DNA from: Candidatus Parcubacteria bacterium
GTDB taxonomy: Bacteria > Patescibacteriota > Patescibacteriia > UBA1558 > GWA2-36-10
Assembly: GCA_018664825.1 (NCBI GenBank)
Contig: JABJNO010000018.1
Span: 22,722-86,721 of the forward strand
Direction: 5' to 3'
DNA length: 64,000 nt
Shown here: in pieces, positions 1-64,000 of the stretch
How the letters are laid out: each line of letters starts with the position of its first letter
Numbering within the stretch: the first letter of the stretch is position 1
Position numbers and translations under genes: made by a program
The notes under the pieces: model-generated
What the model saw: the letters and a program-made list of their open reading frames with translations, nothing else
What the model was told of the DNA's origin: nothing
Database searches by the model: none

Positions 1-258
1 AATACCTCCACCCACCACCGCAACCAAAACAACTATCAGAAGAACCGAAATACCAACTACCTTTTGCTTTCCACCAACTGCTTTTTTGGGAGCGGCTGGC
101 AAAAATTTTTGCGGCATTATATGAACCTCTGAGTCATCAAGTTTGTTGGTGGCTGTAGCCACGCCTGCTTTGACACCCTTGCCATTTGCTTGGTCTTGAT
201 CAACAAATCCTTGCCCTACTTCTAAAATGTCTTTTTTCAATTCACTATTATCAAACAT
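1..258 (-). CDS. Partial (N-terminal) type-II membrane protein, paralog of the 262..1503 product; runs off the window edge
   Basis: The reverse-complement of 1..258 translates with no stops as MFDNSELKKDILEVGQGFVDQDQANGKGVKAGVATATNKLDDSEVHIMPQKFLPAAPKKAVGGKQKVVGISVLLIVVLVAVVGGGI. The ATG is at 256-258. The same MFD start and a following hydrophobic TM helix are seen in the upstream neighbor. This ORF is not in the supplied track. Confidence 0.45.
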   Translation of the reverse strand, partial: MFDNSELKKDILEVGQGFVDQDQANGKGVKAGVATATNKLDDSEVHIMPQKFLPAAPKKAVGGKQKVVGISVLLIVVLVAVVGGGI

Positions 259-261
259 ATA

Positions 262-1503
262 TTATTGTTCGTTTAAAAATGTAAAACTACTTAGCATTTC
301 TTGAAAAATTATCATGTACTCTGCGTTGGGCTCACCCGCCAAACTATAATCATAAATCAGTACAAAGAAATCCACTGTTCCTTCTTCTGCGGTTGGCCTG
401 AACAAAAGGACTCTATATCTATCTAAAGACATGTAAGCTGGCAAACCACCTATTGTATAATCTTCCCAAGAATCTTCTATCGCCAGATACTCTTGTTTTT
501 GTTCTTCTGTAAAATCTTGCATTCTGGCAGAGGTCACCCTTATGTGGTGTGATCCAATCCCAAAGACTCCTGGCCAAAATTGTACTTCTGACATATTATA
601 CCCTTCATCGGTAGAATCACTTTCGTAGATTGTCCAAGTTCCAGGTCTGTTGATAGAAAATCCAAAGTCTACATTTTGATGAGGAATATAAACCATATCA
701 TCACCACTAATTGTATCTATATCACCACCCCCTAACATACCCTCACCAAGTGGATTGTAGCCATTACCTACTTCTACTCCATCTTGATAGCCATCACCAT
801 CTGTATCGGCCTTATTTGGATCGGTGGCATATGTTTCTACCTCTTCATAATCTGTCAAACCATCCAGATCAGTGTCACTAATCAAAGGATTAGTGTTGTA
901 CTCGTTTACTTCCTGAGCATCAAATAGACCATCATTGTCTGTATCAGCATTGTTTATGTCTGTACCAAGACTTTTTTCTTCGGCATTGCTCAGCCCATCA
1001 AAATCATCATCAAAATCATTGTCATTTGTATTGTCATTTGTATTGGAATTATCTTCCGGAATATCATTGGTAACATTTATATTTTCTCCGCCAGTATCTT
1101 CGGTATTTTTATTCATAAAATAATACACTGCCCCGCCGGCCAAACCAAGGATAAAAATAACAATAATAATAGCTATTATTTTTTTGAGAGGACCTCCTCC
1201 ACCTCCATCAGCTACAATCATATCAGAAGCAGATGGTCCTGCGGGTGGTTGCCCCGGAGCTGGTGGTGGATTATTTTGAGAAATTGGAGTTATCTTGCCT
1301 GACTGAATAGCACTAGGTTTTTCTACTGCGCTTGCAGGAGCAGGATCAACATCAGCAAACATATCATCAATACCTCCTCCAACTGGTGCAGCCGGCGCTG
1401 CTGGCTGAGGAGTAGTTGGTTGAGGCGATACTGGTACTACTGGTTGAGGAGTAGTTGGTTGAGGAGTTTGTGTATTCTCGTCTTTTTTTAAATCATCAAA
1501 CAT
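262..1503 (-). CDS. Membrane-anchored protein with three thrombospondin type-3-like Ca-binding repeats (DTDxDGxxDxxE), a Pro/Thr/Gln-rich N-terminal tail and a C-terminal domain of unknown function
   Basis: The N-terminus carries PQPTTPQP repeats. There is one TM helix (IIAIIIVIFILGLAGGAVYYF). The repeats read DTDNDGLFDAQE, DTDLDGLTDYEE and DTDGDGYQDGVE. Confidence 0.6.
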   Translation of the reverse strand: MFDDLKKDENTQTPQPTTPQPVVPVSPQPTTPQPAAPAAPVGGGIDDMFADVDPAPASAVEKPSAIQSGKITPISQNNPPPAPGQPPAGPSASDMIVADGGGGGPLKKIIAIIIVIFILGLAGGAVYYFMNKNTEDTGGENINVTNDIPEDNSNTNDNTNDNDFDDDFDGLSNAEEKSLGTDINNADTDNDGLFDAQEVNEYNTNPLISDTDLDGLTDYEEVETYATDPNKADTDGDGYQDGVEVGNGYNPLGEGMLGGGDIDTISGDDMVYIPHQNVDFGFSINRPGTWTIYESDSTDEGYNMSEVQFWPGVFGIGSHHIRVTSARMQDFTEEQKQEYLAIEDSWEDYTIGGLPAYMSLDRYRVLLFRPTAEEGTVDFFVLIYDYSLAGEPNAEYMIIFQEMLSSFTFLNEQ

Positions 1504-1527
1504 AAATCTATTTATATAAATTATCTA

Positions 1528-4500
1528 TTAAATACCTGTGATTATATGGCGACAATATATAGTATTATTACCAAGACTACCTTCCCAAATAGGCATAGCT
1601 CCTGGCACCATGTGTCCCCAAGCTGGCGTACCATTTCCCCAGTAAGAATCTGTATCAGAATTCCACCAACCATCAGCCCAACCGAGTGTTATTGGAAGGT
1701 CCGGAGAATTCCAAGTAGGAGTATCGGCACCTGGATTATAAGTTACCTCACGCCAATCATTGGCAACGGTTTCTGATGGTGCGGTAGTTGTACAGTCCCA
1801 ATAAGGACTGCCTACATTTGTAGTAATACCATAGGACTCTGGTATGCATAAACTAGGCTTGTGCTCCCAATCATCCGTATCACCTTCATCAAAGGTTAAT
1901 TCAGTACTAGTATAATCTTTACACTCATCGTTATTCATACAGATATTCCCCTCACCATTACCCCCCGGATGAATACAATATCCTGGATCATGCGCCATAT
2001 CAACTGTACAATCCGGGACACTACTCGTACAAGTTTCTCCAGCATGTGAGCCCATATAACAAACACTTTGACAACGCATTGCCTGGCAAGAAAAACTCCC
2101 AACTATCCCAGCCGCACTACCGCCATCAGTAGCCTCAAAGGCAACTACGTTACCATTTGGATTATAATAGTTGAATACACCCGGAAAAGTAGTGTCATCA
2201 ATAAGAAACTCACAAGCTCCATCACCCGTTGCCTCAGCAAGTGGTTGTCCATAATCATCACATTGTTCCCAGTTGGTTCCTGTACCTACTGTTGTACCAT
2301 TTACATAAAGGGTAAAGCTATTATCAGCCATAAACTTGGCGTATAGTCTATTTTCTGTACAACAAGCGCCTTCGTACAAATCCTGACAATCATTGATACA
2401 AGTTACGGTACCAGCTACATATTGAGATGGATCATGCAAACGACAAGCTATTTCACCGTCACAAGCTTCTCCATGATAAGCTTGCACAATAGTATCACCG
2501 CAATATGGCCCTGAAGACTGACAGTCTATACCACAATAACCTGGGGAAGTAATACTATATACACCATTGTTAGATCCAGAATCACATATTTCACCATAAT
2601 CAGTAGTCCCGCCTGAACCATCCTGGGTAATACCATCACCACACCATCCTCCAAGGCCGGTACACATACTTCCTCCGCTATCATCACAATCATATTGATA
2701 TATTCTACCCAATTGCCAAAATACACCTGATTCATATGGAGTTGGAGAAAGGAAGTTGTGATAATCACATCCTTCATAATCTTCTTGGAATGTACCATCT
2801 CCACAATATCCTCCAGTAGTACCCGCACAATCATAACGACATTCGTATTGACTATCTATATCTGAGCTAGACACCGGAGTTATAGGGTAAAGAGGACTTG
2901 GCTCTAATGGTAATGGTAAGAAGAAGGAATCTCCTATATCACATATTTCACCATAATCAGTAGTCAAGCCTGAACCATCTTGGATAATACCATCACCACA
3001 CCAACCACCGTCGGTGGCTGTACAACGACCGTAGTCATTGCCAGTGGCAAAATCCTGATGTATACCTGACATACGACATTGATATTGTTCAAACTGACCT
3101 GTATATTCTCTTGGCGGTGTCACATAATCCGTGTCGCATAATTCATCAAAGGCATAATCAAATACTCCGTCACCACAATAATCATCTGTAAATTGACACT
3201 CAGTAGTACAACCATAAGTATTGGTAGGACCTGAAACATCTGGAGATGGCACGGTATATCCTACATAATCGCACTGCTCTCCTACTGGCTCTACTATACC
3301 ATTACCACAACTACCCAGATACGGCGTACCAGGTGAACAGACCACTGTACAACTACTTGTACAAACTACTTCTCCATGAGCAGGGGCATCTGCCGTACAA
3401 TCCCAGCCGCTTAATCCATCTGGGGAAGCTGATCCATCGCATTGTTCTATACCTTCTGTCCAAATATTATCACCACAAGCAGCGGCCGGAGTCATGTCAT
3501 TACAAACTGGTACACAAGAACGTCCTATTCCAGAATCACAGGTTGCAGTACCATTGCCTGCTGCACAAATATATTGAACACCCTCACATACTCCAGATGC
3601 ACTACAACTTTCACAAACTTCATCAAATGGCTGAACAAAGGTATCTCCGCAATATCCTCCACATTCGGCAGGAGTAAACGGTGGAGTTGGCTCTGTCCAT
3701 TGACACTCTACCAAAACTCCTCCCTCAATAGTTCCTGAAGGATTACAACCAATAGCTTGTTCATCCCACCAAGTAGCTCCAACTGGATTGACGGGTGACA
3801 TTGGGGCAGGAGGATTTGAACAACCCATTGTCCGGACATCTCTATCACAAGCTTCGCCAGGATCTATAATACCATTTCCACAATACGCACTTGTTGGAGT
3901 ACCCGGTGAATATGTTGAGAACCCGTCGCACTGTGGTAGTAGTCGAGCTATAATATTTTCAGTAGACTCACCAGCTCTATCCATGCCAGTAGGATTTGCT
4001 GGACCATTGTATAAAACAAGATCATAACGATATGGCACACCTCCTACAAACACAAAGGAGCCTGGTGTTTCTGTTTCAAAATTTGCACCTATTTCAAAGT
4101 CGATGCCTCCAACAGTATTTTCATATAAATATATTTGTGAATACTCTGTACAACCAAAAGTCAAAGTAGACTCATCCCAACATGTGTCTGGGTCAGCATC
4201 AGCACTCACACATCCATTAAATAAATTTACTGGATCAACTGGCAAAGAGGTTCCTAGATCTGAGCTAAGCTCCCCTTGCCAAGAAAGGGGCCATTTACTC
4301 GTTGACATACCATCAACAAAAGATCCGGAGGTAAGCAAAGGATAATAAGGAACACAACTTCCACCACCAGGACAAACGCCAGTCTCGGCACAATTATCAA
4401 TACTAGGATCATTGCTACAAGCCATATTATCTTCCCCATATTCTAAAATCTTTTCTTTTACACTCATCAATTCACCTAAACGCCTTGCATCACGCCTCAT

Positions 4501-7500
4501 CTTCTTTCCCAAAGATTCACAATAATCTCCTACATCTGGGCAATCAAAATCACTAGAACAAGCAGCGCCTGTACCGTTGCAGATATTAGTTCCTAGATCT
4601 AATCCTGAATTTTGATTAAATTCAAAATTTTCTAAAAGCTGATTGTATATCTCTTTAGTATCATCGCTAGCTCCCACATTGTGAGCTACCAAATAAATAT
4701 TTGTATAAATTGCTCCACCATTATAGTTTGTAGCAGCAACATAAGTAGTGGCTCCCACCTCTAGAGCTTCATAACCATCCACTTCTTTTAGAGTACCCTG
4801 ATCAGCTGGATAATCAAATTTTTTGTTATACCAATCTCTAATTGATGAATGTCCAAAGTTGCTCAACATCCTAACACTAATCAAATCAACTGTATCTGGA
4901 GGAGCTCCAGGTGTGACCGCAACGGGTCCAGCAAAACCAACATAGGCATAATTTGGCGGTCCTACGCAAGGAAAGATGCAATTTCTAGCTGCATAAACTT
5001 GATAATTATATGTTTGACCAGCTGTCACTCCAGTGTCTACCCACGTTTCTGTGTTGGCTGGTAAATTTGCTCTAAAACTATAACTTGGAGCCCCGTCTGG
5101 CCTCCTGTATACCCAAAAGGCTTCTTCTCTGGGACCTGAATCATTCCAATTCAATGTCACATCCACTTCAGAAGGGGTTGCTGTCAATCCCGTTGGCGGA
5201 AGAGGACTAAAGCCAGGCATTATAGCAGGCGGGAATGCTTCGGGCATTGAGCCTGGATAATTAGTTGTCTGGGCAAAAACAAAATTTGGTGTAAGCCAAC
5301 TAGCTATTTTATCTGTCAAAGATTTTGTGTTTGTTTGCGTATTATCTTCAAAAGCTAAGCTACCAAATCTATCAGCACCGCTGTCTGCATATACATTTAT
5401 CAAAAATAAATATTCTCCTAGATATTCTGGTGGATTAAAGTTTATCATTGTAGGTGGGTACGCCAAATAAGGCAAAGGAGTATCACCGTCTACACCAGTA
5501 TCATAACAATAATATGTTGAAAAATTATGCGCACCCTGAGTCCATGGATAACCAGCTAAACTTGGCCATGGATTTTCACACATAAACAACTCAATAATCG
5601 CAGAATCTGAACCAGAACCAGCATCAGTACTAGTAACATTTAAAGCTAAAACAAGATTTCCGTTGATAGGATTGGCCGTCAAATAAGTCTGTTGAGCGTC
5701 TGGTCCTATACCAACCAATGAACTACCCCCAATATCCCAATCAAATGTTAAAAATGTACCACTAAGCATATCGCCCCTAGCATCATAGACCAAGGCGTCA
5801 TATACATGCTGATTTCCAGCAACTCCGGTAAGCTCATCATCTATACAATCAGATCCACTGCAGTTGAACACATCAGATGGTGGGTCAATCTCCACAAAGC
5901 TGATCTGACAAATATGATCCCCGGTATCAAACATCCATCCATCTGCACCAAAGAGGTTGGGGAAAGTTATGGGACTAGCTGATAAATCCAAAGGCCTACC
6001 ATGTACGCTTAATATATTTGGAGCAACCATACTGACCGAGACCGTTTGATTGAAACCAAAATAATCACTTGGATTAAATATAGCCTCTGTTTCAAATACT
6101 CCATTGTTATCAGAATCTATTTTCCTAAGAACCCATGACCCTGGAACTTCGCACCAATACGAAGCTCCGTCAAAAAAACAACTTGTATCGGTTGATGGTC
6201 CTTCATATATTTTTATATTATTATTTATACTTTCACCATCCATTATCTCACTAAAGTGAATTGTGATGGCTGTATTTGGACATATATCCGTACCAAACAT
6301 CAGGGGCTCATAACTGATAATATAGGGATCAGTAAGACTTGAGGCTGACATATCAACATCAAAGATAGCTGTTTCAGCATGATTCACCGGTACTCCTGTA
6401 GTATTGTCAGTAATTGTTCCAACTATCGGAGCTAGACCAGTACCTGTTAGTAGTTGATTTCTAATATCAACACTCATTTGATCTGCGGGACCAAAAACAT
6501 CTGCAACCGGAACCTGCAAAGAAGTCCAATTATAGGTACACATACCAACTGGACATTGTACTGGTACAAGACCACAAGCACTATTGCTCATTGGCATTAT
6601 GTCATACTCCTCTACTTGACCAATGGTATCTGCAGTATGACTATCTGGGGTGACGTCTGCTCCGGTAATAGGACAATCTATATCACTAGTGCCAAATGTC
6701 CAACTATGTCCAGCAAAGGTATTTCCAAAATTATCCTCAAAACCAGCTGGTACAGTCACCGTGTAAGTCTCATTGACTAACAATGGAATATGATTGAGCA
6801 TAAGTCCAAATCCAGCAGCAATCCCTGTAAGAGGATTTCCTACATCTATATATTCAGTACCACTACTATCCTCAATACTAAATGACCCAATAACTGCAGC
6901 CAAAGTTGTGGCATTGGGTTGATTATTAAATGTAATAGTCACTGCCGAAGTCAGGCAAGCTGCACCACAGTTTGGAGTAAAGTCGGTAAAAGTAAAAATA
7001 TCTGAACTACCAATTATACTTACATCCAAAACTCCAGTATCCGCAAACACTTCTGGTGCCCCTCCGCTATTGTCTGTCAGTTGGAGTCCAATATTTGTAA
7101 AATCATCACCAACAATCAAAGTGGTAACAGCGTTGGTGGTTTGATTATTTATATTATTTATCAAAGCAACACTTGCATCACTTTCTGACCATGCATAATC
7201 ACAAGTACCGGCTGGGCAAGATACAGGGTACCAACCGCAACTACTATTATTGGCCATTGGCAAAGCACTGTATGGCACTATATCTCCAGGGGCAGTAGCA
7301 ACAATCGTCTCGTTGTCTGGATTGATAGATACATCTTCTATTGAGCACTCTTCTTCACCAGTTGTGAATACCCAGACAAAATCTGCACCCAGGGATTCAC
7401 TATAAATATTTTGTAAAGCGCCTGGTACTGTCACGGTATAAGTGTCATTAAAATTAAATGGAACAATACCATGTTCAATCTCTATGCTATTTGGACTCAA

Positions 7501-10500
7501 TTGAGTCACATTTGTTCTCCACTCTGTTCCTCCGCTGTCCCTAATATGAAAATCAGGTTCATTGGTAGTAATGCTAGCAAGTGGTATTGGAGAATTAAAT
7601 TCTACTACAACCATTGGATTACTACAGGCCCCATTACAATTTGGATCATAATCTATTATTTCCAAATCTACCGCATTGATGATTGGATTTGTAGCCCCGG
7701 TGTATGTCACAGTATCTATCATGGTACTAGCCTCCAAAGTCACATGATTGGGAGTTTCATTTTCTGTAGCATTGAGACCAGTCAAACCCGTAAGGCCTCT
7801 ACTGGTCATCAAGTTTGTAGTCGGACTAATAGAAGCATAAGGAGGGGCTGTGGCTGGCTCTGCTGTAATAGCCCAATCCCAATTATAATTTTCTCCACAC
7901 ATATTACAATTATCAGCTTGTGGGGAAGCATAAAATGATCTAGTTTGACCTATGTTTGTATCACCAGAGGGTGATTGTGGTGATATGGTCACTCCGCTCA
8001 CTGGACACATATCTGCCGTTGGCCTTGTTTTGAAATGCCAATCAGGAGCAGGATTAGCAACAGTAGGCCAAGTATCTCCACCTACTTCCGTGTTGAATCC
8101 AGGACCAGCCCCCATAACTATCCTATACCATGTATCTGGATTTAAATTAGCAGCAGTTGGATCAAATACTATACCTTCTCTATTGCTACCACTATTTATA
8201 ATACTCGAGGCACCTGGCACAGCTGTAGTGCAGGTAGCTGCTGAAAAAGCCCCGCCCACATTACACTCTGTAACCATGAAATTGGCAGGAATCAACAAAT
8301 CCGCATCTACGACATCCCTAGTAAATAAGGCTACTATATTTGTGCTCAAATATGCGTCTTCAGAATCATATCCATCCATATCATCTGGCCATGGAGATGG
8401 AGATTGCAAATTGTTACTACAATCATGTGAATAGGCAAGCCCAAAAGGATCTGCCTCGGTATTTAGTGTCCAAGTATAAGTACAAGTATTTAGACTTGAA
8501 CAGCCTCCAGCGGGAGCGCAGGTATTATCAGAACAGCACTCATCACCAAGTCCGTAGGCCTGGCAGTATGCATTGCTACCACCACAACTACCTACATTGA
8601 ACATCATAGAGTTTGAAGGCGTAGGTGAGGAATCATTTACCACCATCACTGATCCTGACTCAGCAAGACCAGGTACCGCCACTCCTTCTATATCATTATT
8701 GGCCCAAGAGCTTCCTGTGCCCCATGAATTTAAATTGAAATCAAAAACATCACTTGCTGCACCCAGAGTTCCAAAATTGTCACCAGCCAAATCTACCACT
8801 ACTCCACCGGCCGGTCCGTTGTCTGGGTGAAGATAACAAAGTCCTGGACCTGGTAGCCCAGCTGTTATATCAATCAAATAATCATTACTATCAATACCAT
8901 CGCTGGTAGTCACCCTAGCCACACGATCAATGCCAATACTAACTCCAGTAGGCACCTTTACTATAATCTGTGTATCCTGCCAAAAAGAGCTACTACATAT
9001 AGGAGGGAAAGTAAAATCCCCATTTATACCATCAAGTAACAATTGTCCTTGGGTATTTCCAAAGTTGACTCCACGGACAGTGAGGTATTGCCCTTCTGGA
9101 CCACCATCGGGAGTGATCTCTGTGATCCTAGGCAAACCGCTATCCACTGGTAAAGCAGAAAATGGAAAAGCATTACTAATATCTGTACCATTTTGCATAA
9201 CTACTCCTACCTCACCAATTACATTTGGTACATCTGGATTAGCCGTTGAATCATTTACTACATTTGTATTAGGACTAGTAAAGCCTCCGAAAATAGCCTC
9301 GCTACCAAGAAAACGTATACCGCGAACATTTACAGAGTCTTCATAAGATCCGGTTGGCGGAGTCAGTTGACAGATACCCGGTCTATTAAGAGAGTTGTCT
9401 GAATTGAATAAAACTGAATTACTACTAGCCACTCCATCTGACCTCTCTAAAGTCAGTTGCCCCGTGCCCGCTCCTACGGGTACAACTACTATCACAGCTG
9501 TGTCAGTCCAAAGATTACTACACAAACCACCAGTAAGGACACTTGGCCATTCATTTGGCACTACACCACCTGAACCATCGTCAAAATATACCTGTCCCTG
9601 AGCACAGCCTGTGTCTTCACAAAAATTACTACCATAGACGGTAACAAAATTACCCTCTTCACTGGTATCTGGAGAAATAGAAGAAATAAATGGATCTCCA
9701 CTAGCACCAGAACTGCCAGAAGAACACTCGGAATAAGCTGAGCAAGAATTACTATCACAACAACCAGAAAGGCATTCACCGTTGCCGCCACAAGTGACAT
9801 TGAACCAGGCTGGATTTGATGTGTCTACTCCGACTTGGACAGTGACGTCACTAGATAGTGCATCTGTAGGCACCGTCAGGGTGATCAAGTCATTTGCCCA
9901 AGAATGAGCAATATCTGCATTGTTATAAATATTTCGAACAAGCTCTGTACCAGACACAGGAGAAGTATTTATCAAAACCTGATCATCCGGCGGACCAAAG
10001 TTGTCACCTTCTATATCAAAAGAAAATGTACCAGGATCAGAAGGCCCTTGGCTTGGGTTGAGGCAAAATATACTAGGCTGAGGCCCTGAAGAATTTATAT
10101 TGAAGAAACTGCCAAAAGTATGGAAATCACCTGTCTGACTCGTGACGGTAACTGGATAGTTTCCTGGAGTGACATTTGGAACTATCACTACTGTCTTCCA
10201 ATATCCACTACCAACGCTGAGCTCATCCCACACTGGAGCTCCTCCACAAGTTGCTAGATCAGCTACATTACCAGAACCAAATTCTACCTGACTAGTACCT
10301 GCTACATAATTGTCAAAATGCCAACCACGGATAGTAACCGCTGAACCAACACCGTTTGTAAGTGGTGTTATTTCACAGATACGGACTTCATTTGGATTGG
10401 TCGGTCTTGCACAGGTGCCTCCTGTGGGTGGTAAAGTAACACTATTAGTATTACCACTATTACCTGCGCCTGTTTCATCGTATAAAGATTGTAAAATAAA

Positions 10501-10824
10501 TCTAGAAATAGCATAAGCAGACACTATGATCACCAAGCCTATGACCGCACTAACTATGATCATCTTGGCTCGCTGAATCTTGTCTGTATTGCCAGCTGAG
10601 GTCATCCAAATAAATCCACCATACAGTATCAAAACCACAGCTAGTATTCCTAGAAATCCTAGGAAGATATTTATTATTCCGGCAATCGTATCCTGCAACG
10701 ATCTAGTGCCTAGATTGACATCCGTCAAATCATTGACACCAAAGACATCTTGAGCAAAGACTTTTTGCACAGCCAAAAAGCCTAGGATGAAAGTTGCGGT
10801 GATTGTGGCCAAAAATTTCTTCAT
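1528..10824 (-). CDS. Giant (3098 aa) cysteine-rich surface protein with an N-terminal signal peptide plus double hydrophobic-helix module, IPT/TIG-like and Fn3 domains, and multiple myxo-type cysteine-rich repeats (CGDG/CGNG...E.CD)
   Basis: It is a single uninterrupted ORF. The signal peptide MKKFLATITATFILGFLAVQKVFA is followed by a TrbC/VirB2-like two-helix module. IPT-like segments include ITEITPDGGPEGQYLTVRGVNFG. An Fn3 segment reads LTATPSEVDVTLNWND...YNYQVYA. Repeats such as WCGDGIIQDGSGLTTDYGEICD and CGNGIVEPVGEQCD recur. Confidence 0.8.
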   Translation of the reverse strand: MKKFLATITATFILGFLAVQKVFAQDVFGVNDLTDVNLGTRSLQDTIAGIINIFLGFLGILAVVLILYGGFIWMTSAGNTDKIQRAKMIIVSAVIGLVIIVSAYAISRFILQSLYDETGAGNSGNTNSVTLPPTGGTCARPTNPNEVRICEITPLTNGVGSAVTIRGWHFDNYVAGTSQVEFGSGNVADLATCGGAPVWDELSVGSGYWKTVVIVPNVTPGNYPVTVTSQTGDFHTFGSFFNINSSGPQPSIFCLNPSQGPSDPGTFSFDIEGDNFGPPDDQVLINTSPVSGTELVRNIYNNADIAHSWANDLITLTVPTDALSSDVTVQVGVDTSNPAWFNVTCGGNGECLSGCCDSNSCSAYSECSSGSSGASGDPFISSISPDTSEEGNFVTVYGSNFCEDTGCAQGQVYFDDGSGGVVPNEWPSVLTGGLCSNLWTDTAVIVVVPVGAGTGQLTLERSDGVASSNSVLFNSDNSLNRPGICQLTPPTGSYEDSVNVRGIRFLGSEAIFGGFTSPNTNVVNDSTANPDVPNVIGEVGVVMQNGTDISNAFPFSALPVDSGLPRITEITPDGGPEGQYLTVRGVNFGNTQGQLLLDGINGDFTFPPICSSSFWQDTQIIVKVPTGVSIGIDRVARVTTSDGIDSNDYLIDITAGLPGPGLCYLHPDNGPAGGVVVDLAGDNFGTLGAASDVFDFNLNSWGTGSSWANNDIEGVAVPGLAESGSVMVVNDSSPTPSNSMMFNVGSCGGSNAYCQAYGLGDECCSDNTCAPAGGCSSLNTCTYTWTLNTEADPFGLAYSHDCSNNLQSPSPWPDDMDGYDSEDAYLSTNIVALFTRDVVDADLLIPANFMVTECNVGGAFSAATCTTAVPGASSIINSGSNREGIVFDPTAANLNPDTWYRIVMGAGPGFNTEVGGDTWPTVANPAPDWHFKTRPTADMCPVSGVTISPQSPSGDTNIGQTRSFYASPQADNCNMCGENYNWDWAITAEPATAPPYASISPTTNLMTSRGLTGLTGLNATENETPNHVTLEASTMIDTVTYTGATNPIINAVDLEIIDYDPNCNGACSNPMVVVEFNSPIPLASITTNEPDFHIRDSGGTEWRTNVTQLSPNSIEIEHGIVPFNFNDTYTVTVPGALQNIYSESLGADFVWVFTTGEEECSIEDVSINPDNETIVATAPGDIVPYSALPMANNSSCGWYPVSCPAGTCDYAWSESDASVALINNINNQTTNAVTTLIVGDDFTNIGLQLTDNSGGAPEVFADTGVLDVSIIGSSDIFTFTDFTPNCGAACLTSAVTITFNNQPNATTLAAVIGSFSIEDSSGTEYIDVGNPLTGIAAGFGLMLNHIPLLVNETYTVTVPAGFEDNFGNTFAGHSWTFGTSDIDCPITGADVTPDSHTADTIGQVEEYDIMPMSNSACGLVPVQCPVGMCTYNWTSLQVPVADVFGPADQMSVDIRNQLLTGTGLAPIVGTITDNTTGVPVNHAETAIFDVDMSASSLTDPYIISYEPLMFGTDICPNTAITIHFSEIMDGESINNNIKIYEGPSTDTSCFFDGASYWCEVPGSWVLRKIDSDNNGVFETEAIFNPSDYFGFNQTVSVSMVAPNILSVHGRPLDLSASPITFPNLFGADGWMFDTGDHICQISFVEIDPPSDVFNCSGSDCIDDELTGVAGNQHVYDALVYDARGDMLSGTFLTFDWDIGGSSLVGIGPDAQQTYLTANPINGNLVLALNVTSTDAGSGSDSAIIELFMCENPWPSLAGYPWTQGAHNFSTYYCYDTGVDGDTPLPYLAYPPTMINFNPPEYLGEYLFLINVYADSGADRFGSLAFEDNTQTNTKSLTDKIASWLTPNFVFAQTTNYPGSMPEAFPPAIMPGFSPLPPTGLTATPSEVDVTLNWNDSGPREEAFWVYRRPDGAPSYSFRANLPANTETWVDTGVTAGQTYNYQVYAARNCIFPCVGPPNYAYVGFAGPVAVTPGAPPDTVDLISVRMLSNFGHSSIRDWYNKKFDYPADQGTLKEVDGYEALEVGATTYVAATNYNGGAIYTNIYLVAHNVGASDDTKEIYNQLLENFEFNQNSGLDLGTNICNGTGAACSSDFDCPDVGDYCESLGKKMRRDARRLGELMSVKEKILEYGEDNMACSNDPSIDNCAETGVCPGGGSCVPYYPLLTSGSFVDGMSTSKWPLSWQGELSSDLGTSLPVDPVNLFNGCVSADADPDTCWDESTLTFGCTEYSQIYLYENTVGGIDFEIGANFETETPGSFVFVGGVPYRYDLVLYNGPANPTGMDRAGESTENIIARLLPQCDGFSTYSPGTPTSAYCGNGIIDPGEACDRDVRTMGCSNPPAPMSPVNPVGATWWDEQAIGCNPSGTIEGGVLVECQWTEPTPPFTPAECGGYCGDTFVQPFDEVCESCSASGVCEGVQYICAAGNGTATCDSGIGRSCVPVCNDMTPAAACGDNIWTEGIEQCDGSASPDGLSGWDCTADAPAHGEVVCTSSCTVVCSPGTPYLGSCGNGIVEPVGEQCDYVGYTVPSPDVSGPTNTYGCTTECQFTDDYCGDGVFDYAFDELCDTDYVTPPREYTGQFEQYQCRMSGIHQDFATGNDYGRCTATDGGWCGDGIIQDGSGLTTDYGEICDIGDSFFLPLPLEPSPLYPITPVSSSDIDSQYECRYDCAGTTGGYCGDGTFQEDYEGCDYHNFLSPTPYESGVFWQLGRIYQYDCDDSGGSMCTGLGGWCGDGITQDGSGGTTDYGEICDSGSNNGVYSITSPGYCGIDCQSSGPYCGDTIVQAYHGEACDGEIACRLHDPSQYVAGTVTCINDCQDLYEGACCTENRLYAKFMADNSFTLYVNGTTVGTGTNWEQCDDYGQPLAEATGDGACEFLIDDTTFPGVFNYYNPNGNVVAFEATDGGSAAGIVGSFSCQAMRCQSVCYMGSHAGETCTSSVPDCTVDMAHDPGYCIHPGGNGEGNICMNNDECKDYTSTELTFDEGDTDDWEHKPSLCIPESYGITTNVGSPYWDCTTTAPSETVANDWREVTYNPGADTPTWNSPDLPITLGWADGWWNSDTDSYWGNGTPAWGHMVPGAMPIWEGSLGNNTIYCRHIITGI
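2581..2660. repeat. Intragenic direct repeat copy A (about 75-80 nt) that encodes one of the duplicated Cys-rich WCGDGI.QDGSG.TTDYGEICD units
   Basis: It is near-identical by eye to 2938..3010 (atcacatatttcaccataatcagtagtc...accatcaccacacca). Confidence 0.4.
2938..3010. repeat. Intragenic direct repeat copy B
   Basis: It is near-identical to 2581..2660. Confidence 0.4.
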
Positions 10825-10848
10825 TTTTGTATTTTTATTTTTTATAAA

Positions 10849-12471
10849 CTAATTACTTGTGCCGCAATTTGTACCAGAATTAGGCCAAGGACAGTCGGTA
10901 CCAACTGCTGCATTATTATTATCACAAAGACACGTGCCTGTAGGATCTGTACATTCACAGAAATACCAACAGTTTTGTCTCAAATCACTGATTCCAGAAG
11001 TAAGAGTCGGGGTATAGTCTGTAGATGGATCCAGTATATCGTGCCTTATCTCGACAATATGACTACTATTGAGTCCCAACCAAAAATTGACATCTCCAAG
11101 CGTGCTCTGATGAAATTGGATGTTTGTACTATTGATTGAGCTAGACAATAAATTTTCATCAAAAGTAACTCTGATTGGCTCAGATACAGAAGCATCGTCG
11201 TTGTCTTCCATATTGTTTATTTCTGGTGGATCAAGATCGATTGTATTATTGGTGCTAAATGTCCAGGTAAAATCTCCTCCTGCACCACCATCGCCATCAC
11301 CATCCAAAATATTTCCAGCCATGTCTGTAATCACATTTGGAAAAGCCCCGGTACCACTGACCGTGGATAGCATGGTAGCGCTAGCAGGCAAACAATATAC
11401 ATCTCCTCCACAAGAGTTTGAACCACACCAAACATCAGTAATAAATTCAACAGTTTGATATTGATTTGATATCCAATATTGTCCATCCAGAGTAACCCCA
11501 CCCTCGTCTACTGTAATATTTGTAAAAGGAGGATGTACACCAGCTGAAACTATAGGATTGACGGGTTCAGTAAAGTTTATTTGAACTACGCTATTTCGAG
11601 GATTATCAAGACCAACTGGCAAAACAGTATCTACTCTAGGTGGTGTGATATCTACTTCATTGTTTACTGTAAAGTCCCAGTCATAGTATCCGGTAAATGG
11701 GAAAGCAGTCGCCCCTGCTACAGTAGCCAGATCATCCAGGGTCATTTTGTAGGGAACGTCACCAACGTCATCACCCAAAAGAGGTGCTGGATCAAACTGG
11801 AAATTCAGCAACTCGGCTGTATCATAAGTGACTATCAGTTCTGAATTGATCAAACTAACACCGTCGTGAGGAGCCAAAATAATATGGCTTGTATCAGCCT
11901 GACACTCTACCAATGTACCAACTATAGTAGTACAGGTAGTCCCAACCACTATATCCGTAGCATCAATTGGTTCTTTGAAAGTTACAAAAATATTGGTATT
12001 TCTAGGAATCTCACGTGCATTACGAGAAGGATAATGACTTTCTATAACTCCACCTCCCAAACCAAGTCCTCCGGTATATCCGCCACCAGATCCACCACTA
12101 CCCCCTACCGTTCCGTCGTATCCTTCTTGAAGTAAGAAGCGGGCAATAGCATAAGAAGATAATATTATAGCTAGTCCAATAACACCGTTGATAATAATCT
12201 TTTTAGCACGATCAATTTTATCTGCATTGCCACCGGAAGTCATCCAAATATAACCACCATACAAAATAATAACGGTGGCTAAAATACCTAGGAAACCTAG
12301 GAATATATTAATAATACCAGCAACCATATCTCTAAGGTCTCTAGTACCCAAATTTGTATTGGACAAATCATTTACTCCATATACATCTTGAGCGCTGGCT
12401 ACTTCTGGCAACAAAAAAATAACTGCAAAAAAGAGAAATAATAATACAGTTATTTTTTTATTAGTTAGCAT
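10849..12471 (-). CDS. 540-aa secreted/anchored protein that shares the N-terminal signal plus double-helix module with the giant protein; its passenger region is different, Gly-rich and Cys-rich
   Basis: Its N-terminus reads AQDVYGVNDLSNTNLGTRDLRDMVAGIINIFLGFLGILATVIILYGGYIWMTSGGNADKIDRAKKII. The corresponding region of the 3098-aa protein reads AQDVFGVNDLTDVNLGTRSLQDTIAGIINIFLGFLGILAVVLILYGGFIWMTSAGNTDKIQRAKMII. Only 24 nt separate the two genes. Confidence 0.7.
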   Translation of the reverse strand: MLTNKKITVLLFLFFAVIFLLPEVASAQDVYGVNDLSNTNLGTRDLRDMVAGIINIFLGFLGILATVIILYGGYIWMTSGGNADKIDRAKKIIINGVIGLAIILSSYAIARFLLQEGYDGTVGGSGGSGGGYTGGLGLGGGVIESHYPSRNAREIPRNTNIFVTFKEPIDATDIVVGTTCTTIVGTLVECQADTSHIILAPHDGVSLINSELIVTYDTAELLNFQFDPAPLLGDDVGDVPYKMTLDDLATVAGATAFPFTGYYDWDFTVNNEVDITPPRVDTVLPVGLDNPRNSVVQINFTEPVNPIVSAGVHPPFTNITVDEGGVTLDGQYWISNQYQTVEFITDVWCGSNSCGGDVYCLPASATMLSTVSGTGAFPNVITDMAGNILDGDGDGGAGGDFTWTFSTNNTIDLDPPEINNMEDNDDASVSEPIRVTFDENLLSSSINSTNIQFHQSTLGDVNFWLGLNSSHIVEIRHDILDPSTDYTPTLTSGISDLRQNCWYFCECTDPTGTCLCDNNNAAVGTDCPWPNSGTNCGTSN

Positions 12472-12506
12472 GGGTATTTTATTTAATGTTTAAAATTTAT
12501 TCAAAT

Positions 12507-12944
12507 TCAAGATCCTAATTTTTCCTTTACTAGTCTTTGTACTGTCTGTCCATCGGCTTGCCCGTCAGTCTTTGACATGACTGCCTTCATAATCAGTCCA
12601 AAATTATTTTCATTTTCTTCTATGGCTTCGGCAACTATTTGTGCCAAATCTTCTTCACTCATCATCTCTGGAAGATAAGCATCTAGTACATTCATCTCTG
12701 CCTCTTCCCTCTGAGCCAAATCTTCTCGATTACCTTCTTTATATGCCTTGATAGAATCCTGTCTTTTTTTGACTTCTTTCTTTACAATAATACCTGCTTC
12801 TTTATCATCAAGTTCGTCTACTTTTAGCTCTATAGATTTGTTTTTGAAAGCACTTTTTAACATCCTTAAAGTAGTAAGTTTTATTTCATCTTTACTTCTC
12901 AGAGCTTCTTTTAGGTTTTTTTCTATAGTATTTACTACACTCAT
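12507..12944 (-). CDS. GatB/YqeY-domain protein
   Basis: MSVVNTIEKNLKEALRSKDEIKLTTLRMLKSAFKNK matches the YqeY N-terminal consensus. I placed the start at the internal Met (cat at 12942-12944) rather than the track start. Confidence 0.65.
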   Translation of the reverse strand: MSVVNTIEKNLKEALRSKDEIKLTTLRMLKSAFKNKSIELKVDELDDKEAGIIVKKEVKKRQDSIKAYKEGNREDLAQREEAEMNVLDAYLPEMMSEEDLAQIVAEAIEENENNFGLIMKAVMSKTDGQADGQTVQRLVKEKLGS

Positions 12945-13006
12945 GATAATCACTATTAGCTTGCCTATTATAAAAATAATAGGCAAATATTAATGACTAT
13001 ATGTCA

Positions 13007-13252
13007 CTATTTTCTTTTAAAACGTTTTAAAGCGATTTCGTCCATTTTACCGATTTTCTTTAAGTATTCAAAACGAGAGTTGATGGTATTTTTTCTTAAA
13101 GCACCGTCTTTTTGTTCTCTCTTGCTTTTTCCTTTGTTAAAAAATCTAATCTTCTTGGCTTGCAAAATTTTACCGCTTTGGATAGTTTTTTTAGTAAATC
13201 TACGAATTAAACTTTCAAAAGATTCACCGTCTTTACGTTTAACTTCCAACAC
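13007..13252 (-). CDS. rpsU: 30S ribosomal protein S21
   Basis: It is a small basic protein, MLEVKRKDGESFESLIRRFTKK...REQKDGALRK, typical of S21. Confidence 0.7.
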   Translation of the reverse strand: MLEVKRKDGESFESLIRRFTKKTIQSGKILQAKKIRFFNKGKSKREQKDGALRKNTINSRFEYLKKIGKMDEIALKRFKRK

Positions 13253-13403
13253 TTACAATACACCTCTCTTTCTATTTTAATAAATATTAAATATGGAAAG
13301 AATAATGCCTGTTTAGGAATTATTCTTACTATTATAATGACAAATTTTGAGACAAAAGTCAATGTTTCGCTCCCTGTGTATAATTACCAACTTTTGTTCA
13401 AGA

Positions 13404-14726
13404 TTATTTACCAGCTTTTAAGTTCTTTTCCTCTATCTTCTTGAGGCGCTTGACCAATTCTGATGCTATCTTATTGAAATTTACGACTTCCTGAACACCA
13501 CTGTCCATATCACGAAGTAATATAGTTTCGTCAGCAATTTCTTTTTGACCAAGAATCAAAGTAAATAGAGTGCCTTTTTTGTTGGCAATATCAAGCTGAT
13601 CTTTGAGACCTTTTTTGGACATACTCTCAACAACGTTGAATCCAGCTCCGCGTAAATCTTCAAAAAGTTTCAGAGCTTTTTTTCTAGCTTCTATCCCTAA
13701 CTGTGCAATAAAGATATCATAACCTTTACGCTTGGATACTTCTACCTTTTTTTCTTGCATCTTTATGATTACTCTCTCGATACCTATAGCAAATCCCACC
13801 GCTGGAGTAGGCCTGCCTCCCAAAGTATGTACTAATTCGTCATATCGTCCACCTCCGCCAAGAGCATGTAGCTTGCCCGACTCATCTGTTTCTATAATCT
13901 CCCAAGCTGTCTTTGAATAATAATCCAAGCCTCTGACAATTCTATGGTTCAAATTGTATTTTACATCCAACTCATCAAGATATTCCAAGACTGACATAAA
14001 ATGATTTTTGCAATCATCATCAAGATAATCTACCATCTGAGGAGCACTTTCTGCCAATTCATTACATCCTTTGACCTTACAATCCAAAAGACGTAAAGGA
14101 TTTTTTAATAGCCTTTTGCTACACTCTGAACATAAATCATTTTTATTGGTCTGATAATACTGTTTTATGGCCTTGATATATTGTGGTCTACACTCTGCGT
14201 CACCGATACTGTTTATCTGAATCTCTATATCCAATCCCAATTCTCTCAATATTTGATAAGAAATAATAATCAATTGAGCATCTATCACTGGATCGTCATC
14301 ACCAATAGACTCAAAACCAAATTGCCAAAACTGTCTATATCGCCCAGCCTGCGGTTTGTCATAACGAAAATTTGGCCCCATATAAAACAATTTTACAGGT
14401 TGAGGCATATTTAGCATGCCGTGTTCTATATAACTTCGCACTACCCCTGCTGTCCCCTCAGGCCTCAATGATACCTTGTCCTTGCCTGGGGTCTCAAAAG
14501 AAAACATCTCTTTGCTAACAATATCCGTGTCTTCTCCGACTGACCTTTTAAACAGGTTGGTAGACTCTACTATTGGAGTATCAATCCTAGAAAAACCATA
14601 ATTATGAGCAAAATTATCAACTTTATCTCTAATTAGGTCCCAATACTTTTGCTCGTCAGGCAAAATATCTTTCATTCCTTTTACCAATTGTAATTTGGAT
14701 TTCTTTGTTTTCTTTTTAGTTGCCAT
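13404..14726 (-). CDS. hisS: Histidyl-tRNA synthetase
   Basis: It shows class II aaRS motifs and HisRS-like sequence (GMKDILPDE, RPEGTAGVVR, GGGRYD). Confidence 0.85.
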   Translation of the reverse strand: MATKKKTKKSKLQLVKGMKDILPDEQKYWDLIRDKVDNFAHNYGFSRIDTPIVESTNLFKRSVGEDTDIVSKEMFSFETPGKDKVSLRPEGTAGVVRSYIEHGMLNMPQPVKLFYMGPNFRYDKPQAGRYRQFWQFGFESIGDDDPVIDAQLIIISYQILRELGLDIEIQINSIGDAECRPQYIKAIKQYYQTNKNDLCSECSKRLLKNPLRLLDCKVKGCNELAESAPQMVDYLDDDCKNHFMSVLEYLDELDVKYNLNHRIVRGLDYYSKTAWEIIETDESGKLHALGGGGRYDELVHTLGGRPTPAVGFAIGIERVIIKMQEKKVEVSKRKGYDIFIAQLGIEARKKALKLFEDLRGAGFNVVESMSKKGLKDQLDIANKKGTLFTLILGQKEIADETILLRDMDSGVQEVVNFNKIASELVKRLKKIEEKNLKAGK

Positions 14727-14731
14727 ATGTT

Positions 14732-15391
14732 TTATTTATAATCTGGTAAATTAAAAGTGTTTATCCTATCAAAAGGCCAACCCCTAAACCAAACTCTGCC
14801 AATAATATATTTTTTATTGACTGGCCCTATTACCCTAGAATCATAACTATTGGCCCTATTATCTCCCATGAGATAGTATTGATCATTGGCCAGGGCCACT
14901 GGCTCATGACTTTGTGATGAAGAAAATTTTATATACTCCTCTCCTATTTCTTTGTCATTTATTTTTATCTTGCCATCTATCACCTCTACCGTCTCTCCTG
15001 GCAAGCCAATAACTCTTTTTATAAAATATATTTTTGTATTTTTTGGATTTTTAAAAATAACCACTTCACCTCTTTGTGGTTCATTGAAACGATAAGATAT
15101 CTCATCTATAATCAAATATTCTTTGTCATAAAAATTTGGCTCCATTGATGCACCTTCTACATAAAAAGGTTGAACCAAAAATAATCTAATTGGCAAAATA
15201 ATAGCCAATGATATCAAAACAACTTTTACTACCTCAAAAACCAACAAACCAAACTTTTTGGCCCAAACTGCAATACCCGTTTCTTCATAGTCTTCAGAAA
15301 AATTACTCATATCCAAATCATCTTCCGAAGGAGTTTTGTTTTCATCTTCTGGAATCAAATTTTGTTCTTCCGAATTTTTGTTTTCGTCCAT
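14732..15391 (-). CDS. lepB: Signal peptidase I with an acidic N-terminal extension
   Basis: It carries GASMEPNF, the KRVIGLPGE box and GDNRANSYDSR. Confidence 0.8.
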   Translation of the reverse strand: MDENKNSEEQNLIPEDENKTPSEDDLDMSNFSEDYEETGIAVWAKKFGLLVFEVVKVVLISLAIILPIRLFLVQPFYVEGASMEPNFYDKEYLIIDEISYRFNEPQRGEVVIFKNPKNTKIYFIKRVIGLPGETVEVIDGKIKINDKEIGEEYIKFSSSQSHEPVALANDQYYLMGDNRANSYDSRVIGPVNKKYIIGRVWFRGWPFDRINTFNLPDYK

Positions 15392-15490
15392 AAAAATAGC
15401 TTAAAAATAAAATATTGTAGTCTCATTATACACAATGATTTGATTAAAATCAAATGCAAAATAGCCCAAATTTAGGCTATTTTCATAGGA

Positions 15491-15519
15491 TTGACTTCTT
15501 GGCTCTTAATTAGTATAAT
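15491..15519 (+). promoter_or_regulatory. Sigma70-like promoter TTGACT-17-TATAAT upstream of the LCP gene
   Basis: ttgact is at 15491-15496, a 17-nt spacer follows, and tataat is at 15514-15519. This was read by eye. Confidence 0.4.
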
Positions 15520-15557
15520 TCACCTACTTTATTCACATAATAATGACTAATTTATAG

Positions 15558-17126
15558 ATGGCCTCAGACTTTAGAAAACGAAAAATAAACCTTCTTCGAG
15601 AAGAAATGGACACAGTTGACATTCCTGTCAGCACTCCTACAAAAGAGCCCATTCACCGGCCAAAGATAAAAAAAGTTAAATCAAAAAAATCTTTAAAAAG
15701 GAGAATGAGCTCCTGCTTTTTTATTATATTGATTATATTTTTTACCGGTACTTGGCTAGTTTTGTCAGCCGATAACAATAGTTTTTTGGCTGGTGTGAAA
15801 AATAGCTACTTAGTCAGACAAATTACTCACATCATATCTAGTAAAGACAAACACCTAAAGGGTGAAAAAAATGATCGGATAAATTTTGTCCTGATGGGCA
15901 TGGGTGGTCCTGGGCACAATGGTCCCTATCTGACCGATACTATCATCATTGCAAGTTTCAAACCAAGTACAAAAGAAGCTGCCGTCTTCTCTCTGCCTCG
16001 TGATATGATTGTACCACTTTCCAAAAATGATTATCGAAAAATAAATTCTATCTATACCATCGGTCAAAATAAAGAAAAAGATGGCGGTGGTCCTTTAATG
16101 AAGAAAATTCTTTCTGAAACACTGGATATGCCTATACATTATTTTGCTGCCGTTGATTTCAATGGTTTTGTAGAAATGATAGATGCTATCGGTGGAGTAG
16201 AAGTAGATGTCCAAAATAGTTTTAAAGACCACCAATTTCCAACTGCTGACTACAAAATACAGACTGTTTCTTTTGAAGAAGGTAAACAAGATATGGATGG
16301 CCTAACTGCCTTGAGATTTGCTAGATCAAGACACGGCAACAATGGAGAAGGTTCTGACTTTGCCCGCATCAAAAGACAGCAAATGATTTTGATTTCTGCC
16401 AAAGAAAAAGTGACTTCTTTCAATACCCTGATCAACCCAAAAAAAATTACCGATCTATTTTCTTTGTTCAACAAATATACAACTACTGACCTCGAACCAT
16501 GGGAAGCCGTCAAACTTGTCCATATGAGCAAAGGTATGAATTCTGAAAGCATCGTTTCTCAGTCTATAGATGATAGGCCAGGCGGTTATCTCAAATCAGG
16601 CTATTCTATCAATGGTGCTTATATCCTCCAACCTGTAGCAGGAAACTATGACCAAATCAAATTATTGGTCCAAAATATTTTTGACTTATTGGAAGTAAAC
16701 AATGAAAACGCCAAGATAGTCATCCAAAATGGTACCGAAATACCAGGTCTAGCCCTAGAAGCACTCAATCATCTAGACCAGATGAATTACAATGTCCTCC
16801 GCTATAGCAATGCCGATACCCAGGACAAAATAAAAACTACCATATACCAATATACCAAAGATAAACCAAAAACTACTCACTCACTAGAAGTTGTTTTCCA
16901 GACAAAGACTACCACCAATATACCACTTGAATACTCAAATACAGTAGTTACTTCCGATTGGAATATCGTAGATGACAAAGGAGAATACGAACAATTGGAC
17001 TTTTTGATAATTCTAGGCGTAGACCAACAAATCAACTCTAATATAGAAATAATAACTACGATCGACCCATCTTTACTCAACACCTCCACAAATTCGACTA
17101 CAGATGGTATAATTGAAGAAGAATAA
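15558..17126 (+). CDS. LytR-CpsA-Psr (LCP) family cell-envelope phosphotransferase
   Basis: It has an N-terminal TM and an LCP core (FVLMGMGGPGHNGPYLTDTIIIASF...LPRDM). Confidence 0.75.
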   Translation: MASDFRKRKINLLREEMDTVDIPVSTPTKEPIHRPKIKKVKSKKSLKRRMSSCFFIILIIFFTGTWLVLSADNNSFLAGVKNSYLVRQITHIISSKDKHLKGEKNDRINFVLMGMGGPGHNGPYLTDTIIIASFKPSTKEAAVFSLPRDMIVPLSKNDYRKINSIYTIGQNKEKDGGGPLMKKILSETLDMPIHYFAAVDFNGFVEMIDAIGGVEVDVQNSFKDHQFPTADYKIQTVSFEEGKQDMDGLTALRFARSRHGNNGEGSDFARIKRQQMILISAKEKVTSFNTLINPKKITDLFSLFNKYTTTDLEPWEAVKLVHMSKGMNSESIVSQSIDDRPGGYLKSGYSINGAYILQPVAGNYDQIKLLVQNIFDLLEVNNENAKIVIQNGTEIPGLALEALNHLDQMNYNVLRYSNADTQDKIKTTIYQYTKDKPKTTHSLEVVFQTKTTTNIPLEYSNTVVTSDWNIVDDKGEYEQLDFLIILGVDQQINSNIEIITTIDPSLLNTSTNSTTDGIIEEE

Positions 17127-17129
17127 AAT

Positions 17130-18488
17130 ATGTCCAAAAACTACAAAGTGGCTATCACAGGAAGAGTAAATGTAGGTAAGTCCACACTCTTTAATAAGTT
17201 GATATCAAGTCGAAAGGCGATAATCTCTCCTGTAGCCGGTACAACTAGAGATAGAAACTATGCGGTCTGCACTTGGAAAGACCTTGATTTTTATCTTGTT
17301 GATACTGGTGGTCTAGAAAGACAATCAGACGATGATATCGACAAACAAATAAGCGAACAAGCAATATCTGCTATAGAAGAAGCTGACCTTCTTTTGTTTG
17401 TGGTAGATATCAAAACTGGCATTATGCCAACTGATACTGAGCTGAGTAAATATTTCAAAAAAATAAAAAAACCAGTCATCCTAGTAGCAAACAAAACTGA
17501 CCACAACCGACTTCGAAATAATATAGCTGAATTTTATAAACTAAACATGGACAAGCCTTGGCCAATCTCCGCCTCTAGTGGAATCGGCACAGGAGACCTA
17601 CTTGATGAAGTTGTAAAAACTTTGAAAGGTTTAGCTGGTAAAAAGAAGAAATCAAAAACTATAGAAATAGAAGAAGCTATCAAAGTAGCCATTGTTGGTA
17701 AACCAAATGTAGGAAAATCATCTATCATCAATGCTATCTTAGGAGAAGACCGGGCCATAGTGTCGGCCACTCCTCATACCACTCGTGATTCTCAAGATAT
17801 CGAAGTAACTTACGAAGGTAAAAAAATAATCTTTGTTGATACAGCTGGCCTTAGACGACATAGCAAAAAATCAGCCGACGCCTTTGAAAAGCTGAGCATT
17901 GAACAAAGCTTGCAAACTATCCGTCGTGTTGATATTGCAGTCTTGGTGACCGATGTTTCAAAAAAACTTACTTGGCAAGACAAAAAACTTATCGACGAAG
18001 CAAATGAGTCTGGAACCGGAATTATCATCCTGGCCAACAAATGGGATCTAATCCCCGACAAAGATACCGCCACTATCCAAGAATATGATAAATATTACAA
18101 AAGATTTTTTCCTTTCATCACTTGGGCGCCCATCCTTTATACTTCAGCTACCAAAAATATCCGAATCAAAAAGATGCTTTCTTTGGTACTGTCTGTATTT
18201 GAAGAAAAAAATAGAACCATCTCTGAAAATGCCCTTGATAAATTATTGAAAAAAGTAATAAAAAAACACAAACCATCTCGTGGCAAAGGTACTAACCACC
18301 CTTATATATACAGTCTAAAACAAACCCGCACCAATCCCCCAACATTTGCAGTCAAGATGAATTTTAAGGCTGACTTACATCTTTCATATTTAAGGTTTAT
18401 TGAAAATAATTTACGATATAAATTTGGTTTATTGGGAACTCCCATAAAAATATATCTCAAAAAGAGTCAAAACACTCAAGATAAGTAA
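17130..18488 (+). CDS. der: Ribosome-biogenesis GTPase Der/EngA (tandem GTPase domains plus KH-like C-terminus)
   Basis: Two G1 motifs are present (GRVNVGKSTLFN and GKPNVGKSSIIN), along with DTGG/DTAG and NKTD/NKWD. Confidence 0.85.
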   Translation: MSKNYKVAITGRVNVGKSTLFNKLISSRKAIISPVAGTTRDRNYAVCTWKDLDFYLVDTGGLERQSDDDIDKQISEQAISAIEEADLLLFVVDIKTGIMPTDTELSKYFKKIKKPVILVANKTDHNRLRNNIAEFYKLNMDKPWPISASSGIGTGDLLDEVVKTLKGLAGKKKKSKTIEIEEAIKVAIVGKPNVGKSSIINAILGEDRAIVSATPHTTRDSQDIEVTYEGKKIIFVDTAGLRRHSKKSADAFEKLSIEQSLQTIRRVDIAVLVTDVSKKLTWQDKKLIDEANESGTGIIILANKWDLIPDKDTATIQEYDKYYKRFFPFITWAPILYTSATKNIRIKKMLSLVLSVFEEKNRTISENALDKLLKKVIKKHKPSRGKGTNHPYIYSLKQTRTNPPTFAVKMNFKADLHLSYLRFIENNLRYKFGLLGTPIKIYLKKSQNTQDK

Positions 18489-18499
18489 AACATTTTTTT

Positions 18500-19060
18500 A
18501 TGCGTCTAATAATTGGACTAGGCAACCCAGATAAAGAGCACATGTTTACCAGACACAATTTTGGTCATCTTAGTATTGATTCTTTGGTTGCCAAAAAAGA
18601 ACTGCATTGGAAAAAACATAAAAATACCCATAGCCTCAGTACTGACTTCCAAAATGGTAGAGAAAAAATAGTCCTAGCCAAAAGCATGACTTATATGAAT
18701 GACTCTGGTAAGGCTGTGCGAGCTTTAAAGAAATTTTATAAATTACCAACAAATAAAATAATCGTTATTTACGATGATATTGATTTACCTTATGGTAAAA
18801 TAAGATTATCCAAAAAACGCGGTGCTGGTGGACACAGGGGCGTAGAAAGTATCATCAAACATCTCAAATCAAAAGACTTCAAGAGAATCCGCCTAGGCAT
18901 CGGCCCACAAAAAGGAAAAGCCGAGAGCTTTGTCCTCAAAAGGTTTAGTAGTGAAGAAAAAACAAAACTTCCCGAAGTGATAGACACTAGTCATCTAGTG
19001 ATAGAAACAATCCTCAAAAAAGACTTTGATTCGGCAACCAACAAATATAACGAAAAATAA
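18500..19060 (+). CDS. pth: Peptidyl-tRNA hydrolase
   Basis: It reads MRLIIGLGNP...TRHNFGH...GHRG. Confidence 0.85.
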   Translation: MRLIIGLGNPDKEHMFTRHNFGHLSIDSLVAKKELHWKKHKNTHSLSTDFQNGREKIVLAKSMTYMNDSGKAVRALKKFYKLPTNKIIVIYDDIDLPYGKIRLSKKRGAGGHRGVESIIKHLKSKDFKRIRLGIGPQKGKAESFVLKRFSSEEKTKLPEVIDTSHLVIETILKKDFDSATNKYNEK

Positions 19061-19088
19061 AAAACCTCCCCAATCGGGGAGGTTTTTA
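19061..19088. terminator. Bidirectional rho-independent terminator between the convergent pth and pepA genes
   Basis: It is a perfect hairpin (aaaacctcccc-aatc-ggggaggtttt) flanked by A/T runs. Confidence 0.6.
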
Positions 19089-19090
19089 GA

Positions 19091-20575
19091 TTATATACTT
19101 CTCAACCACTCAAGTAACGTCCGTACACCATAACCTACTCCACCAACACCTGTATAGCTGTTGATTGGCTTTTCAGCATAAGCTGGACCACCCAGGTCTA
19201 TATGAGCCCACTTTACATCGTCTTCTATAAACTCTTCTAGAAATAAAGCGGCTGTAATAGCTCCGCCATAACGAGTATTTGGAATATTGCGTATATCAGC
19301 AATAGCACTTTTGTTTAGTTTTTTGTATTCCGGTGGCAATGGCAATGACCATATTTTTTCACCAGTAGCATCAGCTGACTTTAACAATTGTTTATTTAGA
19401 CCATCATCATTGGCAAACAAGCCGGCATAGTCGGGTCCCAAGGCTACCACTACTGCCCCTGTCAGCGTTGCTAGATCTACTATTGTCTTGATACCTTGCT
19501 TTTGAGTATAGGCCAGAGAATCGGCCAAAGTCACTCTACCCTCGGCATCGGTATTACCTATTTCTATACTTTTGCCTTGCATATTTTTGATGACATCACC
19601 CGGCTTGAGAGCTCTGCCGGATGGCATATTTTCACAAGCAGCCACAATACCGTGTACCTCTACCTTTGGCCTGATGTCGGCTATCACAGAAAACAATCCA
19701 ATCACAGTAGCTGCTCCCGCCATATCCATCTTCATCTGAGTCATACTATCACCCGGCTTGATATTGAGTCCTCCACTATCAAAGGTAATACCTTTTCCTA
19801 CCAAGCCAATCTTATCTTTGGCCTTGCCACTTGGCTTGTAAACCAAATGAATAAACTTTAGTGCTTCGTTTGATCCTTGATCAACACCAAGATATGCTTC
19901 CATGCCCATTTTTTTGACTTGAGCTTTATCCAAAATCTTGACGCTGATATTTTTATTATCTTTGGCAATTTTTTCAGCTTGTCTGGCCAAATAAGTAGGC
20001 GTCATCACGCCAGCTGGTTCATTGACCAAGTCACGAGCTAGGTTCGTACCCTGAGTCAGCACCGTGCCAGTTTGCCAACCTTTTCTGAATTGAGCTGACT
20101 TATTTGATAATACAAAAATATTTTCTAAATCTACTTTGATTTTGTCTTTATCTTGTTTTTTGTATTTATCAAAATCATACTTAGCAAGCTCCAGTCCCTC
20201 AGCCACGGCTTGTCCTAAAGAAACAACATCGTTGTTGCCTTTTAGCCAGGCTGAAGTTTCAATGCCAAAAGACTTGGTTTGAAACTTTTTTAGATAAGCA
20301 ACGATCTCTCCTGCTGTCTGACGCCAATCTTCCATGGCCAATTTTTTGATTTGACCAGTACCTATCAAAACTACAATTTGTTCAACATCGGGCATGGTAA
20401 AAACCTGCCCCTTGTTTCCTGCAAATTTAGCCCTAGCCATTTTATCAAGCACTAGCTCCTCGTCTTCATAATCCAGTTGTTTGACTAGCTTGGCAATAGC
20501 TACCTTATCTTTGAGAACAGGATAAAATAATATCTCTGCTTCATCAATATCTTTGTTTCTAATTGTTAACTTCAT
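19091..20575 (-). CDS. pepA: Leucyl aminopeptidase (M17)
   Basis: It carries the NTDAEGR signature and other M17 core residues. Confidence 0.8.
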   Translation of the reverse strand: MKLTIRNKDIDEAEILFYPVLKDKVAIAKLVKQLDYEDEELVLDKMARAKFAGNKGQVFTMPDVEQIVVLIGTGQIKKLAMEDWRQTAGEIVAYLKKFQTKSFGIETSAWLKGNNDVVSLGQAVAEGLELAKYDFDKYKKQDKDKIKVDLENIFVLSNKSAQFRKGWQTGTVLTQGTNLARDLVNEPAGVMTPTYLARQAEKIAKDNKNISVKILDKAQVKKMGMEAYLGVDQGSNEALKFIHLVYKPSGKAKDKIGLVGKGITFDSGGLNIKPGDSMTQMKMDMAGAATVIGLFSVIADIRPKVEVHGIVAACENMPSGRALKPGDVIKNMQGKSIEIGNTDAEGRVTLADSLAYTQKQGIKTIVDLATLTGAVVVALGPDYAGLFANDDGLNKQLLKSADATGEKIWSLPLPPEYKKLNKSAIADIRNIPNTRYGGAITAALFLEEFIEDDVKWAHIDLGGPAYAEKPINSYTGVGGVGYGVRTLLEWLRSI

Positions 20576-20675
20576 ATGTTTTCTTTTTAATTATTAAGCT
20601 TAATTTAACATAGCTCAAAATATATATCAATGTCTTATTTTAATTGGTGTGGGTGACATAAATGCCACCCACAAG

Positions 20676-20870
20676 CTATCCATCGAACCAGGGACTACTG
20701 TTAGATTCATTTCCTGTCCAGGAAACTTCCGAATCCTCATAGTCATCTTGGCTATAAATAGCCTTTTGGTTACCTGATTTTGATTGACCGGTGACAGAAT
20801 CCACATCCACACCGTCAACCAAATCTTCTCGCTCTAGCTTGGTATCCTGTTCAGGAGTTTTTTGCGACAT
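20676..20870 (-). CDS. Small acidic low-complexity protein (64 aa) downstream of the G+C-rich ORF
   Basis: It is an ORF 12 nt downstream of 20883..21200. The product is D/E/S-rich, so coding status is uncertain. Confidence 0.3.
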   Translation of the reverse strand: MSQKTPEQDTKLEREDLVDGVDVDSVTGQSKSGNQKAIYSQDDYEDSEVSWTGNESNSSPWFDG

Positions 20871-20882
20871 AAGATCGACTCC

Positions 20883-21200
20883 TTAAACATTACGAACAAT
20901 GCAATCTGCATTCCACTTTATGCGAGCCAGCAACAACTTTGTTGCTTTGCCGCGCCACTCAGGTACCTTTTCTACGATCAAGCGCAGATGTGCATCCGAG
21001 GGATCCCGACTCAACAACTCTACTGTTACCTTGTCCCGCCAAAGCGACCCCTTGGATACTACCTCTGCCAACTGCTCGTTGCTGGGGTTGGTATCCAAAA
21101 AATCTTGGCAGGCTCGCTGTACCTGGGCGACTTCTGGTCCCCAGATTTTGTGACGATCTCTGTACATGGTATTACCTCCGGTTAAATGAAAGATGGTCAC
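20883..21200 (-). CDS. Hypothetical 105-aa protein encoded in a G+C-enriched segment; likely foreign
   Basis: It is a clean ORF whose codon composition is visibly G+C-rich against the AT-rich background. I recognise no family for it. Confidence 0.4.
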   Translation of the reverse strand: MTIFHLTGGNTMYRDRHKIWGPEVAQVQRACQDFLDTNPSNEQLAEVVSKGSLWRDKVTVELLSRDPSDAHLRLIVEKVPEWRGKATKLLLARIKWNADCIVRNV

Positions 21201-21447
21201 TCACTTTGAAAAGGACAAAAATTTATACAACAAAAAATTAGCTATGGTCAATAGCTAATTTGTAAAAAATTATAAATTTGTCGTTATATAAACAAAATCA
21301 AAATTATAATATAGCTATCAACACACCAAAAATACCTCTGCATAATATCTGCAGTGGAATCTAAAAGTGTGTGATTTACAAATTAAATTCTTCATAATAT
21401 TGTTTACGTAGCTTAAGTATATACAAATAAAAAAATCTGTCAAATAA

Positions 21448-21483
21448 TTGACAAATCAAAGAATAAAATTTACTATAAATATA
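21448..21483 (+). promoter_or_regulatory. Putative promoter (TTGACA-17-TACTAT/TATAAA) for the zinc-ribbon gene pair
   Basis: ttgaca at 21448 is followed after about 17 nt by tactataaat. The -10 match is imperfect. Confidence 0.3.
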
Positions 21484-21516
21484 TAGACGTTCTTACCATA
21501 AAAAAGGAGTGAAAAC

Positions 21517-21705
21517 ATGTTGAAAAATTTTCTCTGCACCGAGTGCAAAAAGTCCTTTGAAATTGATGGTTTTGGTCAAGAAGTAGAAATGACAAGCAAC
21601 GCCAAAAACACTGGTCATCATGGACTATGCGAGGCTTGCCAAAAGGCTACTGGAAAATACCCTGACCTATTGACAATAGGAGCACCGAAAGGAATGAAAA
21701 CATGA
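21517..21705 (+). CDS. Small zinc-ribbon protein (CxxC...CxxC)
   Basis: It reads LCTECKK...CEACQK and is preceded by the strongest SD in the window (aaaggagtgaaaacATG). Confidence 0.5.
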   Translation: MLKNFLCTECKKSFEIDGFGQEVEMTSNAKNTGHHGLCEACQKATGKYPDLLTIGAPKGMKT

Positions 21706-21896
21706 CACAAAAAGTAGAAATACTAAGTGGATTTTTCACTTGCTGTGAATGTCGAGAACTTTTTTATCGACAACCCAATGCCCAAGGTGGGCACGATGAA
21801 CGTAAGGTCAAAGAAGAAGAATGTGGAGGCAGTGATTGTCCAATGAATATTTGTAGCCCTTGTTACAAAAAAGTAACTAAAAAACCCTCGAAGTAA
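21702..21896 (+). CDS. Small Cys-rich zinc-ribbon protein, ATGA-coupled to the previous one
   Basis: It reads FFTCCECREL...CGGSDCPMNICSPCYKK and overlaps the upstream gene by ATGA. Confidence 0.5.
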   Translation: MTQKVEILSGFFTCCECRELFYRQPNAQGGHDERKVKEEECGGSDCPMNICSPCYKKVTKKPSK

Positions 21897-21912
21897 ATTT
21901 GAGGGTTTTTAT
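21880..21912 (+). terminator. Rho-independent terminator
   Basis: The hairpin aaaaccctcg-aagtaaattt-gagggttttt is followed by a T-run. The stop codon lies in the loop. Confidence 0.55.
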
Positions 21913-21955
21913 TATATCTCGAGCAAAGTCGAGAGGCTATTTGATATAAAATATT

Positions 21956-22639
21956 TTAGATAGCTACCTTGATACTTGGGCCCATTGAAGATGTCATATA
22001 AAGTGACTTGATAAAAGTCCCTTTTATACCTTGCGGTTTAGCTTTTTTCAATGAATCAATAAAAGTTTCAAAATTTTCCAATAGTTGTTTATCTTCAAAT
22101 GAAATTTTTCCGATAGACAAGTGGATATTGGAACTAGTATCATTTTTGTAAGATATCTTACCTTTTTTTAGTTCACCAACCATTTTCTTGACGTCAGGAC
22201 CGATAGTACCTGTCTTTGGATTTGGCATCAAGCCTTTTTGTCCAAGAACACGAGCAATCACAGCCAATTTTTTCATCATATCAGGAGTAGTAATTGCAAT
22301 ATCAAAATCTGTTTTACCAGTTTTTTTGATTTTAGCAATAAGCTCTTCATCGCCTATCACATCAGCACCAGCATCTTTGGCTTCTTTAACTTTATCATCT
22401 GAAACAAAAGCTGCTATTTTCAAAACTTTGCCTGTACCGTGTGGTAAGACCATAGATCCGCGGACAATTTGTTCACCTTTTTTTGGATCAATTCCCAGCC
22501 TACTATGCACTTCTACGCTAGCATCAAATTTTACCTTAGAGGTTTCTTTGACCAATGCAATAGCTTCTTCAGCAGTGTAAGTTTTGGTATTATCAATTTT
22601 GGCTCTAGCCTCTTTTAGCCTTTTACTTGTTTTTGCCAT
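21956..22639 (-). CDS. rplA: 50S ribosomal protein L1
   Basis: Its sequence and its position downstream of rplK support this. Confidence 0.85.
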   Translation of the reverse strand: MAKTSKRLKEARAKIDNTKTYTAEEAIALVKETSKVKFDASVEVHSRLGIDPKKGEQIVRGSMVLPHGTGKVLKIAAFVSDDKVKEAKDAGADVIGDEELIAKIKKTGKTDFDIAITTPDMMKKLAVIARVLGQKGLMPNPKTGTIGPDVKKMVGELKKGKISYKNDTSSNIHLSIGKISFEDKQLLENFETFIDSLKKAKPQGIKGTFIKSLYMTSSMGPSIKVAI

Positions 22640-22696
22640 ATTATTATTATTTATGAGGTAATAACGCTCTACCGACAGATAAAGCTCCCTACAAAT

Positions 22697-23122
22697 TTAT
22701 TCTTTAATTCTAACTCCCATTTGACGAGCAGTACCAGCTATAATCTTTTTGGCTGCATCAATGTCATTTGCATTTAAGTCTGGCATTTTTGCTTCTGCGA
22801 TCTCAGTCAATTGAGCATCAGTCAAACTACCAACTTTTTGTTGCAAAGGATTGCCTGAACCTTTTTTAAGGTTTGCCTTTTTCTTGATCATATCAGAAGC
22901 AGGAGCAGTCTTCAAAACTAGACTAAAACTTCTATCTTCATAAATAGTCAAATCCACTGGTACAACTTCTCCCATTCTATCTTTGGAAGCCTCGTTGAAC
23001 TGTACACAAAAAGCTTGGATATCCAAACCGTGCGGTCCTAGAGCTGTACCTACTGGAGGCGCTGGAGTAGCTTTACCAGCTTGAATTTGTAATTTTACAA
23101 CTTGCTTTACTTGTTTTGCCAT
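22697..23122 (-). CDS. rplK: 50S ribosomal protein L11
   Basis: It reads [31 protein letters not shown] placed the start at the internal Met. Confidence 0.85.
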
Positions 23123-23185
23123 ATAATTGTTGTTGTGAGGTAATAACACTCAAGTGACTACCCTCGAGCTCCCTCTGTTATAAAT

Positions 23186-23731
23186 TTAAACTTTTTTAAT
23201 TTGTAAAAAATCTAGTTCAACAGGTGTTTCACGACCAAACATTGAAACCAATACCTTGGCCTTACCACGAGCTTCATCAATATCAGAAACTTTACCTTCA
23301 TAATCCTTGAAAGGACCATCAACGATCTTGACCAACTCACCAATACTAACATCAACTTTGTATTCTGGTTCTTCATCACCCATTCTACCTACCAATGCCT
23401 TGATTTCACTTTCTGAAACAGGAGTTGGAGTAGTACCGGATCCTACAAAACCAGTAACATTTGGTGTATTACGGACAACATACCAAGACGCATCAGTAAC
23501 TATCATATTTACCAAAACATAACCGGGGAAGATTTTTTCTTTTACAGTCTTCCTTTTTCCGTTTTTAATCTTGATCTTTGTCTCAACAGGTATCAACACG
23601 TCAAAAATTTTGTCTTCCATGTCCATAGACTCGATTCTTTGTTTCAGGTTTCGAGATACATTTTCTTCATAACCAGAATATGTATGCAAGACATACCAAC
23701 GTCTACCTGCTTGAGGATTTTGCTTTGGCAT
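23186..23731 (-). CDS. nusG: Transcription antitermination factor NusG
   Basis: It has an NGN domain (RRWYVLHTYSGYE) and a KOW (GELVKIVDGPFKDYEGKV). Confidence 0.85.
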   Translation of the reverse strand: MPKQNPQAGRRWYVLHTYSGYEENVSRNLKQRIESMDMEDKIFDVLIPVETKIKIKNGKRKTVKEKIFPGYVLVNMIVTDASWYVVRNTPNVTGFVGSGTTPTPVSESEIKALVGRMGDEEPEYKVDVSIGELVKIVDGPFKDYEGKVSDIDEARGKAKVLVSMFGRETPVELDFLQIKKV

Positions 23732-23758
23732 ATTTTTATATCTTAAATATTACTTAAA

Positions 23759-23933
23759 TCAAAAATTGTAGAACTCTATTCAAAAGGAAATCAATACCGC
23801 CCAAGAATACAGCTACTACTACAGAAATCCCAATAACCACCAAAGTATGTTGAGTGGTAGTTTCTCTACTTGGCCAAACGACCTTGGCTAATTCTTCTCT
23901 AGCTCCTTTAAAATAATTTGCAATTTTACTCAT
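23759..23933 (-). CDS. secE: Preprotein translocase subunit SecE (58 aa; not in the ORF track)
   Basis: The reverse-complement translates to MSKIANYFKGAREELAKVVWPSRETTTQHTLVVIGISVVVAVFLGGIDFLLNRVLQFL. Its position just upstream of nusG is the canonical one. Confidence 0.6.
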
Positions 23934-24024
23934 ATTTTTGAATTTTCAGGTTTTTTAAAACAGCTCGTGTGGCTGTTTAACGCGATTACTATATCATAAA
24001 AAAACATCTTTGGCAAGGGTATAC

Positions 24025-24050
24025 GCAAAAAACCCCCGAATTGGGGGTTT
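24025..24050. terminator. Rho-independent terminator (works in either direction)
   Basis: The hairpin is aaaaaaccccc-gaat-tgggggtttt. Confidence 0.55.
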
Positions 24051-24074
24051 TGGCTTTATTTATATACTTTTTTA

Positions 24075-25238
24075 TTATAATCCTAGCTCAATAAACTCTA
24101 CTGTATTAGCTACTGCTGAAGGATAACTAATAATTGTATAGCTATCAATAATAACATTAGCTATTTCACCATCTTCATATGGCCCAAAAATTCTCTGAAC
24201 TTCTGAGCTATTTATAAAACAAAATGAAGTAGTCCGTGTATCCTCATCAATCTTTGGTAATTTAGCATCTGATATTTCATCAAGACTATAAACACAGTGA
24301 CTAGCAACAATATCGTTGTAATGGTACTCGCCAATTACATTTACTTGTCCACTAAATTTTACTTCTGCATTTTCATAACTAATTCCACTAAAAGATTCTT
24401 TGAATGGTGCAATAGAAACAATTTCCATATCTACAATTTCATCACCAACTTCGGCGGTCATTACATCAAAAATATTTGTTTGTTTTTCTAAAAATTTGAA
24501 ATTTTCTAATAACCAATCTGCCGAGTCAATCAAATCTTTATTATCTTCACCAATATAAACTATGATGTCTATTTTAGTGTCAGAAATAAAAGTTGTATAC
24601 TCACGTATATAACCTCCATCACCCACAACCCTTCTAGTGTAAGAAAAATACTTTGTGCCTGCATAATCATCTAACTTGTATTTTTCATAATCTTGACCAC
24701 CTGCAAAGGCTTGCCTTTGTCCTTGATAGCGTTCTGATGTTGGATAGTCCCCCATAAAGCATAAATTTTCTTCTGCTTTTGCCTCGCAAATTTTTATTGA
24801 GCCCTCTGAAAAAAATTGTATCTCCATTAAGTTTGGTAATCCACTATCAGCTCCTAAAAAATCATAAGAAGCAAAAGACCCTCTCCTGCCTTCTTCTAAA
24901 CTTTTACTAATAGTGTATTTATTAGGAAATTCTATACTTAAATTAGCTTCCGGTATATAAAATGCTTTTAGATCAACCTCTTCCACTTCTTTTTCTTTCA
25001 CCTCCACTTCTTTTTCTAAATCCTCCACTTCTTTTTCTAGTTCAGAAATCTTACCACCCGCTTCATTTTTAATTTCAGATAATTTACTATTGAGACTAGA
25101 GACAGAGGCTTGTTGCCAAGTATAAACAATACCACCCACCAATAAAGCGGTAATAATAACCAACAAGACCATCACACCACCTTTGTTGTGTTTTTTGTTT
25201 TTCTTTGGTGTCCCTGGGGCATTCAATTTTTTGTACAT
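24075..25238 (-). CDS. Hypothetical membrane-anchored protein with an N-terminal TM, a coiled coil (EKEVE repeats) and a C-terminal globular domain
   Basis: It has a long ORF, an N-terminal TM helix (VMVLLVIITALLVGGIVY) and KEVEDLEKEVEVKEKEVEE repeats. Confidence 0.5.
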   Translation of the reverse strand: MYKKLNAPGTPKKNKKHNKGGVMVLLVIITALLVGGIVYTWQQASVSSLNSKLSEIKNEAGGKISELEKEVEDLEKEVEVKEKEVEEVDLKAFYIPEANLSIEFPNKYTISKSLEEGRRGSFASYDFLGADSGLPNLMEIQFFSEGSIKICEAKAEENLCFMGDYPTSERYQGQRQAFAGGQDYEKYKLDDYAGTKYFSYTRRVVGDGGYIREYTTFISDTKIDIIVYIGEDNKDLIDSADWLLENFKFLEKQTNIFDVMTAEVGDEIVDMEIVSIAPFKESFSGISYENAEVKFSGQVNVIGEYHYNDIVASHCVYSLDEISDAKLPKIDEDTRTTSFCFINSSEVQRIFGPYEDGEIANVIIDSYTIISYPSAVANTVEFIELGL

Positions 25239-25274
25239 ATATTTTTTGTTTTAGTCCGCTCTAGGCGGATAATT

Positions 25275-27338
<2,064 letters not shown>

Positions 27339-27515
27339 TTATAGTATTTTTTAATTTAAATATACCTTTATTTTAGCATAAAATAGTCAAAAAAACAACC
27401 AAAATTGGCCGTTTTTTACTATGATTATTATGGCTAATATTAGACAAAAAGTATCGATTTTTACTTTCTCAAAATTGAACCAAATTTTTTGCCCAAAATA
27501 CCCTAAATTTTATCC

Positions 27516-27556
27516 AAAAAAAATAGCCCTGTTTCAATCAAATGACTGAAACAGAG
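27516..27556 (-). terminator. Rho-independent terminator downstream of the HPt gene
   Basis: The stem ctgtttca...tgaaacag (8 bp perfect) is followed on the minus strand by an 8-nt T-run. Confidence 0.55.
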
Positions 27557-27572
27557 CTGAGTGGATGTTGTA

Positions 27573-28079
27573 TTAAGAAGCGCTTATGTTATTAATTGCC
27601 TCTAATGCTTTTTTATATTCCAATGCAAAATTATCCTTGGCTGCATTGATATCATTCTGGTCACCATTTTTGGCGGCCGACTCAAGTGCCTTGCACGCAA
27701 TAGCTAAGCGCGGTGCACCATAAGTCAGGCAAGCTCCTCTGAGGGCGTGACTATCACGGACAATAATGGCGGTGTTCCGAGCAACAATCGCTTGAGCAAT
27801 AGAATCGAACAACAGCGGTGCGTGGTCTAAAAAAAGATCACGTAGTTCGGCCAGGATTTCCTGATCATCACCGAATTCGGCTATCAGACGAGATTCGTCA
27901 ATGACAGGTGTATCTCCGAGGTTCATATCCTCAAGCACTTTGACCAGGGTCCATTTTCCTGAATTTACCAATCTGACTGCCTCGCCTGGATCACTTTCTC
28001 CTGTCTGACTCATAATGTTCTTAACGAGAGCATTGAGCCTTCCGGGCAAGATGTTACGAATTGCAAATTGATCGTTCAT
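27573..28079 (-). CDS. Stand-alone histidine phosphotransfer (HPt) domain protein, encoded in a G+C-enriched segment
   Basis: The C-terminal half reads SHALRGACLTYGAPRLAIACKALE, the canonical HPt H-x-L-K/R-G-x-x-x-x-x-G-A motif. I placed the start at MNDQ (cat at 28077-28079), which sits behind AGGAGAAG with a 5-nt gap. The longer track ORF to 28223 is probably an over-extension. Confidence 0.6.
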   Translation of the reverse strand: MNDQFAIRNILPGRLNALVKNIMSQTGESDPGEAVRLVNSGKWTLVKVLEDMNLGDTPVIDESRLIAEFGDDQEILAELRDLFLDHAPLLFDSIAQAIVARNTAIIVRDSHALRGACLTYGAPRLAIACKALESAAKNGDQNDINAAKDNFALEYKKALEAINNISAS

Positions 28080-28273
28080 GATACTTCTCCTAATGCTTGT
28101 TTGCACTTTTTCATTTTCCTCTAATCCGAGGAAGGAGCTACAACAGTTGTAGTCATAGCCAGAAAATACCATCTTCAGATAGTAACTTTTGGCTATGCCT
28201 ACATATTTTAAAGAACATAGCATATTAATCTATAATATAAATTATGTCAAATTCCTCGTACCTAACAAATAAT

Positions 28274-28309
28274 ACAAAAATCCCCATTGCCTACAAAAAC
28301 AACGGGGAT
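28274..28309 (-). terminator. Rho-independent terminator downstream of pheST
   Basis: The hairpin tccccattg...caacgggga has one mismatch and is followed by a minus-strand T-run. Confidence 0.45.
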
Positions 28310-28334
28310 AAAATTTAAGTTTATATTATGCTTA

Positions 28335-30761
28335 CTAGCGTAAAACTGCCTTAAATTTTTTGCTCAAAATATCCTCTATCTTGCCCATCAATTTATCAAT
28401 ATCTTCGGCTAGCAAAGTCCTTTCGTCACTACGAAACTCTATGTGAAAGGCAATGGACTTTTGACCCTTATCTACATTTTTACCTGTATAGATATCAAAC
28501 AGCTCTACAAGTTTTATCAAAGAAGATGCTTTGTAGACTTCATTTTCAATATCTTGCCATTTGATAGACTGATCGACCACTAAGGCCATATCTCTTTCAA
28601 TGCTAGGAAATTTTGCTAAAGCCTGAAACTTTCTGGCTCTATTTATGTATTTGGTAGTAGCAGTAAAATCTAATTGCCAAAAACCTACGTTGACCTTGGT
28701 ATCTCCACTATCAAATAAATCTGAATTTAATATTCCAAAATTACCCAAGATGATTTGTTGCTGTTTGACTTGAAAGGCCAATTCGGCAAAAGGTAATTCT
28801 ACTTCTTCTATTTCCCAATCAATATTCCAATAATCTTTCATTGTTTCCAATAGTCCTTTGACTGACAAAAATGTATCTTGAGCGCTTTGTTTACTCACTT
28901 CTACGCCAACTAGGTATTTGTCTTGCTTTGGTAAAAACTTTTTCTTGGACGGATCAGTATGATAGGAGCCTTTGGAATTTTTATCAAAAGTCCTTTCCAG
29001 TTCAAAAATATTAAACTCTTCATACCAACGCAAATTCTCTTCTGCTTTTTTGAGTAAGTTTGGTAAAAGTGAAATATTTAAGTAAGCTTGCTCAGGACTA
29101 AATGGATTGGCTACCTTGATATGCTTGCCCAAATCAAATCCCAATCGCTTGGCCCAAATCTGATCTGTAAAAGGGTAAGTATATATCTCATGATAATTTT
29201 GAGAACAAGCCAAGAATTTTTTAATCTCTTTACTTTCTTGAAGTCTTATATCTATTTCTGGTTTTTTCAAAGATACTATTGGCAACTTTGATTCTAGATT
29301 GTCATAACGATAAATCCTAGCTACCTCCTCCACTATATCCTCTGGTATAGAAATATCTTTGGTTGCCCGGAAGCTTGGTACATTGATATCAAATGTTTTG
29401 GCTTTGTATTTTATATCAAATTGTAAACGTTTCAAAATATCTTTGATTTCGGCTGTTGGGATAATTTGTCCAAAACGCTCATTGATCAAAGCTTCTGGTA
29501 CTTTTATATTTATTTCTTTAAAAGGATTGTTATCTACATCCACCAACTCACTAGCTACATAGGCTTCTTTATTTAAAGCCAAGATCATCTCAGTAGCCTT
29601 TTTGATGGCCATCTCTGCTAATACTGGATCAAGAGATTTTTCAAAACGAGTAGAACTTTCGGATCGCAATCCCAAGGCTACAGATGTACGTCTGACACTA
29701 GCTGCTTTAAAATTAGCAGATTCCAAAATAATATTAGTAGTATCATTGCTAATTTCACTATTTTGTCCTCCCATAATACCAGCCAAGGCCACATTGCGCT
29801 GACTATCTGCAATCATCAAAGCTCCTTCTGGTAATTTTCTTTTTTCACCATCCAGAGTAACAAATTTATCTCCCTTTATGGCTTGTTTGACTACAATATG
29901 ATTATCCGCAATTTGTTTTGCATCAAAAGCATGCATTGGCTGACCCAATTCATACATTATATAATTTGTGACATCGACAATGTTGTTGATTGGACGGATG
30001 TCTACTGATTCCAACAAAACTTTGAGCCACCATGGAGATTCTTCTACTTTGACACCATGTATAGCTAGCCCCAAGTAGCGATAACAATTTTCCTTGTCTT
30101 CTACGTCTACCCTGAGCTTTATTTCTTTTTTAGATTCCAACTCAGCTACCTTGTATTCTTTTAGCTTGGTCTTGTAGATAGCTGCCAACTCTCTGGCCAT
30201 GCCATATTGGCCCCATAGATCAGGCCTATGGTTTATAGATTTATTATCAATATCAATGACTATATCATTTAGTTTCAGGGCTTCTGCCAAAGGCTGACCA
30301 ACTTTTGGACGCATACTAGATAAGTCCAGTATTTCATTTTCTGATTCAGCTGGAAATAAATTGCCCAAACCAATTTCTGAAGAAGCTGCAATCATACCAT
30401 TTGATTCTACTCCTCTGATTTTGGTCTTTTCCAAGGTCACCAATTCACCTTGACCATGCCATTTGACTTTGGAGCCTACTTTGGCCAGAGCCACTGTCAT
30501 ACCTTTTTTCAAATTGTTACCACCACAGACAATTTGTTCTTCTTTTTCTCCAATATCAACCTGACAAACATACAGACGGTCTGCATTTGGATGTTTGGTA
30601 AGTTCAGTAATTTTACCAGCTACGATATCTTTGAGGGATTCAGATTGATCCATTACTCCTTCAACCTCAACAGTAGACATAGTCAAATCAAGAGCCAATT
30701 GCTTGGCATCTATGTTTGGAAGTTTCAAATGTTTTTTTACCCAATTGAGTGATAGATACAT
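28335..30761 (-). CDS. pheT: Phenylalanyl-tRNA synthetase beta subunit
   Basis: It is 808 aa and sits immediately downstream of pheS, with a tRNA-binding N-terminus and B3/4-B5-like core. Confidence 0.8.
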   Translation of the reverse strand: MYLSLNWVKKHLKLPNIDAKQLALDLTMSTVEVEGVMDQSESLKDIVAGKITELTKHPNADRLYVCQVDIGEKEEQIVCGGNNLKKGMTVALAKVGSKVKWHGQGELVTLEKTKIRGVESNGMIAASSEIGLGNLFPAESENEILDLSSMRPKVGQPLAEALKLNDIVIDIDNKSINHRPDLWGQYGMARELAAIYKTKLKEYKVAELESKKEIKLRVDVEDKENCYRYLGLAIHGVKVEESPWWLKVLLESVDIRPINNIVDVTNYIMYELGQPMHAFDAKQIADNHIVVKQAIKGDKFVTLDGEKRKLPEGALMIADSQRNVALAGIMGGQNSEISNDTTNIILESANFKAASVRRTSVALGLRSESSTRFEKSLDPVLAEMAIKKATEMILALNKEAYVASELVDVDNNPFKEINIKVPEALINERFGQIIPTAEIKDILKRLQFDIKYKAKTFDINVPSFRATKDISIPEDIVEEVARIYRYDNLESKLPIVSLKKPEIDIRLQESKEIKKFLACSQNYHEIYTYPFTDQIWAKRLGFDLGKHIKVANPFSPEQAYLNISLLPNLLKKAEENLRWYEEFNIFELERTFDKNSKGSYHTDPSKKKFLPKQDKYLVGVEVSKQSAQDTFLSVKGLLETMKDYWNIDWEIEEVELPFAELAFQVKQQQIILGNFGILNSDLFDSGDTKVNVGFWQLDFTATTKYINRARKFQALAKFPSIERDMALVVDQSIKWQDIENEVYKASSLIKLVELFDIYTGKNVDKGQKSIAFHIEFRSDERTLLAEDIDKLMGKIEDILSKKFKAVLR

Positions 30762-30762
30762 A

Positions 30763-31770
30763 TTAAAATTGTCTTAAAAATCTTAGGTCACCAGATTGTA
30801 ATAATCGAATATCATCAATCTTGTATTTCATCATGATTAGTCTAGAAAATCCCAGACCAAAAGCAAAGCCTGAATATTCATTTGGATCGAGTCCACCTGC
30901 TTTGAGCACTTCTGGATGAACCATGCCACAAGGCATGAGCTCTACCCAGCCAGACTGACTGCACACACTGCAACCCTTGCCGTCACAAATCAGGCATTTT
31001 ATATCTAACTCAAAACCCGGCTCTACAAAAGGAAAAAATCCAGGACGAAGTCTAACATCAACATCTGTTTGAAACATTGCAGATAAAGTAGACTTCATAA
31101 CTGAAATCAAATTACCAATATTTATACCCTTGTCCACCATCAAGCCTTCTAGTTGATAAAAAGTATGATCATGTGAAGCATCGGTAGCTTCGTTTCTAAA
31201 AACTCTACCAGGGAAAATACCTCTAAATGGCGCTCCATATTTTTCTAGCATCCTCACTTGGAGGTTTGATGTCTGACTACGCATAAGCAGCCCACCCTCA
31301 AGCCAAAAGGTGTCTTGTGAGTCACGAGCCGGGTGATCTTCAGGAGTATTGAGGGCTGTAAAATTGTAATAATCAGATTCTACTTGTGGCCCATCATAAA
31401 CACCAAATCCCATCTGTACAAAAATATCTTCAATTTCATTTTGAATAATAGTAGCTGGGTGCAAATGTCCTATTTTGTTGCGAGCACCTGGCACGGTAGC
31501 ATCAAAGCCTGTCCCGCCTTCTTTTTTATCTTTTATGATTCTCTCAGTCTTCTGGAAAACATCTGTAAATTCTTTTTTAAATTCATTGGCTAGTTTACCC
31601 ATACGTGGTTTTTCCTCAATTGCCAAATCTTTTACTTCTTTCAAGACTTGAGTAAGCTTACCTTTACGTCCAAGGTATTTTGTCTTCAAATCAGCCAAAA
31701 ACTCACTGTCTTTAACACTATCCAGTTCGTCCAACATTTGTTGTTTGATTTCTTGAAGTTTCTTTTCCAT
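30763..31770 (-). CDS. pheS: Phenylalanyl-tRNA synthetase alpha subunit
   Basis: It has a class II core (FPFVEPGFELDIKC...GCGMVHPEVL). Confidence 0.85.
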   Translation of the reverse strand: MEKKLQEIKQQMLDELDSVKDSEFLADLKTKYLGRKGKLTQVLKEVKDLAIEEKPRMGKLANEFKKEFTDVFQKTERIIKDKKEGGTGFDATVPGARNKIGHLHPATIIQNEIEDIFVQMGFGVYDGPQVESDYYNFTALNTPEDHPARDSQDTFWLEGGLLMRSQTSNLQVRMLEKYGAPFRGIFPGRVFRNEATDASHDHTFYQLEGLMVDKGINIGNLISVMKSTLSAMFQTDVDVRLRPGFFPFVEPGFELDIKCLICDGKGCSVCSQSGWVELMPCGMVHPEVLKAGGLDPNEYSGFAFGLGFSRLIMMKYKIDDIRLLQSGDLRFLRQF

Positions 31771-31774
31771 ATAT

Positions 31775-32212
31775 TTATGTATCTAATTTATTTTCACTAC
31801 TTTGGCGAAAAACCAAAACTACGAATTCCACTACTGTGGCCAGTACAACCAAAAGTAGTATATTCCACCAAGTCAGCACTTGTGCGGCTTGTAGCCACAA
31901 AGCAATCATCAAGGCACCTGAAAAAATAATCCCCTGACGAAAAGATTCGGTGACCATCAGTCTAGGAATACCTCGTTTGCGATTCCAAGCTACGCGAAGT
32001 CCAAATCCCACTAAAGACAAAGTACCCAATGTACTAAGGAACAATACTGAGTAAAACATTATAAAAATTATCAAATTGGCCTGAAAAGGGTCAAAATTGT
32101 TGATAATTATAAAAAAACCCAGCCACGCAATAATTGTGGCCACTAGCATGCTTATATTGTAACTCTTGATATTCATCAGTATAAATATACTAAAAATAAG
32201 GCGAAAAATCAA
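31775..32212 (-). CDS. Hypothetical polytopic membrane protein
   Basis: It has four hydrophobic segments and lies 4 nt downstream of pheS. Confidence 0.45.
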   Translation of the reverse strand: MIFRLIFSIFILMNIKSYNISMLVATIIAWLGFFIIINNFDPFQANLIIFIMFYSVLFLSTLGTLSLVGFGLRVAWNRKRGIPRLMVTESFRQGIIFSGALMIALWLQAAQVLTWWNILLLVVLATVVEFVVLVFRQSSENKLDT

Positions 32213-32217
32213 TCCCC

Positions 32218-33165
32218 CTAACTTTGAGAATCTAAGCTCAAATTAACCTTCTCCAAATGCTCGTCTATTGTTTTCTTTATCACTTGATATTGATCGTCGG
32301 GCAACTGACTTTTGAAATAGCCCAAAATATTTTCAATAGCCCCCACTTTAACAACTTGTTCCAATGATACCTTTAAATTAAAATCAAATGTCCATGCCAA
32401 ATATTGCAACATGAACGATTCATATGATTTACATTTTGATCTATCAATCATTTCTCCCTTAGCAAAACTTTCTAATAATTCTGGAGGATCAATAATGCCC
32501 TTTTCTCCTTCAAGTCCATTGACCTCTATTTGTTTTTCTTTTTCTTCTTGATTATGAAGATATATATCGGTTTTAGCTCTAAAGATAGATAGCTTGTCTA
32601 TATCTCTCAAAATACTAGTAAAAAAATATTTCAATTTGTCCAAAGAATCTGGATCTTCACCAATATCTGGAGTTTTTATATCTGCATGATGTTCGACTGC
32701 GTATTCTATGATAGCTCTTACATCTTCTGGGTATTTATCCAAGACTCCCCAGTCTCTCAACAAATTTACTGATTCCTCACCATGGTGCTTGAATGGCCTA
32801 TAACCATCTTCCAATATAGCTAGTTTTCTTTTGGCCTCAACCGCCCTACCCAAATCATGCACGCTAGCCAAAAACTCTAACACACCATAATTTTCTTCTG
32901 GAATGCTTTCACGAAAATTATCATAAATAGTCCTCTCACATTCTACCATGGATGATATTCTGTGGATCAACTTTGCCTCTCTCCATGGATGATTTTCCGG
33001 CAAATCCTTGGTCAGGTCATAAATATTTCTCTCAACCAAAATACTAGCCTCTACTATATTTTCTGCTTCACAAAGAGGCTGATTATCAATTTCTACAGCT
33101 CCATTGATAAATTCGATATTCAGAGTATTTTTTTCTTTTTCTGCGTCGTGTATTTCTCTAAACAT
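32218..33165 (-). CDS. HD-domain phosphohydrolase
   Basis: It carries the H...HD motif (ASVHDLGR) and downstream His/Asp residues. Confidence 0.6.
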   Translation of the reverse strand: MFREIHDAEKEKNTLNIEFINGAVEIDNQPLCEAENIVEASILVERNIYDLTKDLPENHPWREAKLIHRISSMVECERTIYDNFRESIPEENYGVLEFLASVHDLGRAVEAKRKLAILEDGYRPFKHHGEESVNLLRDWGVLDKYPEDVRAIIEYAVEHHADIKTPDIGEDPDSLDKLKYFFTSILRDIDKLSIFRAKTDIYLHNQEEKEKQIEVNGLEGEKGIIDPPELLESFAKGEMIDRSKCKSYESFMLQYLAWTFDFNLKVSLEQVVKVGAIENILGYFKSQLPDDQYQVIKKTIDEHLEKVNLSLDSQS

Positions 33166-33170
33166 ATTTT

Positions 33171-33467
33171 TTAAATCAAATACTTAATCTTATTGACCAC
33201 TTTCCCATCAAACCTACTATTCAAAATCTTGATAAATTGCTCTTCTTGGCTACTAATTTCTTGATACAAACTATCTGACAATACAGCGATAGTCAATTTG
33301 CTGTCGCTCCAATATATTGCTCGGGCAATGTTTTCTGCTTCTTTGGTAAACAGATCTATTATCAGCCGATTGGCCTTTTCGATAATCAAAGACTCGTGCA
33401 CTTTATTGGAAATGCCTTTTTTGTATAAATTTTTTTTTGCAACACTTTCGATTGATGACCAGGACAT
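33171..33467 (-). CDS. DUF721/DciA-like small protein (tentative)
   Basis: The pattern A.AIYW.D.KLTIAV.S.SL.QEIS..EEQ.I..LN......V..IKY fits the DUF721 consensus as I remember it. Confidence 0.4.
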   Translation of the reverse strand: MSWSSIESVAKKNLYKKGISNKVHESLIIEKANRLIIDLFTKEAENIARAIYWSDSKLTIAVLSDSLYQEISSQEEQFIKILNSRFDGKVVNKIKYLI

Positions 33468-33470
33468 AAT

Positions 33471-33737
33471 TTATTTTTTATAAAATCGTTTTTGCCAAAT
33501 ATTTCTAAAAAACGGCAATGATAATGTAGATAGCAAAAATCCTACGGTTGGCACTATAGAATTTAGCCATGGTCTAGAGATATCAATTGCCATCATATAT
33601 AAACTCAATATCAAATAAGTAAAAATCATCAATAAAATTCTTCGCATATGACTAGTCTCCCAAGCCTTATCGCTCTCTACTTGTTCATTTCTATTTTTTA
33701 TCTCTTCTAAATCTTTTTCTAATTTTTCAAAATCCAT
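33471..33737 (-). CDS. Small membrane protein
   Basis: It has two hydrophobic helices and lies 3 nt from its neighbours. Confidence 0.4.
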   Translation of the reverse strand: MDFEKLEKDLEEIKNRNEQVESDKAWETSHMRRILLMIFTYLILSLYMMAIDISRPWLNSIVPTVGFLLSTLSLPFFRNIWQKRFYKK

Positions 33738-33740
33738 AAT

Positions 33741-36677
33741 TTATTTATTTACTTTTGCAAAAGGACAAATCTTGTTGTAGTCACAAGTATTACAGATAAA
33801 GCCTGGAGTAGCTGTAAAATCATGAGACAAGATATTGTCAATTGTAGTTGATATCCAATCTTTTGTCTTAGCAATTTCTTTGTCTGTACCCACAAAAGAT
33901 ACTGGTGTATTTTTTGTTAGATAAAAGAAAGTAAGATTTTTTATTTTTGTATTAAAAACTTCGGCAGCCGCAATCTGATAAATCAACAGTTGTTTTTTAT
34001 CATCAAAAGCAAGCTTCTCTTTTACTTTACCTGTTTTGTAATCAATAATGTCCCAGCCAGTTTCATCGGCATCTACTCTATCAAACACACCTCGTACACT
34101 ATAATCATTTACCTTGATAGTAAACCCTTTTTCCAAAAATAGCGGCACAGTCCAACTGTCTTTGTATTTGGTATAATAATCTTTCAAAATACGAATACCT
34201 TCTTTGTGATATCTTTGTTGTTCGGCTTCTGATGGATACCAATCATCTATCCAGCTTGTTTCATAAAAGTTGAGCAAATCTTGTTGACTTGGATATTTTA
34301 CTTTTTTATCTTTAGCAAACAAATCTCCCTGTCCCGCATTGTTGCGTTCTATGATCAATTGATAAAATTTTTGTAGCGCGGAGTGCATAGTTTTACCAAA
34401 ACTAAAATATGGGTTTCCTGGAGTTGGAATCTTGGCAATAAAACTATAAAAATATTGTTGAGGGCAAGACTCATAAGCCTTGAGCTGAGAAAAAGAAAAG
34501 GTCTTTGGTAAGGGATACTTTGGTTTGTCAGTTTTTTTGCTGACCTCAACCGGCTCAGCTTCTTTGGAAGCGATAGCCTTGGAAGCGATATTTAGCTCTT
34601 CGATAAAACGAGATGGTTTTTTCTCCCGAGTACCTCCATAGTCTTTGGCCAAAGTCAGATAAACTCCTCTTTTGGCTCTAGTCAAGGCCACATAAAACAA
34701 TCTTCTTTCTTCTTGTAGATGGGCGTCACCAGTTGGCAAATCTTCTTTGATAAATTCTTCTGGTATTTCAATCGGATCTTTACGAGAAGTACTAGGAAAA
34801 CGAAGATGCACCATATTTGTCACAAAAATATATTTGAACTCCAGACCTTTGGAGCCATGCACGGTCATCACCTTTACTACGTCTGGTCCAGCTTCGGCAT
34901 CATACTGTAGAGAGCCCATTTCGCCTGATTCTAGCTCCATTTCTATTGATTGGAGGAAATCATGCACCCTAGCCCCTTGGACAGCCTCTTCTTCCCAGTT
35001 TCTGATTTTTCTATAAAATTGATTGAGGTAATTTTGTTGTTCTTGGTTGTACTGATTTTCTTCTATAGTAATCATCTGTAAATAGCCACTATCTTCTAAC
35101 CATTGATAAACGACCTGTGACACTGACTTGTGCTTGGCTAGTTCTGTGTGAGCTTCTATGTTTTTTATTATTTTTTGCAAAATTCTTTTTTCACCTTCTA
35201 GGATGTTGATGTGTAAATGATGGTTACGAACAGCATAATACAAGCTCCAAGATTTTTTGCGAGCTAGATGATTGAGGTTGATAATTGTTTCTATCCTCAA
35301 ACCAGTAGAAGGCAAACTCAAAATCCTATACAAAGAAGCTGACTCATGATAATTGTCGAGTAATTTCAAATAAGCCACAATATCCAAAACAACATTTTGA
35401 GTATAAAGACCACGTGATGCCATAAACTGATTTGGCATACCAACGGCGCGCATCATAGAAACAAAACCTTGGGCCTGATCATTTGCTCTGACCAAAATAG
35501 CAAAATCTGACCACTGGAGATCTTTGTTTTTTTTCTTTATGTTTTGTATCTGCCTTAGCACTCCATCTATCTCCGAGGCTTTATCTGCAAAAGACAAGAC
35601 TTCTACCCTACCCTCGTCTTCCGCGTGACTGATAAGTTTTTTGTTCAAAGATTTTTTCTTTTTCTTGAGTTGGAATTCTAGTCTATCTGGATTGTTGAGT
35701 TGAATAAAATTGTAAGCACTATCCAAAATATGCTGACCAGAACGATAATTGTCTACCAAAAATATTTCAGCCAATTTTTTGGTCTTTGTACTTTTATAAT
35801 CTTTTTGGAAATTCAAAATATTTGATATAGCTGCTCCTCGAAATTTATAAATTGCCTGATCATCATCACCTACTACCATCAAATTATTTTTTGGAGCGGC
35901 CAATAATTTTATCAATTCATATTGAGCCCAGTTGGTATCCTGAAACTCATCAACCATAATATATTTGAACTGCTCACGAAATTTTTTGAGTACTGGTTTT
36001 CTCTTTTGAAAAAGTCTCAAAGTATAATTTATCAAATCACCAAAATCCAAAGCATTGTTGTCTAGTAACAACTGCTGATAGACATGGTAAGCATTAGCGA
36101 CCTCTCTCACTCTACTGATTTCTTGTTCGGCTTCTTCTCTGTCTCCTGCTTGATCAGAATCAAGATGTAAGCTCTCGGCGTACTTGAGATAATCTTCTGG
36201 ATAGATTACTTCGTCTTTGCACCTGGAAAAATGTCCAAGTAAAGCATGTATAAATCTAGTCGGACTTCCCAAGGGACTATAATAATCCAAATCAAATTTT
36301 TCCAAATTTTCTCTGACTAACATCCAAGCTGCGGTTGTATCCAAAAGTTTAAAATCATTTGATAATCCGACATCTATAGCATAGTCTTTGAGAATTCTTT
36401 CACAAAGCCCATGAAAAGTATGAATCCATAAATCGGCATATCCCAATGGCAATAGCTGATCAACTCTTTCTTCCATCTCTCCAGATGCTTTGTCAGTAAA
36501 AGTGACCGCCAATATCTCATCTGGCTTGGCCAACTCCTGCTCTATCAAATAGGCTATTCGCTGAGTAATAACCGTGGTTTTTCCAGTACCAGCTCCGGCA
36601 ATCAAAATAGCCGGCCCATCTTTGTGGGTTACGGCCTGTTTTTGGGCTTTATTCAAATATGATAAATCAATTGGCAT
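33741..36677 (-). CDS. UvrD/PcrA-family helicase fused to a C-terminal RecB/Cas4-like PD-(D/E)xK nuclease with a 4-Cys Fe-S cluster (AddA-like helicase-nuclease)
   Basis: Walker A reads AGAGTGKTT. UvrD motifs are present. The C-terminal part reads SCPQQYF...FDRVDAD...IIDYKTGK...CNTCDYNKICPF. Confidence 0.8.
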   Translation of the reverse strand: MPIDLSYLNKAQKQAVTHKDGPAILIAGAGTGKTTVITQRIAYLIEQELAKPDEILAVTFTDKASGEMEERVDQLLPLGYADLWIHTFHGLCERILKDYAIDVGLSNDFKLLDTTAAWMLVRENLEKFDLDYYSPLGSPTRFIHALLGHFSRCKDEVIYPEDYLKYAESLHLDSDQAGDREEAEQEISRVREVANAYHVYQQLLLDNNALDFGDLINYTLRLFQKRKPVLKKFREQFKYIMVDEFQDTNWAQYELIKLLAAPKNNLMVVGDDDQAIYKFRGAAISNILNFQKDYKSTKTKKLAEIFLVDNYRSGQHILDSAYNFIQLNNPDRLEFQLKKKKKSLNKKLISHAEDEGRVEVLSFADKASEIDGVLRQIQNIKKKNKDLQWSDFAILVRANDQAQGFVSMMRAVGMPNQFMASRGLYTQNVVLDIVAYLKLLDNYHESASLYRILSLPSTGLRIETIINLNHLARKKSWSLYYAVRNHHLHINILEGEKRILQKIIKNIEAHTELAKHKSVSQVVYQWLEDSGYLQMITIEENQYNQEQQNYLNQFYRKIRNWEEEAVQGARVHDFLQSIEMELESGEMGSLQYDAEAGPDVVKVMTVHGSKGLEFKYIFVTNMVHLRFPSTSRKDPIEIPEEFIKEDLPTGDAHLQEERRLFYVALTRAKRGVYLTLAKDYGGTREKKPSRFIEELNIASKAIASKEAEPVEVSKKTDKPKYPLPKTFSFSQLKAYESCPQQYFYSFIAKIPTPGNPYFSFGKTMHSALQKFYQLIIERNNAGQGDLFAKDKKVKYPSQQDLLNFYETSWIDDWYPSEAEQQRYHKEGIRILKDYYTKYKDSWTVPLFLEKGFTIKVNDYSVRGVFDRVDADETGWDIIDYKTGKVKEKLAFDDKKQLLIYQIAAAEVFNTKIKNLTFFYLTKNTPVSFVGTDKEIAKTKDWISTTIDNILSHDFTATPGFICNTCDYNKICPFAKVNK

Positions 36678-36707
36678 GGCTATATTTTACCGCATAACAC
36701 CATAAAA

Positions 36708-36742
36708 ATCAAAATATAAAAACCCCGCTTTGGCGAGGTTAA
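36708..36742 (-). terminator. Rho-independent terminator ending the atp operon / carbonic-anhydrase-like transcript
   Basis: The minus-strand hairpin is cctcgcc-aaa-gcgggg with a G-U pair, followed by a T-run. Confidence 0.45.
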
Positions 36743-36748
36743 TTTTAT

Positions 36749-37195
36749 CTATTCTACTATGGTATATTCTAGGCCTTGTGGTACTTTTTTACTATAAGCC
36801 ATAATAATTTCTTGATCTTCAGGAAGTTCTTTGGCTAGCATATCTTTGACTGTTTGAATATCTCTTCTATATGTTTTTTCTTCTTCGTCAGCTGTAGTAA
36901 AAGCCTTACTACCACCATAACCACCACAATCCCAGTGCCACAAAAGTAAAAGTTTTTTTGCATTATGTAAATTACGAGACACTGACATAATTTTTTCTAT
37001 AAAAGATGTTTTGAAACCATTGTTTTTCAAAACTTCTTTGGCAGCTCCTGGCCATGAAAACAAATCAAAATCAGCAAAGCCTAATACTTTTTCTACAAAC
37101 TCTTGATCAGAATTACGAAAACGCCAATCAATACATCGGATAACTGCCAATGGACATTCGTGTTTGTCTAATTTGTCATTAGGTATAATACTCAT
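36749..37195 (-). CDS. Beta-carbonic-anhydrase-like protein (degenerate CxDxR...HxxCGG motifs)
   Basis: It carries CIDWRF and HWDCGGYGG and lies 4 nt downstream of atpC. Confidence 0.4.
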   Translation of the reverse strand: MSIIPNDKLDKHECPLAVIRCIDWRFRNSDQEFVEKVLGFADFDLFSWPGAAKEVLKNNGFKTSFIEKIMSVSRNLHNAKKLLLLWHWDCGGYGGSKAFTTADEEEKTYRRDIQTVKDMLAKELPEDQEIIMAYSKKVPQGLEYTIVE

Positions 37196-37198
37196 ATT

Positions 37199-37645
37199 CT
37201 ATTGATTAGTTGGTCTACCAGTACGTACGCCTCTCTTTTTATATTTTCTAGCTACACGCAAACGAGCCATTTCTTTTTCCATCAAAGCTGTAAACATGGC
37301 AAACTGTTCTGCGTCTGTAGTTTTTGTCTTAAGCACTTCTTCGGCCTTCTTTCTTGCTTCTTCAGCACGAGCTTCATCAATATCCTCAGCTCTTTCTGCT
37401 GTGTCTGCCAAAATTACCATCTGATCAGGCAAAATTTCTACTATCCCACCAGAAACAGCCATCAATGATTCATCTGTACCATTGAAACGTACCAATACTT
37501 CACCTGGCGCCAATTGGCTGACCAAAGGAATGTGATTTGGTAAAACGGTAATCTGCCCCATAGTAGTAGAAATAGAAGCCTGCAAAACCTCGTCTTCAAA
37601 CAAGACTTTTTCTGGAGTTACAATTTTTAATTTAAAATTTTTCAT
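37199..37645 (-). CDS. atpC: F1 ATP synthase epsilon subunit
   Basis: Sequence and operon position support this. Confidence 0.85.
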   Translation of the reverse strand: MKNFKLKIVTPEKVLFEDEVLQASISTTMGQITVLPNHIPLVSQLAPGEVLVRFNGTDESLMAVSGGIVEILPDQMVILADTAERAEDIDEARAEEARKKAEEVLKTKTTDAEQFAMFTALMEKEMARLRVARKYKKRGVRTGRPTNQ

Positions 37646-37665
37646 AAAATCGTATCAAACGAAAT

Positions 37666-39042
<1,377 letters not shown>

Positions 39043-39063
39043 TTAAAATTTTCACTTAATATA

Positions 39064-39978
39064 TTATTCTAAAGCGGCGCTACCTGCTGCAATCTCGGCA
39101 ATTTCACCGGTAATGCCAGCTTGACGAGCCTGATTATATGCTAATGTCAAATCATCTATCATATCACCAGCAGCATCAGTTGCGTTTCTCATGGCAAACA
39201 TACGAGCACTGTGTTCGGAAGCTTCTGACTCCAAAACTGATTGATAAATTTGTACTTCTACTAATCTTGGTAAAAAGGCATCCAATACTTGTCTTGTATC
39301 TGGTTCAAAAATAAACTCTGCAAAACTATCAACGCTTATTTTTTCAACCTTATCTTTTCCGTGTTTGATATGTCCTAATCTTTCATCTATCTCTGGCACT
39401 ATTGGTAACAATTGTTTTACGTGGGGCACTTGTTTTATAGATGACATAAAGTCAGTATAAGCTACAAAAACTTTATCATATTTCTTGGCCAAAAAATCTT
39501 TGGTAATCATATGAGAAATTGGCCTAATATCTTCTGAAGAAGCTGTAATGTCTTCTTTGTGAAAATCAGCTACTAGGCTTATATTGTGGCGACGAGCTTC
39601 GTCGCGTCCTTTTGTACCACAAGTAATAACACTTGTCTCTACTCTCTCTGGGTGATGAATCTCAATAGATTTAATTACCTTGTTTACCAAGGTAGCATTA
39701 AAACTACCACAAAGACCACGATTGGTACTAATCAGTACTACGGCCACTTTTTTTACTTTCTTTGGTTCGATAAAAAATGGATGTTTGTTGGTATCTATTT
39801 TCTTTACCAAGTGTAGCACTGTATCCCAAACTAAATCAGAATAAGAACGTGAAGATAGTACGCGTGATACTGCTTTACGCATTTTGGCGGCTGACACCAA
39901 TTCCATAGCCTTGGTAATTTTTTTGGTGTTTTTTACCGATTTTATTCTTCTTTGTATGTCTCTACTTGCCTGGGGCAT
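39064..39978 (-). CDS. atpG: F1 ATP synthase gamma subunit
   Basis: Sequence and position support this. Confidence 0.8.
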   Translation of the reverse strand: MPQASRDIQRRIKSVKNTKKITKAMELVSAAKMRKAVSRVLSSRSYSDLVWDTVLHLVKKIDTNKHPFFIEPKKVKKVAVVLISTNRGLCGSFNATLVNKVIKSIEIHHPERVETSVITCGTKGRDEARRHNISLVADFHKEDITASSEDIRPISHMITKDFLAKKYDKVFVAYTDFMSSIKQVPHVKQLLPIVPEIDERLGHIKHGKDKVEKISVDSFAEFIFEPDTRQVLDAFLPRLVEVQIYQSVLESEASEHSARMFAMRNATDAAGDMIDDLTLAYNQARQAGITGEIAEIAAGSAALE

Positions 39979-39999
39979 ATATTTAATCGACTAATTAAA

Positions 40000-41547
40000 T
40001 TATTTATCTTCTTTCTTTTCTTCTGCACCTTCTACTTTTTCTTCTAGCTCTACCAAGTCAGTGATGACATTTTTTAGCTTTTCTTCATCACCTTCTGATA
40101 GTTCACTAGTTTTTTCAATATTATCCATTGCATCTTTGGCTTCAGCATCAAGCTTGCTAAATAACTTTTCTTCAAAAGCATGCAAATTTTCTACTGGCAC
40201 CTTGTCCAAATAACCATTGGCAGCTGCATAGATAATACCAATTTGTTTTGATTGGGGTAGTGGATTGTATTGACCTTGTTTTAATACTTCGGTTATACGA
40301 GCACCACGATCAAGTAATTGCTTGGTAGAATCATCAAGATCTGATCCAAATTGAGCAAAGGCTTCCATTTCTCTATATTGAGCTAAATCAATCTTAAGTT
40401 TACCGGCTACTTTTTTCATAGCCTTCTTTTGAGCAGCAGAACCTACACGAGACACTGAAAGTCCAGTTGATAGAGCTGGCCTGATTCCTTTATAGAACAA
40501 ATCTGTTTCCAAGAAAATCTGACCATCAGTAATAGAAATTACGTTGGTTGGAATATAAGCTGAAATATCACCGGCTTGAGTTTCGATAATTGGAAGAGCT
40601 GTTAGTGATCCTCCGCCTTCAGCATCACTCATCTTAGCAGCACGTTCTAACAATCTTGAGTGAACATAAAAAACATCACCAGGATAAGCCTCACGTCCAG
40701 GAGGTCTCTTTAGAAGTAAAGAAATCTGACGATAAGCTACAGCATGTTTTGATAAATCATCATATATAACTAATACATCTTTACCTTGATCCATAAAATA
40801 TTCTCCCATAGAACACCCTGCATAAGGAGCAATATAGGATAAAGCTGCTGACTCAGATGCACCAGCTACAACTACGGTTGTATAATCCATAGCACCAGTT
40901 TCTTCAAGCTTGGCAACTATTCTAGCTACCTTTGATTCTTTTTGACCGATGGCGACATAAATACAAATCACATCTTTACCTTTTTGGTTGATAATAGCAT
41001 CGATGGCCAAAGCAGTTTTACCAATTTGACGATCACCAATGATCAACTCACGTTGTCCTTTGCCAATAGGAATAATAGAATCAATTACTTTGATCCCAGT
41101 TTCTAGTGGCTCAAATACTGATTGACGAGTGATAACACCAGGAGCAATCTTTTCTACTGGATAATGGTCTTTTGATTTGATTTCACCTTTACCATCAATA
41201 GCGGCCCCCAGTGGATTTACCACGCGGCCAACTACTGCTTCACCAACTGGTACTTCAAGAATACGTTTTGTTCTTTTTACTTTATCACCCTCTTTTAGAG
41301 CGCCGTATTCACCAAGAATAATAACACCAATAGAGTGTTCTTCTAAGTTCAAAACCACACCGTAGATTTTATCTCCAGCTTTGGTTTCAAATTCAAGCAT
41401 CTCAGAAGACATAGCGTCTGATAGTCCAGAAACTTTGGCAATACCGTCACCCACTTCGATAACTTCGCCAACTGTTTCTTCTTTGACATCTGACTGCCAA
41501 TCCTCTAGTTGCTTTTGTAAACTTTTTACTAAATGATCGTAAGACAT
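40000..41547 (-). CDS. atpA: F1 ATP synthase alpha subunit
   Basis: It carries GDRQIGKT. Confidence 0.9.
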
Positions 41548-41551
41548 ATTA

Positions 41552-41992
41552 TTAATTGCTTAATTGTTTTGCTAAATTATTTAATTGATGTCTGATAGAC
41601 ATATCTATGATTTTATCGTTATATTTTATTACTGCGCCGCCGATCAAATCTTTTTCTGTTTCAGTCTTTACCACCACCTCTTTACTGGTCTTTTGGCCCA
41701 GGCTACCCTCTCTGGCTTCGCCATTCACCTTGCCTTTTACTAAATCAGCGATTTGTTTGATCTCTGCGCTTGGCAATTCTTCTGAGCTAGTCACCTCAGC
41801 AGATACAATCCCTTCTTTTGAAAAATGAACAACTTCAAGTTCAGCCAAAATATTTGGAATCATATACACCAAATGATGCTCTGCTAAATAGTTGGAAAAA
41901 TTGGCAACAATAACATCTAATTCTTTAGCCTCTTTTCCAACGCTAGCTTGATACAAGGCTGCGGTTAAAATTTTGACTTGATCTTTTTTCAT
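41552..41992 (-). CDS. atpH: F1 ATP synthase delta subunit (OSCP)
   Basis: Position and size support this. Confidence 0.7.
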
Positions 41993-41993
41993 C

Positions 41994-42488
41994 TTATTTC
42001 AAATCTTTTAATACTTTATCAATATATTTTTTATCAATATCTTTGGAAATTCCAGCAGACAAAATCTTTTCAAGAGCTACCACCACCATTTTAGATACCT
42101 CTCCCCTTACTTCATTGATCATGGTTGATTTTTCATTATCAATTTGTTGTTTGGCTTTTTCAATAAGCTTGGCCACTTCCTCTTTTGTTTTACCCAAATT
42201 TTCCTGCTTATTCTTTTCGGATAGTTTTTTTGCTTCTTCCAAAATACCAAGAGCCTCGCCTTTGGTTTCAATCAATTTATCTTTTATATCTTTTTCAGTA
42301 CTTTCTAGTTTATCAGCAGCTGCCTTGGCGTCTGACAGGCCCTGTTCAATTTCATTGTTACGAGCTTCCATAGTATTCATCAAAGGCTTGATAGCAAATT
42401 TCCACAATACAAACACTACGATGGCAAAGTTTACCAACTGTGCGGCCATTAATTTCCAATCAACTCCAAACAATTCTAAAATTTCCAT
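41994..42488 (-). CDS. atpF: Fo ATP synthase b subunit
   Basis: It has an N-terminal TM plus a long charged helix. Confidence 0.7.
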   Translation of the reverse strand: MEILELFGVDWKLMAAQLVNFAIVVFVLWKFAIKPLMNTMEARNNEIEQGLSDAKAAADKLESTEKDIKDKLIETKGEALGILEEAKKLSEKNKQENLGKTKEEVAKLIEKAKQQIDNEKSTMINEVRGEVSKMVVVALEKILSAGISKDIDKKYIDKVLKDLK

Positions 42489-42551
42489 ATTATTTACTAA
42501 ATTAATTGCTTAGTCGTACCTCTATACTAAGAGGTACTCAAAATAATCAAT

Positions 42552-42800
<249 letters not shown>

Positions 42801-42851
42801 TTATTTTTTGTTTTACGTCGCTTGAAGTATCTATTTATTAATAATGACTTA

Positions 42852-42898
42852 TGTCATTTCGATCAGAGTAAAATGTTTTTACTGCGTTCGAAATGACA
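42852..42898 (-). promoter_or_regulatory. Perfect 11-bp inverted repeat (tgtcatttcga ... tcgaaatgaca) in the atpB-atpE intergenic region; a candidate mRNA stem-loop or processing/translation-control element
   Basis: It was read directly from the sequence. The two arms are separated by 25 nt. Confidence 0.4.
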
Positions 42899-42903
42899 CA
42901 ATT

Positions 42904-43812
42904 TTAATGTTCGTGTGAAGTTGAGGCAATTGTAAAATATACCAAAGTAAGTACAGCAAATATCAATGCTTGTATTATACCTACTATAATTTCTAAAAAC
43001 ATAAACGGCAAAGGTACGCCATAGGCTACCATAGCTGAGATAGAAGCCAATAATACTTCACCAGCAAATACGTTTCCAAAAAGCCTAAAAGAAAGTGAGG
43101 CAATCTTGGCAAATTCACTAATAATCTCGATAAGTCCTACAAAAAAATGAATAGGATTGACCAAAACTATAGTTGGTTCTTTGATTATCTTTTTTGGAAT
43201 TTCCAAAATAGCCTTGATATTTACAAACTTATTGAAATAGTTCCAACCACCAACTACCATCACACCAAATACATTGGCAGCTACTACAGAAAACAATCCT
43301 AGGGCCAATGTGGTATTCAGGTCGGCTGTTGCTCCCCTAAATAGCAAAGTACCATCATAAGTGATAGACCCAACCCCCGGAAACATACCTAGCCAATTGT
43401 TTATTAATACAAATATAAATATAGCAAAGATAATCGGAAATACTTTTTTACTCTTATCTCTATCATTGGTCACCAAATCCATCATGCCCAAAGCACCGTC
43501 GATTATGGTTTCCACCATACCCTGAAAGGCACCTGGAATAAGCTTGGTCTTTTTCCTGATAGCCACAGAAAGTAAAATAATCAAAAAAACTGCTACCCAA
43601 GAAGTAAGCAGTGAATTGGTCACCGTAAAACCACCTATATCAAACAATGGCTCTGAATATAATGTATGTTCGTGTTCGTCATGAACTTCACCGGTATGAG
43701 TATCCTCACCAGCTCCTTGATGCAAGATGTCTTCGGCATTTATTTTGTGCCCATCTTCCTCATTTATATATGTATCTTGGTTATTACTATGATCTGTCGA
43801 TTCCGTGGTCAT
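42904..43812 (-). CDS. atpB: Fo ATP synthase a subunit with a His/acidic-rich N-terminal extension
   Basis: It carries SLSFRLFGNVFAGE (the conserved Arg). The N-terminal ~55 aa read HTGEVHDEHEH. Confidence 0.85.
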   Translation of the reverse strand: MTTESTDHSNNQDTYINEEDGHKINAEDILHQGAGEDTHTGEVHDEHEHTLYSEPLFDIGGFTVTNSLLTSWVAVFLIILLSVAIRKKTKLIPGAFQGMVETIIDGALGMMDLVTNDRDKSKKVFPIIFAIFIFVLINNWLGMFPGVGSITYDGTLLFRGATADLNTTLALGLFSVVAANVFGVMVVGGWNYFNKFVNIKAILEIPKKIIKEPTIVLVNPIHFFVGLIEIISEFAKIASLSFRLFGNVFAGEVLLASISAMVAYGVPLPFMFLEIIVGIIQALIFAVLTLVYFTIASTSHEH

Positions 43813-43813
43813 T

Positions 43814-44107
43814 TTATTTGTTCTTTTCTTTATTCTCTAATTTTTTCTTATCTTCTTGTTCTATCTGCTTCATGTATTTGACGCCAGTGATTCCGATGCC
43901 TACAGAAGAGATGATAAAGGCCAAGGCTGTTATTGATAAAAAATATAACGGCTCTGTACCTTGCTTTTGGTCCAACCAACGCCCCAAATATAGAGCGCTA
44001 ATTACAGGAAAAGCTATCCAACCAGTACTTTCAGCAAATACCAGTAAACCTCTTCTTAACCAGAGATCTTTTGGTTGATTTTGTTTGTCCTTTGGTTGAT
44101 TTTCCAT
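43814..44107 (-). CDS. AtpI/AtpZ-like small membrane protein leading the atp operon
   Basis: It has two TM helices and sits directly upstream of atpB. Confidence 0.45.
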   Translation of the reverse strand: MENQPKDKQNQPKDLWLRRGLLVFAESTGWIAFPVISALYLGRWLDQKQGTEPLYFLSITALAFIISSVGIGITGVKYMKQIEQEDKKKLENKEKNK

Positions 44108-44188
44108 AATTTATAATTAACAAAAACCGGCTACATTATATACCTTTACTATCTAAAAGTCAATAGTTTTCTGAATTATTTAATATTT

Positions 44189-44848
44189 TTAAGAAGACGT
44201 ATTTGTAAACTCTACCTTTCCCCAAATTTGGTGTTTTTTGGCTAATTTTTTAGCTTTTTTTAATAAATGTTTATTTTTTACTATAGTCAAATTTCCTTCT
44301 ATTTGTATATCATCTGGAAGATCTTCTATCTCGGTCATGGACAATTTTAAGTCACCGACTATTCTCAACCTTTTTGGCAATTTTTTCATTTCAGTAAAAT
44401 GTATATAAGCATCTCCCAATATAGTCATATTGTCTGGTAAATCAAAATCCTCAAAACCCTCTATTTCAAAATGTTCATTTTTGTATATTACCTCTCTGGT
44501 TTCTGGTTTAAGAATAATATTCTCCTCAAACCACTCATCTGCATCTGACTGGGGAATTCCAGCGTCTTTATTTTTTGTTTCTCTACTGAGAAAAACCGCC
44601 CGTATAAGCTGGTCTTTTATTTTTTCTGGATCAAAAAAGAATTTTTTAATTCCATCCATAATAGCTATAAAAGAACTCCGTAATTCCTTTAAACGACGAG
44701 TGTCTTTGTTGGTAATACTGGAATAAAAAATTTCTCCACATTCTTCCATGAGTTTTTTTAAAAACTCCAGATCCCCTCTTAAATCTTTACAATTTTCTAT
44801 TGGCATAATATTTATTCTACTATAATTTTGCAATTTTAAAAACAGCAA
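44189..44848 (-). CDS. Long member (A) of the window-expanded Cys-motif family, with C-terminal LRR-like LPxxLxIxGxL repeats and a basic KKAKKLAKK tail
   Basis: The N-terminal motif is IENCKDLRGDLEFL. The FYV-equivalent is KKFFFDPEKI. The repeats are LPDNMTILGDAY, LPKRLRIVGDLKL and LPDDIQIEGNLTI. Confidence 0.5.
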   Translation of the reverse strand: MLFLKLQNYSRINIMPIENCKDLRGDLEFLKKLMEECGEIFYSSITNKDTRRLKELRSSFIAIMDGIKKFFFDPEKIKDQLIRAVFLSRETKNKDAGIPQSDADEWFEENIILKPETREVIYKNEHFEIEGFEDFDLPDNMTILGDAYIHFTEMKKLPKRLRIVGDLKLSMTEIEDLPDDIQIEGNLTIVKNKHLLKKAKKLAKKHQIWGKVEFTNTSS

Positions 44849-44876
44849 ACTAAATTGCTGTTTTTAAGTATAAGTT

Positions 44877-45089
44877 TTATTTCTTATCATCACCTTGAGC
44901 TTCTTCTTCGGCGCAAAATTCTTCGATTTGCGCTTCTAGCTCAGCGATGTCTTTTTCGGCTTGTTCTTTGAACTCTGTTAGTTCTTGGACCTCTTTGTCA
45001 AATTCCATTTTATCTAGTGTCTCTACAGTGTCTTTGGCCTCTTCTCCCATTTCTTGCCGAAAGCCTTGTCCCATTTTTTGTTCTGGCAT
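44877..45089 (-). CDS. Small acidic coiled-coil protein (70 aa) between family member A and the AAA+ gene
   Basis: It is an ORF with E/K-rich heptads. Confidence 0.35.
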   Translation of the reverse strand: MPEQKMGQGFRQEMGEEAKDTVETLDKMEFDKEVQELTEFKEQAEKDIAELEAQIEEFCAEEEAQGDDKK

Positions 45090-45134
45090 ATTTTTTCAAT
45101 TAAATTAATATTCTTATTAAATTACCTAATTTTA

Positions 45135-48032
45135 TTACGTTTTACCCTTAAGTGCACTTTTGATAAGCTCTCCTTTTGCATCCAAGTCCATACCATCAGC
45201 AGCACTCCTTGTCTCTTCATTTATTATACCTTTTTTCTGAAGTAAATCAAGTAGCATGTCATAAAAATCAGAACTTTCCTGAACAAACTCTTCGTCTGAT
45301 GTATTGTCTCTAAAGTCTTCATTAACGACTATCTCGCCATCTTTTCTCTCTACTAGCTTGGTTTTTTCTATATGTTCTCTATATTCTCTAATTTCAGATG
45401 CATTGTCAAATAAATCAGCCTGCAAAACCGCTACTTTGATTTCTCTAACATCTGTAATTAATCTTTGTACTTTTTCAGCCATTTCATCAATTCCAGCCAT
45501 TTCTTTGTAGACTCCTTGCATTTTTTCATACTCAGCTTTCTTTCTTGGTGGTAGATAACCAAATAACAATTGTAAAGTCTCCAGTGAGGAGAAATATTGT
45601 ATATTGTATTTACCATCGGTATTGAGTAATCCAGCTGCATCACCATTTTGATTGATTGATTTGTATTTGTCTATAGATTTATGAGGATTAAATGAAGTTA
45701 GAGTCTTTTGCCAATTTTTTAAATTTTCCTCCTGATCTCCTCCGGTTGTTGTGGTATAATCTGGCCATTTTTCACTACTCTGAAAAAAGCCTGCTTTTTC
45801 TAAAATAGAATAAATAATTACTTGCTCTTCTGGAAATTGATCATACTTTCTAATATACTTATATAGATAATATTCAATATCCATATTGGTACCTTCATCC
45901 ATGTATCCGCCAATTACATTATCAATCAACTCACGCATAGTAAGATTTGATTTTTTTAATTTATCACTATAATTGGTGGTAGTACCAGCCCCAATGAGTT
46001 GATCAAGATTTCTAAACTCAGGCAAATTTTCCGCACTACCTTCAAACATATCCATAATAATGCGAGCACCCATACTCAAGCGATATATATCCTTGAATAC
46101 AGAAAACCTATCTTCCTGCTTGACCAAAAGCTCTGCACCCATCCTGTCATTAAGAAGTTTGACCAACAACACTTGGAAAATTTGATCGTGCTTGGCTCTT
46201 TCTTTTGATTTTTTAACAACTTCCATAGCTTCTGGAAAATCCGCAAAAGCAGTATCGGCTAATTTTTCTAAATCAAGCCTACCCAAAAGTTCATCAATAT
46301 TTGACACCTCTCTTGATTGAGGAAGGTATCCCATCTTGATTGGGTGGATTCTACTATATGAAGCTGGATCCATATCGTTGTATCTAGCCTGCTTGTATCT
46401 TTCACCGGTATTACCAGTCCAGATCACACAATAACCATCTTTGACTTGAATATCTCCGGAGTCAGTCCTAGTCTGGATGATGTCACCGGGTTTTTTGGTA
46501 AGTAGATCATTGAAGGCAATCAATACCTCTGGAGTAATAGCATTGGCCTCATCAATAATCAAGGGTTTACCTTCGGTCATGGCTTTGTACATAGCACCTA
46601 GAACATAACGCCCCTGTACCTGATTGCCAAATAAACCTTCTAATTGCTGTTCTATGTCTGCAGAAAATTCTTCTGGTAATTTTTCTTTATTATCTTCTAC
46701 ATATTGATCAAATTTTTCTTTATCAAAATCTTCACCAGGATTGGCGTGATCAAAATCTTCTTTCAATCTATTCAAGACAATTGTATCTCTAAAATCACCT
46801 TTACGCTTTGCAAGCTCTGCCATTAATACATCGTCTGGAACACTATCGTCAAAAATCTCACCAGTACCTGAGTCTTTGTTTAAAATATTTAAAACTTCAG
46901 AAAGTGATAATTTTTGAATTTTAAATTCTTCGGTAAATCTATCAGGATCCAAAAATTTACTACCCGAAACTATGATAGGCTCATTCTTGAATCTAGTACG
47001 AGATAGATGCACAGCTAAAGCGGTTTTCCCGGTACCAAAGTCTCCATGAAGATACACGATGGTCGGGGGTCTTTTTGTCAAAGAAGGCATAGCCTCTTCT
47101 ATAATCTTTTTTACATAGTCTGTTTCTACTATTTTACCTGTATTTAATAATTCATGTAGATATTTCATTTCCTTGCTATAATTTACATAAGCAGGAATAA
47201 AATCTTTTTCTACTATATTGCCCTGTTCATCATATGTTGCCTCTGTGCCCAGTTTGTATTCAGTATTATATTTTTTGGCAGCCAACCTCTCTACTCTACT
47301 CGTAGACTTCTGCATCTTTTCTTCATCTACTCCGTGAATCCTAGCTTTTTCACCCTGAGTACGCAAAGAATCTTCATTACGACTAACATTGGCCATATGG
47401 ATTCCCCTTTTGACAGTTTCAATCTGACGTAAAGAGTCCCTCACTTCTGGCAATGAACTTCTAGAATATGCTTTTATTTTTTGAATATCTTCTTCTTCAT
47501 AAGCATCCATCTCTTCACTCAAGGTACTATAATGTGCCTCCATTAAGACATCAAATCTAGCCAGTTTACCCAAAGTACGGACTTCTACCTCTGCTTCCAT
47601 CTCTCTTTCTTTTTTGGCGTCTCTTGCATGAACCCCGTTGACGTCCAAAATCTTTTTTCTTTCTGTCTTATCTATAGAGTCCATGAGCATTTCCATAAAA
47701 ACATCCCTATCAACTCCCCACACAGCATCAAAATCAGCGAGTCTTATAGGATGAGCAAATTTATTTTTTGGATCAGCTTCTTGAGCATTTTTCAAATGCT
47801 CTTGAACAACAGCCTTTAAATCATCTGGCAAAGTATCAAATACCTCTGAGGTCACCAAATTTTCATAAGTCATGTACTTTTTGATCTCATCAAAAATAGA
47901 CAACATCTGCTCTCGCTTGATTTTGTACTCATAAGCCAATCTCTCTGCCTCCAAAGCCTCTGCTACTTCCGCTCTCTGCTCTTCATCATTTAGCTCTGGT
48001 GAAGGTATGGTTGGCATTCTTGATTCTTTCAT
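45135..48032 (-). CDS. Very large (965 aa) AAA+ ATPase of the MoxR/AAA_5-like type, with about 320-aa N-terminal and about 350-aa C-terminal extensions
   Basis: Walker A reads VYLHGDFGTGKTALAV. Walker B reads KPLIIDEANAI. Sensor-1 is WTGNTGERY. An insertion sits between Walker A and B. Confidence 0.7.
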   Translation of the reverse strand: MKESRMPTIPSPELNDEEQRAEVAEALEAERLAYEYKIKREQMLSIFDEIKKYMTYENLVTSEVFDTLPDDLKAVVQEHLKNAQEADPKNKFAHPIRLADFDAVWGVDRDVFMEMLMDSIDKTERKKILDVNGVHARDAKKEREMEAEVEVRTLGKLARFDVLMEAHYSTLSEEMDAYEEEDIQKIKAYSRSSLPEVRDSLRQIETVKRGIHMANVSRNEDSLRTQGEKARIHGVDEEKMQKSTSRVERLAAKKYNTEYKLGTEATYDEQGNIVEKDFIPAYVNYSKEMKYLHELLNTGKIVETDYVKKIIEEAMPSLTKRPPTIVYLHGDFGTGKTALAVHLSRTRFKNEPIIVSGSKFLDPDRFTEEFKIQKLSLSEVLNILNKDSGTGEIFDDSVPDDVLMAELAKRKGDFRDTIVLNRLKEDFDHANPGEDFDKEKFDQYVEDNKEKLPEEFSADIEQQLEGLFGNQVQGRYVLGAMYKAMTEGKPLIIDEANAITPEVLIAFNDLLTKKPGDIIQTRTDSGDIQVKDGYCVIWTGNTGERYKQARYNDMDPASYSRIHPIKMGYLPQSREVSNIDELLGRLDLEKLADTAFADFPEAMEVVKKSKERAKHDQIFQVLLVKLLNDRMGAELLVKQEDRFSVFKDIYRLSMGARIIMDMFEGSAENLPEFRNLDQLIGAGTTTNYSDKLKKSNLTMRELIDNVIGGYMDEGTNMDIEYYLYKYIRKYDQFPEEQVIIYSILEKAGFFQSSEKWPDYTTTTGGDQEENLKNWQKTLTSFNPHKSIDKYKSINQNGDAAGLLNTDGKYNIQYFSSLETLQLLFGYLPPRKKAEYEKMQGVYKEMAGIDEMAEKVQRLITDVREIKVAVLQADLFDNASEIREYREHIEKTKLVERKDGEIVVNEDFRDNTSDEEFVQESSDFYDMLLDLLQKKGIINEETRSAADGMDLDAKGELIKSALKGKT

Positions 48033-48065
48033 ATTTTTTTGAAAAATAATCTTTATCTCTTATAT

Positions 48066-48094
48066 ATAATAAAATTTATATCACTTTAAGTCAA
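48066..48094 (-). promoter_or_regulatory. Putative promoter (TTGACT-17-TATTAT) upstream of the AAA+ gene
   Basis: The minus strand reads ttgact-17-tattat, about 30 nt upstream of the ATG. Confidence 0.3.
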
Positions 48095-48095
48095 T

Positions 48096-51000
48096 CTATT
48101 TTTCTATTCCATCTAGAATTTCATTCATACTTTTCTCAACTTTTTCGGCAATAATTTTTTTGAGCAGCCTGCTAAAAGATTCAACAATTTGCTCGGGAGT
48201 ATTGGCGCGGATTACATTTTCCTTGCCATGTCTTTCGCTAAGACCCTCAAGGGCTGCCTCATCTCCTTCGTGATCACCAATTGCAAACCCACCAACTCCA
48301 ATACCCGTCTCTCCTTTGAAAGCAGCTAAATTTTCATTGGCTTCTTCATTTTTGCCCAAAAATCCACCGTCACAAATTTGGATTACTACTTCAGTCAATT
48401 TGTTATCAGCAATCATTTGTTTGAGCTCTGGATCATTACGATCTCTGAGCATCTTGATCCATAGATCTGCATCAAAGGTGACTTCGCTAGCATTTATTTT
48501 TTTAAATGCCCTCAGGGTACTGATAGTCTCTGCGTCAATGTCTATTTGTGGTTTTTCAGATTCTTCGTCATCCAAAAATGATAGATCCTGCACATCAAAT
48601 TCTTTTATTTTTCTGGCCTCACCATCGTTTCCAAAAAGCCATAATTGAGTGTCACAAATTATATCCAAATTTTCTGGAGCACTATCACCCAAAATCTCTC
48701 TCATTTTGTCTCTAAACAATATCCTAAAAGATCTTAAAGAAGAGTTGAGTAACATTATAGACATGCGCATTTGATCAATCTTACCGCTCATACTACCAGA
48801 ATTATCAATTGCCAAAGTCATGCGCAACATTTTTGGTCTGAGTTCTGAAATAACTCTTTCTACAAGTTGTTCGTAAATAAGTCTATCATCAACCTCAATT
48901 CCCATTTCTATTTCTGGAAAATGTTTTTGCAATCTTTTGACGTCCAATTTTCCACTACGATAATATTTGTCTTTAAAGACTTCGATACGACTAGCAATAT
49001 TGTTTACTACCTCTAGCCAATTTTTGGCCATCTTGTCAGCATAGGGCCTTATCTTTTTTTCTAGTTCTATAAAATCTTTGACAACCCCCTCATTGCTAAG
49101 GTCTTTTCCAGACCAACCACTGTCCGCATCATCGCCCGCTTCAGCCTCTGCTTTGTCCAGGGCTTCCAATAATTTTTTTATCCTAGCTTTGTCGTATTTA
49201 GCTTCTTTATACTCTTCTGATTTTTTGGCTTCTTCTAATTCTCTTAGATTGGCCTCCCTTTGATCTTGCTCTATCATTTGTTCTAGAGCTTCTTTGAGAG
49301 GATTTACAATATCTTTTAGGTCAGTATCATCACCATCTTGATCTTCGGGATTTGTCTCTTGTGGATCACCTTCTCCATCTTCATTATCGTCATCGTCGTC
49401 TCCATCTTCATTGTCGTCGTCTTTATCATCAAAATAATTTTTACGTTTATCAGGTGAAGATTTTGAAGATTTTCCCTTTTGTTTTTTTTGATCTTTATTA
49501 TATAAATTTAAATTAACATACGGATCAAACACTTCTTGTATATCATAAGTGTAATCTGTACTACCTGCCATAGCCTGTACTTCTCTCTCTTCAGAATATT
49601 CTACGGTTACAGAAATTACCTCTCCATCTTTTCCTTCTGTCACTTGGGTAATTATACCTATCTTTCCTCTGTTTGGATCATTTTTATCCACATTGATAAT
49701 TTTGTCACCCTGAGACCAAACTTTCTCTTCCATGTCTGGATCACCACCATCACCGCCATCACCACCTTCTCCTTCGCCTTTTTCTTCTGGCATTGTGACA
49801 TCAAAGCTATCATCCAAAATACAAAGCATAGTAAATATCGGCTCCAAAGTAGTCCTCATTATTTTACTTCTTTCGCTTTGATTATGTTTTAGGGGAAATG
49901 TCCAAGAATATTTTTTTGATTTTGTTTTAGTCTTAAATTCTTCAAAAATATCCAAAAAACTCACGTCTTTTTTTCTCTCTATACCTAATTGAGCTATTAC
50001 TTTTCTCAACCCTGCCTTGTACTGCATCTTGGCTCTTTTGGTATTTACTTGATCAGTAGTCAGGTTGTCAAAAAAATCATTCATCCTGCGGATAAACTCT
50101 GGTTGATTGTTTTTATGTTTTTTATATATTGTATGTAATCCTGGGACAGCAGATAGATTCATAACATTTGACTGAAAATCTGGGTCAACTTCTTCGACCT
50201 TGCCATTTCTTTCTTCAAAATTGGCTACCTTGACAGTAGTAGTCATAAATTCAATATATCTTTTGAGTTGAGCTGGGTCGTCTTTGTATTTTTCCAAAAC
50301 CTTGTTGAGTAATTCTTCATACACTTCGTCTATTGGGCCATTGAGAGCCCTTTCCACATCTTCGTGTACCACAAATTTTCCATTTGGATTTTCTGGACTC
50401 TGGATATCATCTTCATCAAGATCCAACATTTGATTTTTTATAAAAAAAGTCATAAATTGACCAGATCTCATCATGTCTGGTTTTACTTTGGTAAAATCAA
50501 TACCTTGTTCATGGTCTTCGGCTGTAAGTTTGACCAAATTTCCTTTGCCTTTACCAACTTTTTTTATTTCTTTCTTGTCTGGGTTTTTAGGATCTTCTAC
50601 TTCTGCGTATTCCCCGTTACCCTCTCCTACTTCGTTGTACATTACAAAAAGAAGATCGGTATAAGCATCTTTTATTTCTTGGGCTCTTTTTGGAGATACA
50701 TTTTCTCCAAAGTGAGCTGTTTGTTTGACCAGATGATTGACAATCCCATCTTCTAAAACATTATAAAAATGTCTATAAGTATTAAAAAGAGAAAGTGTTT
50801 TTTGTGAATTATCCTTATCACGCATTCTTTTTCTTTCTTCGTATTTGAATTGAGCTATCTGACCATGTTTACCAGCTGGATCAAGCTCTTCCATGGTTTT
50901 ACGATGAGCAAACTCATGAAGCATACCAAACATAATTTGTTCTATATTCATGCCTGTGCCTTCTTTTGAGTTTTTGAATTCTGGCACACTCAAACAAATA

Positions 51001-51257
51001 GTATCAATGCTAGCTGCATAAGAAAAACCCATTCCAAAAACCATGTTGAAACGGGCATTTTTACCTTCCAAAAATGTTCCTATTGTGTCGAGATGTTGCT
51101 GGGCCCACTCACTCATTTCGTCCCTATATGGCCACAGCTCTTTGGGTACACCATTTTGATCCTTGTTTGGATCTTGTTCTGGCTCTTTCTTACCCTTTTT
51201 ATCACCTCCGTCAGCTTGTACTGACATTTCAATTTTAGATCTTCCTTCAAATGACAT
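48096..51257 (-). CDS. 1053-aa protein with an N-terminal HExxH metallopeptidase-like domain (DUF2201_N-like), a poly-acidic linker and a C-terminal von Willebrand A domain with a MIDAS motif
   Basis: It carries MFGMLHEFAHRK (HExxH), DDKDDDNEDGDDDDDNEDGEGD and TLAIDNSGSMSG (DxSxS MIDAS). It lies immediately upstream of the AAA+ gene. Confidence 0.7.
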   Translation of the reverse strand: MSFEGRSKIEMSVQADGGDKKGKKEPEQDPNKDQNGVPKELWPYRDEMSEWAQQHLDTIGTFLEGKNARFNMVFGMGFSYAASIDTICLSVPEFKNSKEGTGMNIEQIMFGMLHEFAHRKTMEELDPAGKHGQIAQFKYEERKRMRDKDNSQKTLSLFNTYRHFYNVLEDGIVNHLVKQTAHFGENVSPKRAQEIKDAYTDLLFVMYNEVGEGNGEYAEVEDPKNPDKKEIKKVGKGKGNLVKLTAEDHEQGIDFTKVKPDMMRSGQFMTFFIKNQMLDLDEDDIQSPENPNGKFVVHEDVERALNGPIDEVYEELLNKVLEKYKDDPAQLKRYIEFMTTTVKVANFEERNGKVEEVDPDFQSNVMNLSAVPGLHTIYKKHKNNQPEFIRRMNDFFDNLTTDQVNTKRAKMQYKAGLRKVIAQLGIERKKDVSFLDIFEEFKTKTKSKKYSWTFPLKHNQSERSKIMRTTLEPIFTMLCILDDSFDVTMPEEKGEGEGGDGGDGGDPDMEEKVWSQGDKIINVDKNDPNRGKIGIITQVTEGKDGEVISVTVEYSEEREVQAMAGSTDYTYDIQEVFDPYVNLNLYNKDQKKQKGKSSKSSPDKRKNYFDDKDDDNEDGDDDDDNEDGEGDPQETNPEDQDGDDTDLKDIVNPLKEALEQMIEQDQREANLRELEEAKKSEEYKEAKYDKARIKKLLEALDKAEAEAGDDADSGWSGKDLSNEGVVKDFIELEKKIRPYADKMAKNWLEVVNNIASRIEVFKDKYYRSGKLDVKRLQKHFPEIEMGIEVDDRLIYEQLVERVISELRPKMLRMTLAIDNSGSMSGKIDQMRMSIMLLNSSLRSFRILFRDKMREILGDSAPENLDIICDTQLWLFGNDGEARKIKEFDVQDLSFLDDEESEKPQIDIDAETISTLRAFKKINASEVTFDADLWIKMLRDRNDPELKQMIADNKLTEVVIQICDGGFLGKNEEANENLAAFKGETGIGVGGFAIGDHEGDEAALEGLSERHGKENVIRANTPEQIVESFSRLLKKIIAEKVEKSMNEILDGIEK

Positions 51258-51266
51258 AGGCTAAAA

Positions 51267-51295
51267 TTACATACTTTATTATAATACATTTTTAC
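51267..51295 (-). promoter_or_regulatory. Consensus sigma70-type promoter TTGACA-17-TATAAT driving the vWA/AAA+ pair
   Basis: The minus strand reads ttgaca (51290-51295 RC), a 17-nt spacer, then tataat (51267-51272 RC), about 20 nt upstream of the ATG at 51257. Confidence 0.45.
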
Positions 51296-51335
51296 TAAAA
51301 TGTCAAAAAATACCCCGTTTCTACCCCTTTTTTAC

Positions 51336-51962
51336 TTAATTAATGACTGTTATTTGTCCTTTTTCCTTTAATTCTTTGGCTCTATCCAGTAAATCAGCAT
51401 CAACATGTATAATAACCGCCCTCAAATCATCTGGTAAATCAGTCAGCCCAGTACGCCTTATAAACAATTCGTTGACTGTCATCCCCGATGGTAACTCATC
51501 TAGCTTGGTACCAGTCAAACGTAAATCTTCTTTGATCTGTAAATTTTTTGGCAATCTGACAACATCACAATTTTTTAGCTGCAAATTTCCTCCGATTATC
51601 AAATTGTCCGGTAAGGTAGTAAATTTTTTATCATTAAAATGCCTAGGAGCATGAAGCTGTGTTTCCATCTCATCTCTATAGATCATAACTCTAGAACCAA
51701 TCAGCTCTCTTGCCTCTACCTCGTCTTGTGCTTCACCTACTTCTACAAAAAACTGTGCCCAAGAATTTTCTGTTTTGATAACAAAAATATCTTTTTTTAT
51801 TTCTCCTATCTCTACCAATATTGCGTCTTTTAATTTAAACAAACCATCCCTATCTTCTCTTTTGGCAGAAGCTAGGGCAGTCTCCAATTTTTTTATTGTA
51901 ACTCTGGCAATAACAACCCTATCAAATAGTTGCTGACAATTTTTAGGTTTTGTATCTGGCAT
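51336..51962 (-). CDS. Long member (B) of the Cys-motif family with four LRR-like LP repeats and a basic tail; directly abuts the rmuC stop
   Basis: It carries KPKNCQQLFDRVVIARV...AQFFVEVGEA. The repeats are LPDNLIIGGNLQL, LPKNLQIKEDLRL, LPSGMTVNELFI and LPDDLRAVIIHV, ending KELKEKGQITVIN. Confidence 0.5.
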   Translation of the reverse strand: MPDTKPKNCQQLFDRVVIARVTIKKLETALASAKREDRDGLFKLKDAILVEIGEIKKDIFVIKTENSWAQFFVEVGEAQDEVEARELIGSRVMIYRDEMETQLHAPRHFNDKKFTTLPDNLIIGGNLQLKNCDVVRLPKNLQIKEDLRLTGTKLDELPSGMTVNELFIRRTGLTDLPDDLRAVIIHVDADLLDRAKELKEKGQITVIN

Positions 51963-53009
51963 TTATTCTAATCTTGGTTTTTCAACATCCTCCAATTCTA
52001 ACTCTCCGCCCTTGCCACTAATCTTTAAGATATCTTTATCTATTTTCTTAAACTCCTTACTAGAAAAATTATAGGCATTGGCAACTGTACCTAGGTGAGT
52101 ACCTAGTTTTTTATGATACTCAGCATAGGCTAACATGTGTTTTTGTAATTTCTCTACATTTTTACGTATTTCTTTGGCGGATTCTTCTATCTGCAAAGCC
52201 TTGAGCCCTTGTAAGACAGTCTGCAGGTAGGCCGCAAAAGTAGTCGGTGATACAATGATTACTTTTTTCTCATTGAAAGCATAGTCAATCAAAGATCTTG
52301 TGTTTACCTTGACTGCTCCTACTTCGTTTATAAGTAAATCATAATATATCCCCTCAGCCGGAATAAACATAAAAGCAAAATCCAAGGTACCTTCATTTGG
52401 TCTGATATATTTTGCAGTTTCGTCAATACGTTTCTTCAAATCATTTTTAAATTCTTTTTCCAAAACCATTTTTTTGGCTTTATCTTTTTCATCTATAATA
52501 CGACGATAATTTTCTAAAGAAAATTTGGCATCAACTGGTAAAATCTTATCTTTTATTTTAACAATAGCATCAACAGCTTCACCATTTTTGAAATGGTACT
52601 GCATTTCATAATTTTGCGGTGGCAAAATATTTGATAAAATCATTTCTAAGCCTGCCTCACCAAGGTTGCCCCTAGTCTTGGCGTTGGTGAGTACTTTTTC
52701 TAAATTTTGTAGTTGATCTGTAAATCCTACTACCTGCTTGTTTGTTTCCTCCAATTTCAAAAGCTTCTCGGTCATTTCTTTGGAAATACGAGAAGTCTCC
52801 ATAAATTGATCTTGTAGCATCTTGGAAGAGTGTTGGTTGGTTTTGTCTATCTTTTCACCTAGTTGTTGAGTAAGATTATTTATCTGTTGTTGCAACATCA
52901 ACATTGCCTTGTCATCTTTTTTTTCTTCGACAGGAGCCCGTTTTTTCATCAAAAACCAGATTATCGCCCCGACGCCGACTACTATTAAGATTGTATTTAG
53001 ATATTCCAT
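51963..53009 (-). CDS. rmuC: DNA recombination protein RmuC
   Basis: It has an N-terminal TM, a coiled coil, and a C-terminal RmuC nuclease-like domain (FMFIP...VIIVSPTT). Confidence 0.8.
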   Translation of the reverse strand: MEYLNTILIVVGVGAIIWFLMKKRAPVEEKKDDKAMLMLQQQINNLTQQLGEKIDKTNQHSSKMLQDQFMETSRISKEMTEKLLKLEETNKQVVGFTDQLQNLEKVLTNAKTRGNLGEAGLEMILSNILPPQNYEMQYHFKNGEAVDAIVKIKDKILPVDAKFSLENYRRIIDEKDKAKKMVLEKEFKNDLKKRIDETAKYIRPNEGTLDFAFMFIPAEGIYYDLLINEVGAVKVNTRSLIDYAFNEKKVIIVSPTTFAAYLQTVLQGLKALQIEESAKEIRKNVEKLQKHMLAYAEYHKKLGTHLGTVANAYNFSSKEFKKIDKDILKISGKGGELELEDVEKPRLE

Positions 53010-53088
53010 ATATTTATATTATTTGTTCTACTTCTTTAGCTTTATCTTGCAACAAAACACCGGCAATAGTCAAGTTTGTTTTTATAAC

Positions 53089-53571
53089 TTATTTCTTTTT
53101 TGGATTGCTCCCAAACATCCATAAAGGAGTCTGATCAAAAACTTTTTTTGCCTCATCTTCCATGATGCCCTCTATTACTTTTGGTGGTGGAGCAAAATAA
53201 TCTTTAAATTGAGTAATCTCGTCATCCTGGAGAATCGGCCATCTAGAATGCCCTCCCATAAATGGTGACTTGAGAGCATAGACCACTTTGCTTATCCTAT
53301 ACTCACGCATCATAAAGGAACACATAGGACACGGCTCACAGATTGTATACAATACACAACCTGACAAATCTGGACTTTTTAAAAACTTATGCGCCTTATC
53401 AAGGACGAGTATCTCTGCGTGATCCGAAATTTTGTCTCTTGAGCCATTGGCTGACTCAGCTATAATCTGACCGTCTTTGGTGATTATACTAGAAAAAGGA
53501 GCTTGGCCCTGAGCCAGGCCTTGTTTGGCCAGCTCTATACACTTTGCAATATATTTTGTATCTTCTTCCAT
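53089..53571 (-). CDS. CDA-fold zinc deaminase (TadA/GuaD-like)
   Basis: It carries HAEILVL and CEPCPMC zinc-binding motifs. Confidence 0.65.
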   Translation of the reverse strand: MEEDTKYIAKCIELAKQGLAQGQAPFSSIITKDGQIIAESANGSRDKISDHAEILVLDKAHKFLKSPDLSGCVLYTICEPCPMCSFMMREYRISKVVYALKSPFMGGHSRWPILQDDEITQFKDYFAPPPKVIEGIMEDEAKKVFDQTPLWMFGSNPKKK

Positions 53572-53577
53572 ATATTT

Positions 53578-53901
53578 TTATATTTTATCTATCAACTTAC
53601 TAATATCTTCAAAATCTACGTCCATTGATTGTTTGGCTACCTGCTTGGCCAAAAAATTGTCTCCCGACTCAATGATTGTCTCGGCAATTTGCTGGACATT
53701 TATGTCACGAAATTTATCCATATTGTCAGACAACAATTTTGCCTGACCTGTTTTGATGAGCTCTAGGGCTACTTGCTGATGAATAGCTGATTTGACTTCA
53801 TCCAATATCCCAAAATCACCCGTCTGCATGTCCATAATATAATTGAGTACTATACTCTCGGGTGTTAGTTTTGAAAAATGTGTATTTTTATCCTCTTGCA
53901 T
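53578..53901 (-). CDS. Hypothetical protein (107 aa)
   Basis: It is an ORF that overlaps the tatD stop by 1 nt. Confidence 0.35.
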   Translation of the reverse strand: MQEDKNTHFSKLTPESIVLNYIMDMQTGDFGILDEVKSAIHQQVALELIKTGQAKLLSDNMDKFRDINVQQIAETIIESGDNFLAKQVAKQSMDVDFEDISKLIDKI

Positions 53902-54704
53902 TATTTTAGATTAAAAAGCTTGTTTGCATTTTTGGCTGTGATATCTACAATCTCATCCTCTGTCTCGGCTCTCAAGCTTGCGATTTGCTTGGCTACATAT
54001 TGTACATAGCTAGGCTCATTGCGCTTGCCACGAAATGGTACAGGCGCCAAATATGGTGCGTCAGTTTCTATAAGCATTTTATCAAGCGGTATCCATTTGG
54101 CTATTTCTCGCAAAGTTTCTGTCTTGTCAAAAGTAATGATGCCAGTAAAGCCAAGATGAAATCCTAAATCTACAAACTGCTTGGCTTCTTCTAGATTTCC
54201 TCCATAACAATGAATCACTCCTCTATTTACTTTTTCATCTTTGAGGACATTGTATATATCTCTATAGGCATTTGGATCGTCCTTGCCGTTTCGTCCATGG
54301 ACTATCAGGGGTAGATCATTGTCCTTGGCTAGCTTGATGTGATCACGAAATAATTTTTCTTGTTTTTGTTTTACTTCTTCTACTGACTTGTTGTGCTTTT
54401 CTAGAGCTTGCCAGAGATGAAAATAATCAAAGCCGGTTTCACCGACGGCAACTACTTTTTCATTTATCAAGTCTTGAAATTTCTTTGCATCAAATTCTTC
54501 ATCATAGACATGGATAGGGTGCAGACCTATTGAAGCATAAAAATTTTCTTGCTCACTTGCCAAGACGACCGCTCTTTGACTGGTGTCAAAAGCGGCCCCT
54601 ATGTTTATCACTTTCATACCTATCTCGTCGCAACGCTTGATCACGTCCGCCAAATCATCTTTGAAAGCTTTGAAATTTAGATGTGCGTGGGAGTCTATCA
54701 ACAT
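53901..54704 (-). CDS. tatD: TatD-family metal-dependent DNase/hydrolase
   Basis: It reads MLIDSHAHLNF and carries the His/Glu/Asp ladder. Confidence 0.8.
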   Translation of the reverse strand: MLIDSHAHLNFKAFKDDLADVIKRCDEIGMKVINIGAAFDTSQRAVVLASEQENFYASIGLHPIHVYDEEFDAKKFQDLINEKVVAVGETGFDYFHLWQALEKHNKSVEEVKQKQEKLFRDHIKLAKDNDLPLIVHGRNGKDDPNAYRDIYNVLKDEKVNRGVIHCYGGNLEEAKQFVDLGFHLGFTGIITFDKTETLREIAKWIPLDKMLIETDAPYLAPVPFRGKRNEPSYVQYVAKQIASLRAETEDEIVDITAKNANKLFNLK

Positions 54705-54705
54705 A

Positions 54706-55212
54706 CTACAATATAGATCTCAATTCTCTGATTGCCTCAGGAATAAACGGCCTGATAATTACTGACATACTTTCTGCCCAGTTGGCTATCTGGGATTCAA
54801 TCAACATCTCGTTGATCGCTTCACTAATTGGGAACAACGACATCAAATACACAAGTGCAGATACTGCCAAGATACCACCAACTAGTCCAACTATGGATCC
54901 CATTAATTTATTTATCAAATTGATAAATGGGATAATATGGAATACTCGATTTACAACTGAGACGATAATACCAACCGCTATATTGACGGCAACAAATATC
55001 AAGATAAAACCAGCAATGTTGGCCAAGGCCATATTGTCAAAGCCAAGGACAGTCATCAGCCAACCACCAATCTGTTCCATATAATGAGAACCTGCCCAAA
55101 TAGACAGCAAGATTCCAAACAATCCACCAATAGCTCCAACTAGTCCAGAACGGAATCCCTTCCATATAAAGACCAATAAAATTACTAATAACCCAATGTC
55201 AAATAAACTCAT
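54706..55212 (-). CDS. cvpA: CvpA-family membrane protein
   Basis: It has four TM helices, and its size and pattern match CvpA. Confidence 0.5.
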   Translation of the reverse strand: MSLFDIGLLVILLVFIWKGFRSGLVGAIGGLFGILLSIWAGSHYMEQIGGWLMTVLGFDNMALANIAGFILIFVAVNIAVGIIVSVVNRVFHIIPFINLINKLMGSIVGLVGGILAVSALVYLMSLFPISEAINEMLIESQIANWAESMSVIIRPFIPEAIRELRSIL

Positions 55213-55226
55213 TTTTTTATATTATT

Positions 55227-55484
55227 TTATTTAATATTATCTTCCCTGAAGGATATTCGAGAACCATCTCCTATCGTATCCTTAACATGTGCAAATTCAT
55301 CCTTCAATATTTTGAATCTTCTACTAAACTCATCTCTTGCCGCAACAATCAAGTGTAAGTCTCTTGACTCCCCCAGCACGTCAATTTGTTTTGAAATATC
55401 CTCACTTAATCCTCTTGAAATTTCAATATCTATTCTAAGGGTTTTACATATATTCGATTTATAAACTCTCAATTTCATAAGCAA
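55227..55484 (-). CDS. Cys-motif family member (85 aa)
   Basis: It carries SNICKTLRIDIEISRG and IVAARDEF. Confidence 0.45.
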   Translation of the reverse strand: MLMKLRVYKSNICKTLRIDIEISRGLSEDISKQIDVLGESRDLHLIVAARDEFSRRFKILKDEFAHVKDTIGDGSRISFREDNIK

Positions 55485-55513
55485 TAATCAAGTAAACTAA
55501 TTTTTTATACTAT

Positions 55514-55729
55514 TTATTCAAATAAATTATTCGCTTCCATTTCTATAGACTGTGGCAAAATCCCCCTTAGGGTTCTATACTTTATAATCAACTTATCTCT
55601 AGCATCAATAGCCGGTTCAATGTTTCCTGTTTTTTTTGTTTTTTCAACCTCTATTAAAACATCTTCATTCCATTCGCGCAATTTTTCAATCCCCCCTCTC
55701 ATTTCTTTACATATGTGTGATTTAGTCAT
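55514..55729 (-). CDS. Cys-motif family member (71 aa), ATGA-coupled to the metG stop
   Basis: It reads MTKSHICKEMRGGIEKLREW. Its start overlaps the metG stop. Confidence 0.45.
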   Translation of the reverse strand: MTKSHICKEMRGGIEKLREWNEDVLIEVEKTKKTGNIEPAIDARDKLIIKYRTLRGILPQSIEMEANNLFE

Positions 55730-57177
55730 AATCTTGGAAATAATGGTTTTTCTGGTTTGGTTATTTTATCAGCTGACAAAATATTTATTATCTGTTCACT
55801 GGTCTTTGGCATAAAAGATTTCAATGAAATAGCCACCGAATAAAGATCATTTGTTAATTCCTCTAAAATTTCTTTTAACTTATCTTTATTACTTTCATCT
55901 TTGGCTAGTACCCATGGCTTGGTTTCATCAATTAGGCCATTGCCCTTTTTGATAATCTGCCAGATAGTAAGCAGAGCTTCTCTAAAACGTAATTGCTTTA
56001 TTTCTTCGCCACCCAGATCCGCATCTTTGATATTAATATCAACCTTGCCATCCAAATATTTTTCTACCATGTTGGTAACACGATTTACTAGATTACCTAG
56101 ACCATTTACCAAATCTGCATTGTACTTGGTAGCAAACTCCTCTACTTTGATATCAGATTCACTTCCAAAAGAAAACTGAGAAAGAATTAGATATTTAGTC
56201 ACTTCGGCTCCGTATTTTTCTACCAATTCATTTGGACTGATTACGTTGCCCAAAGTCTTTGACATCTTTTGTCCGTCAATAGTAAAAAATCCATGCACGT
56301 ACATACTCTTTGGCAATTCTACATCCATAGCCATCAACATAGCTGGCCATAATAATGTATGAAATTTCAAAATCTCCAAAGCCATCAAGTGTACATCGGC
56401 TGGCCAAAACTTTTTGAAGTTTTCACCATCTGGATAGCCCAAGGCTGTAATATAGTTTGATAGTGCATCCACCCAGACATAAGTCTTTTGATCATCATCC
56501 CAAGGTATATCAATGCCCCAAGATACAGACTTACTGCTACGAGAAATAGAAATATCTGGCATTCCTTGTTTTATCAATCCCAAAACTTCTTTTTTTCTAC
56601 CTTCTGGATATATGATTAGCTCGCCTGATTCTATTTTTTGTTTGATAGCTGGTAAAAAATCACCAAGTTTGAAAAACCAGTTTTTTTCTGAAAGTTTTTC
56701 TGGTTCTTTGTTGTGATCTGGGCATTTACCATCGACCAAGTCATTTTCGGTCATAAACTTTTCACAGCCCACACAATACAAACCTTCATATTCCCCTTCA
56801 TACAACACATCGTTGCCTTGGGGAGTTTTTGCTTCTTTCAAACTCTTTAAAATATCAACAACAGTTTTTTTGTGATCATCATCGGTGGTACGAATAAAAT
56901 AATCATTTTCAATTTCTAGATTTTTCCAAGCCTCTTTAAACAATGTACTTATTTGATCTGTAAACTCCTGAGGGGAAACATTGTTTTTCTCAGCTGCTTC
57001 TGCAATCTTGGCACCATGCTCGTCTGTACCAGTCAAGAAAAATACATTTTCTTTGCCAATTTTGCCACGATAATATCTAGCCAAAACATCAGCTATAATA
57101 GTTGTATAAGCGTGCCCTATATGGGGCTTGTCATTTACATAGTATATTGGTGTTGTTACGTAAAACTTTTCTTTCAT
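55726..57177 (-). CDS. metG: Methionyl-tRNA synthetase (short form)
   Basis: HIGH reads HIGHAYT and KMSKS reads KMSKT. Zn-knuckle cysteines are present. Confidence 0.9.
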   Translation of the reverse strand: MKEKFYVTTPIYYVNDKPHIGHAYTTIIADVLARYYRGKIGKENVFFLTGTDEHGAKIAEAAEKNNVSPQEFTDQISTLFKEAWKNLEIENDYFIRTTDDDHKKTVVDILKSLKEAKTPQGNDVLYEGEYEGLYCVGCEKFMTENDLVDGKCPDHNKEPEKLSEKNWFFKLGDFLPAIKQKIESGELIIYPEGRKKEVLGLIKQGMPDISISRSSKSVSWGIDIPWDDDQKTYVWVDALSNYITALGYPDGENFKKFWPADVHLMALEILKFHTLLWPAMLMAMDVELPKSMYVHGFFTIDGQKMSKTLGNVISPNELVEKYGAEVTKYLILSQFSFGSESDIKVEEFATKYNADLVNGLGNLVNRVTNMVEKYLDGKVDINIKDADLGGEEIKQLRFREALLTIWQIIKKGNGLIDETKPWVLAKDESNKDKLKEILEELTNDLYSVAISLKSFMPKTSEQIINILSADKITKPEKPLFPRL

Positions 57178-57179
57178 AT

Positions 57180-57686
57180 TTATCCTAATTCTTTAAATCT
57201 TTCTTTTAATACTTCCTTTACTCTATCCACGTCTTCATTGTTTACTTCAATCCTTAGTGGAGTTGTTGAACCTTCTTTACCTAGATACAAAAGCTTTTCT
57301 TCTTTTAATCTAGAGTCAGGTTGCTGAGGATTATAAACTCTAATGTTTTCACTAAAGCTCTGATATCCACCAATATTATGTTTCTTTGTTTTATTGTTTT
57401 TCATATCTTTGATTTCAATATCATCACCCATCAAAGAATATCTTTTTTCTTTTACCATCAAAGTCTTGTTTAGAATCAACCAAAAAGCTAATATACCACC
57501 TATATAAGCCATTGCTAAACTAATACCAAATACTTGTTTATTTGTATCTGGATTATCATTGTTTAAATAAACAATATAGTAAACTAATCCACTAAGGTGA
57601 AAAACGGTACCCATTATAACTCTGAGCATTTTACTTCCTTTTTTCCTTTGTTCTGATGGTCTATAAAACCATTGTACTGAACTCAT
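57180..57686 (-). CDS. Membrane protein with two TM helices and a C-terminal bPH-like soluble domain (tentative)
   Basis: This rests on hydrophobic helices and a C-terminal region of about 90 aa. Confidence 0.35.
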   Translation of the reverse strand: MSSVQWFYRPSEQRKKGSKMLRVIMGTVFHLSGLVYYIVYLNNDNPDTNKQVFGISLAMAYIGGILAFWLILNKTLMVKEKRYSLMGDDIEIKDMKNNKTKKHNIGGYQSFSENIRVYNPQQPDSRLKEEKLLYLGKEGSTTPLRIEVNNEDVDRVKEVLKERFKELG

Positions 57687-57690
57687 ATTT

Positions 57691-57903
57691 TTATACTAAA
57701 ATTAATGCATAAATAGCCAAGGCAAATGAAAGTGTAAAAAATACCGCTCCTGTAAAACACTTTGATTTGAAAGGATTCTCGTGCAAACCCACAGAACAAG
57801 TATCACACTTGTTGGCTACTACTTTATAAAATTGATACCAGGCATAGATAGTACCCAAACCTAAAACTACGTTTAATACATACAGTGTATTTTGTAAATC
57901 CAT
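57691..57903 (-). CDS. Small two-helix membrane protein with a CDTC motif
   Basis: It is an ORF with hydrophobic helices. Confidence 0.35.
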   Translation of the reverse strand: MDLQNTLYVLNVVLGLGTIYAWYQFYKVVANKCDTCSVGLHENPFKSKCFTGAVFFTLSFALAIYALILV

Positions 57904-57921
57904 TTTTTTGTTTTTAAATTA

Positions 57922-58191
57922 TTATTCTTCTGTCATTATTTGTGTCTTGGCGACAATGCCATAAAAATCATCGAGTTGTTTGGTGAGCATCTTTATATCT
58001 TTGGCGGTGGCCTCCACTATCAGAGTGACAATACCCGTACAATGCTCTACACAACTACGACTAGGATTGATCCCCATCCGCCCCAAAATGATGTTGCCAT
58101 TTTCAGTCAAAATTTTCTGTACATCTGTGGCGTGAGCGTGTCTATCTTTTATCAAGATAGTAATTGTTGCTAATTGTTTTTTTCCTGTCAT
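57922..58191 (-). CDS. TM1266-like small ACT-fold regulator (putative iron-only-hydrogenase-system-regulator family)
   Basis: The pattern ITILIKDR...V.KILTENGNIILGRMGI......IVTLIVEA...I..LT.QL....GI.AK matches that family as I recall it. Confidence 0.45.
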   Translation of the reverse strand: MTGKKQLATITILIKDRHAHATDVQKILTENGNIILGRMGINPSRSCVEHCTGIVTLIVEATAKDIKMLTKQLDDFYGIVAKTQIMTEE

Positions 58192-58195
58192 ATGT

Positions 58196-58864
58196 TTATT
58201 TATTTACTACTACTACAAATTCTCCTTTTTGTTGATCTTTATTTTGCTCTAGTGTTTCCAATATCTCTTTGGCAGTACCACGATATATTGTTTCAAACTT
58301 TTTGGTGAGCTCTCTACCTACTATCAAATGCTTGTCACAATCAGATAGTTGATTCAAAGTTTTCATAATCCTATGAACTGATTCAAAAAATATTATTGGC
58401 ACCTTGGATTCTTTTATCTGACCTATGATGGTCTGTCTACCTTTTTTGTGTGGTAAAAATCCCAAAAAAGAAAACTTATCAAGTGGAATGCCAGCTACAG
58501 AAAGTATCGCAGCTACTGTACTAGTCCCTGGGATTGGGATGATTTCAATATCTGGGAAGTCCGCCAAAGCCAACTCAATCAATTTGCCACCAGGATCAGA
58601 AAATCCAGGTGTACCAGCATCAGTAATCAGGGCAATATTTTTGTCCTCTTTTATAAATTTGGCGACCTTGTTCCAATCAGAATCTTTGCTGTGTTGATGC
58701 CAGGCAACCATCTTGGTCTTTATTTCATAATGACTCAAAAGTTTTACGCTGACTCTTTTGTCCTCTGCCAAAACAATGTCTACATTTTTCAAAGTATCCA
58801 AAGCTCGGAAGGTCATGTCTTCCAAATTTCCAATCGGCGTTGCAACTATAAAAATTTTTGACAT
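58196..58864 (-). CDS. rsmI: 16S rRNA (cytidine1402-2'-O)-methyltransferase RsmI
   Basis: It reads IVATPIGNLEDMTFRA...LAEDKR and has the tetrapyrrole-methylase fold signature. Confidence 0.8.
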   Translation of the reverse strand: MSKIFIVATPIGNLEDMTFRALDTLKNVDIVLAEDKRVSVKLLSHYEIKTKMVAWHQHSKDSDWNKVAKFIKEDKNIALITDAGTPGFSDPGGKLIELALADFPDIEIIPIPGTSTVAAILSVAGIPLDKFSFLGFLPHKKGRQTIIGQIKESKVPIIFFESVHRIMKTLNQLSDCDKHLIVGRELTKKFETIYRGTAKEILETLEQNKDQQKGEFVVVVNK

Positions 58865-59904
58865 TAGTCTTCTAATCTATTATCTCTTTTAGCTTTTGAA
58901 CCTAGTACACTTTCAAAATATACCGCAATGGCGATAGCCACTGGCACGGCCAGTAATGCTCCTACAATACCACCAATACGAGCACCCATCAAAATAGCGA
59001 GGATGACTACTAGTGGATTGAGGCCCGTGGTTTTACCCATGACCTTTGGTACAATCAGATTATTTTCTATCTGCTGAACTACAAAATACAGTATTGCCAC
59101 CCAAATAGCTAGGGCTGGACTTTGAGAAAAGGCAAAGAAAACACCAGGGATAGCAGAAATCCAAGGACCAAGAAAAGGCACAATCTCAAATATACCCGCC
59201 ACCAGTGCCAAAATCAAAGCATATTCTACTCCCAGAGCCGACAAGCCAATATACACCATCAAAAATACAATCACCGACAATATCAACTGACCGCGTAGCC
59301 AATAGCCCATCCTGTGTTGGATATCACTAATAAGCTTGGCGGTATAAGGTCTATGTTTACTCGGCACTATACTTTGGATAAATTTTTTCATACCCTCTTC
59401 TTCGACGGTCAAATAAAAAGTAATCACCAATACCATAAAGAAACTAATCACTCCACCAAATATAGAAGTAAGTAGATTGAATATACTGCTACCGGCTTGA
59501 GAAAGCCCCTTGGTGATATCACCAATATTTGTACTGACAGTCTCTGGTACAGCAGAGGTATCGATACTCTGCAGTCTCTGCATACCTTCTGTTATTTTTA
59601 CATAATACTCAGGGAAAGCCCTAGACATATCTTTGACCTGATCCCCAATTGGATCAATGAGCAAAAATATTGCTCCACCAATGATAGCCAAAAATACAAC
59701 ATAGACTCCAACAATACTCAAGGCTCGTGGAATCTTTCTGAGTTGTAGCCAATCAATAAGCGGATCAAAGGCAGATGACAAGATGATAGCTACAAAAAAT
59801 AAAGCTAGTACATCTTTTATTAGATATAAGAATCCCAAAACTAGTAGGATTAATATTACTCTGACAATTGTGTCAGTAGAAATTGAAACTGATCTAGATG
59901 ACAT
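58864..59904 (-). CDS. AI-2E family (PerM/YhhT-like) transporter
   Basis: It has eight TM helices and the AI-2E pattern. Confidence 0.75.
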   Translation of the reverse strand: MSSRSVSISTDTIVRVILILLVLGFLYLIKDVLALFFVAIILSSAFDPLIDWLQLRKIPRALSIVGVYVVFLAIIGGAIFLLIDPIGDQVKDMSRAFPEYYVKITEGMQRLQSIDTSAVPETVSTNIGDITKGLSQAGSSIFNLLTSIFGGVISFFMVLVITFYLTVEEEGMKKFIQSIVPSKHRPYTAKLISDIQHRMGYWLRGQLILSVIVFLMVYIGLSALGVEYALILALVAGIFEIVPFLGPWISAIPGVFFAFSQSPALAIWVAILYFVVQQIENNLIVPKVMGKTTGLNPLVVILAILMGARIGGIVGALLAVPVAIAIAVYFESVLGSKAKRDNRLED

Positions 59905-59915
59905 AATTTTTTATT

Positions 59916-61184
59916 TTATTTTTTTAATATATTTAAAAATTTATTTTTATTTTCAAATGTCCCAATGATTGCCAAATTTGATTGTTTCCAATCTACGATA
60001 TCTTTGGCAGCTTTATTGACCTGGAGTAGTGTGATTTTGTCTAGCTCGGCTAGTTTTTTCTCAAGATCTTTGATTTCTTTTTGTAAAAACTCTTGTGATA
60101 TCAAAAAGTTGAGATGAGCACCTGCATTTTCCATTTTCAAAATTGTGCGACCACGGATATTATCCTTGGCTTTCTGAAGCTCTTCTTTTGTTATTCCTTT
60201 ATATTTTACATCATTTAGCTCTTTTTTGATAGCTTCCAAAGCTTCATAGATTTTCTCTTTATTTAGGCCCGCGTGTACCAAAAATCCACTAGTATCTGTA
60301 TAACCACTCAAAGATGCTTTGATAAAATAACAAAGTCCTTTTCTTTCGCGGATATTGAGAAACAAACGAGAACTCATAGTGCCCCCTAGGATATTGGCTA
60401 GTAGCTGATTGTGCAAAAACTCTTTTTTGACACTAGCTATACTACGAAATCCAAGCATAAGCTGAACTTGTTCTACATCTCTTTTAAAAATTTTTACTCT
60501 GGGCGATGCTTGTTTGAAAGTTGCTAATTTTTTGCTTTTTACTCTGGCCTGTTTTTTGCCTACTGGAAAAAGTTTATCTATAAGTTTCAAGGCTTGTTTT
60601 TCATCAAATTTTCCAGCTACACCTATAACAGCATTACCATTGTAATAATATTTTTTGTAATAATTGTACAAAGTATTTCGAGACATTGTCTGGATATTTA
60701 CCCTAGGTCCTGCAATAGACATACCCAAATCACTTTTATCAAAAAGCAACATCTCAAATACATCTTCTATGTGCATCAAAGGATTGTCTTCGTACATATT
60801 TATTTCTTCGACGATCACTCCTCTTTCCCTGTCTACTTCTTTGGGATCAAATTTTGAATTGTGAATCATGTCAGAAATCATATCAGCAGCCAAAGGCAAA
60901 TGTTTGCTATCAGCTGTGATGTAGTAGCCCGTGTATTCTTTGCCTGTAAAAGCATTGTAATCAGCCCCAATACCATCTAGCTCTCGAGAAATATCGACAG
61001 TGTGTGGTCTTCGCTCGGTGCCTTTGAACATCAGGTGTTCCACAAAATGAGAAGCGCCGTTGTTTTTTTTATTTTCTTGACGTGAGCCTACTTTAAACAA
61101 AATCTCAAAAGTAGCTGCCTTGGTGTCTTTTTTGGGTGCCAAGATTATGACACTACCGTCTTTTCTTTCTATTCTTTTAAACAT
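59916..61184 (-). CDS. M16-family (pitrilysin-like) zinc peptidase
   Basis: It carries the inverted HxxEH motif (HFVEH). Confidence 0.75.
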   Translation of the reverse strand: MFKRIERKDGSVIILAPKKDTKAATFEILFKVGSRQENKKNNGASHFVEHLMFKGTERRPHTVDISRELDGIGADYNAFTGKEYTGYYITADSKHLPLAADMISDMIHNSKFDPKEVDRERGVIVEEINMYEDNPLMHIEDVFEMLLFDKSDLGMSIAGPRVNIQTMSRNTLYNYYKKYYYNGNAVIGVAGKFDEKQALKLIDKLFPVGKKQARVKSKKLATFKQASPRVKIFKRDVEQVQLMLGFRSIASVKKEFLHNQLLANILGGTMSSRLFLNIRERKGLCYFIKASLSGYTDTSGFLVHAGLNKEKIYEALEAIKKELNDVKYKGITKEELQKAKDNIRGRTILKMENAGAHLNFLISQEFLQKEIKDLEKKLAELDKITLLQVNKAAKDIVDWKQSNLAIIGTFENKNKFLNILKK

Positions 61185-61204
61185 ATATGTTAAATTTTTA
61201 TTTG

Positions 61205-61549
61205 TTAAATTCTTTTAAAATAATATTCTTTTTGTTCTATTTGTTTTTTTATTTCGTTGTTATCAAGCTGAGCCATGGCGGCCATATCTTTGGAGGCGAT
61301 AACATTTTGAGTTTTATTTAATTCAATAATTCTCTCTGAGTACATTTCTCTTAATTTCAATAATTCTCTATCCACATAAAAATTATCCAAAACATACCTC
61401 AGGTCTGTAGCGGCCCGTTGGATGGCAAATTTGATATGCCCCTTTCCCCGATCAATAATCCCTTGGAAAATTTCATCATGCTCTGCCTTGAATTCCTCGA
61501 CTTGCTTGAATTCGTTTTTTAATTGTTCACAAACTTCTGTTTTAATCAT
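61205..61549 (-). CDS. Tandem-array Cys-motif family member 5 of 5 (114 aa)
   Basis: It carries MIKTEVCEQLK...DNFYVDRELL...VIASKD. Confidence 0.5.
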   Translation of the reverse strand: MIKTEVCEQLKNEFKQVEEFKAEHDEIFQGIIDRGKGHIKFAIQRAATDLRYVLDNFYVDRELLKLREMYSERIIELNKTQNVIASKDMAAMAQLDNNEIKKQIEQKEYYFKRI

Positions 61550-61833
61550 CTAAAAAATTTATCCTTTAAAAAATAAGGTACCCTGTCTTTTATCAATTTA
61601 TCTTTCATTGATTCTAATTCTGTAGGAGTCCAGAACCCTGTATAATTATCATCATTTTTATAACTACCTATACTACGTAAAATATGAGGATCAACATAAA
61701 AGGCATTTATAGCATCCCTAATGCTAGTAAGTTTGACTCCAAAATCTTTATCACCCGCAGCAATGCTCGTCAACTGAAGTCCCGTGATAGTAATTTCGTT
61801 TCTTAACTCTTCACAAAGCTCTACTTTATTCAT
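61546..61833 (-). CDS. Tandem-array Cys-motif family member 4 of 5 (95 aa)
   Basis: It carries MNKVELCEELR...NAFYVDPHIL...VPYFL, with ATGA overlaps on both sides. Confidence 0.5.
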   Translation of the reverse strand: MNKVELCEELRNEITITGLQLTSIAAGDKDFGVKLTSIRDAINAFYVDPHILRSIGSYKNDDNYTGFWTPTELESMKDKLIKDRVPYFLKDKFFR

Positions 61834-62164
61834 AAGGCTCTTGTAAAAAATAAGGTATACCCTTGGCTCTTTCTTCTTTTATCTGCTTCTTCATGCTTGT
61901 TTTAATTTTTTCTAACTTTTCAGCTTTTTCTGCACCAACAAATTTTAGGTATATCAAATCTATCCCTTGCCGATAAATATCTAGAGCTGTTTGATTCATA
62001 TAAAACTCATCAATTTTGTCTTGAATAAATTCACTCTGCTCTATTGTGGCCTTTCTTACTTCTTCCAAGCCTAAATTTTTTATATCAAAATCAAACTTAT
62101 CCAAATATCCTCTGACAGTTATTATATCGGCTCTAAGTTTTTCACAGACTTCTGTTTTAGTCAT
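61826..62164 (-). CDS. Tandem-array Cys-motif family member 3 of 5 (112 aa)
   Basis: It carries MTKTEVCEKLRADI...DEFYMNQTAL...IPYFL. Confidence 0.5.
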   Translation of the reverse strand: MTKTEVCEKLRADIITVRGYLDKFDFDIKNLGLEEVRKATIEQSEFIQDKIDEFYMNQTALDIYRQGIDLIYLKFVGAEKAEKLEKIKTSMKKQIKEERAKGIPYFLQEPYE

Positions 62165-62507
62165 CTAGTTTCATCGTCTTAAAATATGGAATTTTTCTTA
62201 TCTTTTGCTCGAACACCATGTCTTCAAATTTTCTAACATCACTTGAAAGAATTTTGAATAATACATGGAACTCTTCTTGATTGGTTTTAAGGTTTGAAAG
62301 TTTCTTCTCTGCTTTTTCTAATAAACTTAATGTAGCAGGGCGTACATAAAAATTGTCTATGTTGTTCCTAGCCTGCTTTAAAGCTTCTACTAGGTCATCC
62401 AGAATAGCCATATCCCGACTAGCTATCATATTATGAATAGCCTGCATTTCATCTTTCAGTACACCAAAATCTATTCTTATTTTTTCGCAAACTTCTACTT
62501 TAGTCAT
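62157..62507 (-). CDS. Tandem-array Cys-motif family member 2 of 5 (116 aa)
   Basis: It carries MTKVEVCEKIR...MIASRD...DNFYVRPATL...IPYF. Confidence 0.5.
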   Translation of the reverse strand: MTKVEVCEKIRIDFGVLKDEMQAIHNMIASRDMAILDDLVEALKQARNNIDNFYVRPATLSLLEKAEKKLSNLKTNQEEFHVLFKILSSDVRKFEDMVFEQKIRKIPYFKTMKLDD

Positions 62508-62841
62508 TTATCTTTTCTCTTAAAAAATATGGAATTTTTTCTTTTCTCATCCTCTCTACTTTGGGTGCCAAGTGTTTGTATAGTCTAATATCAAAATTAG
62601 GACTTCCTTGAGGCATTTTCTCAAAATGTAAATAATGCTTTAAAATTCTTGACTCTACATAAAATTCATCCATCCTATCCTTGATAAAATCAATCATCTC
62701 ATCAATAACCAAATCTTCTTCAAGTTGTTTCAATAATTTTAAATCACGGCTAGCTATAACTTTATTGATTCCACCTTGCAGTGATCCTTTTAATATAGCA
62801 ATGTCTGCCTTGAGTTTTTTACATTCTTGTAGTTTAGTCAT
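62500..62841 (-). CDS. Tandem-array Cys-motif family member 1 of 5 (113 aa)
   Basis: It carries MTKLQECKKLKADI...VIASRD...DEFYVESRIL...IPYFL. Confidence 0.5.
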   Translation of the reverse strand: MTKLQECKKLKADIAILKGSLQGGINKVIASRDLKLLKQLEEDLVIDEMIDFIKDRMDEFYVESRILKHYLHFEKMPQGSPNFDIRLYKHLAPKVERMRKEKIPYFLREKIND

Positions 62842-63389
62842 TATCTTATTTCAAATTTTTCTATCTTTCCCTCTTTTTTCAATCTCTCGGCATCTTTTTT
62901 GTGCTTTTTGTTTATAATCAGTTTACCCGTGACATAAAGATTGAGTGGTAGCTCAAAAAGATTTGTCCAATCTGAGACATCTAGATCTCCTTCAAATTCC
63001 AAATCTTCTGCCAAAACTGATAATTTAGCATTTTTTAAAACAAAGGAACGCGGAATAACAACTTTTTTTCTATCATGATCAATATGCACATATTTTTTTA
63101 TAAAAGAATAAATCCTATGACGATCCTCTCCCATGCCCTTGGTTGCTTTTATATAATGTACAAGTGCGTTTCTTATAAACTCCTCCAAATCCGCCCCCTC
63201 AGGCCTGTCACGAAGTACGGGATAATTTCTTTTATTCCCATATTTATAAATCCTTCTCTTCAAAAATTTTAATTCTTCAAGCCCACCCTTATCTTCTAGC
63301 ATACTTAGATTAATAGAAAAATCTCTTAGCCTTTCTTTGGCTATAGCAATAGAATCTCTAAAATGCTGACAATCTGGAAATAAAATCAT
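62841..63389 (-). CDS. Long member (C) of the Cys-motif family with an LRR-like C-terminal part and a basic tail; TAATG-coupled to glyS
   Basis: It carries FPDCQHFRDSIAIAKERLRDF, then LEFEGDLDV and LPLNLYVTGKLII, ending KKDAERLKKEGKIEKFEIR. Confidence 0.5.
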   Translation of the reverse strand: MILFPDCQHFRDSIAIAKERLRDFSINLSMLEDKGGLEELKFLKRRIYKYGNKRNYPVLRDRPEGADLEEFIRNALVHYIKATKGMGEDRHRIYSFIKKYVHIDHDRKKVVIPRSFVLKNAKLSVLAEDLEFEGDLDVSDWTNLFELPLNLYVTGKLIINKKHKKDAERLKKEGKIEKFEIR

Positions 63390-64000
63390 TAGCCTAATTT
63401 ATTTTCAAAATATTTATCAAGCTCATCTATAGCTATACGATCTTGCTCCATGGTATCTCTGTCTCTGATAGTCACTTGCTTGTCTTCCAGGCTATCAAAA
63501 TCTATAGTCACACAATACGGAGTACCGATTTCGTCTTGACGACGATAACGTTTACCAATGGCCTGCGTCTCATCATAGACACATACAAAATTTTGTTTGA
63601 GCTTCATCAATATATCTCGAGATAGATTGGCTAGTGGTTCTTTTTTGGATAAAGGTAAAACCGCAATCTTGATAGGAGCCAAGGCATAAGGAAGTTTCAA
63701 AACAACTTCTTTGTCCTTGATGGCCTTGGTGGTAGTACTACGACCACCCTCTATCTCTGTATAAGCAGCCAACATGACAGCCAAAAATGATCTATCTACT
63801 CCCAAGCTAGGTTCGATGACGTGAGGTAAATATTTTTCATTGGTAATTGGATCTCTATAAGTCAAATCTTGTTTTGAGTGTTTTTGGTGTTGACTAAGGT
63901 CATAATCAGTACGATAAGCCAATCCCCAAAGCTCTTTTTGTCCAAATGGAAATTTGTATTCAAAATCAATGGTTCGCTTTGAATAAAAAGCCCTGTCTTT
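63389..64000 (-). CDS. glyS: Glycyl-tRNA synthetase (dimeric alpha2 class II type), C-terminal part; the gene continues beyond the window
   Basis: The reading frame stays open to position 64000 (KDRAFYSKRTIDFEYKFPFGQKELWGLAYRTDYDL...). The anticodon-binding domain tail reads VTIRDRDTMEQDRIAIDELDKYF. The apparent Met in the track at 63922 is a TTG codon. Confidence 0.75.
   Translation of the reverse strand, partial: KDRAFYSKRTIDFEYKFPFGQKELWGLAYRTDYDLSQHQKHSKQDLTYRDPITNEKYLPHVIEPSLGVDRSFLAVMLAAYTEIEGGRSTTTKAIKDKEVVLKLPYALAPIKIAVLPLSKKEPLANLSRDILMKLKQNFVCVYDETQAIGKRYRRQDEIGTPYCVTIDFDSLEDKQVTIRDRDTMEQDRIAIDELDKYFENKLG

Follow-up and report, generated by a model that had tools for sequence, protein, structure and literature searches.

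In FtsN and MapZ a Pro-rich cytoplasmic tail, long, disordered and bearing short motifs, is followed by one transmembrane (TM) helix, a spacer and a globular ectodomain. In Myxococcus xanthus, TraB, which joins a membrane barrel, TSP3 repeats and an OmpA domain, is the operon partner, the 1:1 complex partner and the wall anchor of TraA, a polymorphic surface receptor for outer-membrane exchange (PMC12045341), and in the OmpA TSP3 structure of Dai et al. 2017, as it is cited there, calcium binding depended on an intra-repeat disulfide. Within Patescibacteria the T4SS_pilin/TrbC module is described as widespread (PMC12102498), and for Southlakia epibionticum the account in PMC10633639 gives the predicted pilin subunits of a T4SS gene cluster as essential.

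Here we describe two adjacent genes, A and B, at the start of a stretch of 64,000 nucleotides from a Candidatus Parcubacteria bacterium (the window, by which we mean the whole stretch analysed). Their features are as follows.

262..1503, reverse strand: gene A ORF; its product, 413 aa, is a predicted bitopic (N-in) membrane protein and belongs to the 'MFDDLK' family as a long form
1192..1503, reverse strand: A cytoplasmic tail, aa 1-104, disordered and Pro/Gln/Ala-rich (21% Pro; AF2 pLDDT <50)
1111..1191, reverse strand: A TM helix, aa 105-131 (hydropathy maximum aa 109-127; AF2 helix 105-131)
1012..1110, reverse strand: A extracytoplasmic Asn/Asp/Thr-rich spacer, aa 132-164 (30% Asn)
745..1011, reverse strand: four bacterial TSP3 repeats of A (PF18884), aa 165-253, ending GYNPLG
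265..717, reverse strand: predicted PsbP/Mog1-like C-terminal domain of A, aa 263-413
1..258, reverse strand: gene B, first 86 of 354 aa, a predicted paralogue of A cut by the window edge
100..129, reverse strand: B cytoplasmic motif EVHIMPQKFL, aa 44-53 (15 orthologues: M48 and P49 do not vary, F52 conserved to at least 90%)
1..60, reverse strand: B TM helix, from about aa 66-67 and continuing off the window (AF2 helix aa 64-92)

Protein A begins MFDDLKKD in the ORF list and its translation, is encoded identically on seven public contigs, and is annotated in the public record as 'hypothetical protein HON36_04060, Candidatus Parcubacteria bacterium'. The initial annotation, made from the letters of the window, had described a Pro/Thr/Gln-rich tail with PQPTTPQP repeats and one TM helix, and this description holds, with two copies of the repeat in the tail (at aa 14 and aa 27) and with aa 109-127 as the sole strongly hydrophobic stretch of the protein. 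Its assignment of TSP3 repeats to A, offered for checking by profile scan, is borne out by Pfam, where TSP3_bac (PF18884) matches A with E=4.3e-18 and 65.3 bits against a gathering cut-off of 25 bits; its count of three was one too low, since there are four matched stretches, starting at aa 165, 187, 210 and 233. The pattern DxDxDGxxDxxE is perfect in the last three, N replaces one D in the repeat at aa 165, and the Asp ladder D187, D189, D191, D210, D212, D214, D233, D235 and D237 is invariant in the A family. AF2 models of A are confident only for the TM helix and the C-terminal domain (pLDDT about 80-89).

Protein B begins MFDNSELKKD, with its ORF start at 258, and as first read it is truncated by the window edge with a single TM helix running from about aa 66. 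When followed onto contig JABHIT010000043.1 (GCA_018670855.1, 'Candidatus Parcubacteria bacterium'), which agrees with the window over 9190 bases without a single mismatch, the frame stays free of stops and gives an intact 354-aa gene (L001:8937-10001). The full protein from this identical contig has an HxMPxKF motif, one TM helix, an Asn-rich spacer, two TSP3 repeats and a PsbP-like domain; only aa 1-86, that is the motif and the TM helix, lie inside the window. The two repeats, recognised by their DxDxD...E motif and by homology, occupy aa 166-201 and align to repeats 3-4 of A. Pfam returns no PF18884 match to this organism's B at E<=1, and a precomputed PF18884 match is present in many B orthologues. 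The TSP3 pair and C-terminal domain of B are very confident in AF2 (pLDDT >90, aa 166-345), and its PsbP-like domain closes with an MMLNSF-like sequence, one of the features by which family B is defined here. The 'MFD' start noted at the outset is indeed common to both window proteins, and it is nearly invariant in the A family, but as a family trait of B it fails, being kept by only 7 of 15 orthologues.

Taken together these features give A and B one layout. A cytoplasmic tail, disordered in both, leads into a single TM helix; beyond it come a spacer rich in Asn, Asp and Thr (30-35% Asn), the TSP3 repeats, of which A has four and B two, and lastly a C-terminal domain about 150 aa long. Because the TM helix comes late, has basic residues on its N-terminal side and is followed by very acidic C-terminal parts (net charge -53 in A and -34 in B), both are predicted to be type-II (N-in) single-pass proteins, in agreement with the topology first proposed. 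Judged by profile alignment A and B are true paralogues: the A family against the B family in hhalign gives a probability of 100% and E=6.2e-42 over 180 columns that span two TSP3 repeats and the C-terminal domain, and BLASTP without composition correction aligns the two proteins at 31% identity over 229 residues. Default BLASTP, with the correction on, finds no significant A-B match and is blind to the relationship because of that correction. We note that the paralogy, the TSP3 repeats of B, the PsbP-like ends, the tail motifs and the presence of ftsA-ftsZ just downstream are all absent from the initial annotation.

In the predicted models the C-terminal domain of A and B is a PsbP/Mog1-like fold, the alpha-beta-alpha sandwich common to PsbP, Mog1, LpqN and DcrB. 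Profile matches point the same way from below threshold: PsbP (PF01789) has a best match of E=0.028 and appears in 3 of 18 family members, PsbP_2 (PF18933) reaches E=7.9e-4 in 1 of 18, and the profile compared with PDB PsbP 2xb3 gives E=0.046. The window organism's A has no match to the PsbP or PsbP_2 profiles, and a word-index search with its C-terminal domain alone returned no matches, while the full-length query did match. Pfam scans detected neither an OmpA domain nor a beta-barrel domain in A or B, and NCBIfam gave A only sub-threshold, repeat-driven matches to CglD, EbpS and MtsD. By composition count there is no cysteine in either protein. Binding of Ca2+ by the repeats is predicted from their motifs, and we treat it as an assumption because A and B are cysteine-free, whereas the cited OmpA TSP3 needs its intra-repeat disulfide.

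The cytoplasmic tail of A carries three short conserved motifs, separated by variable Pro/Gln-rich spacers.

1486..1503, reverse strand: A motif 1, MFDDLK, at the extreme N-terminus (M1, F2, D3, D4 and K6 invariant in 18 members)
1342..1368, reverse strand: A motif 2, DDMFADVDP, aa 46-54 (D47 and F49 invariant; D46, M48, D53 and P54 at least 90% conserved)
1276..1323, reverse strand: A motif 3, EKPSAIQSGKITPISQ, aa 61-76 (S64 and P73 invariant; A65 and G69 at least 90% conserved)

As a family consensus these read MFDD(L/V)K, DDMFAxxDP and KPSAxQSGKxxP, with motif 2 taking the form EDIFAEV or DDIFAETD in the most distant members. Members occur in MAGs labelled Parcubacteria, Komeilibacteria, Nomurabacteria and Kerfeldbacteria, and the A of the window shows the complete family arrangement of three tail motifs, then one TM helix, then three to four TSP3 repeats. 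An exhaustive search of 1.84 billion representative proteins with an A-tail profile returned 63 matches, 25 of them with E<=1e-10. All but one of the 63 measure 79-413 aa and carry the tail at or close to residue 1, in most of them exactly at residue 1, and TSP3_bac was found in 6 of the 10 that were scanned; from so narrow a match set it follows that the A tail is specific to this architecture and to few lineages. The distal end of A is more variable: 4 of 24 loci (the window included) have a PsbP-like end, 5 have another domain there, about 100 aa long and containing Cys, and the rest have none, whereas the PsbP-like domain is constant in family B. The cytoplasmic motif of the B family is [DE][IV]H[VIS]MPxKF[LV]. 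In the most distant loci a mini-ORF of 57-58 aa between A and B consists of an LH[IV]MPQ motif and a TM helix only. Within the 64-kb window no other carriers of the HxMPxKF or DDMFxxxD motifs were found, and the open-access text that we searched holds no description of the A or B family.

Directly upstream of A lie two larger genes, which had been read as surface proteins with a pilin module, a reading that the profile scores support.

1528..10824, reverse strand: giant surface protein of 3098 aa that carries a VirB2/T4SS_pilin membrane hairpin at its N-terminus (PF18895, E=1.2e-8) and Big_5, the presumed partner of A and B
10849..12471, reverse strand: 540-aa T4SS_pilin (E=2.1e-7) and Big_5 protein, the first gene of the module

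Residues 1-2700 of the giant protein are conserved and its last ~350 aa are variable, as would be expected if the VirB2-like hairpin anchors the protein and the C-terminus forms a tip that lies far from the membrane and diversifies. The initial annotation had suggested looking for co-occurrence of A and B with giant pilin-module proteins in related genomes, and within the loci examined the association is constant: the giant T4SS_pilin gene, then A, then B stand in the same order and on the same strand in 24 of 24 loci examined, and the 540-aa gene is found 5' of the giant gene wherever the locus flank extends that far. In 20 loci, whose FtsZ is 79-87% identical to that of the window organism, gene order is invariant, (rpsU-yqeY), 540-aa, giant, 0-2 small ORFs, A, B, (ybeY), dgkA, ftsA, ftsZ, nrdR. 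In the four more distant loci (L027-L030) identity to the window organism falls to about 60% for FtsZ and 44-50% for FtsA. One of the four, in a complete Kerfeldbacteria genome, has giant-571aa-A-B-ybeY-dgkA-ftsA-ftsZ. In the other three (L027, L029 and L030) the A-B pair again comes straight after the giant gene, but the place of ybeY-dgkA is taken by an opposite-strand clpP, then secD, secF, Wzy_C and a prepilin peptidase (pilD), after which come ftsA and ftsZ. Adjacency to the giant gene therefore outlasts rearrangement, and adjacency to ybeY, dgkA and ftsA does not.

Spacing and rate of change agree with this association. The gap from the giant gene to A is 24 nt and that from A to B is 3 nt, B overlaps ybeY, and no terminator-like hairpin lies between the giant, A and B genes. 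Gaps this short suggest translational or transcriptional coupling. Within the same loci A is 34-47%, B 24-49% and the giant protein 31-39% identical, against 79-87% for FtsZ and 75-82% for NrdR; such fast divergence of all three is as expected for co-exposed surface components. The 64-kb window holds no T4SS machinery genes, the remainder being housekeeping. We propose that the 540-aa gene, the giant gene, A and B form one surface module and are probably co-transcribed, as read from gene order and spacing.

On these grounds the reading that we favour, at a probability of about one in two, gives A and B the part of tethers that span the envelope, or of assembly partners, for the giant protein and its 540-aa companion. 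The initial annotation had proposed an accessory, assembly or anchoring role for the same surface structure; the link to pilin-module proteins is strongly supported by synteny, and the role itself is still drawn from gene order and domain types, in our version as in the earlier one. In such an arrangement the TM helix, as indicated by the sequence, would anchor A and B in the cytoplasmic membrane, with the giant and 540-aa proteins presumably held there by their VirB2-like hairpins. The flexible Asn-rich spacer and the two to four Ca2+-stiffened TSP3 repeats would keep the distal end off the membrane, in the wall zone, a stiffening that we infer because TSP3 repeats behave in this way in OmpA-type proteins and TraB. 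The PsbP/Mog1-like head (always present in B, and in A in this organism) would bind a ligand, either a protein or some other part of the envelope; the most plausible candidates are the 540-aa pilin-module protein and the conserved portion of the giant protein next to the membrane. The disordered tails may dock a cytoplasmic partner through MFDDLK, DDMFAxxDP and KPSAxQSGK in A and HxMPxKF in B.

The tether reading draws support from the giant-A-B order in every locus, including L027-L030 at an FtsZ identity of about 60%, from the 24-nt and 3-nt gaps without a terminator-like site, from the divergence of A, B and the giant protein far faster than FtsZ or NrdR, from an A-type tail exclusive to this architecture (63 representatives, with TSP3 in 6 of 10 scanned), and from the precedent of TraB and TraA as operon partners in Myxococcus (PMC12045341). 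Several observations weigh against it. The ectodomain of A is inconstant, with the PsbP-like head in only 4 of 24 loci, so that a binding function of A, if it has one, has to be sought in its tail or its TSP3 region; both proteins are cysteine-free and their Ca2+ binding is assumed; and the repeats of this organism's B, which PF18884 leaves unscored at E<=1, are known by motif and homology. In addition, the rpsU-yqeY and ybeY-dgkA-ftsA-ftsZ-nrdR flanks are themselves conserved in most loci, and part of the synteny may therefore be inheritance within one clade.

This last point opens the way to a different account, in which A and B work on their own as Ca2+-binding proteins of the wall or surface, organising the S-layer or the wall, for example, or binding ligands or lipids as LpqN and DcrB do. 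They would then have no specific tie to their neighbours, and the synteny would simply be inherited order in small, stable genomes. The collinearity of the rpsU-to-nrdR region in most loci and the occurrence of TSP3 repeats in many unrelated envelope proteins both fit it. We nevertheless regard it as doubtful, since A and B stayed with the giant gene where the flanks rearranged, the 3-nt and 24-nt gaps suggest coupling, and the conserved tail motifs argue for a specific intracellular partner and not for a passive wall protein.

A further reading would make A and B bitopic division-associated or envelope-growth factors like FtsN, ZipA and MapZ, with tails that bind FtsA or FtsZ and ectodomains that engage the wall. 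In its favour, ftsA-ftsZ lies downstream in every locus (directly after ybeY-dgkA in 20, and within about 7 kb in L027, L029 and L030), the layout of A and B is like that of FtsN and MapZ, and the B motif EVHIMPQKFLPAAPKK loosely resembles the C-terminal peptide of this organism's FtsZ, LDIPAFLRKK. We think this unlikely. In L027, L029 and L030 five genes, one of them the opposite-strand clpP, stand between B and ftsA, although the pair is still next to the giant gene; A and B diverge several-fold faster than FtsA and FtsZ; and, in a comparison with FtsQ, FtsN, ZipA and MapZ, Pfam and NCBIfam detect no SPOR, POTRA, ZipA_C, MapZ or other divisome domain in either protein. The Pro-Phe spacing also differs, P-x-x-F-L in the B motif against P-x-F-L in the FtsZ peptide; with this spacing off by one residue, mimicry of the FtsZ C-terminal peptide by B is kept as speculation only.

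A bolder combination of tether and division link would make A and B a trans-envelope coupler, whose tails bind FtsA/FtsZ or another cytoskeletal partner and whose ectodomains hold the giant protein as a host-binding adhesin, so positioning the adhesin relative to the division site or relaying host contact to growth and division. We consider it highly improbable; were it true, attachment and the cell cycle of an obligate epibiont would be linked directly, by mechanics or by signalling. Finally, that the ORFs are not genes, or that the TSP3 and 'MFD' likeness is a compositional accident of an AT-rich genome, might be argued from the failure of default composition-corrected BLASTP to return a significant A-B match and from the long low-complexity stretches in both proteins, but it is refuted by orthologues of A and B that keep their motifs and lengths in 24 loci, by a TSP3_bac score of 65 bits against a cut-off of 25, by the hhalign E=6e-42 and by the confident AF2 folds.

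Of what this locus contains, the TSP3 repeats, the PsbP-like fold, bitopic anchors and Patescibacteria pilin-module proteins are of known kinds; new are the two unannotated families, their cytoplasmic motifs, the TM helix-TSP3-PsbP-like architecture and the constant position of the pair in a four-gene surface module. A life attached to other microbes is assumed for Patescibacteria, yet outside the cultivated Saccharibacteria the construction and anchoring of their surface structures are, to our knowledge, almost wholly undescribed. The module outlined here for Parcubacteria-group lineages, a 540-aa protein, a giant protein with a variable tip and two paralogous putative tethers, is conserved, and two unannotated families gain with it a domain description, conserved motifs and a testable partner hypothesis. 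Should the tether reading be right, cryo-ET, complex prediction and heterologous biochemistry would have definite features to aim at, namely the motifs, the Ca2+ sites and the PsbP-like head.

Compared with known systems, the module borrows from several. The pilins of Patescibacteria are, in the accounts given by PMC12102498 and PMC10633639, small and encoded near virB4, whereas here the pilin module anchors giant proteins by their N-terminus, and their genes lie among housekeeping genes. With the PsbP/Mog1/DUF1795-like superfamily (PsbP, LpqN, Apa, MTC28, DcrB, Tsi3, TplEi, BT_1490) A and B share sequence similarity below family thresholds, and in none of the PsbP/Mog1-like structures listed is a TM anchor fused to TSP3 repeats. 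The TSP3 repeats of OmpA-family proteins from Bacteroidota and Ignavibacteria are 45-64% identical to those of A over about 20% of its length, and the remaining architecture of bacterial TSP3 proteins (OmpA-family, CglD, MtsD) is unrelated to A and B. FtsN, ZipA and MapZ are alike in overall layout and in nearness to ftsA-ftsZ, but A and B are without their SPOR, ZipA_C and MapZ domains, and on rearrangement it is the giant gene, and not ftsA, that A and B remain beside. The NCBIfam model for Myxococcus-type Cys-rich repeats was not found in the giant protein, so the TraA analogy is not extended to such repeats. TraB is similar in its anchor-TSP3-globular layout and in being encoded beside a large surface protein with a variable part; it differs in having an outer-membrane beta-barrel and an OmpA peptidoglycan-binding domain in a diderm, where A and B have an alpha-helical TM segment, a cytoplasmic tail and a PsbP-like head in what is presumably a monoderm. 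Homology between them is confined to the TSP3 repeats, and because the OmpA and barrel domains are absent from A and B, we take TraB as an analogy of layout and gene context and not as family membership. If the tether reading is true, A and B with the giant protein would be a monoderm counterpart of the TraA/TraB arrangement.

Among related loci, the two single-pass membrane proteins encoded after the giant pilin-module protein (A, and B, its paralogue) vary in their ectodomains, as exemplified by the following genes:

L017:654-1760, A with an alternative C-terminal domain (likewise in L020, L021, L023 and L024)
L025:10876-12192, B orthologue of 438 aa

We found that in these five A proteins the PsbP-like domain is replaced by a domain of ~100 aa with several cysteines, in which Pfam gave no match, and judging from the sequences the distal end of A looks like a place of domain swapping. 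The L025 B carries an insertion of ~100 aa, including ILDDLQDLKTVLDLYFRDFQAYPAYL, with the TM helix on one side and the TSP3 repeats on the other, and by eye this insertion resembles the globular domain of type IV pilins or pseudopilins, a resemblance that Pfam did not confirm.

Additional small proteins are encoded around A in some loci:

L007:9200-9988 and L008:9261-9980, additional protein encoded after the giant gene and before A
L027:10799-10975, L029:9835-10008 and L030:9805-10008, mini-ORF separating A from B in distant relatives

The first, of 239-262 aa and absent from the window, combines a Cys-rich repeat region with a TM helix, and has no match in Pfam. The mini-ORFs (57-67 aa) share 8 nt with the beginning of B, and the two that were translated, from L027 and L029, contain only an 'LH(I/V)MPQ' motif and a TM helix; each is, as predicted from its translation, a stand-alone mini-protein version of the B-type cytoplasmic motif. 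That motif in B, EVHIMPQKFLPAAPKK, also bears a loose likeness to the canonical C-terminal peptide EEELDIPAFLRKKLKDR that ends the FtsZ of the window organism, although its Pro-to-Phe spacing is one residue longer:

L001:12101-13282, FtsZ

Elsewhere in the window we noted the following genes:

15558..17126, plus, member of the LytR_cpsA_psr (LCP) family that has a LytR_C domain
37666..41547, minus, ATP synthase alpha and beta subunits (PF00006, PF00306)
45135..48032, minus, large ORF of 965 aa, its sole Pfam match a weak one to AAA_5 (dynein-related ATPase)
48096..51257, minus, adjoining large ORF of 1053 aa, no match in Pfam

The LCP gene lies ~3 kb from the surface module, and its product may have some relevance to wall polymer attachment.

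Variation was also seen in the 3098-aa giant protein itself:

1528..2580, minus, C-terminal ~350 aa, compared by orthologue alignment

Residues 1-2700 can be aligned in most of 17 orthologues, whereas the final ~350 can be aligned in just 1-2 of them, and for this reason the end of the protein looks like a hypervariable distal tip, comparable to that of host-binding adhesins.

Follow-up and report, generated by a model that had tools for sequence, protein, structure and literature searches.

A giant pilin-fusion protein encoded at a conserved Patescibacteria locus is probably an attachment fibre

One open reading frame of the window, i.e. the whole stretch of 64,000 nucleotides of Candidatus Parcubacteria DNA that was analysed, encodes a protein of 3098 aa in a single frame of the minus strand (1528..10824), and we consider it rather likely that this giant protein is a fibrillar adhesin, that is, a cell-surface fibril protein that a pilin hairpin anchors to a Parcubacteria-type Patescibacteria cell. 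The combination of a pilin, a long acidic stalk and a terminal domain that looks like a sugar-binding domain would make it probably an attachment fibre, as far as sequence and predicted structure can tell. The gene covers 14.5% of the window, in agreement with the value of about 15% in an earlier note, which had also quoted the N-terminal sequence correctly. The protein has a computed mass of 328 kDa and a computed pI at or below about 4. A hydropathy scan of the whole protein revealed hydrophobic segments only at aa 4-24, 43-78 and 82-115, and the composition of the passenger that follows them is extremely acidic and Cys-rich. The restriction of membrane segments to the N-terminus, this composition and a CBM67-like distal domain strengthen the adhesin reading. 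The earlier note had arrived at a likely adhesin or host-attachment organelle of an episymbiotic cell, a lifestyle that is presumed here. The Big_5 modules, a conserved core domain, the lectin-like C-terminal fold and an adjoining upstream pilin-fusion paralogue were all absent from the earlier note.

The protein starts with a Sec-type signal peptide (aa 1-24, 10753..10824; all features described here are on the minus strand), which was recognised in the sequence and the hydropathy scan as MKK, a hydrophobic core and VFA|QD, with a predicted cleavage site after VFA; the A-x-A|Q cleavage pattern is also present in stand-alone pilin homologues of the module that comes next. This VirB2/TrbC-like T4SS pilin module (aa 25-113, 10486..10752) had been proposed before and was recovered by the Pfam family T4SS_pilin (PF18895), which matched aa 40-110 with 35.3 bits against a threshold of 26.6 bits, and two hydrophobic helices (aa 43-78 and 82-115) follow the signal peptide. 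The inter-helix loop, SAGNTDKIQRAKM, contains three K/R residues (K82, R85 and K87). The equivalog model NF045849 (Mbov_0395 pilin-like conjugal transfer protein) reached 37.8 bits, below its cut-off of 40, and a search of the PDB with the alignment profile of the module returned no VirB2/TraA structure, just chance transmembrane matches with E values of at least 0.14.

Stand-alone pilins have about 70-150 aa, a size that the giant protein does not match; the module has the extent of an entire free pilin, and the rest of the protein is a C-terminal passenger. Residues 1-120 could be aligned end to end with complete stand-alone Patescibacteria pilins of 113-125 aa (40-61% identity), and the closest matches to aa 1-124 were pilins of 82-198 aa, mostly 113-155 aa, with 42-70% identity. 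A Gly/Asn/Ser/Thr-rich linker (aa 114-137, 10414..10485) begins in the alignment exactly where the stand-alone pilins stop. Across 113 giants and 120 stand-alone pilins, L58, G59, G70, W73, T75, G78, A86, G96, L97, I99 and F109 show a conservation of at least 90% in both groups, and no region of the giant protein is more conserved than the module, whose median identity is 53% versus 27-37% in the passenger regions. The term "anchor" may understate a module that is a pilin in full and better conserved than any other part of the protein. As it is as conserved as the free pilins, the module probably contacts the same partners as short pilins, i.e. lipid, other pilins or an assembly machinery.

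The passenger after the linker has about 2980 residues and opens with an array of IPT/TIG beta-sandwiches (aa 138-760, 8545..10413), with short Cys-rich linkers at aa 345-372 and aa 747-781 breaking it up. The prediction of such domains was correct insofar as TIG (PF01833) exceeded its threshold of 20.9 bits in five stretches (30.0 and 46.4 bits), albeit in segment scans only, since the whole-protein scan did not report it. The array is followed by a conserved region without a Pfam match (aa 782-1050, 7675..8481), at least 60% of which is covered by 56 of 119 homologues at a median identity of 29%, and by alternating Big_5 and Ig-like modules (aa 1050-1750, 5575..7677). Big_5 (PF13205) scored 67.2 bits against a threshold of 23.6 in three stretches plus one partial match, and the repeats inside this part are 30-34% identical. 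Among the modules that had been named from the sequence, T4SS_pilin, TIG and TIGR02232 were above threshold in the Pfam and NCBIfam scans, whereas Fn3 stayed below it: a Fn3-like domain (aa 1876-1947, 4984..5199) matched PF00041 at about these positions with 16.6 bits against a threshold of 25 (E 0.009 on the segment), and several homologues of the giant protein carry precomputed PF00041 matches.

A disulfide-rich core domain that is specific to the family (aa 1980-2250, 4075..4887) makes up about 10% of the giant protein and had no close or informative structural match. Next to it lie nine TIGR02232-like Cys-rich acidic repeats (aa 2310-2815, 2380..3897), which were found by a scan for the motif CG[DN]G...E.C[DE]. 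Six or more C-G-(D/N)-G repeats with the Myxococcus consensus had been expected; the region aa 2315-2775 contains nine CG[DN][GTN]...E.C[DE] units, of which six have the strict form C-G-[DN]-G. TIGR02232 matched the segment aa 2300-2830 in five stretches with 28.7 bits against a cut-off of 20.8, but only with positions 3-27 of its 38 model positions, and individual repeats remained just under the cut-off with 18.5-19.7 bits. Pfam DUF4215 did not match in a segment scan of the giant protein.

The distal C-terminal domain (aa 2820-3098, 1531..2367) is indeed Trp-rich, as had been stated, with nine Trp in the last 98 residues compared to 1.8% in the whole protein. It is predicted to be a CBM67-like or galactose-binding-like beta-sandwich with a Cys-rich insert, and its resemblance to CBM67-like lectins was found by fold as well as by profile, with a structural model whose confidence is moderate (pLDDT 69; 10 aligned sequences). 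The domain is rare: an exhaustive search of 1.84 billion representatives yielded about seven clusters. The hydropathy scan detected no hydrophobic segment past aa 115, and the C-terminus of the protein, ...NNTIYCRHIITGI (...CRHIITGI), lacks an LPXTG motif, as judged by eye, and a transmembrane segment. A sequence search with the whole protein against the PDB gave zero matches. An interpretation as a toxin or an enzyme was dropped because a catalytic domain was absent from every scanned segment.

If the giant protein is a pilin-anchored adhesin, it would be exported via Sec and cut after VFA, and the helices of the pilin module would insert into the membrane as a hairpin with the K/R loop in the cytoplasm and both termini outside, so that the passenger would project from the cell as a stalk. 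The stalk would be tens of nanometres long and stabilised by disulfides and probably Ca2+, the hairpin would be the sole membrane attachment, and the variable tip, for which the model predicts a lectin-like fold, may bind glycans on a partner cell or particle. This would fit the view that giant membrane proteins mediate host attachment in CPR (PMC8080830), and VirB2-like pilins occur widely among CPR and are indispensable for the epibiotic growth of Southlakia (PMC12102498, PMC10633639).

The giant protein belongs to a family. The earlier note had assumed that pilin modules of this kind head large CPR surface proteins, and at least 113 related giants of 1747-4806 aa have the same N-terminal module, nearly all of the named ones being from Patescibacteria. 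One of them (P0002) is collinear with the giant protein over its full length at 63% identity, and a partial NCBI entry (P0001), which may or may not come from an independent assembly, is identical over its 2554 residues, i.e. 82% of the query. The pilin module and the locus are fixed, while passenger domains such as DUF4215, fn3, LamG/sialidase-like and VWA domains have been swapped among lineages; the distal domains are the least conserved parts and are exchanged between lineages.

The existence of these homologues also bears on the authenticity of the gene. The architecture is repetitive, and the GC content of the gene (0.42) is above that of its neighbours (0.32-0.41), as might be the case for an artefact of repeat mis-assembly or for a horizontally acquired, degraded or foreign island gene. 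However, repeats at the DNA level are nearly absent, the only pair in the reading frame being 72 nt long with 92% identity, and the internal repeats of the protein are no more than 30-47% identical. GC3 of the gene is 0.264, within the range of the genome, and the GC excess sits at codon position 2 and thus reflects the amino-acid composition. Antisense open reading frames inside the gene had no family matches and were dismissed as shadow ORFs, and synteny is kept across species. The repeat, GC3, homologue and synteny evidence thus led to the rejection of mis-assembly, which the earlier note had named as one outcome that would speak against it, and of horizontal transfer; this explanation is effectively refuted.

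The giant gene is the second of a four-gene module that encodes a protein with a pilin module and Big_5, the giant protein and two TSP3-type membrane proteins, and that sits between yqeY and ybeY-(dagK)-ftsA-ftsZ. The locus is co-directional with lepB, hisS and yqeY and immediately upstream of ybeY-dagK-ftsA-ftsZ, with lytR close by. The same gene order, HisRS-YqeY-[pilin+Big_5 protein]-[giant]-[TSP3 membrane proteins]-YbeY-FtsA-FtsZ, was found in six further contexts and in about 14 of 17 species-representative genomes, and the four-gene module was shown to be vertically inherited. The upstream paralogue (540 aa, 10849..12471), 24 nt upstream of the giant gene, consists of a pilin module, a Big_5 passenger and a Cys-rich C-terminus. 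Its pilin module is 68% identical to that of the giant protein (tblastn); PF18895 matched with 31.4 bits, TrbC (PF04956) with 27.3 bits against a threshold of 27.9 and Big_5 with 58 bits, and the protein is found at the same position in related loci with 36-51% identity. At a distance of 24 nt downstream of the giant gene, a single-pass membrane protein of 413 aa is encoded (262..1503; TSP3_bac 65 bits), which has a Pro-rich N-terminus, a transmembrane segment at aa 100-131 according to hydropathy and TSP3-type Ca-binding repeats, and which is kept in related loci with 42-45% identity. Of the fourth gene (1..258), which runs off the window, only the start is present (MFDNSELKK...VHIMPQKF..., then a transmembrane segment; compare L001_368 and L004_325). 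Scans for promoters and terminators performed no better than with shuffled sequence, and the window contains no tRNA genes.

Strict conservation, vertical inheritance and the position beside housekeeping and cell-division genes would also be expected if the four-gene module had a housekeeping role instead of a role in partner binding, and built a constitutive surface layer, a sheath or a scaffold associated with the pole or the septum. The intergenic gaps of 24 nt, the Ca-binding TSP3 repeats of the partner proteins and the proposal that the fibrous surface of a CPR cell is derived from giant proteins (PMC8080830) are in line with such a structural envelope component. Nevertheless, we regard it as improbable. 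The distal domains are the parts that vary most and that lineages have exchanged, and the C-terminal domain occurs in so few clusters, a pattern that would be characteristic of a ligand-binding tip under diversifying pressure and not of a lattice-forming layer. In addition, the tip is predicted to have a lectin-like fold, and SLH or similar S-layer domains were not found in Pfam scans of the whole giant protein and its segments.

A further possibility is that the giant protein and the 540-aa paralogue are extracted from the membrane and co-polymerise with short pilins to form a T4SS-type pilus, in which case the module would be more than an anchor. They would then be rare, tip or base subunits, with the passenger displayed outside the filament, and would represent in the VirB2 family what the modular type IV pilins PilB and PilC are in Streptococcus sanguinis. 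We consider this unlikely, but there are several arguments in its favour. The module corresponds to a full pilin, no other part of the protein is as conserved, and its near-invariant positions are those of free pilins; sizes at pilin loci are graded (106-131, 211, 382, 540-1048 and 2000-4800 aa); and the two genes form a tandem, as has been reported for pilin arrays of CPR (PMC12102498). The genome with the giant homologue P0004 also has an array of short pilins that are 54% identical to the module, and VirB4 is present in 2407 of 3035 CPR assemblies. In the T-pilus the termini of VirB2 are on the outer face and the positive inter-helix loop points to the lumen (10.1101/2022.09.25.509369), so that a C-terminal passenger is topologically compatible, and for type IV pili the concept of modular pilins is established (PMC8179133).

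On the other hand, a passenger of 2980 residues on a subunit of about 90 residues would block regular helical packing, and thus at most sparse or terminal incorporation would be possible. Such pili have never been seen in Parcubacteria, and the conservation of the module could reflect constraints that lipids or an insertase put on a hairpin anchor. The giant locus is not beside virB4 in any of the six further contexts examined, and the short-pilin arrays closest to the module are not beside it either. T4SS machinery (virB4, virB6, virB3 and others) was not recognised in the scanned open reading frames of the window, about half of those of at least 100 aa, nor among the called genes of the loci L001, L003, L004, L007, L008 and L009. 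The gene context therefore does not support a link to a pilus, and the membrane-anchored adhesin remains the reading that we prefer.

Little is known about how ultra-small CPR cells recognise and hold their partners beyond a few cultured Saccharibacteria, and it is an open question why the monoderm CPR keep VirB2-like pilins. The giant family ties both questions together, as a constrained VirB2-type pilin is fused to a giant, lineage-variable stalk with a lectin-like tip, and its four-gene locus next to ftsA/ftsZ is kept across many species. Databases already contain the family, with generic labels such as "Ig-like domain-containing protein". Surveys of CPR pilins among the searchable papers do not discuss pilin-giant fusions, and literature searches for such fusions in CPR yielded no more than general remarks about giant CPR membrane proteins and about short VirB2-like pilins. 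It is a tentative and rather doubtful proposition that, with the giant protein and its 540-aa neighbour, modular pilins of the VirB2 type have been recognised for the first time. If it were true, subunits of the conjugative-pilus type would have become carriers of huge adhesive passengers and would assemble jointly with short pilins into an attachment organelle that is derived from a pilus, fixed on the chromosome and part of the core of a large Patescibacteria clade, and their lectin-like tips would be exchanged among lineages to suit different hosts. The defined locus, the soluble tip domain and the conserved core domain without known fold relatives are objects that can be tested experimentally.

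The comparison with known systems begins with the VirB2/TrbC pilins of T4SS (PF04956, PF18895), with which the giant protein shares a signal peptide, two hydrophobic helices, a short positive loop and a profile match above threshold. However, it is about 25 times longer, with a C-terminal passenger of roughly 2980 residues, its housekeeping locus does not encode virB4, virB6 or other T4SS genes at the loci examined, and its module has no detectable sequence similarity to the solved VirB2/TraA structures. The protein could be cyclised head to tail, or end in a small free C-terminus, only if the passenger were cleaved off. The VirB2-like pilin arrays of CPR (the T4SS cluster of Southlakia epibionticum; Quinonero-Coronel 2025) are similar in having tandem paralogues, and the module is 40-61% identical over its full length to free pilins of Patescibacteria. 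PilB and PilC of Streptococcus sanguinis (PMC8179133) are likewise pilin modules with a grafted adhesive or lectin module, but they belong to an unrelated superfamily, the type IV pilins, with a single N-terminal helix and processing by a prepilin peptidase. Their passengers are far smaller, and experiments have demonstrated that they assemble into pili, whereas pilus assembly of the giant protein is hypothetical.

The Cys-rich acidic repeat proteins of Myxococcus (TIGR02232/DUF4215) resemble the giant protein in its nine CG(D/N)G...E.CD units, the region of which is above the NCBIfam cut-off. The giant protein differs from them in that it matches the repeat model over no more than its first two thirds, its spacers are longer and irregular and single repeats are sub-threshold; DUF4215 matches more distant family members, not the giant protein itself. 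For the distal domain, the lectin POL of Pleurotus ostreatus (6kbj) and the CBM67 of the GH78 rhamnosidase of Streptomyces avermitilis (3w5n) served as comparison systems, from which it differs by the lack of an attached catalytic domain and, in the model, by a Cys-rich insert of about 80 residues and an apparently permuted strand order. Giant fibrillar adhesins and giant membrane proteins of CPR, i.e. Ebh, SiiE, LapA/RTX, Giant1-5 of Apilactobacillus (PMC12863079) and the Vampirococcus giants (PMC8080830), also have several thousand residues, stalks of tandem Ig-like domains, an acidic or Ca-associated character and a variable distal ligand-binding domain. The giant protein differs from known giant adhesins in that an N-terminal VirB2-like hairpin takes the place of LPXTG/sortase anchoring, of a T1SS retention module or of a C-terminal transmembrane segment, and in that its family has a disulfide-rich core domain of its own and a conserved four-gene locus.

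The minus strand of the window carries, at 1528..10824, a single open reading frame of 3098 codons (14.5% of the window), as the earlier note had described, and the N-terminal sequence quoted there matches the translation. The encoded giant protein has a mass of 328 kDa, a computed pI at the lowest value that the calculation can return (<= ~4), 12.2% D+E and 2.6% K+R, and 123 cysteines, every one in the passenger, that is, the part that follows the N-terminal pilin-like module. A hydropathy scan of the whole giant revealed only three hydrophobic segments: a signal peptide at aa 4-24 (MKK, a hydrophobic core and VFA|QD), and two segments at aa 43-78 and 82-115, which are split by the loop SAGNTDKIQRAKM with three K/R residues.

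An artefact is effectively excluded by the near absence of DNA repeats (no tandem repeats were found within the ORF, and the only repeat is one 72-nt pair of 92% identity that encodes two neighbouring Cys-repeat units), a GC3 of 0.264, within the 0.22-0.35 range of housekeeping genes, and a homologue, P0002, that is collinear end to end at 63% identity. Another homologue, P0009, covers 100% of the giant as query, the antisense ORFs of the gene contain no family matches, and the NCBI partial entry HN859_02000 (Candidatus Parcubacteria) is identical over its 2554 residues, although it may stem from the same assembly. The repeats within the protein are 30-47% identical to one another, which points to ancient duplications, and the elevated GC content of the gene (0.42) resides in codon position 2 (0.49), so that the amino-acid composition is behind it.

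In a Pfam scan of the whole giant, T4SS_pilin (PF18895) matched aa 40-110 with 35.3 bits (threshold 26.6), which bears out the VirB2/TrbC-like N-terminus proposed earlier; the Mycoplasma ICE pilin-like family NF045849 (NCBIfam) remained slightly below its cut-off (37.8 versus 40). No solved VirB2 or TraA structure was matched by the sequence profile of the module, and thus it is the Pfam profiles that carry the VirB2/TrbC link. A search with aa 1-124 retrieved 221 proteins; the 120 matches listed are 82-198 aa long (mostly 113-155 aa), contain PF18895 in nearly all cases, are 42-70% identical to the query and, where a source is named, come from Patescibacteria and bear the label 'pilin' or 'hypothetical protein'. 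When modules and free pilins are aligned, the free pilins begin with the signal peptide and end (...SLYNETV or ...ATGA) where the Gly/Asn/Ser linker of the giant sets in; judged from sequence, the module is an entire pilin. Across 116 large homologues, its median identity to the giant is 53%, compared with 27% to 37% for the TIG, Big_5, core, Cys-repeat and C-terminal regions, and L58, G59, G70, W73, T75 and G78, as well as A86, G96, L97, I99 and F109, are conserved to at least 90% in 113 giants (1747-4806 aa) and 120 free pilins. One would not expect a generic membrane anchor to be more conserved than all other parts of its protein, or to have near-invariant positions in common with free pilins.

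The passenger largely has the composition that had been proposed, as indicated by scans of the giant cut into nine segments. TIG domains were detected in five stretches (30 bits in aa 125-380, 46 bits in aa 370-780), nine CG[DN][GTN]...E.C[DE] units between aa 2315 and 2775 (motif scan) represent the Myxococcus-type Cys-rich repeats, and the C-terminus is indeed Trp-rich (9 Trp among the last 98 residues). TIGR02232 matched five stretches in aa 2300-2830 (28.7 bits, cut-off 20.8), covering only model positions 3-27 of 38, with individual repeats at 18.5-19.7 bits. The Fn3 call is suggestive only (16.6 bits versus 25), and Big_5 had been overlooked (67.2 bits, three stretches in the whole giant, plus one partial match in a segment). 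Two regions, aa 782-1050 and the disulfide-rich core domain at aa 1980-2250, are conserved (BLAST coverage, 120 homologues) and lack a family assignment. The modelled fold of the C-terminal domain resembles CBM67-like lectins and, at lower scores, sugar-binding domains of GH78 and GH2. Independently of the fold, the C-terminal sequence profile matched these lectins in the PDB (E 5e-5 to 7e-5), including that of Pleurotus ostreatus (6kbj), a CBM67-like lectin with the ligands Gal, GalNAc, GlcNAc and L-Rha (PMC11186620); therefore, the distal end is probably a carbohydrate-binding module.

We consider it fairly probable that the giant is a fibrillar adhesin anchored by a pilin hairpin. It would be exported via Sec and cleaved by LepB, and the hairpin would insert with the K/R loop in the cytoplasm. 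About 15 beta-sandwich domains, the core domain and the Cys-rich repeats, stabilised through disulfides and Ca2+, would project from the cell over tens of nanometres, assuming ~4 nm per domain, and the CBM67-like tip would bind glycans of a partner cell or particle. The overall interpretation of the earlier note is supported, with lifestyle and binding function being what we infer.

The giant gene is separated by 24 nt from each of its neighbours. The upstream paralogue (10849-12471, 540 aa) combines Big_5 domains with a pilin module 68% identical to that of the giant (tblastn, aa 12-116); the product of the downstream gene (262-1503, 413 aa) is a membrane protein with one transmembrane segment, a Pro-rich N-terminal part and Ca-binding repeats of the TSP3 type, and a fourth gene starts at 258 and continues beyond the window edge. 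Farther upstream are genes for YqeY, probably S21, HisRS, the signal peptidase LepB, LytR, EngA, Pth and PepA. The probable rpsU between HisRS and YqeY (13007-13252, minus strand, 81 aa, GTG start) occupies the slot that encodes ribosomal protein S21 in related loci; a 95-aa plus-strand ORF overlapping it is likely spurious. The remaining ORFs scanned are housekeeping too, and no T4SS machinery genes were recognised among the window ORFs scanned, which make up about half of all ORFs with at least 100 aa. The 387-aa ORF adjoining gyrB (24075-25238, minus strand) had no significant Pfam match. Two adjacent minus-strand ORFs of 965 aa (45135-48032) and 1053 aa (48096-51257) are nearly without family assignment, with only a weak AAA_5 P-loop match and a below-threshold MG280 match, respectively, and do not look like VirB4.

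The order LytR-LepB-HisRS-(S21)-YqeY, pilin fusion (540-1048 aa, sometimes two), giant, TSP3 protein, second membrane protein, YbeY-(DAGK)-FtsA-FtsZ was retained, with minor deviations, in six of six further contexts (L008 has a replacement for YqeY, and the flank of L009 stops short of YbeY-FtsA-FtsZ), including relatives of only 29-35% identity and relatives with different passengers (DUF4215, fn3, or LamG/sialidase-like domains). With the core domain as query, 17 loci were detected in the genomes of GTDB species representatives; they belong to Parcubacteria, Komeilibacteria and unclassified Patescibacteria, apart from a few records labelled otherwise, and about 14 of the 17 have the same collinear, same-strand order (tblastn), the exceptions being short contigs or the most divergent matches. 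This recurrence across relatives implies an ancient locus passed on by vertical descent, in which module and position are fixed and the passenger domains are exchanged. The neighbourhood of cell-division genes could also suggest that the giant is a constitutive envelope scaffold, which we regard as improbable.

Several related loci have peculiarities. Four MAGs of GTDB species representatives (L013, L019, L021, L025) have a locus of the Patescibacteria type although their records bear the title 'uncultured Gammaproteobacteria bacterium', probably through mislabelling or mis-binning. L009 contains three tandem pilin-fusion genes of graded sizes (4747-7994; 696, 382 and 3771 aa). Next to them, where small TSP3 proteins are usually encoded, two proteins of 1604 and 574 aa with Lcl_C/TSP_3 matches follow instead. 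In L003 (GCA_004297205.1, SCUL01000002.1), genes for bAvd (PF22296) and a reverse transcriptase (RVT_1), inserted between LytR and LepB at 3992-5325 and thereby ~5 kb upstream from the giant-pilin locus, probably constitute a diversity-generating retroelement.

The giant, in our preferred reading an adhesin, belongs to a populous, uncharacterised family of Patescibacteria, the members of which have no more specific database names than 'Ig-like', 'IPT/TIG' or 'DUF4215 domain-containing protein'. In CPR bacteria, giant surface proteins and VirB2-like pilins are each already known; in the searchable literature, we found no description of their fusion, of the pilin module as the most constrained part of the giant, of the family-specific core domain and lectin-like tip, or of the conserved four-gene locus adjoining ftsA/ftsZ.

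According to the accessible portions of studies on Patescibacteria pilins, VirB2-like pilins (PF04956, PF18895) are widespread in this group and often arrayed (2-11 genes), 2407 of 3035 assemblies contain VirB4, and epibiotic growth of Southlakia requires a pilin array; these portions make no mention of giant fusions (PMC12102498, PMC10633639, PMC12857230). The free pilins closest to the module, among the matches listed, form arrays of three or four genes (L005 8919-10813 and L006 8931-10824, with genes of 211, 106, 116 and 131 aa) in the conserved context FtsK-RecA-Wzx-Wzy-NTP transferase-SBP_bac_1-pilins-DUF2079-YebC-RuvC. They adjoin Wzx/Wzy polysaccharide genes and a solute-binding protein, with no adjoining virB4 or T4SS genes, and one array shares a ~1.03-Mb genome with the giant homologue P0004. 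In the T-pilus, VirB2 is U-shaped: its two termini lie on the outer face of the filament, whereas the loop between the helices, which is positively charged, points into the lumen (10.1101/2022.09.25.509369), and thus a C-terminal passenger is topologically compatible with either a membrane hairpin (N-out, C-out) or a position in a pilus. In the main alternative to the adhesin reading, which we think possible albeit unlikely, the module is assembly-competent, and the giant would then be a modular VirB2-type pilin, a counterpart of the modular type IV pilins known from S. sanguinis (PMC8179133).

Follow-up and report, generated by a model that had tools for sequence, protein, structure and literature searches.

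Gene Pair and Shared N-Terminal Module

Two open reading frames lie 24 nt apart on the same strand of the window, by which we mean the whole 64,000-nt stretch of DNA analyzed, which comes from a Patescibacteria bacterium of ultra-small size. The upstream gene (10849–12471, −) encodes a protein of 540 aa, and the downstream gene (1528–10824, −) encodes a giant protein of 3098 aa. The intergenic spacer (10825–10848, −) is A/T-rich and contains no terminator-like site, so co-transcription of both genes is likely. The site counts in a promoter and terminator scan equaled those in shuffled sequence. One promoter-like site was seen directly upstream of the 540-aa gene (12504–12476, −) and was given no weight. 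A third gene, possibly associated with the cassette, is located at 262–1503 (−). Its product, a membrane protein of 413 aa with a single membrane pass, has Ca-binding repeats of the TSP3 type (PF18884, E = 4e-18), and a similar ORF was found directly after the giant in 14 of 28 evaluable genomes.

A comparison of both proteins by BLASTP yielded a single gap-free colinear alignment of residues 5–127 of the 540-aa protein with residues 2–124 of the giant, having 76/123 identical residues (62%), 76% positives, and an E-value of 2e-42. The identity was unevenly distributed: 67/92 residues (73%) matched in the mature module, and 6/23 in the signal peptide. The N-terminal similarity of about 75% over some 115 aa given in the original prediction thus holds for the mature module, but not for the whole aligned N-terminus. 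The motifs NLGTR(D/S)L, IINIFLGFLGILA, ILYGG(Y/F)IWMTS, and AK(K/M)II are common to both proteins. The core motifs quoted in that prediction were all found in the sequence, as were the GGSGGSGGG linker and the C-terminal Cys cluster of the 540-aa protein. The hydrophobic signal peptides are the least alike and the polar motifs the most alike, which excludes a mere signal-peptide likeness. A tblastn search with the module revealed no third copy in the window.

Identity and Topology of the Module

Both N-termini start with Sec-type signal peptides of 24–27 residues, ending in an AxA↓Q site and followed by a polar segment. In the 540-aa protein, the signal peptide spans residues 1–27 (12391–12471, −), with a cleavage site predicted from the sequence at VASA↓QDV; the AF2 model places a separate helix at residues 2–19. 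In the giant, sequence and alignment indicate residues 1–24 (10753–10824, −), with predicted cleavage at VFA↓QDV. A type IV pilin with a class III signal peptide processed by PilD was considered and ruled out: the G↓FxxxE motif is absent, and the signal peptides are of the Sec type.

The mature module comprises residues 28–120 of the 540-aa protein (12112–12390, −) and residues 25–117 of the giant (10474–10752, −). Both matched PF18895 (T4SS_pilin; 71 profile positions) above its gathering threshold of 26.6 bits. The 540-aa protein scored 31.4 bits over profile positions 12–71, and the giant 35.3 bits over positions 2–71. With PF04956 (TrbC), the 540-aa protein reached 27.3 bits (E = 4e-6), slightly under the cutoff of 27.9, and no match was reported for the giant; tandem-module relatives scored 55–84 bits on the same profile. 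NF045849, the pilin-like Mbov_0395 family of Mycoplasma ICEs, gave 37.8 bits for the giant and 26.1 bits for the other module, both below the curated cutoff of 40. The former match covered residues 40–112, nearly the whole profile of this 80-residue family. A comparison of the module profile with PDB chains matched no solved pilin and returned chance matches only (E at least 0.37). The "pilin-like" label of the original prediction can be sharpened accordingly: the module is a genuine pilin of the VirB2/TrbC T4SS type, and not a type IV pilin. Typical family members are small single-domain proteins of about 100–190 aa, whereas here the module forms the first ~120 residues of 540- and 3098-aa chains. 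Both proteins hold a PF18895 domain, yet they are atypical members by architecture.

The AF2 model of the 540-aa module is a helix–loop–helix (pLDDT 80–94). A short exposed N-terminal segment is followed by helix 1, the polar loop TSGGNADKIDRAKK, and helix 2, with the helices at residues 18–50 and 56–94 of the mature module (pLDDT 83–94). The loop joining the two helices is basic (DKIDRAKK). According to the positive-inside rule, this loop is cytoplasmic, and both ends of the hairpin point outward. The Gly-rich tether and the C-terminal passenger are therefore predicted to be extracellular. We consider it very probable that the VirB2-like hairpin anchors an extracellular passenger.

Passengers

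The module of the 540-aa protein is connected to its passenger by a Gly-rich flexible tether (residues 121–141, GGSGGSGGGYTGGLGLGGG; 12049–12111, −) with pLDDT values below 50. A Gly-rich region follows the module in 15/15 aligned family members. Residues 142–500 (10972–12048, −) form three predicted tandem Ig-like β-sandwich domains of the Big_5 type (PF13205, E = 1.7e-15). The AF2 confidence is about 85–95 in domains 1 and 2 and lower in domain 3. In Foldseek, this passenger matched the Ig-like domains of LdtMt2 as well as the S-layer protein SbsC (E = 6e-9 to 1e-8). The chain ends in a Cys-rich tail (residues 501–540 plus the stop codon; 10849–10971, −). Eight Cys residues lie in the last 41 positions (500–540); their positions are partly conserved, and the model confidence is low. 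The motifs PRNT, CGxNSCG..CLP, DMAGN, and QNC are kept in this passenger family.

The passenger of the giant (residues 118–3098; 1528–10473, −) has Ig-like (Big_5) domains and many Cys-rich CG(D/N)G...C repeats, and the giant orthologues also carry TIG. The extracellular part of the 540-aa protein is made up of three Ig-like domains with a Cys knot, and that of the giant of some 3000 aa of Ig-like domains and Cys-rich repeats. The two proteins had been described as otherwise unrelated beyond the module. This wording proved too strong, since Big_5 (PF13205) is present in both passengers, and BLASTP detected one weak local match between them (E = 0.028).

A Conserved Cassette of ABY1

A word-index search with the module returned short proteins only and missed the query protein itself, which we treated as a bias of the tool. 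Its 104 matches were mostly free-standing pilins, with a few truncated fused copies of the mid-size (540-aa) type, and identities were at most 65% on long contigs. The two top-ranking candidate free pilins, P0001 and P0002, were not counted; they carry the signal peptide of the mid-size family, lie on short contigs, and are probably truncated copies of fused genes. An exhaustive search yielded many long and multi-module relatives, including tandem "polypilins" with 2–17 hairpins per chain.

Among the matches listed, 118 of 120 homologues of the 540-aa passenger carry the PF18895 module. For the best 150 module relatives, BLAST assigned 52 of 54 long single-module proteins to one of the two passenger families; the other two also contain Big_5. 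Giant-type passengers occurred in 30 of these 150. Because of these counts, the idea of a portable module displaying alternative cargo was overstated: we see two ancient fixed fusions in a syntenic pair, and not a freely shuffled display tag. In 75 of 80 species genomes of ABY1 (Komeilibacteria, Falkowbacteria, Uhrbacteria, and Magasanikbacteria), a giant ORF that has a module of its own comes after the mid-size gene on the same strand. The LepB–HisS–YqeY neighborhood is maintained in 62–67 of the 80 loci. The pair is thus a conserved chromosomal cassette of the Patescibacteria class ABY1, set in a housekeeping neighborhood. Both fusions are ancient and obligatory, and the pair has remained adjacent.

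The two modules resemble each other more within a genome than between genomes. The identity of mid-size to giant modules was 56% within and 42% across genomes, and the within-genome value was higher in 67 of 76 genomes (Wilcoxon p = 1e-12). When all giants were compared with the mid-size module of a given genome, the genome's own giant ranked at the median 98.7th percentile. No alignment column distinguished mid-size from giant modules. In 76 orthologues of the 540-aa protein, the mean identity was 44.8% for the module, 46.7% for the best Ig domain, and 23.5% for the signal peptide.

An artefact or a trivial recent duplication, whether through misassembly or through a functionally meaningless gene-conversion tract of very recent date, would also raise within-genome similarity, and adjacent same-strand genes favor conversion. 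The two modules of the window, nevertheless, share only 62% of their nucleotides and 44% of their third codon positions as compared with 73% of their amino acids, and no identical run exceeds 12 nt. The identical protein was recovered on eight independent contigs, and the arrangement recurs in 75 species genomes. The codon-position identities and the independent contigs rule out recent gene conversion or misassembly behind the shared 5′ end, and this explanation is effectively refuted. The low third-position identity relative to the amino acids, together with a conservation approximating that of the best Ig domain, implies that the module is more than a greasy anchor. The within-genome similarity of the two modules appears to be upheld by selection on the protein, and occasional gene conversion, instead of a functional need for matching modules, could also explain it.

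Free-Standing Pilins and T4SS Machinery

In the sister genome GCA_964515785.1, one of four arrayed pilins (P0011, 117 aa) is 61–68% identical to fused modules, its identity to both fused modules being 61%, whereas its array neighbors reach 33–47%. Small pilin genes were also found between the mid-size and giant genes in three genomes (L051, L064, and L076). A Pfam scan of about 40 ORFs in the 64-kb window revealed no T4SS genes (VirB4, VirB6, or VirD4), and all identifiable genes were housekeeping genes. The conserved flanks of the cassette likewise contained no T4SS genes. Three genomes carrying the cassette are VirB4-positive according to Table S1 of a published survey (PMC12102498).

The VirB2-like pilins are essential in Southlakia (PMC10633639). 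A T4SS-like system and VirB2-like pilins are essential to the epibiotic life of the sole genetically studied Patescibacterium, and their role has been called completely unknown (PMC11665869, PMC12857230). To date, a VirB2-type pilus has not been observed in any Patescibacterium (PMC12857230), which counts against co-assembly of the fused modules into one.

Proposed Mechanism and Alternative Explanations

The overall reading that we favor, at roughly an even chance of being right, is a cassette of two pilin-module fusions that are anchored and co-assembled for display. Once signal peptidase I has removed the signal peptides, the hairpins would reside in the membrane pool of pilin subunits. The fused hairpins might then be recognized by the partners of the free pilin, i.e., a VirB4-based T4SS-like apparatus encoded elsewhere in these genomes. 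Fused hairpins and free pilin would co-assemble, with the passenger-bearing subunits being rare and located at the tip, at the base, or interspersed. In such an assembly, these subunits may present their adhesin-like passengers toward the host cell. A passenger of 3000 aa on every subunit cannot pack in a helical pilus, and hence only sparse or terminal incorporation is conceivable. The housekeeping setting of the cassette and the failure of the module profile to match a solved pilin likewise speak against co-assembly. Co-assembly with free pilins, or T4SS-dependent display, is plausible, if a little short of an even chance. The suggestion that both proteins belong to the same surface structure fits the co-evolution of the modules, the close free pilin of the sister genome, and the pilin genes lying between the pair in three genomes; its pilus part is conjectural, and the window holds no T4SS gene.

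Two other explanations were considered. The module may be a plain membrane anchor, a pilin-derived hairpin co-opted for adhesins or an S-layer-like coat, with neither polymerization nor a role of the T4SS. The cassette lies amid housekeeping genes and away from T4SS genes, and it is near-universal in ABY1 genomes, as expected for a basic envelope component. Its passenger resembles strings of Ig domains, including the S-layer protein SbsC, and passengers of this size fit poorly in a pilus. A mere anchor, on the other hand, does not require within-genome co-evolution or the 61% identity to one free pilin, and the module equals the folded domains in conservation, which extends to its polar motifs and cytoplasmic loop. 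We regard this explanation as a real possibility, though on balance not the probable one.

Alternatively, the passenger could be cut off the hairpin after export, resulting in a small mature pilin and a released or separately attached exoprotein. The precedent is RP4 TrbC and VirB2, which undergo C-terminal trimming and cyclization; C-terminal cleavage is a part of TrbC/VirB2 maturation. The disordered Gly-rich stretch between module and passenger in all aligned family members would suit such a processed precursor, as would the conserved signal peptidase I gene three genes upstream. The linker, however, has no recognizable conserved cleavage motif, the locus has no TraF-like peptidase, and the tandem polypilins demonstrate that hairpins tolerate a covalent C-terminal extension. 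Processing of this kind appears improbable.

The probable task of the gene pair is to keep adhesin-like proteins attached at the cell surface. That a pilin module is joined to large proteins of adhesin-like character points to a definite function of the pilin fold in these organisms, namely holding or presenting host-contact proteins. The Ig-like passengers also offer natural handles of epitope size with which pilus formation by a monoderm T4SS could be probed. A more speculative extension, which we consider rather unlikely, is that ABY1 builds a filament of the VirB2 type, or a surface assembly that depends on the T4SS, with passengers (45-kDa Ig-like; >300-kDa Cys-rich) attached covalently to some of the subunits. 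If true, this would be a way of displaying host-binding proteins that has not been described before. Fused and free hairpins would then co-evolve within a genome because they must fit a single lattice, and the tandem polypilins would be a further variant of the same principle.

Such proteins are currently annotated as "hypothetical", "Ig-like domain-containing", or just "pilin". As a consequence, counts of Patescibacteria "pilin genes" mix three very different architectures.

Comparison with Known Systems

The closest relatives are the VirB2-like pilins of Patescibacteria (PF18895). They share the family, the phylum, the signal peptide with a two-helix hairpin, and the occurrence of several paralogues per genome. 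Those described are small and free-standing, are encoded in arrays of 2–11 genes, often near virB4, and have a mean within-array identity of 25% (Quinonero-Coronel et al. 2025, PMC12102498; Wang et al. 2023, PMC10633639). The present modules, in contrast, are the N-termini of 540- and 3098-aa proteins, their two copies are 73% identical, and the pair is located in a housekeeping region. We found no description of pilin–passenger fusions in the part of the literature on Patescibacteria pilins and T4SS that we covered.

The TrbC/VirB2/TraA pilins of diderms (PF04956) also have a long signal peptide that signal peptidase I removes, two hydrophobic helices, a basic loop that is cytoplasmic or lumen-facing, and a membrane pool of subunits before extraction by the T4SS. 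F pilin tolerates C-terminal peptide extensions, which are surface-exposed. Here, the host is monoderm, the TrbC score of the 540-aa protein is just under the cutoff, and no solved pilin is matched by sequence. We know of no natural TrbC/VirB2/TraA pilin fused to a passenger that is hundreds to thousands of residues long. The Mbov_0395 family (NF045849) offers a pilin-like hairpin of 80 residues in a monoderm T4SS, but its members are small and ICE-borne, and our modules score below its curated cutoff.

Minor and tip pilins and pilus-tip adhesins (VirB5, PilY1-associated type IV minor pilins, and sortase pilus tips) provide a functional analogy only. The shared idea is that a polymerization module in common with the major subunit bears an adhesive domain and enters the structure at its tip or only seldom. 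Neither their sequence nor their fold is related to the fused modules: VirB5 and VirB2 are not paralogues, and type IV pilins combine a class III signal peptide with just one N-terminal helix. Set against these systems, the module family (PF18895) was already known, while the ABY1-wide conserved pair, the near-constant fusion, the within-genome co-evolution of the modules, and the close free pilin are new.

Shared Pilin Hairpin of Two Adjacent Proteins

Two consecutive ORFs on the minus strand, encoding a mid-size protein (10849–12471, 540 aa) and a giant one (1528–10824, 3098 aa), are separated by a gap of 24 nt. BLASTP aligned residues 5–127 of the mid-size protein with residues 2–124 of the giant without gaps (76/123 identical, 62%, E = 2e-42). 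The original prediction gave the N-termini as about 75% identical, which fits the mature part (67/92, 73%) but not the whole alignment, as only 6 of 23 positions agree in the signal peptide. It is the polar stretches NLGTR and YGG(Y/F)IWMTS.GN.DKI.RAK that are conserved, so the similarity clearly extends beyond generic hydrophobicity. The shared N-terminus was thus confirmed, and its interpretation as a portable pilin-like presentation module was supported in part. No third copy of the module was found in the window.

The nucleotide sequences of the two modules were 62% identical, falling to 44% at third codon positions, and identical runs did not exceed 12 nt. This indicates that their likeness is kept at the protein level. 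The codon-position identities and the shortness of the identical runs ruled out that the shared 5' ends arose by recent duplication, from a gene-conversion tract or through misassembly. The identical 540-aa protein was present on eight independent metagenomic contigs.

Both modules matched PF18895 (T4SS_pilin) above the Pfam cutoff of 26.6 bits (mid-size, 31.4; giant, 35.3). TrbC/VirB2 (PF04956) was just missed by the mid-size protein (27.3 bits, cutoff 27.9), and the NCBIfam model of the Mycoplasma ICE 'Mbov_0395 pilin-like conjugal transfer protein' gave near-threshold matches of 37.8 and 26.1 bits (cutoff 40). AlphaFold2 yielded a separate signal-peptide helix, two long helices joined by a short TSGGN loop (pLDDT 83–94) and a disordered Gly-rich linker. 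The module is a VirB2/TrbC-type conjugative pilin module, which is an already known family. A type IV pilin identity was rejected, because the class III leader is absent. Basic residues (DKIDRAKK) mark the hairpin loop and the beginning of helix 2. According to the positive-inside rule, an established topology rule, the loop should therefore be cytoplasmic and both hairpin ends, hence the passenger (the remainder of each protein), extracytoplasmic.

Passenger Domains

The mid-size protein has the GGSGGSGGG linker and, at its C-terminus, the Cys cluster. Pfam and AlphaFold2 revealed three Ig-like, Big_5-type beta-sandwich domains at residues 142–270, 279–406 and 417–500, with pLDDT values of about 85–95 for the first two and lower for the third, after which the sequence and the model show the Cys-rich tail. 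Structurally, the protein came closest to the Ig-like domains of LdtMt2 and to the S-layer protein SbsC, with generic Ig strings ranking next. The giant also carries Big_5 domains, together with numerous CG(D/N)G...C repeats, and its orthologues contain TIG domains. The passengers had been described as otherwise unrelated. BLASTP of the two proteins indeed found no extended similarity between them, but the Big_5 domain class is common to both.

Distribution of the Fusion

With the mature module as query, HMMER exhaustively searched 1.84 billion cluster representatives and returned 31,939 matches (E up to 1e-3). The best 150 of these comprised 40 free-standing pilins (under 200 aa), 4 single-module proteins of 200–399 aa, 52 chains with tandem modules and 54 long proteins (530–5873 aa) with a single N-terminal module. 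BLAST placed 24 of the same best 150 in the mid-size passenger family (two from the 200–399-aa class) and 30 in the giant family; the two long proteins outside both families also have Big_5 domains. When the mid-size passenger was used alone as a query, PF18895 was present in all but 2 of the 120 matches listed, one of the two being annotated as partial. Judged from these sequences, the fusion is obligate and old, and the module is not a freely portable tag. Source annotations of the passenger homologues read 'hypothetical', 'Ig-like domain-containing' or 'pilin', with a single 'type IV secretion system pilin/Big-like domain-containing protein'. A word-index search with the 122-aa module returned short proteins only and missed the 540-aa and 3098-aa query proteins. 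Its length distributions are biased for short domain queries, whereas the exhaustive search recovered many long proteins.

The tandem proteins, or polypilins, carry 2–17 PF18895 hairpins per polypeptide (P0105, 606 aa; P0123, 1775 aa; and 50 more representatives) and score 55–84 bits on TrbC/VirB2. They have one N-terminal signal peptide and lack internal Met or signal peptides, which rules out merged gene calls. No description of them was found in the publications consulted.

Conserved Gene Pair and Its Neighborhood

A survey of one genome per GTDB species gave 80 loci with full-length relatives, in Komeilibacteria (closest, 51–53% identity), Falkowbacteria, Uhrbacteria, Magasanikbacteria and others. 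At 75 of them, the mid-size gene is followed by a same-strand long ORF beginning with its own module. Complete downstream giants mostly measure 1100–3400 aa (two have 576 and 927 aa), and many run off the locus end. Homologues of YqeY, HisS and LepB occurred within 67, 65 and 62 of the 80 loci, respectively. The divergent ABY1 genome GCA_003104935.1 keeps the gene order of the window (NusG-L11-L1 ... Pth-Der-LytR / LepB-HisS-S21-YqeY, mid-size gene, giant gene). Many species-representative MAGs bearing this Patescibacteria-specific pair (L009, L013, L015 and others) are titled 'uncultured Gammaproteobacteria bacterium' despite Patescibacteria-type synteny; these titles look like a placeholder or wrong taxonomy.

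Signal peptidase I (LepB), the enzyme maturing VirB2/TrbC propilins, is encoded three genes upstream of the pair (14732–15391, minus strand), a linkage that could be meaningful or coincidental. The gene immediately downstream of the giant (262–1503, minus strand) encodes a 413-aa protein whose N-terminus is Pro-rich and which has a single transmembrane helix, TSP3-type Ca-binding repeats and a C-terminal domain without a family assignment. A similar ORF directly follows the giant at 14 of 28 evaluable loci, and this protein is a possible third component of the cassette. No T4SS genes were found in the 64-kb window. Elsewhere in it, two adjacent large minus-strand ORFs (45135–48032, 965 aa; 48096–51257, 1053 aa) have essentially no family match, the sole one being a sub-threshold AAA_5/GvpN-like P-loop in the former. 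A 387-aa ORF between gyrB and nusG (24075–25238, minus strand) is without a Pfam or NCBIfam match.

Co-Evolution of the Modules and Their Likeness to a Free Pilin

We compared the modules of both proteins in 76 genomes. Mean identity between the mid-size and giant modules was 56% within and 42% between genomes; between genomes, mid-size modules shared 42% and giant modules 45%. The within-genome value exceeded the cross-genome mid-size–giant mean in 67/76 genomes (Wilcoxon p = 1e-12). Seen from the mid-size module, the own giant ranked at a median 98.7th percentile among all giants, and no alignment column separated the two kinds of module. An old duplication followed by independent evolution would have made the two mid-size–giant identities equal. 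Their inequality implies that the modules evolve in concert. Synonymous sites are saturated between the two modules of the window, a pattern that favours co-adaptation or old gene conversion over continuing homogenisation. Pairwise identity among the 76 mid-size orthologues averaged 44.8% in the module. The three Ig domains averaged 46.7% (the best-conserved one), 37.4% and 28.6%, and the signal peptide 23.5%.

The genome with the closest cassette, GCA_964515785.1, has a four-pilin array on another contig (L091), after a solute-binding-protein gene. One member, P0011 (117 aa), shares 61% identity with each of the two fused modules in that genome and 62–68% with those of the window, and the likeness takes in the exposed N-terminal motif (D/N)L...NLGT(R/K).LRD. 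The remaining three members show 29–47% identity. At three loci (L051, L064, L076), the mid-size and giant genes are separated by a small free pilin gene, whose product is 49–54% identical to the giant's module.

The arrays of L091 (8847–10813) and a second locus, L089 (7554–9904), hold 4–5 free pilin genes and start 7–8 nt inside the SBP_bac_1 gene end. VirB4 was not found within 10 kb of either. In each, the first member (241–245 aa) is itself a pilin module that continues into a Cys-rich stretch of about 130 aa.

According to published work, 1,948 Patescibacteria assemblies encode VirB2-like pilins, arranged in arrays of 2–11 genes; these pilins are essential in Southlakia epibionticum and are described as being of unknown function (PMC12102498, PMC10633639, PMC12857230, PMC11665869). 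Three cassette-bearing genomes are VirB4-positive (PMC12102498, Table S1).

Discussion

Across the class ABY1, two adjacent paralogous genes are conserved, and in the products of both a VirB2-type hairpin is obligately joined to an extracellular passenger with Ig-like and Cys-rich sequence. Constraint keeps the two hairpins similar to each other and to one free pilin. After signal-peptidase cleavage, the hairpins could join the membrane pilin pool, where the partners of the free pilin would also handle the fused hairpins. A T4SS-dependent assembly would thereby display the passengers, be it at its tip, at its base or elsewhere on it.

Under the main rival explanation, the hairpin would do no more than anchor an adhesin or coat in the membrane. 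Such an anchor accounts for the housekeeping location of the genes and for the problem of passenger size, but it leaves both the sequence constraint and the co-evolution of the modules unexplained. TrbC maturation involves processing and, by analogy, the passenger may possibly be processed away from the hairpin.

Full-text literature searches and the publications consulted on these pilins gave no description of pilin modules fused to large passengers. Relative to this literature, the fused, paired and co-evolving architecture is new, and it bears directly on the role of the essential VirB2-like pilins in Patescibacteria.

Follow-up and report, generated by a model that had tools for sequence, protein, structure and literature searches.

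A fusion of an N-terminal module of CPR bacteria with an HPt domain, inserted between pheT and gyrB in a Candidatus Parcubacteria genome

How does a gene for an HPt phosphotransfer protein, G+C-rich and without an evident signalling partner, come to lie between two housekeeping genes of a Candidatus Parcubacteria bacterium? The window, by which we mean the whole 64,000-nucleotide (64-kb) stretch of DNA analysed here, has the look of a CPR genome: it contains 37% G+C, nearly all of its genes lie on one strand and their content is housekeeping. A preliminary description, made from the letters alone, had pointed to an open reading frame with an HPt motif. This frame is flanked by a PheT-like gene (28335-30761) and a GyrB-like gene (25275-27335). 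The frame and its motif are borne out, as the product matches Pfam PF01627 with 38.0 bits (cut-off 24.6; E = 2e-9) over residues 78-162 and profile positions 1-81 of 84, and the 168-aa product is identical to the NCBI record MBT4850020.1, 'Hpt domain-containing protein [Candidatus Parcubacteria bacterium]'. Neither a histidine kinase nor a receiver was found in six frames of the 64-kb window (seven seed proteins, all E > 0.04), nor were kinase or receiver domains found in the 28 window ORFs scanned with Pfam, in agreement with what had been stated from inspection; tRNA genes and Rfam families were likewise not found in the window. We argue below that the gene is a chimera of two parents, carried on a short insert. 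Of this origin and anatomy we are highly confident; that the chimera has a genuine role in a phosphorelay is possible, with a chance slightly short of even; and the overall account, which takes in origin, anatomy and phosphorelay role, is somewhat probable.

The composition of the gene sets it apart from its surroundings. Counted from the Met at 28079, the CDS has 45.6% G+C against a mean of 36.0% across the 57 other ORFs (z = 3.0), a GC3 of 0.417 against a mean of 0.298 for the other window ORFs (z = 2.4), and the most atypical synonymous codon usage of the 54 ORFs long enough for scoring (z = -3.4); no other window ORF equals it in G+C, GC3 or codon deviation. In the comparison of G+C and codon usage that the preliminary description had proposed, here run within the window, the gene thus falls outside the window distribution. 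The region belongs to the top 1.4% of 509-nt windows for G+C (z = 2.25), and the G+C content peaks at 50% in the 200-nt window 27700-27899 and drops to 25% in the spacers on either flank. The earlier estimate by eye, about one-half against one-third G+C, was hence right in direction, and the difference is statistically real, but its size was overstated (46% versus 36-37%). Horizontal acquisition, which had been proposed from composition, is upheld here as well, but a synonymous donor signal explains the excess only partly. The bulk of the excess sits in codon positions 1 and 2, which indicates an amino-acid composition inherited from a G+C-rich lineage, much of it kept by selection; only part of the excess is a residual donor signature at synonymous sites. 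Codon atypicality is equal in both halves of the gene (-1.24 and -1.23).

Among 5.8 billion proteins searched, the relatives of the product fall into two non-overlapping sets. The first comprises about 88 Pfam Hpt proteins, nearly all of 123 aa, that match only residues ~56-168 at 46-67% identity; the second consists of five proteins of 209-227 aa without a Pfam domain, one of them named as from a Wolfebacteria genome, that match only residues 1-~50 at 56-69% identity. Homology of this N-terminal segment, hereafter the N-module, stops at residue 45 (SGKWTL), and DNA homology to the gene of the HPt relative P0002 (locus L049) begins exactly at the GTG start of that gene, which corresponds to codon 48 of the chimera. 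From this point the chimera reads GTG CTT GAG GAT ATG AAC CTC GGA GAT ACA CCT GTC ATT GAC GAA, and the P0002 gene starts GTG ATT ACG GAT ATC GCC CTT CCC GGG CCC GAC ACC CCT GTT ATC GAC GAA. Since the DNA homology runs from P0002's own GTG, codon 48 is the former HPt start, and codons 48-168 equal HPt residues 1-123 less two codons (CCC and CCC of P0002). In a model of the chimera, linker residues 47-53 have pLDDT values below 50, and the N-module, a part predicted without alignment depth at pLDDT 65-74, forms two helices (residues 12-26 and 31-40).

To judge by these alignments, the product is an in-frame fusion of a 45-aa N-module from a CPR family with a complete 123-aa HPt ORF. The gene is accordingly not the HPt-only protein for which it had been taken, as residues 1-45 are a module of a separate family fused in frame. 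The combination of N-module and HPt occurs in one of 132 scanned family members, which is the chimera itself, and in none of ~89 HPt relatives. Fusion via microhomology was considered because both parents begin MSTEF..LPG; the junction lies at codons 46-48 and not there, so that the N-terminal likeness of the parent families is probably due to chance. Three HPt loci (L021, L024 and L042), which match from residue 13-20 and had been considered as HPt genes with N-module-like extensions, proved to be ordinary 123-aa HPt genes whose upstream frames are merely open, in DNA of 61-69% G+C. The fusion either formed at the pheT-gyrB site or came preassembled.

The translation start and the sequence upstream of it bear on which parent supplied the expression signals. 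Starting from their Met-1, about 200 family members can be aligned with the N-terminus of the chimera without any offset, residue by residue, which supports the start at 28079 already favoured in the preliminary description. The Shine-Dalgarno (SD) element AGGAG (28091-28087) stands 7 nt before this ATG, or 4 nt if counted from AGGAGAAG, which corrects the 5-nt spacer given earlier. Its predicted pairing with the anti-SD amounts to -7.3 kcal/mol, compared with a window mean of -1.5, and pairing as strong or stronger is seen at 2 of 57 other ORF starts; nearly all other window ORFs have A/T-rich leaders and no SD, so that an SD of this quality is indeed rare in the window, as had been claimed.

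The 144 nt upstream of the start (28080-28223) are non-coding and appear to form a conserved leader RNA, with DNA-level conservation between the 5' leader of the chimera and the leaders of five other family genes. Within it, the P1 hairpin (CAUAGCCA...UGGCUAUG) is present in three of six family leaders (the chimera, L013 and L052), the shared P2 hairpin CCUC-GGAUUA-GAGG looks invariant, and the P3 stem covaries (GUGC/GCAU, GGGC/GCCC, GCCC/GGGC, CCGC/GCGG, CGC/GCG). The leader of the chimera folds with -44.8 kcal/mol (z = -4.25 versus shuffles), and in the minimum-energy structure a CUCCU element pairs with the SD. In the model-fitted alignment of the six sequences used for training, pairing covers 86.5% of cells, and the covariation is 0.289 versus 0.148 for shuffled alignments (4/500); both values exceed all slid controls. 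A covariance model, with the leader of the chimera among its six training sequences, matches at 28077-28136 (ATG included) with 65.4 bits and, in 268 kb, finds matches only upstream of family genes. As the six distinct sequences are all training data, the evidence for a conserved structured leader of the N-module family is suggestive rather than proof. There is no Rfam family for the leader; the weak hits of a permissive Rfam search, such as RT-14 with 17.8 bits (gathering cut-off 48.1; E = 3.3), were discarded, being at chance level. Because leader and SD are conserved upstream of N-module family genes, both belong to the N-module parent, that is, to the CPR side, and not to the HPt donor.

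This N-module parent is a CPR-wide, unannotated family of ~215-aa proteins with a C-type-lectin-fold C-terminus. Searched against 1.84 billion representatives, a profile of the first 49 residues recovered 213 representative clusters, whose proteins nearly all measure 200-235 aa and have the module from residue 1 onwards. The chimera, which scores 105.6 bits (E = 6.7e-26) against the N-module profile in a library search, likewise has the conserved FAIAxVxPGKLNALVKNIMxQTGxxDPNEAVRLVNSGEW at residue 1 and is 63-67% identical to the family proteins P0091-P0095 across the module. It holds the sole copy of the module in the window (E = 2e-32), and the family HMM matches only its N-terminal part. Pfam found no match in 129 of 132 N-module members, two weak and probably spurious matches, and Hpt only in the chimera; searches with the N-module in Pfam, NCBIfam, PHROGs, PADLOC and PDB sequences gave no significant match. 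The family is absent from viral contigs, and there is thus no evidence for phage carriage.

A link to DGRs emerged from one member of this family. CPR DGR targets (clade 2) have been described as 'without recognizable domain' (Roux et al. 2021, PMC8144416), and DGR targets have been suggested to be modular and to recombine intragenically (PMC8144416). In a Wolfebacteria genome (locus L015), bAvd and a reverse transcriptase (RT) follow ~1 kb downstream of the P0091 gene; the last 134 nt of this gene recur beside bAvd, and wherever the two repeat copies differ (10 of 10 differences), the RT-proximal copy has an adenine, as is characteristic of DGRs. Both published statements agree with what is seen in this family. 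P0091 is hence a verified DGR target and the sole family member so verified; near the other inspected N-module members no RT was found within 2.5-8 kb. Six frames of the window contain no RT or Avd homologue (best E = 0.23), and no part of the chimeric CDS occurs a second time in the window. With no RT, Avd or template repeat there, the chimera is no DGR target in its own right.

The HPt parent leads to a different phylum. With one genome per species, 28 HPt-family loci were found, 14 of them from Krumholzibacteriota/-ia, three from 'Fibrobacteraceae' MAGs, one from Gemmatimonadales and ten without taxon name; none is from CPR (the representatives do not include the chimera's own genome). The loci that were read have 55-72% G+C, the HPt genes of the relatives 52-73%, and the loci share a gene order in which a divergent MipA-like gene lies upstream of HPt and a convergent SpoU-type methylase downstream. 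No kinase or regulator is adjacent to HPt in the Krumholzibacteriota relatives, and a CheA gene 8 kb away, considered as a partner, was set aside, being confined to one lineage and not conserved. HPt is thus an orphan gene in these relatives too, and its neighbourhood gives no clue to partners. A protein search for the donor lineage, another step that the preliminary description had proposed, led to this Krumholzibacteriota family, whose closest members are ~60% identical to the HPt part of the chimera; on sequence evidence, the nearest relatives of the HPt parent form a conserved orphan family in G+C-rich Krumholzibacteriota genomes. By neighbour-joining, the chimera nests with P0002, P0003 and P0019 in the closest subgroup (122 of 200 bootstraps) on a long branch, with ~59% identity to the subgroup, members of which share ~76% among themselves. 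Identity to P0002 is 0.74, 0.75 and 0.41 at the three codon positions, and GC3 is 0.66 in P0002, 0.39 in the HPt part of the chimera and 0.30 in the host average; these values imply that the transfer is old or the true donor unsampled. With synonymous sites near saturation, GC3 mostly ameliorated and a pheT duplicate 29% diverged, the event is old. A literature search on two-component systems of Krumholzibacteria or on HPt transfer into CPR found nothing relevant.

The flanks of the gene preserve traces of its arrival (Table 1). Two metagenomic relatives, L046 and L047 (PheT identity 60% and 53%), have the empty site, in which gyrB directly follows pheT across spacers of 105 and 115 nt; the corresponding gap in the window is 999 nt long. 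Its 125 nt nearest to gyrB can be aligned with the entire spacer of the relatives, including the old terminator hairpin and a TGnTAAAAT promoter region. Next to them lies a relic of a pheT 3' end (R2), which translates as DKI*GILGKKFGSILRK* and forms with the functional pheT end (R1) a 56-nt direct repeat, 71% identical (40/56) at a spacing of 871 nt. No other non-self match in the window equals this pair (next best 33/56; z = 7.3). Given that relic and ancestral spacer lie downstream of the gene, the insert comprises a replacement pheT end, a hairpin, a promoter-like site, the leader, the CDS and a terminator; the chimeric gene is thus the single gene of an 871-bp insert that separates pheT from gyrB. 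Among the 28 window ORFs scanned with Pfam, neither an integrase nor a transposase was seen in or near the insert, and none of four other N-module family loci bears a flanking-repeat scar. Ten contigs from independent assemblies (JGI, ENA and Logan) are 100% identical across the pheT, insert and gyrB junctions; their sole difference is one synonymous SNP, and the population is clonal. Identity across both junctions in ten contigs rules out misassembly and shows that the insert is fixed in the population.

Table 1. Features of the chimeric gene and its flanks (window coordinates).
Feature	Position	Strand	Remark
R1, functional pheT 3' end (last 17 codons + stop)	28332..28387	-	left repeat copy
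Terminator-like hairpin after pheT, inside insert	28280..28309	-	13-bp stem, then T run
Promoter-like TTGACA-17-TAATAT for chimeric gene	28222..28250	-	10/12 consensus matches only
Chimeric HPt ORF	27573-28223	-	216 aa as open frame
Predicted leader hairpin P1	28148..28203	-	27-nt arms; inverted repeat, 81% complementary
Putative conserved leader core	28080..28136	-	aligned in six N-module family loci
Predicted leader P2, UUCCUC/GAGGAA	28133-28128 / 28121-28116	-	
Predicted leader P3, GUGC/GCAU	28106-28103 / 28096-28093	-	
N-module, codons 1-45	27945..28079	-	homology to CPR ~215-aa protein family
Fusion junction, codons 46-47 (GTC AAA)	27939..27944	-	between the two homology ends
HPt ORF, codons 48-168 + stop	27573..27938	-	DNA match to P0002 gene from GTG
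Predicted phospho-His111 codon, CAC	27749-27747	-	
Intrinsic-terminator-like hairpin of chimeric gene	27525..27558	-	15-bp stem, then T8
R2, decayed relic of ancestral pheT 3' end	27461..27516	-	right repeat copy; collinear with L046 and L047 pheT ends
Ancestral pheT-gyrB spacer, now downstream of insert	27336..27460	-	aligns with L046/L047 spacers
Old pheT terminator hairpin	27390-27417	-	within ancestral spacer

Does the captured domain still look fit for phosphotransfer? The AlphaFold2 model of the chimera places HPt helices at residues 73-100, 103-120, 123-138 and 141-167 (pLDDT >= 90) in a four-helix-bundle fold, and each of the 27 best Foldseek matches to this model in the PDB is an HPt protein or domain. 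In alignments with the HPt structures of BarA, HptB and Shewanella, His111 of SHALRGA falls on their phospho-accepting His, so the motif His singled out in the preliminary description holds up against bona fide HPt domains; His111 and Gly115 are invariant across 82 aligned sequences. The chimera keeps 26 of 26 invariant columns of the HPt family and 44 of 48 positions conserved at >=90%, compared with 29 of 65 variable positions (Fisher p = 1e-7); the same 44/48 describes its share of the family-specific positions (PVIDESRL..EILAELRDLF..HSLKGACATYGAPRL). Substitutions on its branch thus spare the conserved HPt columns. Retention of these positions and of the phospho-His argues for a retained HPt function, but the long branch may in part predate the transfer, if the donor is unsampled, and the conservation test is no proof of selection after transfer. 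Three of the four changes at family-conserved positions flank His111 (S112A, K114R and A118L), Lys114 being invariant in 81 of 81 HPt relatives and Arg in the chimera. These three changes fit a retuning toward a new partner and could equally reflect relaxed constraint on phosphotransfer.

We propose that the HPt four-helix bundle would remain a phosphotransfer module and that the chimera would relay a phosphoryl group from one receiver domain to another, the receivers being encoded in other parts of the genome. The flexibly linked two-helix N-module would supply partner binding, as it may do for the lectin-fold proteins, and translation would be set by the inherited leader, with its CUCCU element pairing either a decoy GAGGA or the SD.

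A protein outside any phosphorelay, in which the HPt bundle acts as a helical binding or scaffold domain, or one drifting to loss or already functionless, is on balance unlikely. Such a reading draws on the lack of a kinase or receiver in the 64-kb window, on the replacement of the invariant Lys114 together with two more conserved residues changed beside His111, on an architecture confined to one of 132 family members and none of ~89 HPt relatives, and on the sighting of the chimera in one clonal population. Against it, the His, the Gly and 44 of 48 conserved positions are kept, and the exchange of Lys for Arg is conservative. The ORF stayed intact while the adjoining 17-codon pheT relic gained an in-frame stop, and promoter-like site, leader, SD and terminator are intact as well. 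As an example of a scaffold role, the chimera might compete with lectin-fold family members for the partner of the N-module.

Three further readings concern the origin of the gene and each is much less probable than that. A plain stand-alone HPt, transferred with its own SD and carrying a divergent extension of 55 N-terminal residues, would account for the HPt domain, the atypical composition and the SD, all of which are real; it is very improbable and, in our view, refuted by the separate N-module family, its leader and the GTG junction, because residues 1-45 match that family at 63-67% identity and 105.6 bits, SD and leader are conserved upstream of N-module family genes, and the HPt relatives are 123-aa proteins that start at codon 48 of the chimera. 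Equally slim are the prospects of a vertically inherited CPR gene whose G+C richness is merely amino-acid composition: most of the excess does sit in codon positions 1 and 2, but no other window ORF is as extreme in GC3 or in synonymous codon use, two relatives pass directly from pheT to gyrB, the chimeric gene is followed by a relic pheT end and the ancestral spacer, and no CPR genome is among the 28 HPt-family loci. Finally, a phylum-crossing affinity of the HPt part could betray an assembly chimera or bin contamination, with Krumholzibacteriota DNA mis-joined into a CPR contig, and two other database entries, P0088 and P0090, do look like HPt mis-joins on short contigs. Here the ten identical contigs and the decayed duplication scar refute misassembly for practical purposes, and its probability is negligible: the HPt part is just ~60% identical to any relative, its G+C content is 46% compared with 52-73% in the relatives' genes, and the ORF is fused in frame.

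We therefore return to the chimeric insert. What is new about it is the union of N-module and HPt, the interphylum origin and the insertion scar; the HPt domain was known and the protein already annotated as such. The case is an unusually clean capture of a gene across phyla by an ultra-small CPR genome, in which the empty site, the insertion scar, a junction at the HPt start codon and the state of amelioration are visible together. The donor lineage could hint at the organism with which the symbiont lives. The HPt gene alone is a one-off in a single clonal population and of moderate immediate significance. The parent family reaches further, as a large CPR family that includes DGR targets has a strongly conserved 45-aa module and a candidate structured leader, both new and neither of them in Pfam, NCBIfam, PHROGs, PADLOC or Rfam, and the chimera illustrates that N-module and leader can serve again in front of another C-terminal domain, which supports the idea of modular DGR-target genes (PMC8144416). 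A much bolder reading, which we regard as a long shot, would make the N-module the conserved output or adaptor end of CPR-wide, DGR-diversified lectin-fold receptors, the chimera a natural domain swap into a His-Asp phosphorelay captured from a Krumholzibacteriota-like bacterium, possibly the host of this episymbiont, and the leader a new class of cis-regulatory RNA in control of these receptors. If true, the chimera would help to find the signalling targets of CPR DGR proteins, an open question (PMC8144416).

Comparison with known systems places the chimera between several of them. Closest is the Krumholzibacteriota 123-aa HPt family (P0002-P0089; for example, at loci L018, L019 and L025), to which the chimera is 51-63% identical over HPt-family columns, or 42-63% across all sampled members, and with which it shares the 26 invariant and 44 of 48 conserved positions and DNA homology from the GTG. 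Unlike this family, the chimera resides in a CPR genome at 46% rather than 52-73% G+C; is a 168-aa protein with its HPt part behind a foreign N-module instead of a single-domain protein of 123 aa; lies between pheT and gyrB without the synteny of MipA-like gene, HPt and SpoU; and is two codons shorter near the N-terminus of the HPt part, on a long branch and with S112, K114 and A118 changed. To the stand-alone HPts (PF01627; P. aeruginosa HptB, 7c1i; LuxU, 1y6d; Ypd1; plant AHPs) it compares through a like helical bundle and through the lack of a kinase or receiver on the same polypeptide, and to the HPt domains of hybrid kinases (BarA, 3iqt; Shewanella, 3myf; ArcB, 2a0b) through a like fold; TM-scores of the chimera model, normalised to the target, are 0.76 for HptB and 0.81 for 3myf. 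HPt proteins and the chimera both have a solvent-exposed His within the motif H-x-x-(K/R)-G; the chimera differs from known HPts by an extra 45-aa N-module of separate origin with a flexible linker and by Arg in place of the usual Lys at His+3.

The insert as such resembles integrative islets at gene 3' ends, in that it is atypical in composition, is bounded by a repeat of the target 3' end and has an incoming copy that completes the target gene. It departs from them in measuring just 871 bp, with one cargo gene and no integrase or transposase found, in a repeat of 56 nt that is 29% diverged, and in a target, pheT, that is protein-coding and not a tRNA gene. With the family of CPR DGR variable proteins, of which TvpA (2y3c) and Mtd (1yu0) are structural relatives, the chimera has in common the 45-aa module at its N-terminus together with the 5' leader RNA and SD; in the chimera, HPt replaces the whole lectin-fold, VR-bearing C-terminal 165 residues.

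A structured 5' leader is conserved ahead of genes of the CPR N-module/lectin-fold family, both upstream of the chimeric N-module-HPt gene of the window and at five other loci that carry family members (L013, L015, L050, L052 and L053; see table). In it a CCUC/GAGG hairpin precedes a covarying 4-bp hairpin and then a Shine-Dalgarno (SD) motif, and Rfam holds no entry for it. Within the leader, CUCCU can pair alternatively with a GAGGA decoy or with the SD, an arrangement that suggests translational control of these genes. Judged on all ORF starts of the window, SD motifs are almost wholly absent from the genome; what precedes the starts is A/T-rich sequence, for example AAATAT or ATAAT. A few ORFs apparently bear an SD (22697-23149, 31775-32212), but their starts may be wrongly placed.

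Two further representatives of the N-module family, P0096 (203 aa) and P0098 (270 aa), each match the 49-position module profile over two separate stretches, which suggests tandem duplication of the module. The Wolfebacteria locus of family member P0091 (L015) carries a complete DGR cassette. Between the variable region, at the 3' end of the P0091 gene, and the RT-proximal template there are 10 mismatches, every one of them at an adenine of the template. A second downstream repeat copy, within a 71-aa ORF, matches the template at 100% across the repeat; this copy could be either a second target that is not diversified or a duplicated template.

Krumholzibacteriota conserve the gene for the 123-aa HPt as an orphan in a fixed setting (loci L011 and L018-L045): the upstream neighbour is a divergent MipA-like outer-membrane gene at 19 loci, and the downstream one is a convergent SpoU-type methylase at 18. 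No kinase or regulator adjoins it across these loci. Two proteins from short contigs, P0088 (148 aa) and P0090 (212 aa), are of the same HPt type over their first ~58-85 residues, after which the sequence is that of the C-terminus of DNA polymerase A or of a 4-alpha-glucanotransferase; they are probably assembly mis-joins.

A second G+C-rich patch of the window, at 20600-21200, reaches up to 54% in 100-nt windows. The M17 aminopeptidase gene and the gene for ribosomal protein L1 are separated by 1.4 kb, and the patch lies between them. It contains no long ORF; a 105-aa ORF there matches no Pfam family, and neither a tRNA nor an Rfam match was found in the patch. Two small Cys-rich ORFs follow. 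The patch could represent a further acquired islet or an unknown RNA.

Elsewhere in the window, five paralogous small genes of 95-116 aa (N-terminus MTK.EVCEKLR...) overlap or abut in tandem and are followed by a 182-aa relative; similar genes lie 6 kb away. Two array members searched against Pfam matched no family. A 3098-aa and a 540-aa protein have similar signal-peptide-like N-termini (…AQDV[FY]GVNDL…), and the latter contains T4SS-pilin/TrbC and Big_5 domains. Both are probably cell-surface or pilus-associated proteins of the sort typical of CPR bacteria.

Coordinates of leader copies, DGR components and other features
Feature	Location	Strand
Leader, 5' of chimeric gene	window 28080-28205	-
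Leader	L013 ~7890-8000	
Leader	L015 7944-8000	
Leader	L050 2442-2500	
Leader	L052 274-329	
Leader	L053 638-691	
DGR repeat copies	L015 8493-8626, 8974-9107, 9455-9588	
bAvd	L015 9595-10005	-
RT	L015 10006-10980	
105-aa ORF	window 20883-21200	-
Two adjacent Cys-rich ORFs	window 21517-21896	+
Small-gene array and 182-aa relative	window 61205-63389	-
Two array-like small genes	window 55227-55729	-
3098-aa protein gene	window 1528-10824	-
540-aa protein gene	window 10849-12471	-
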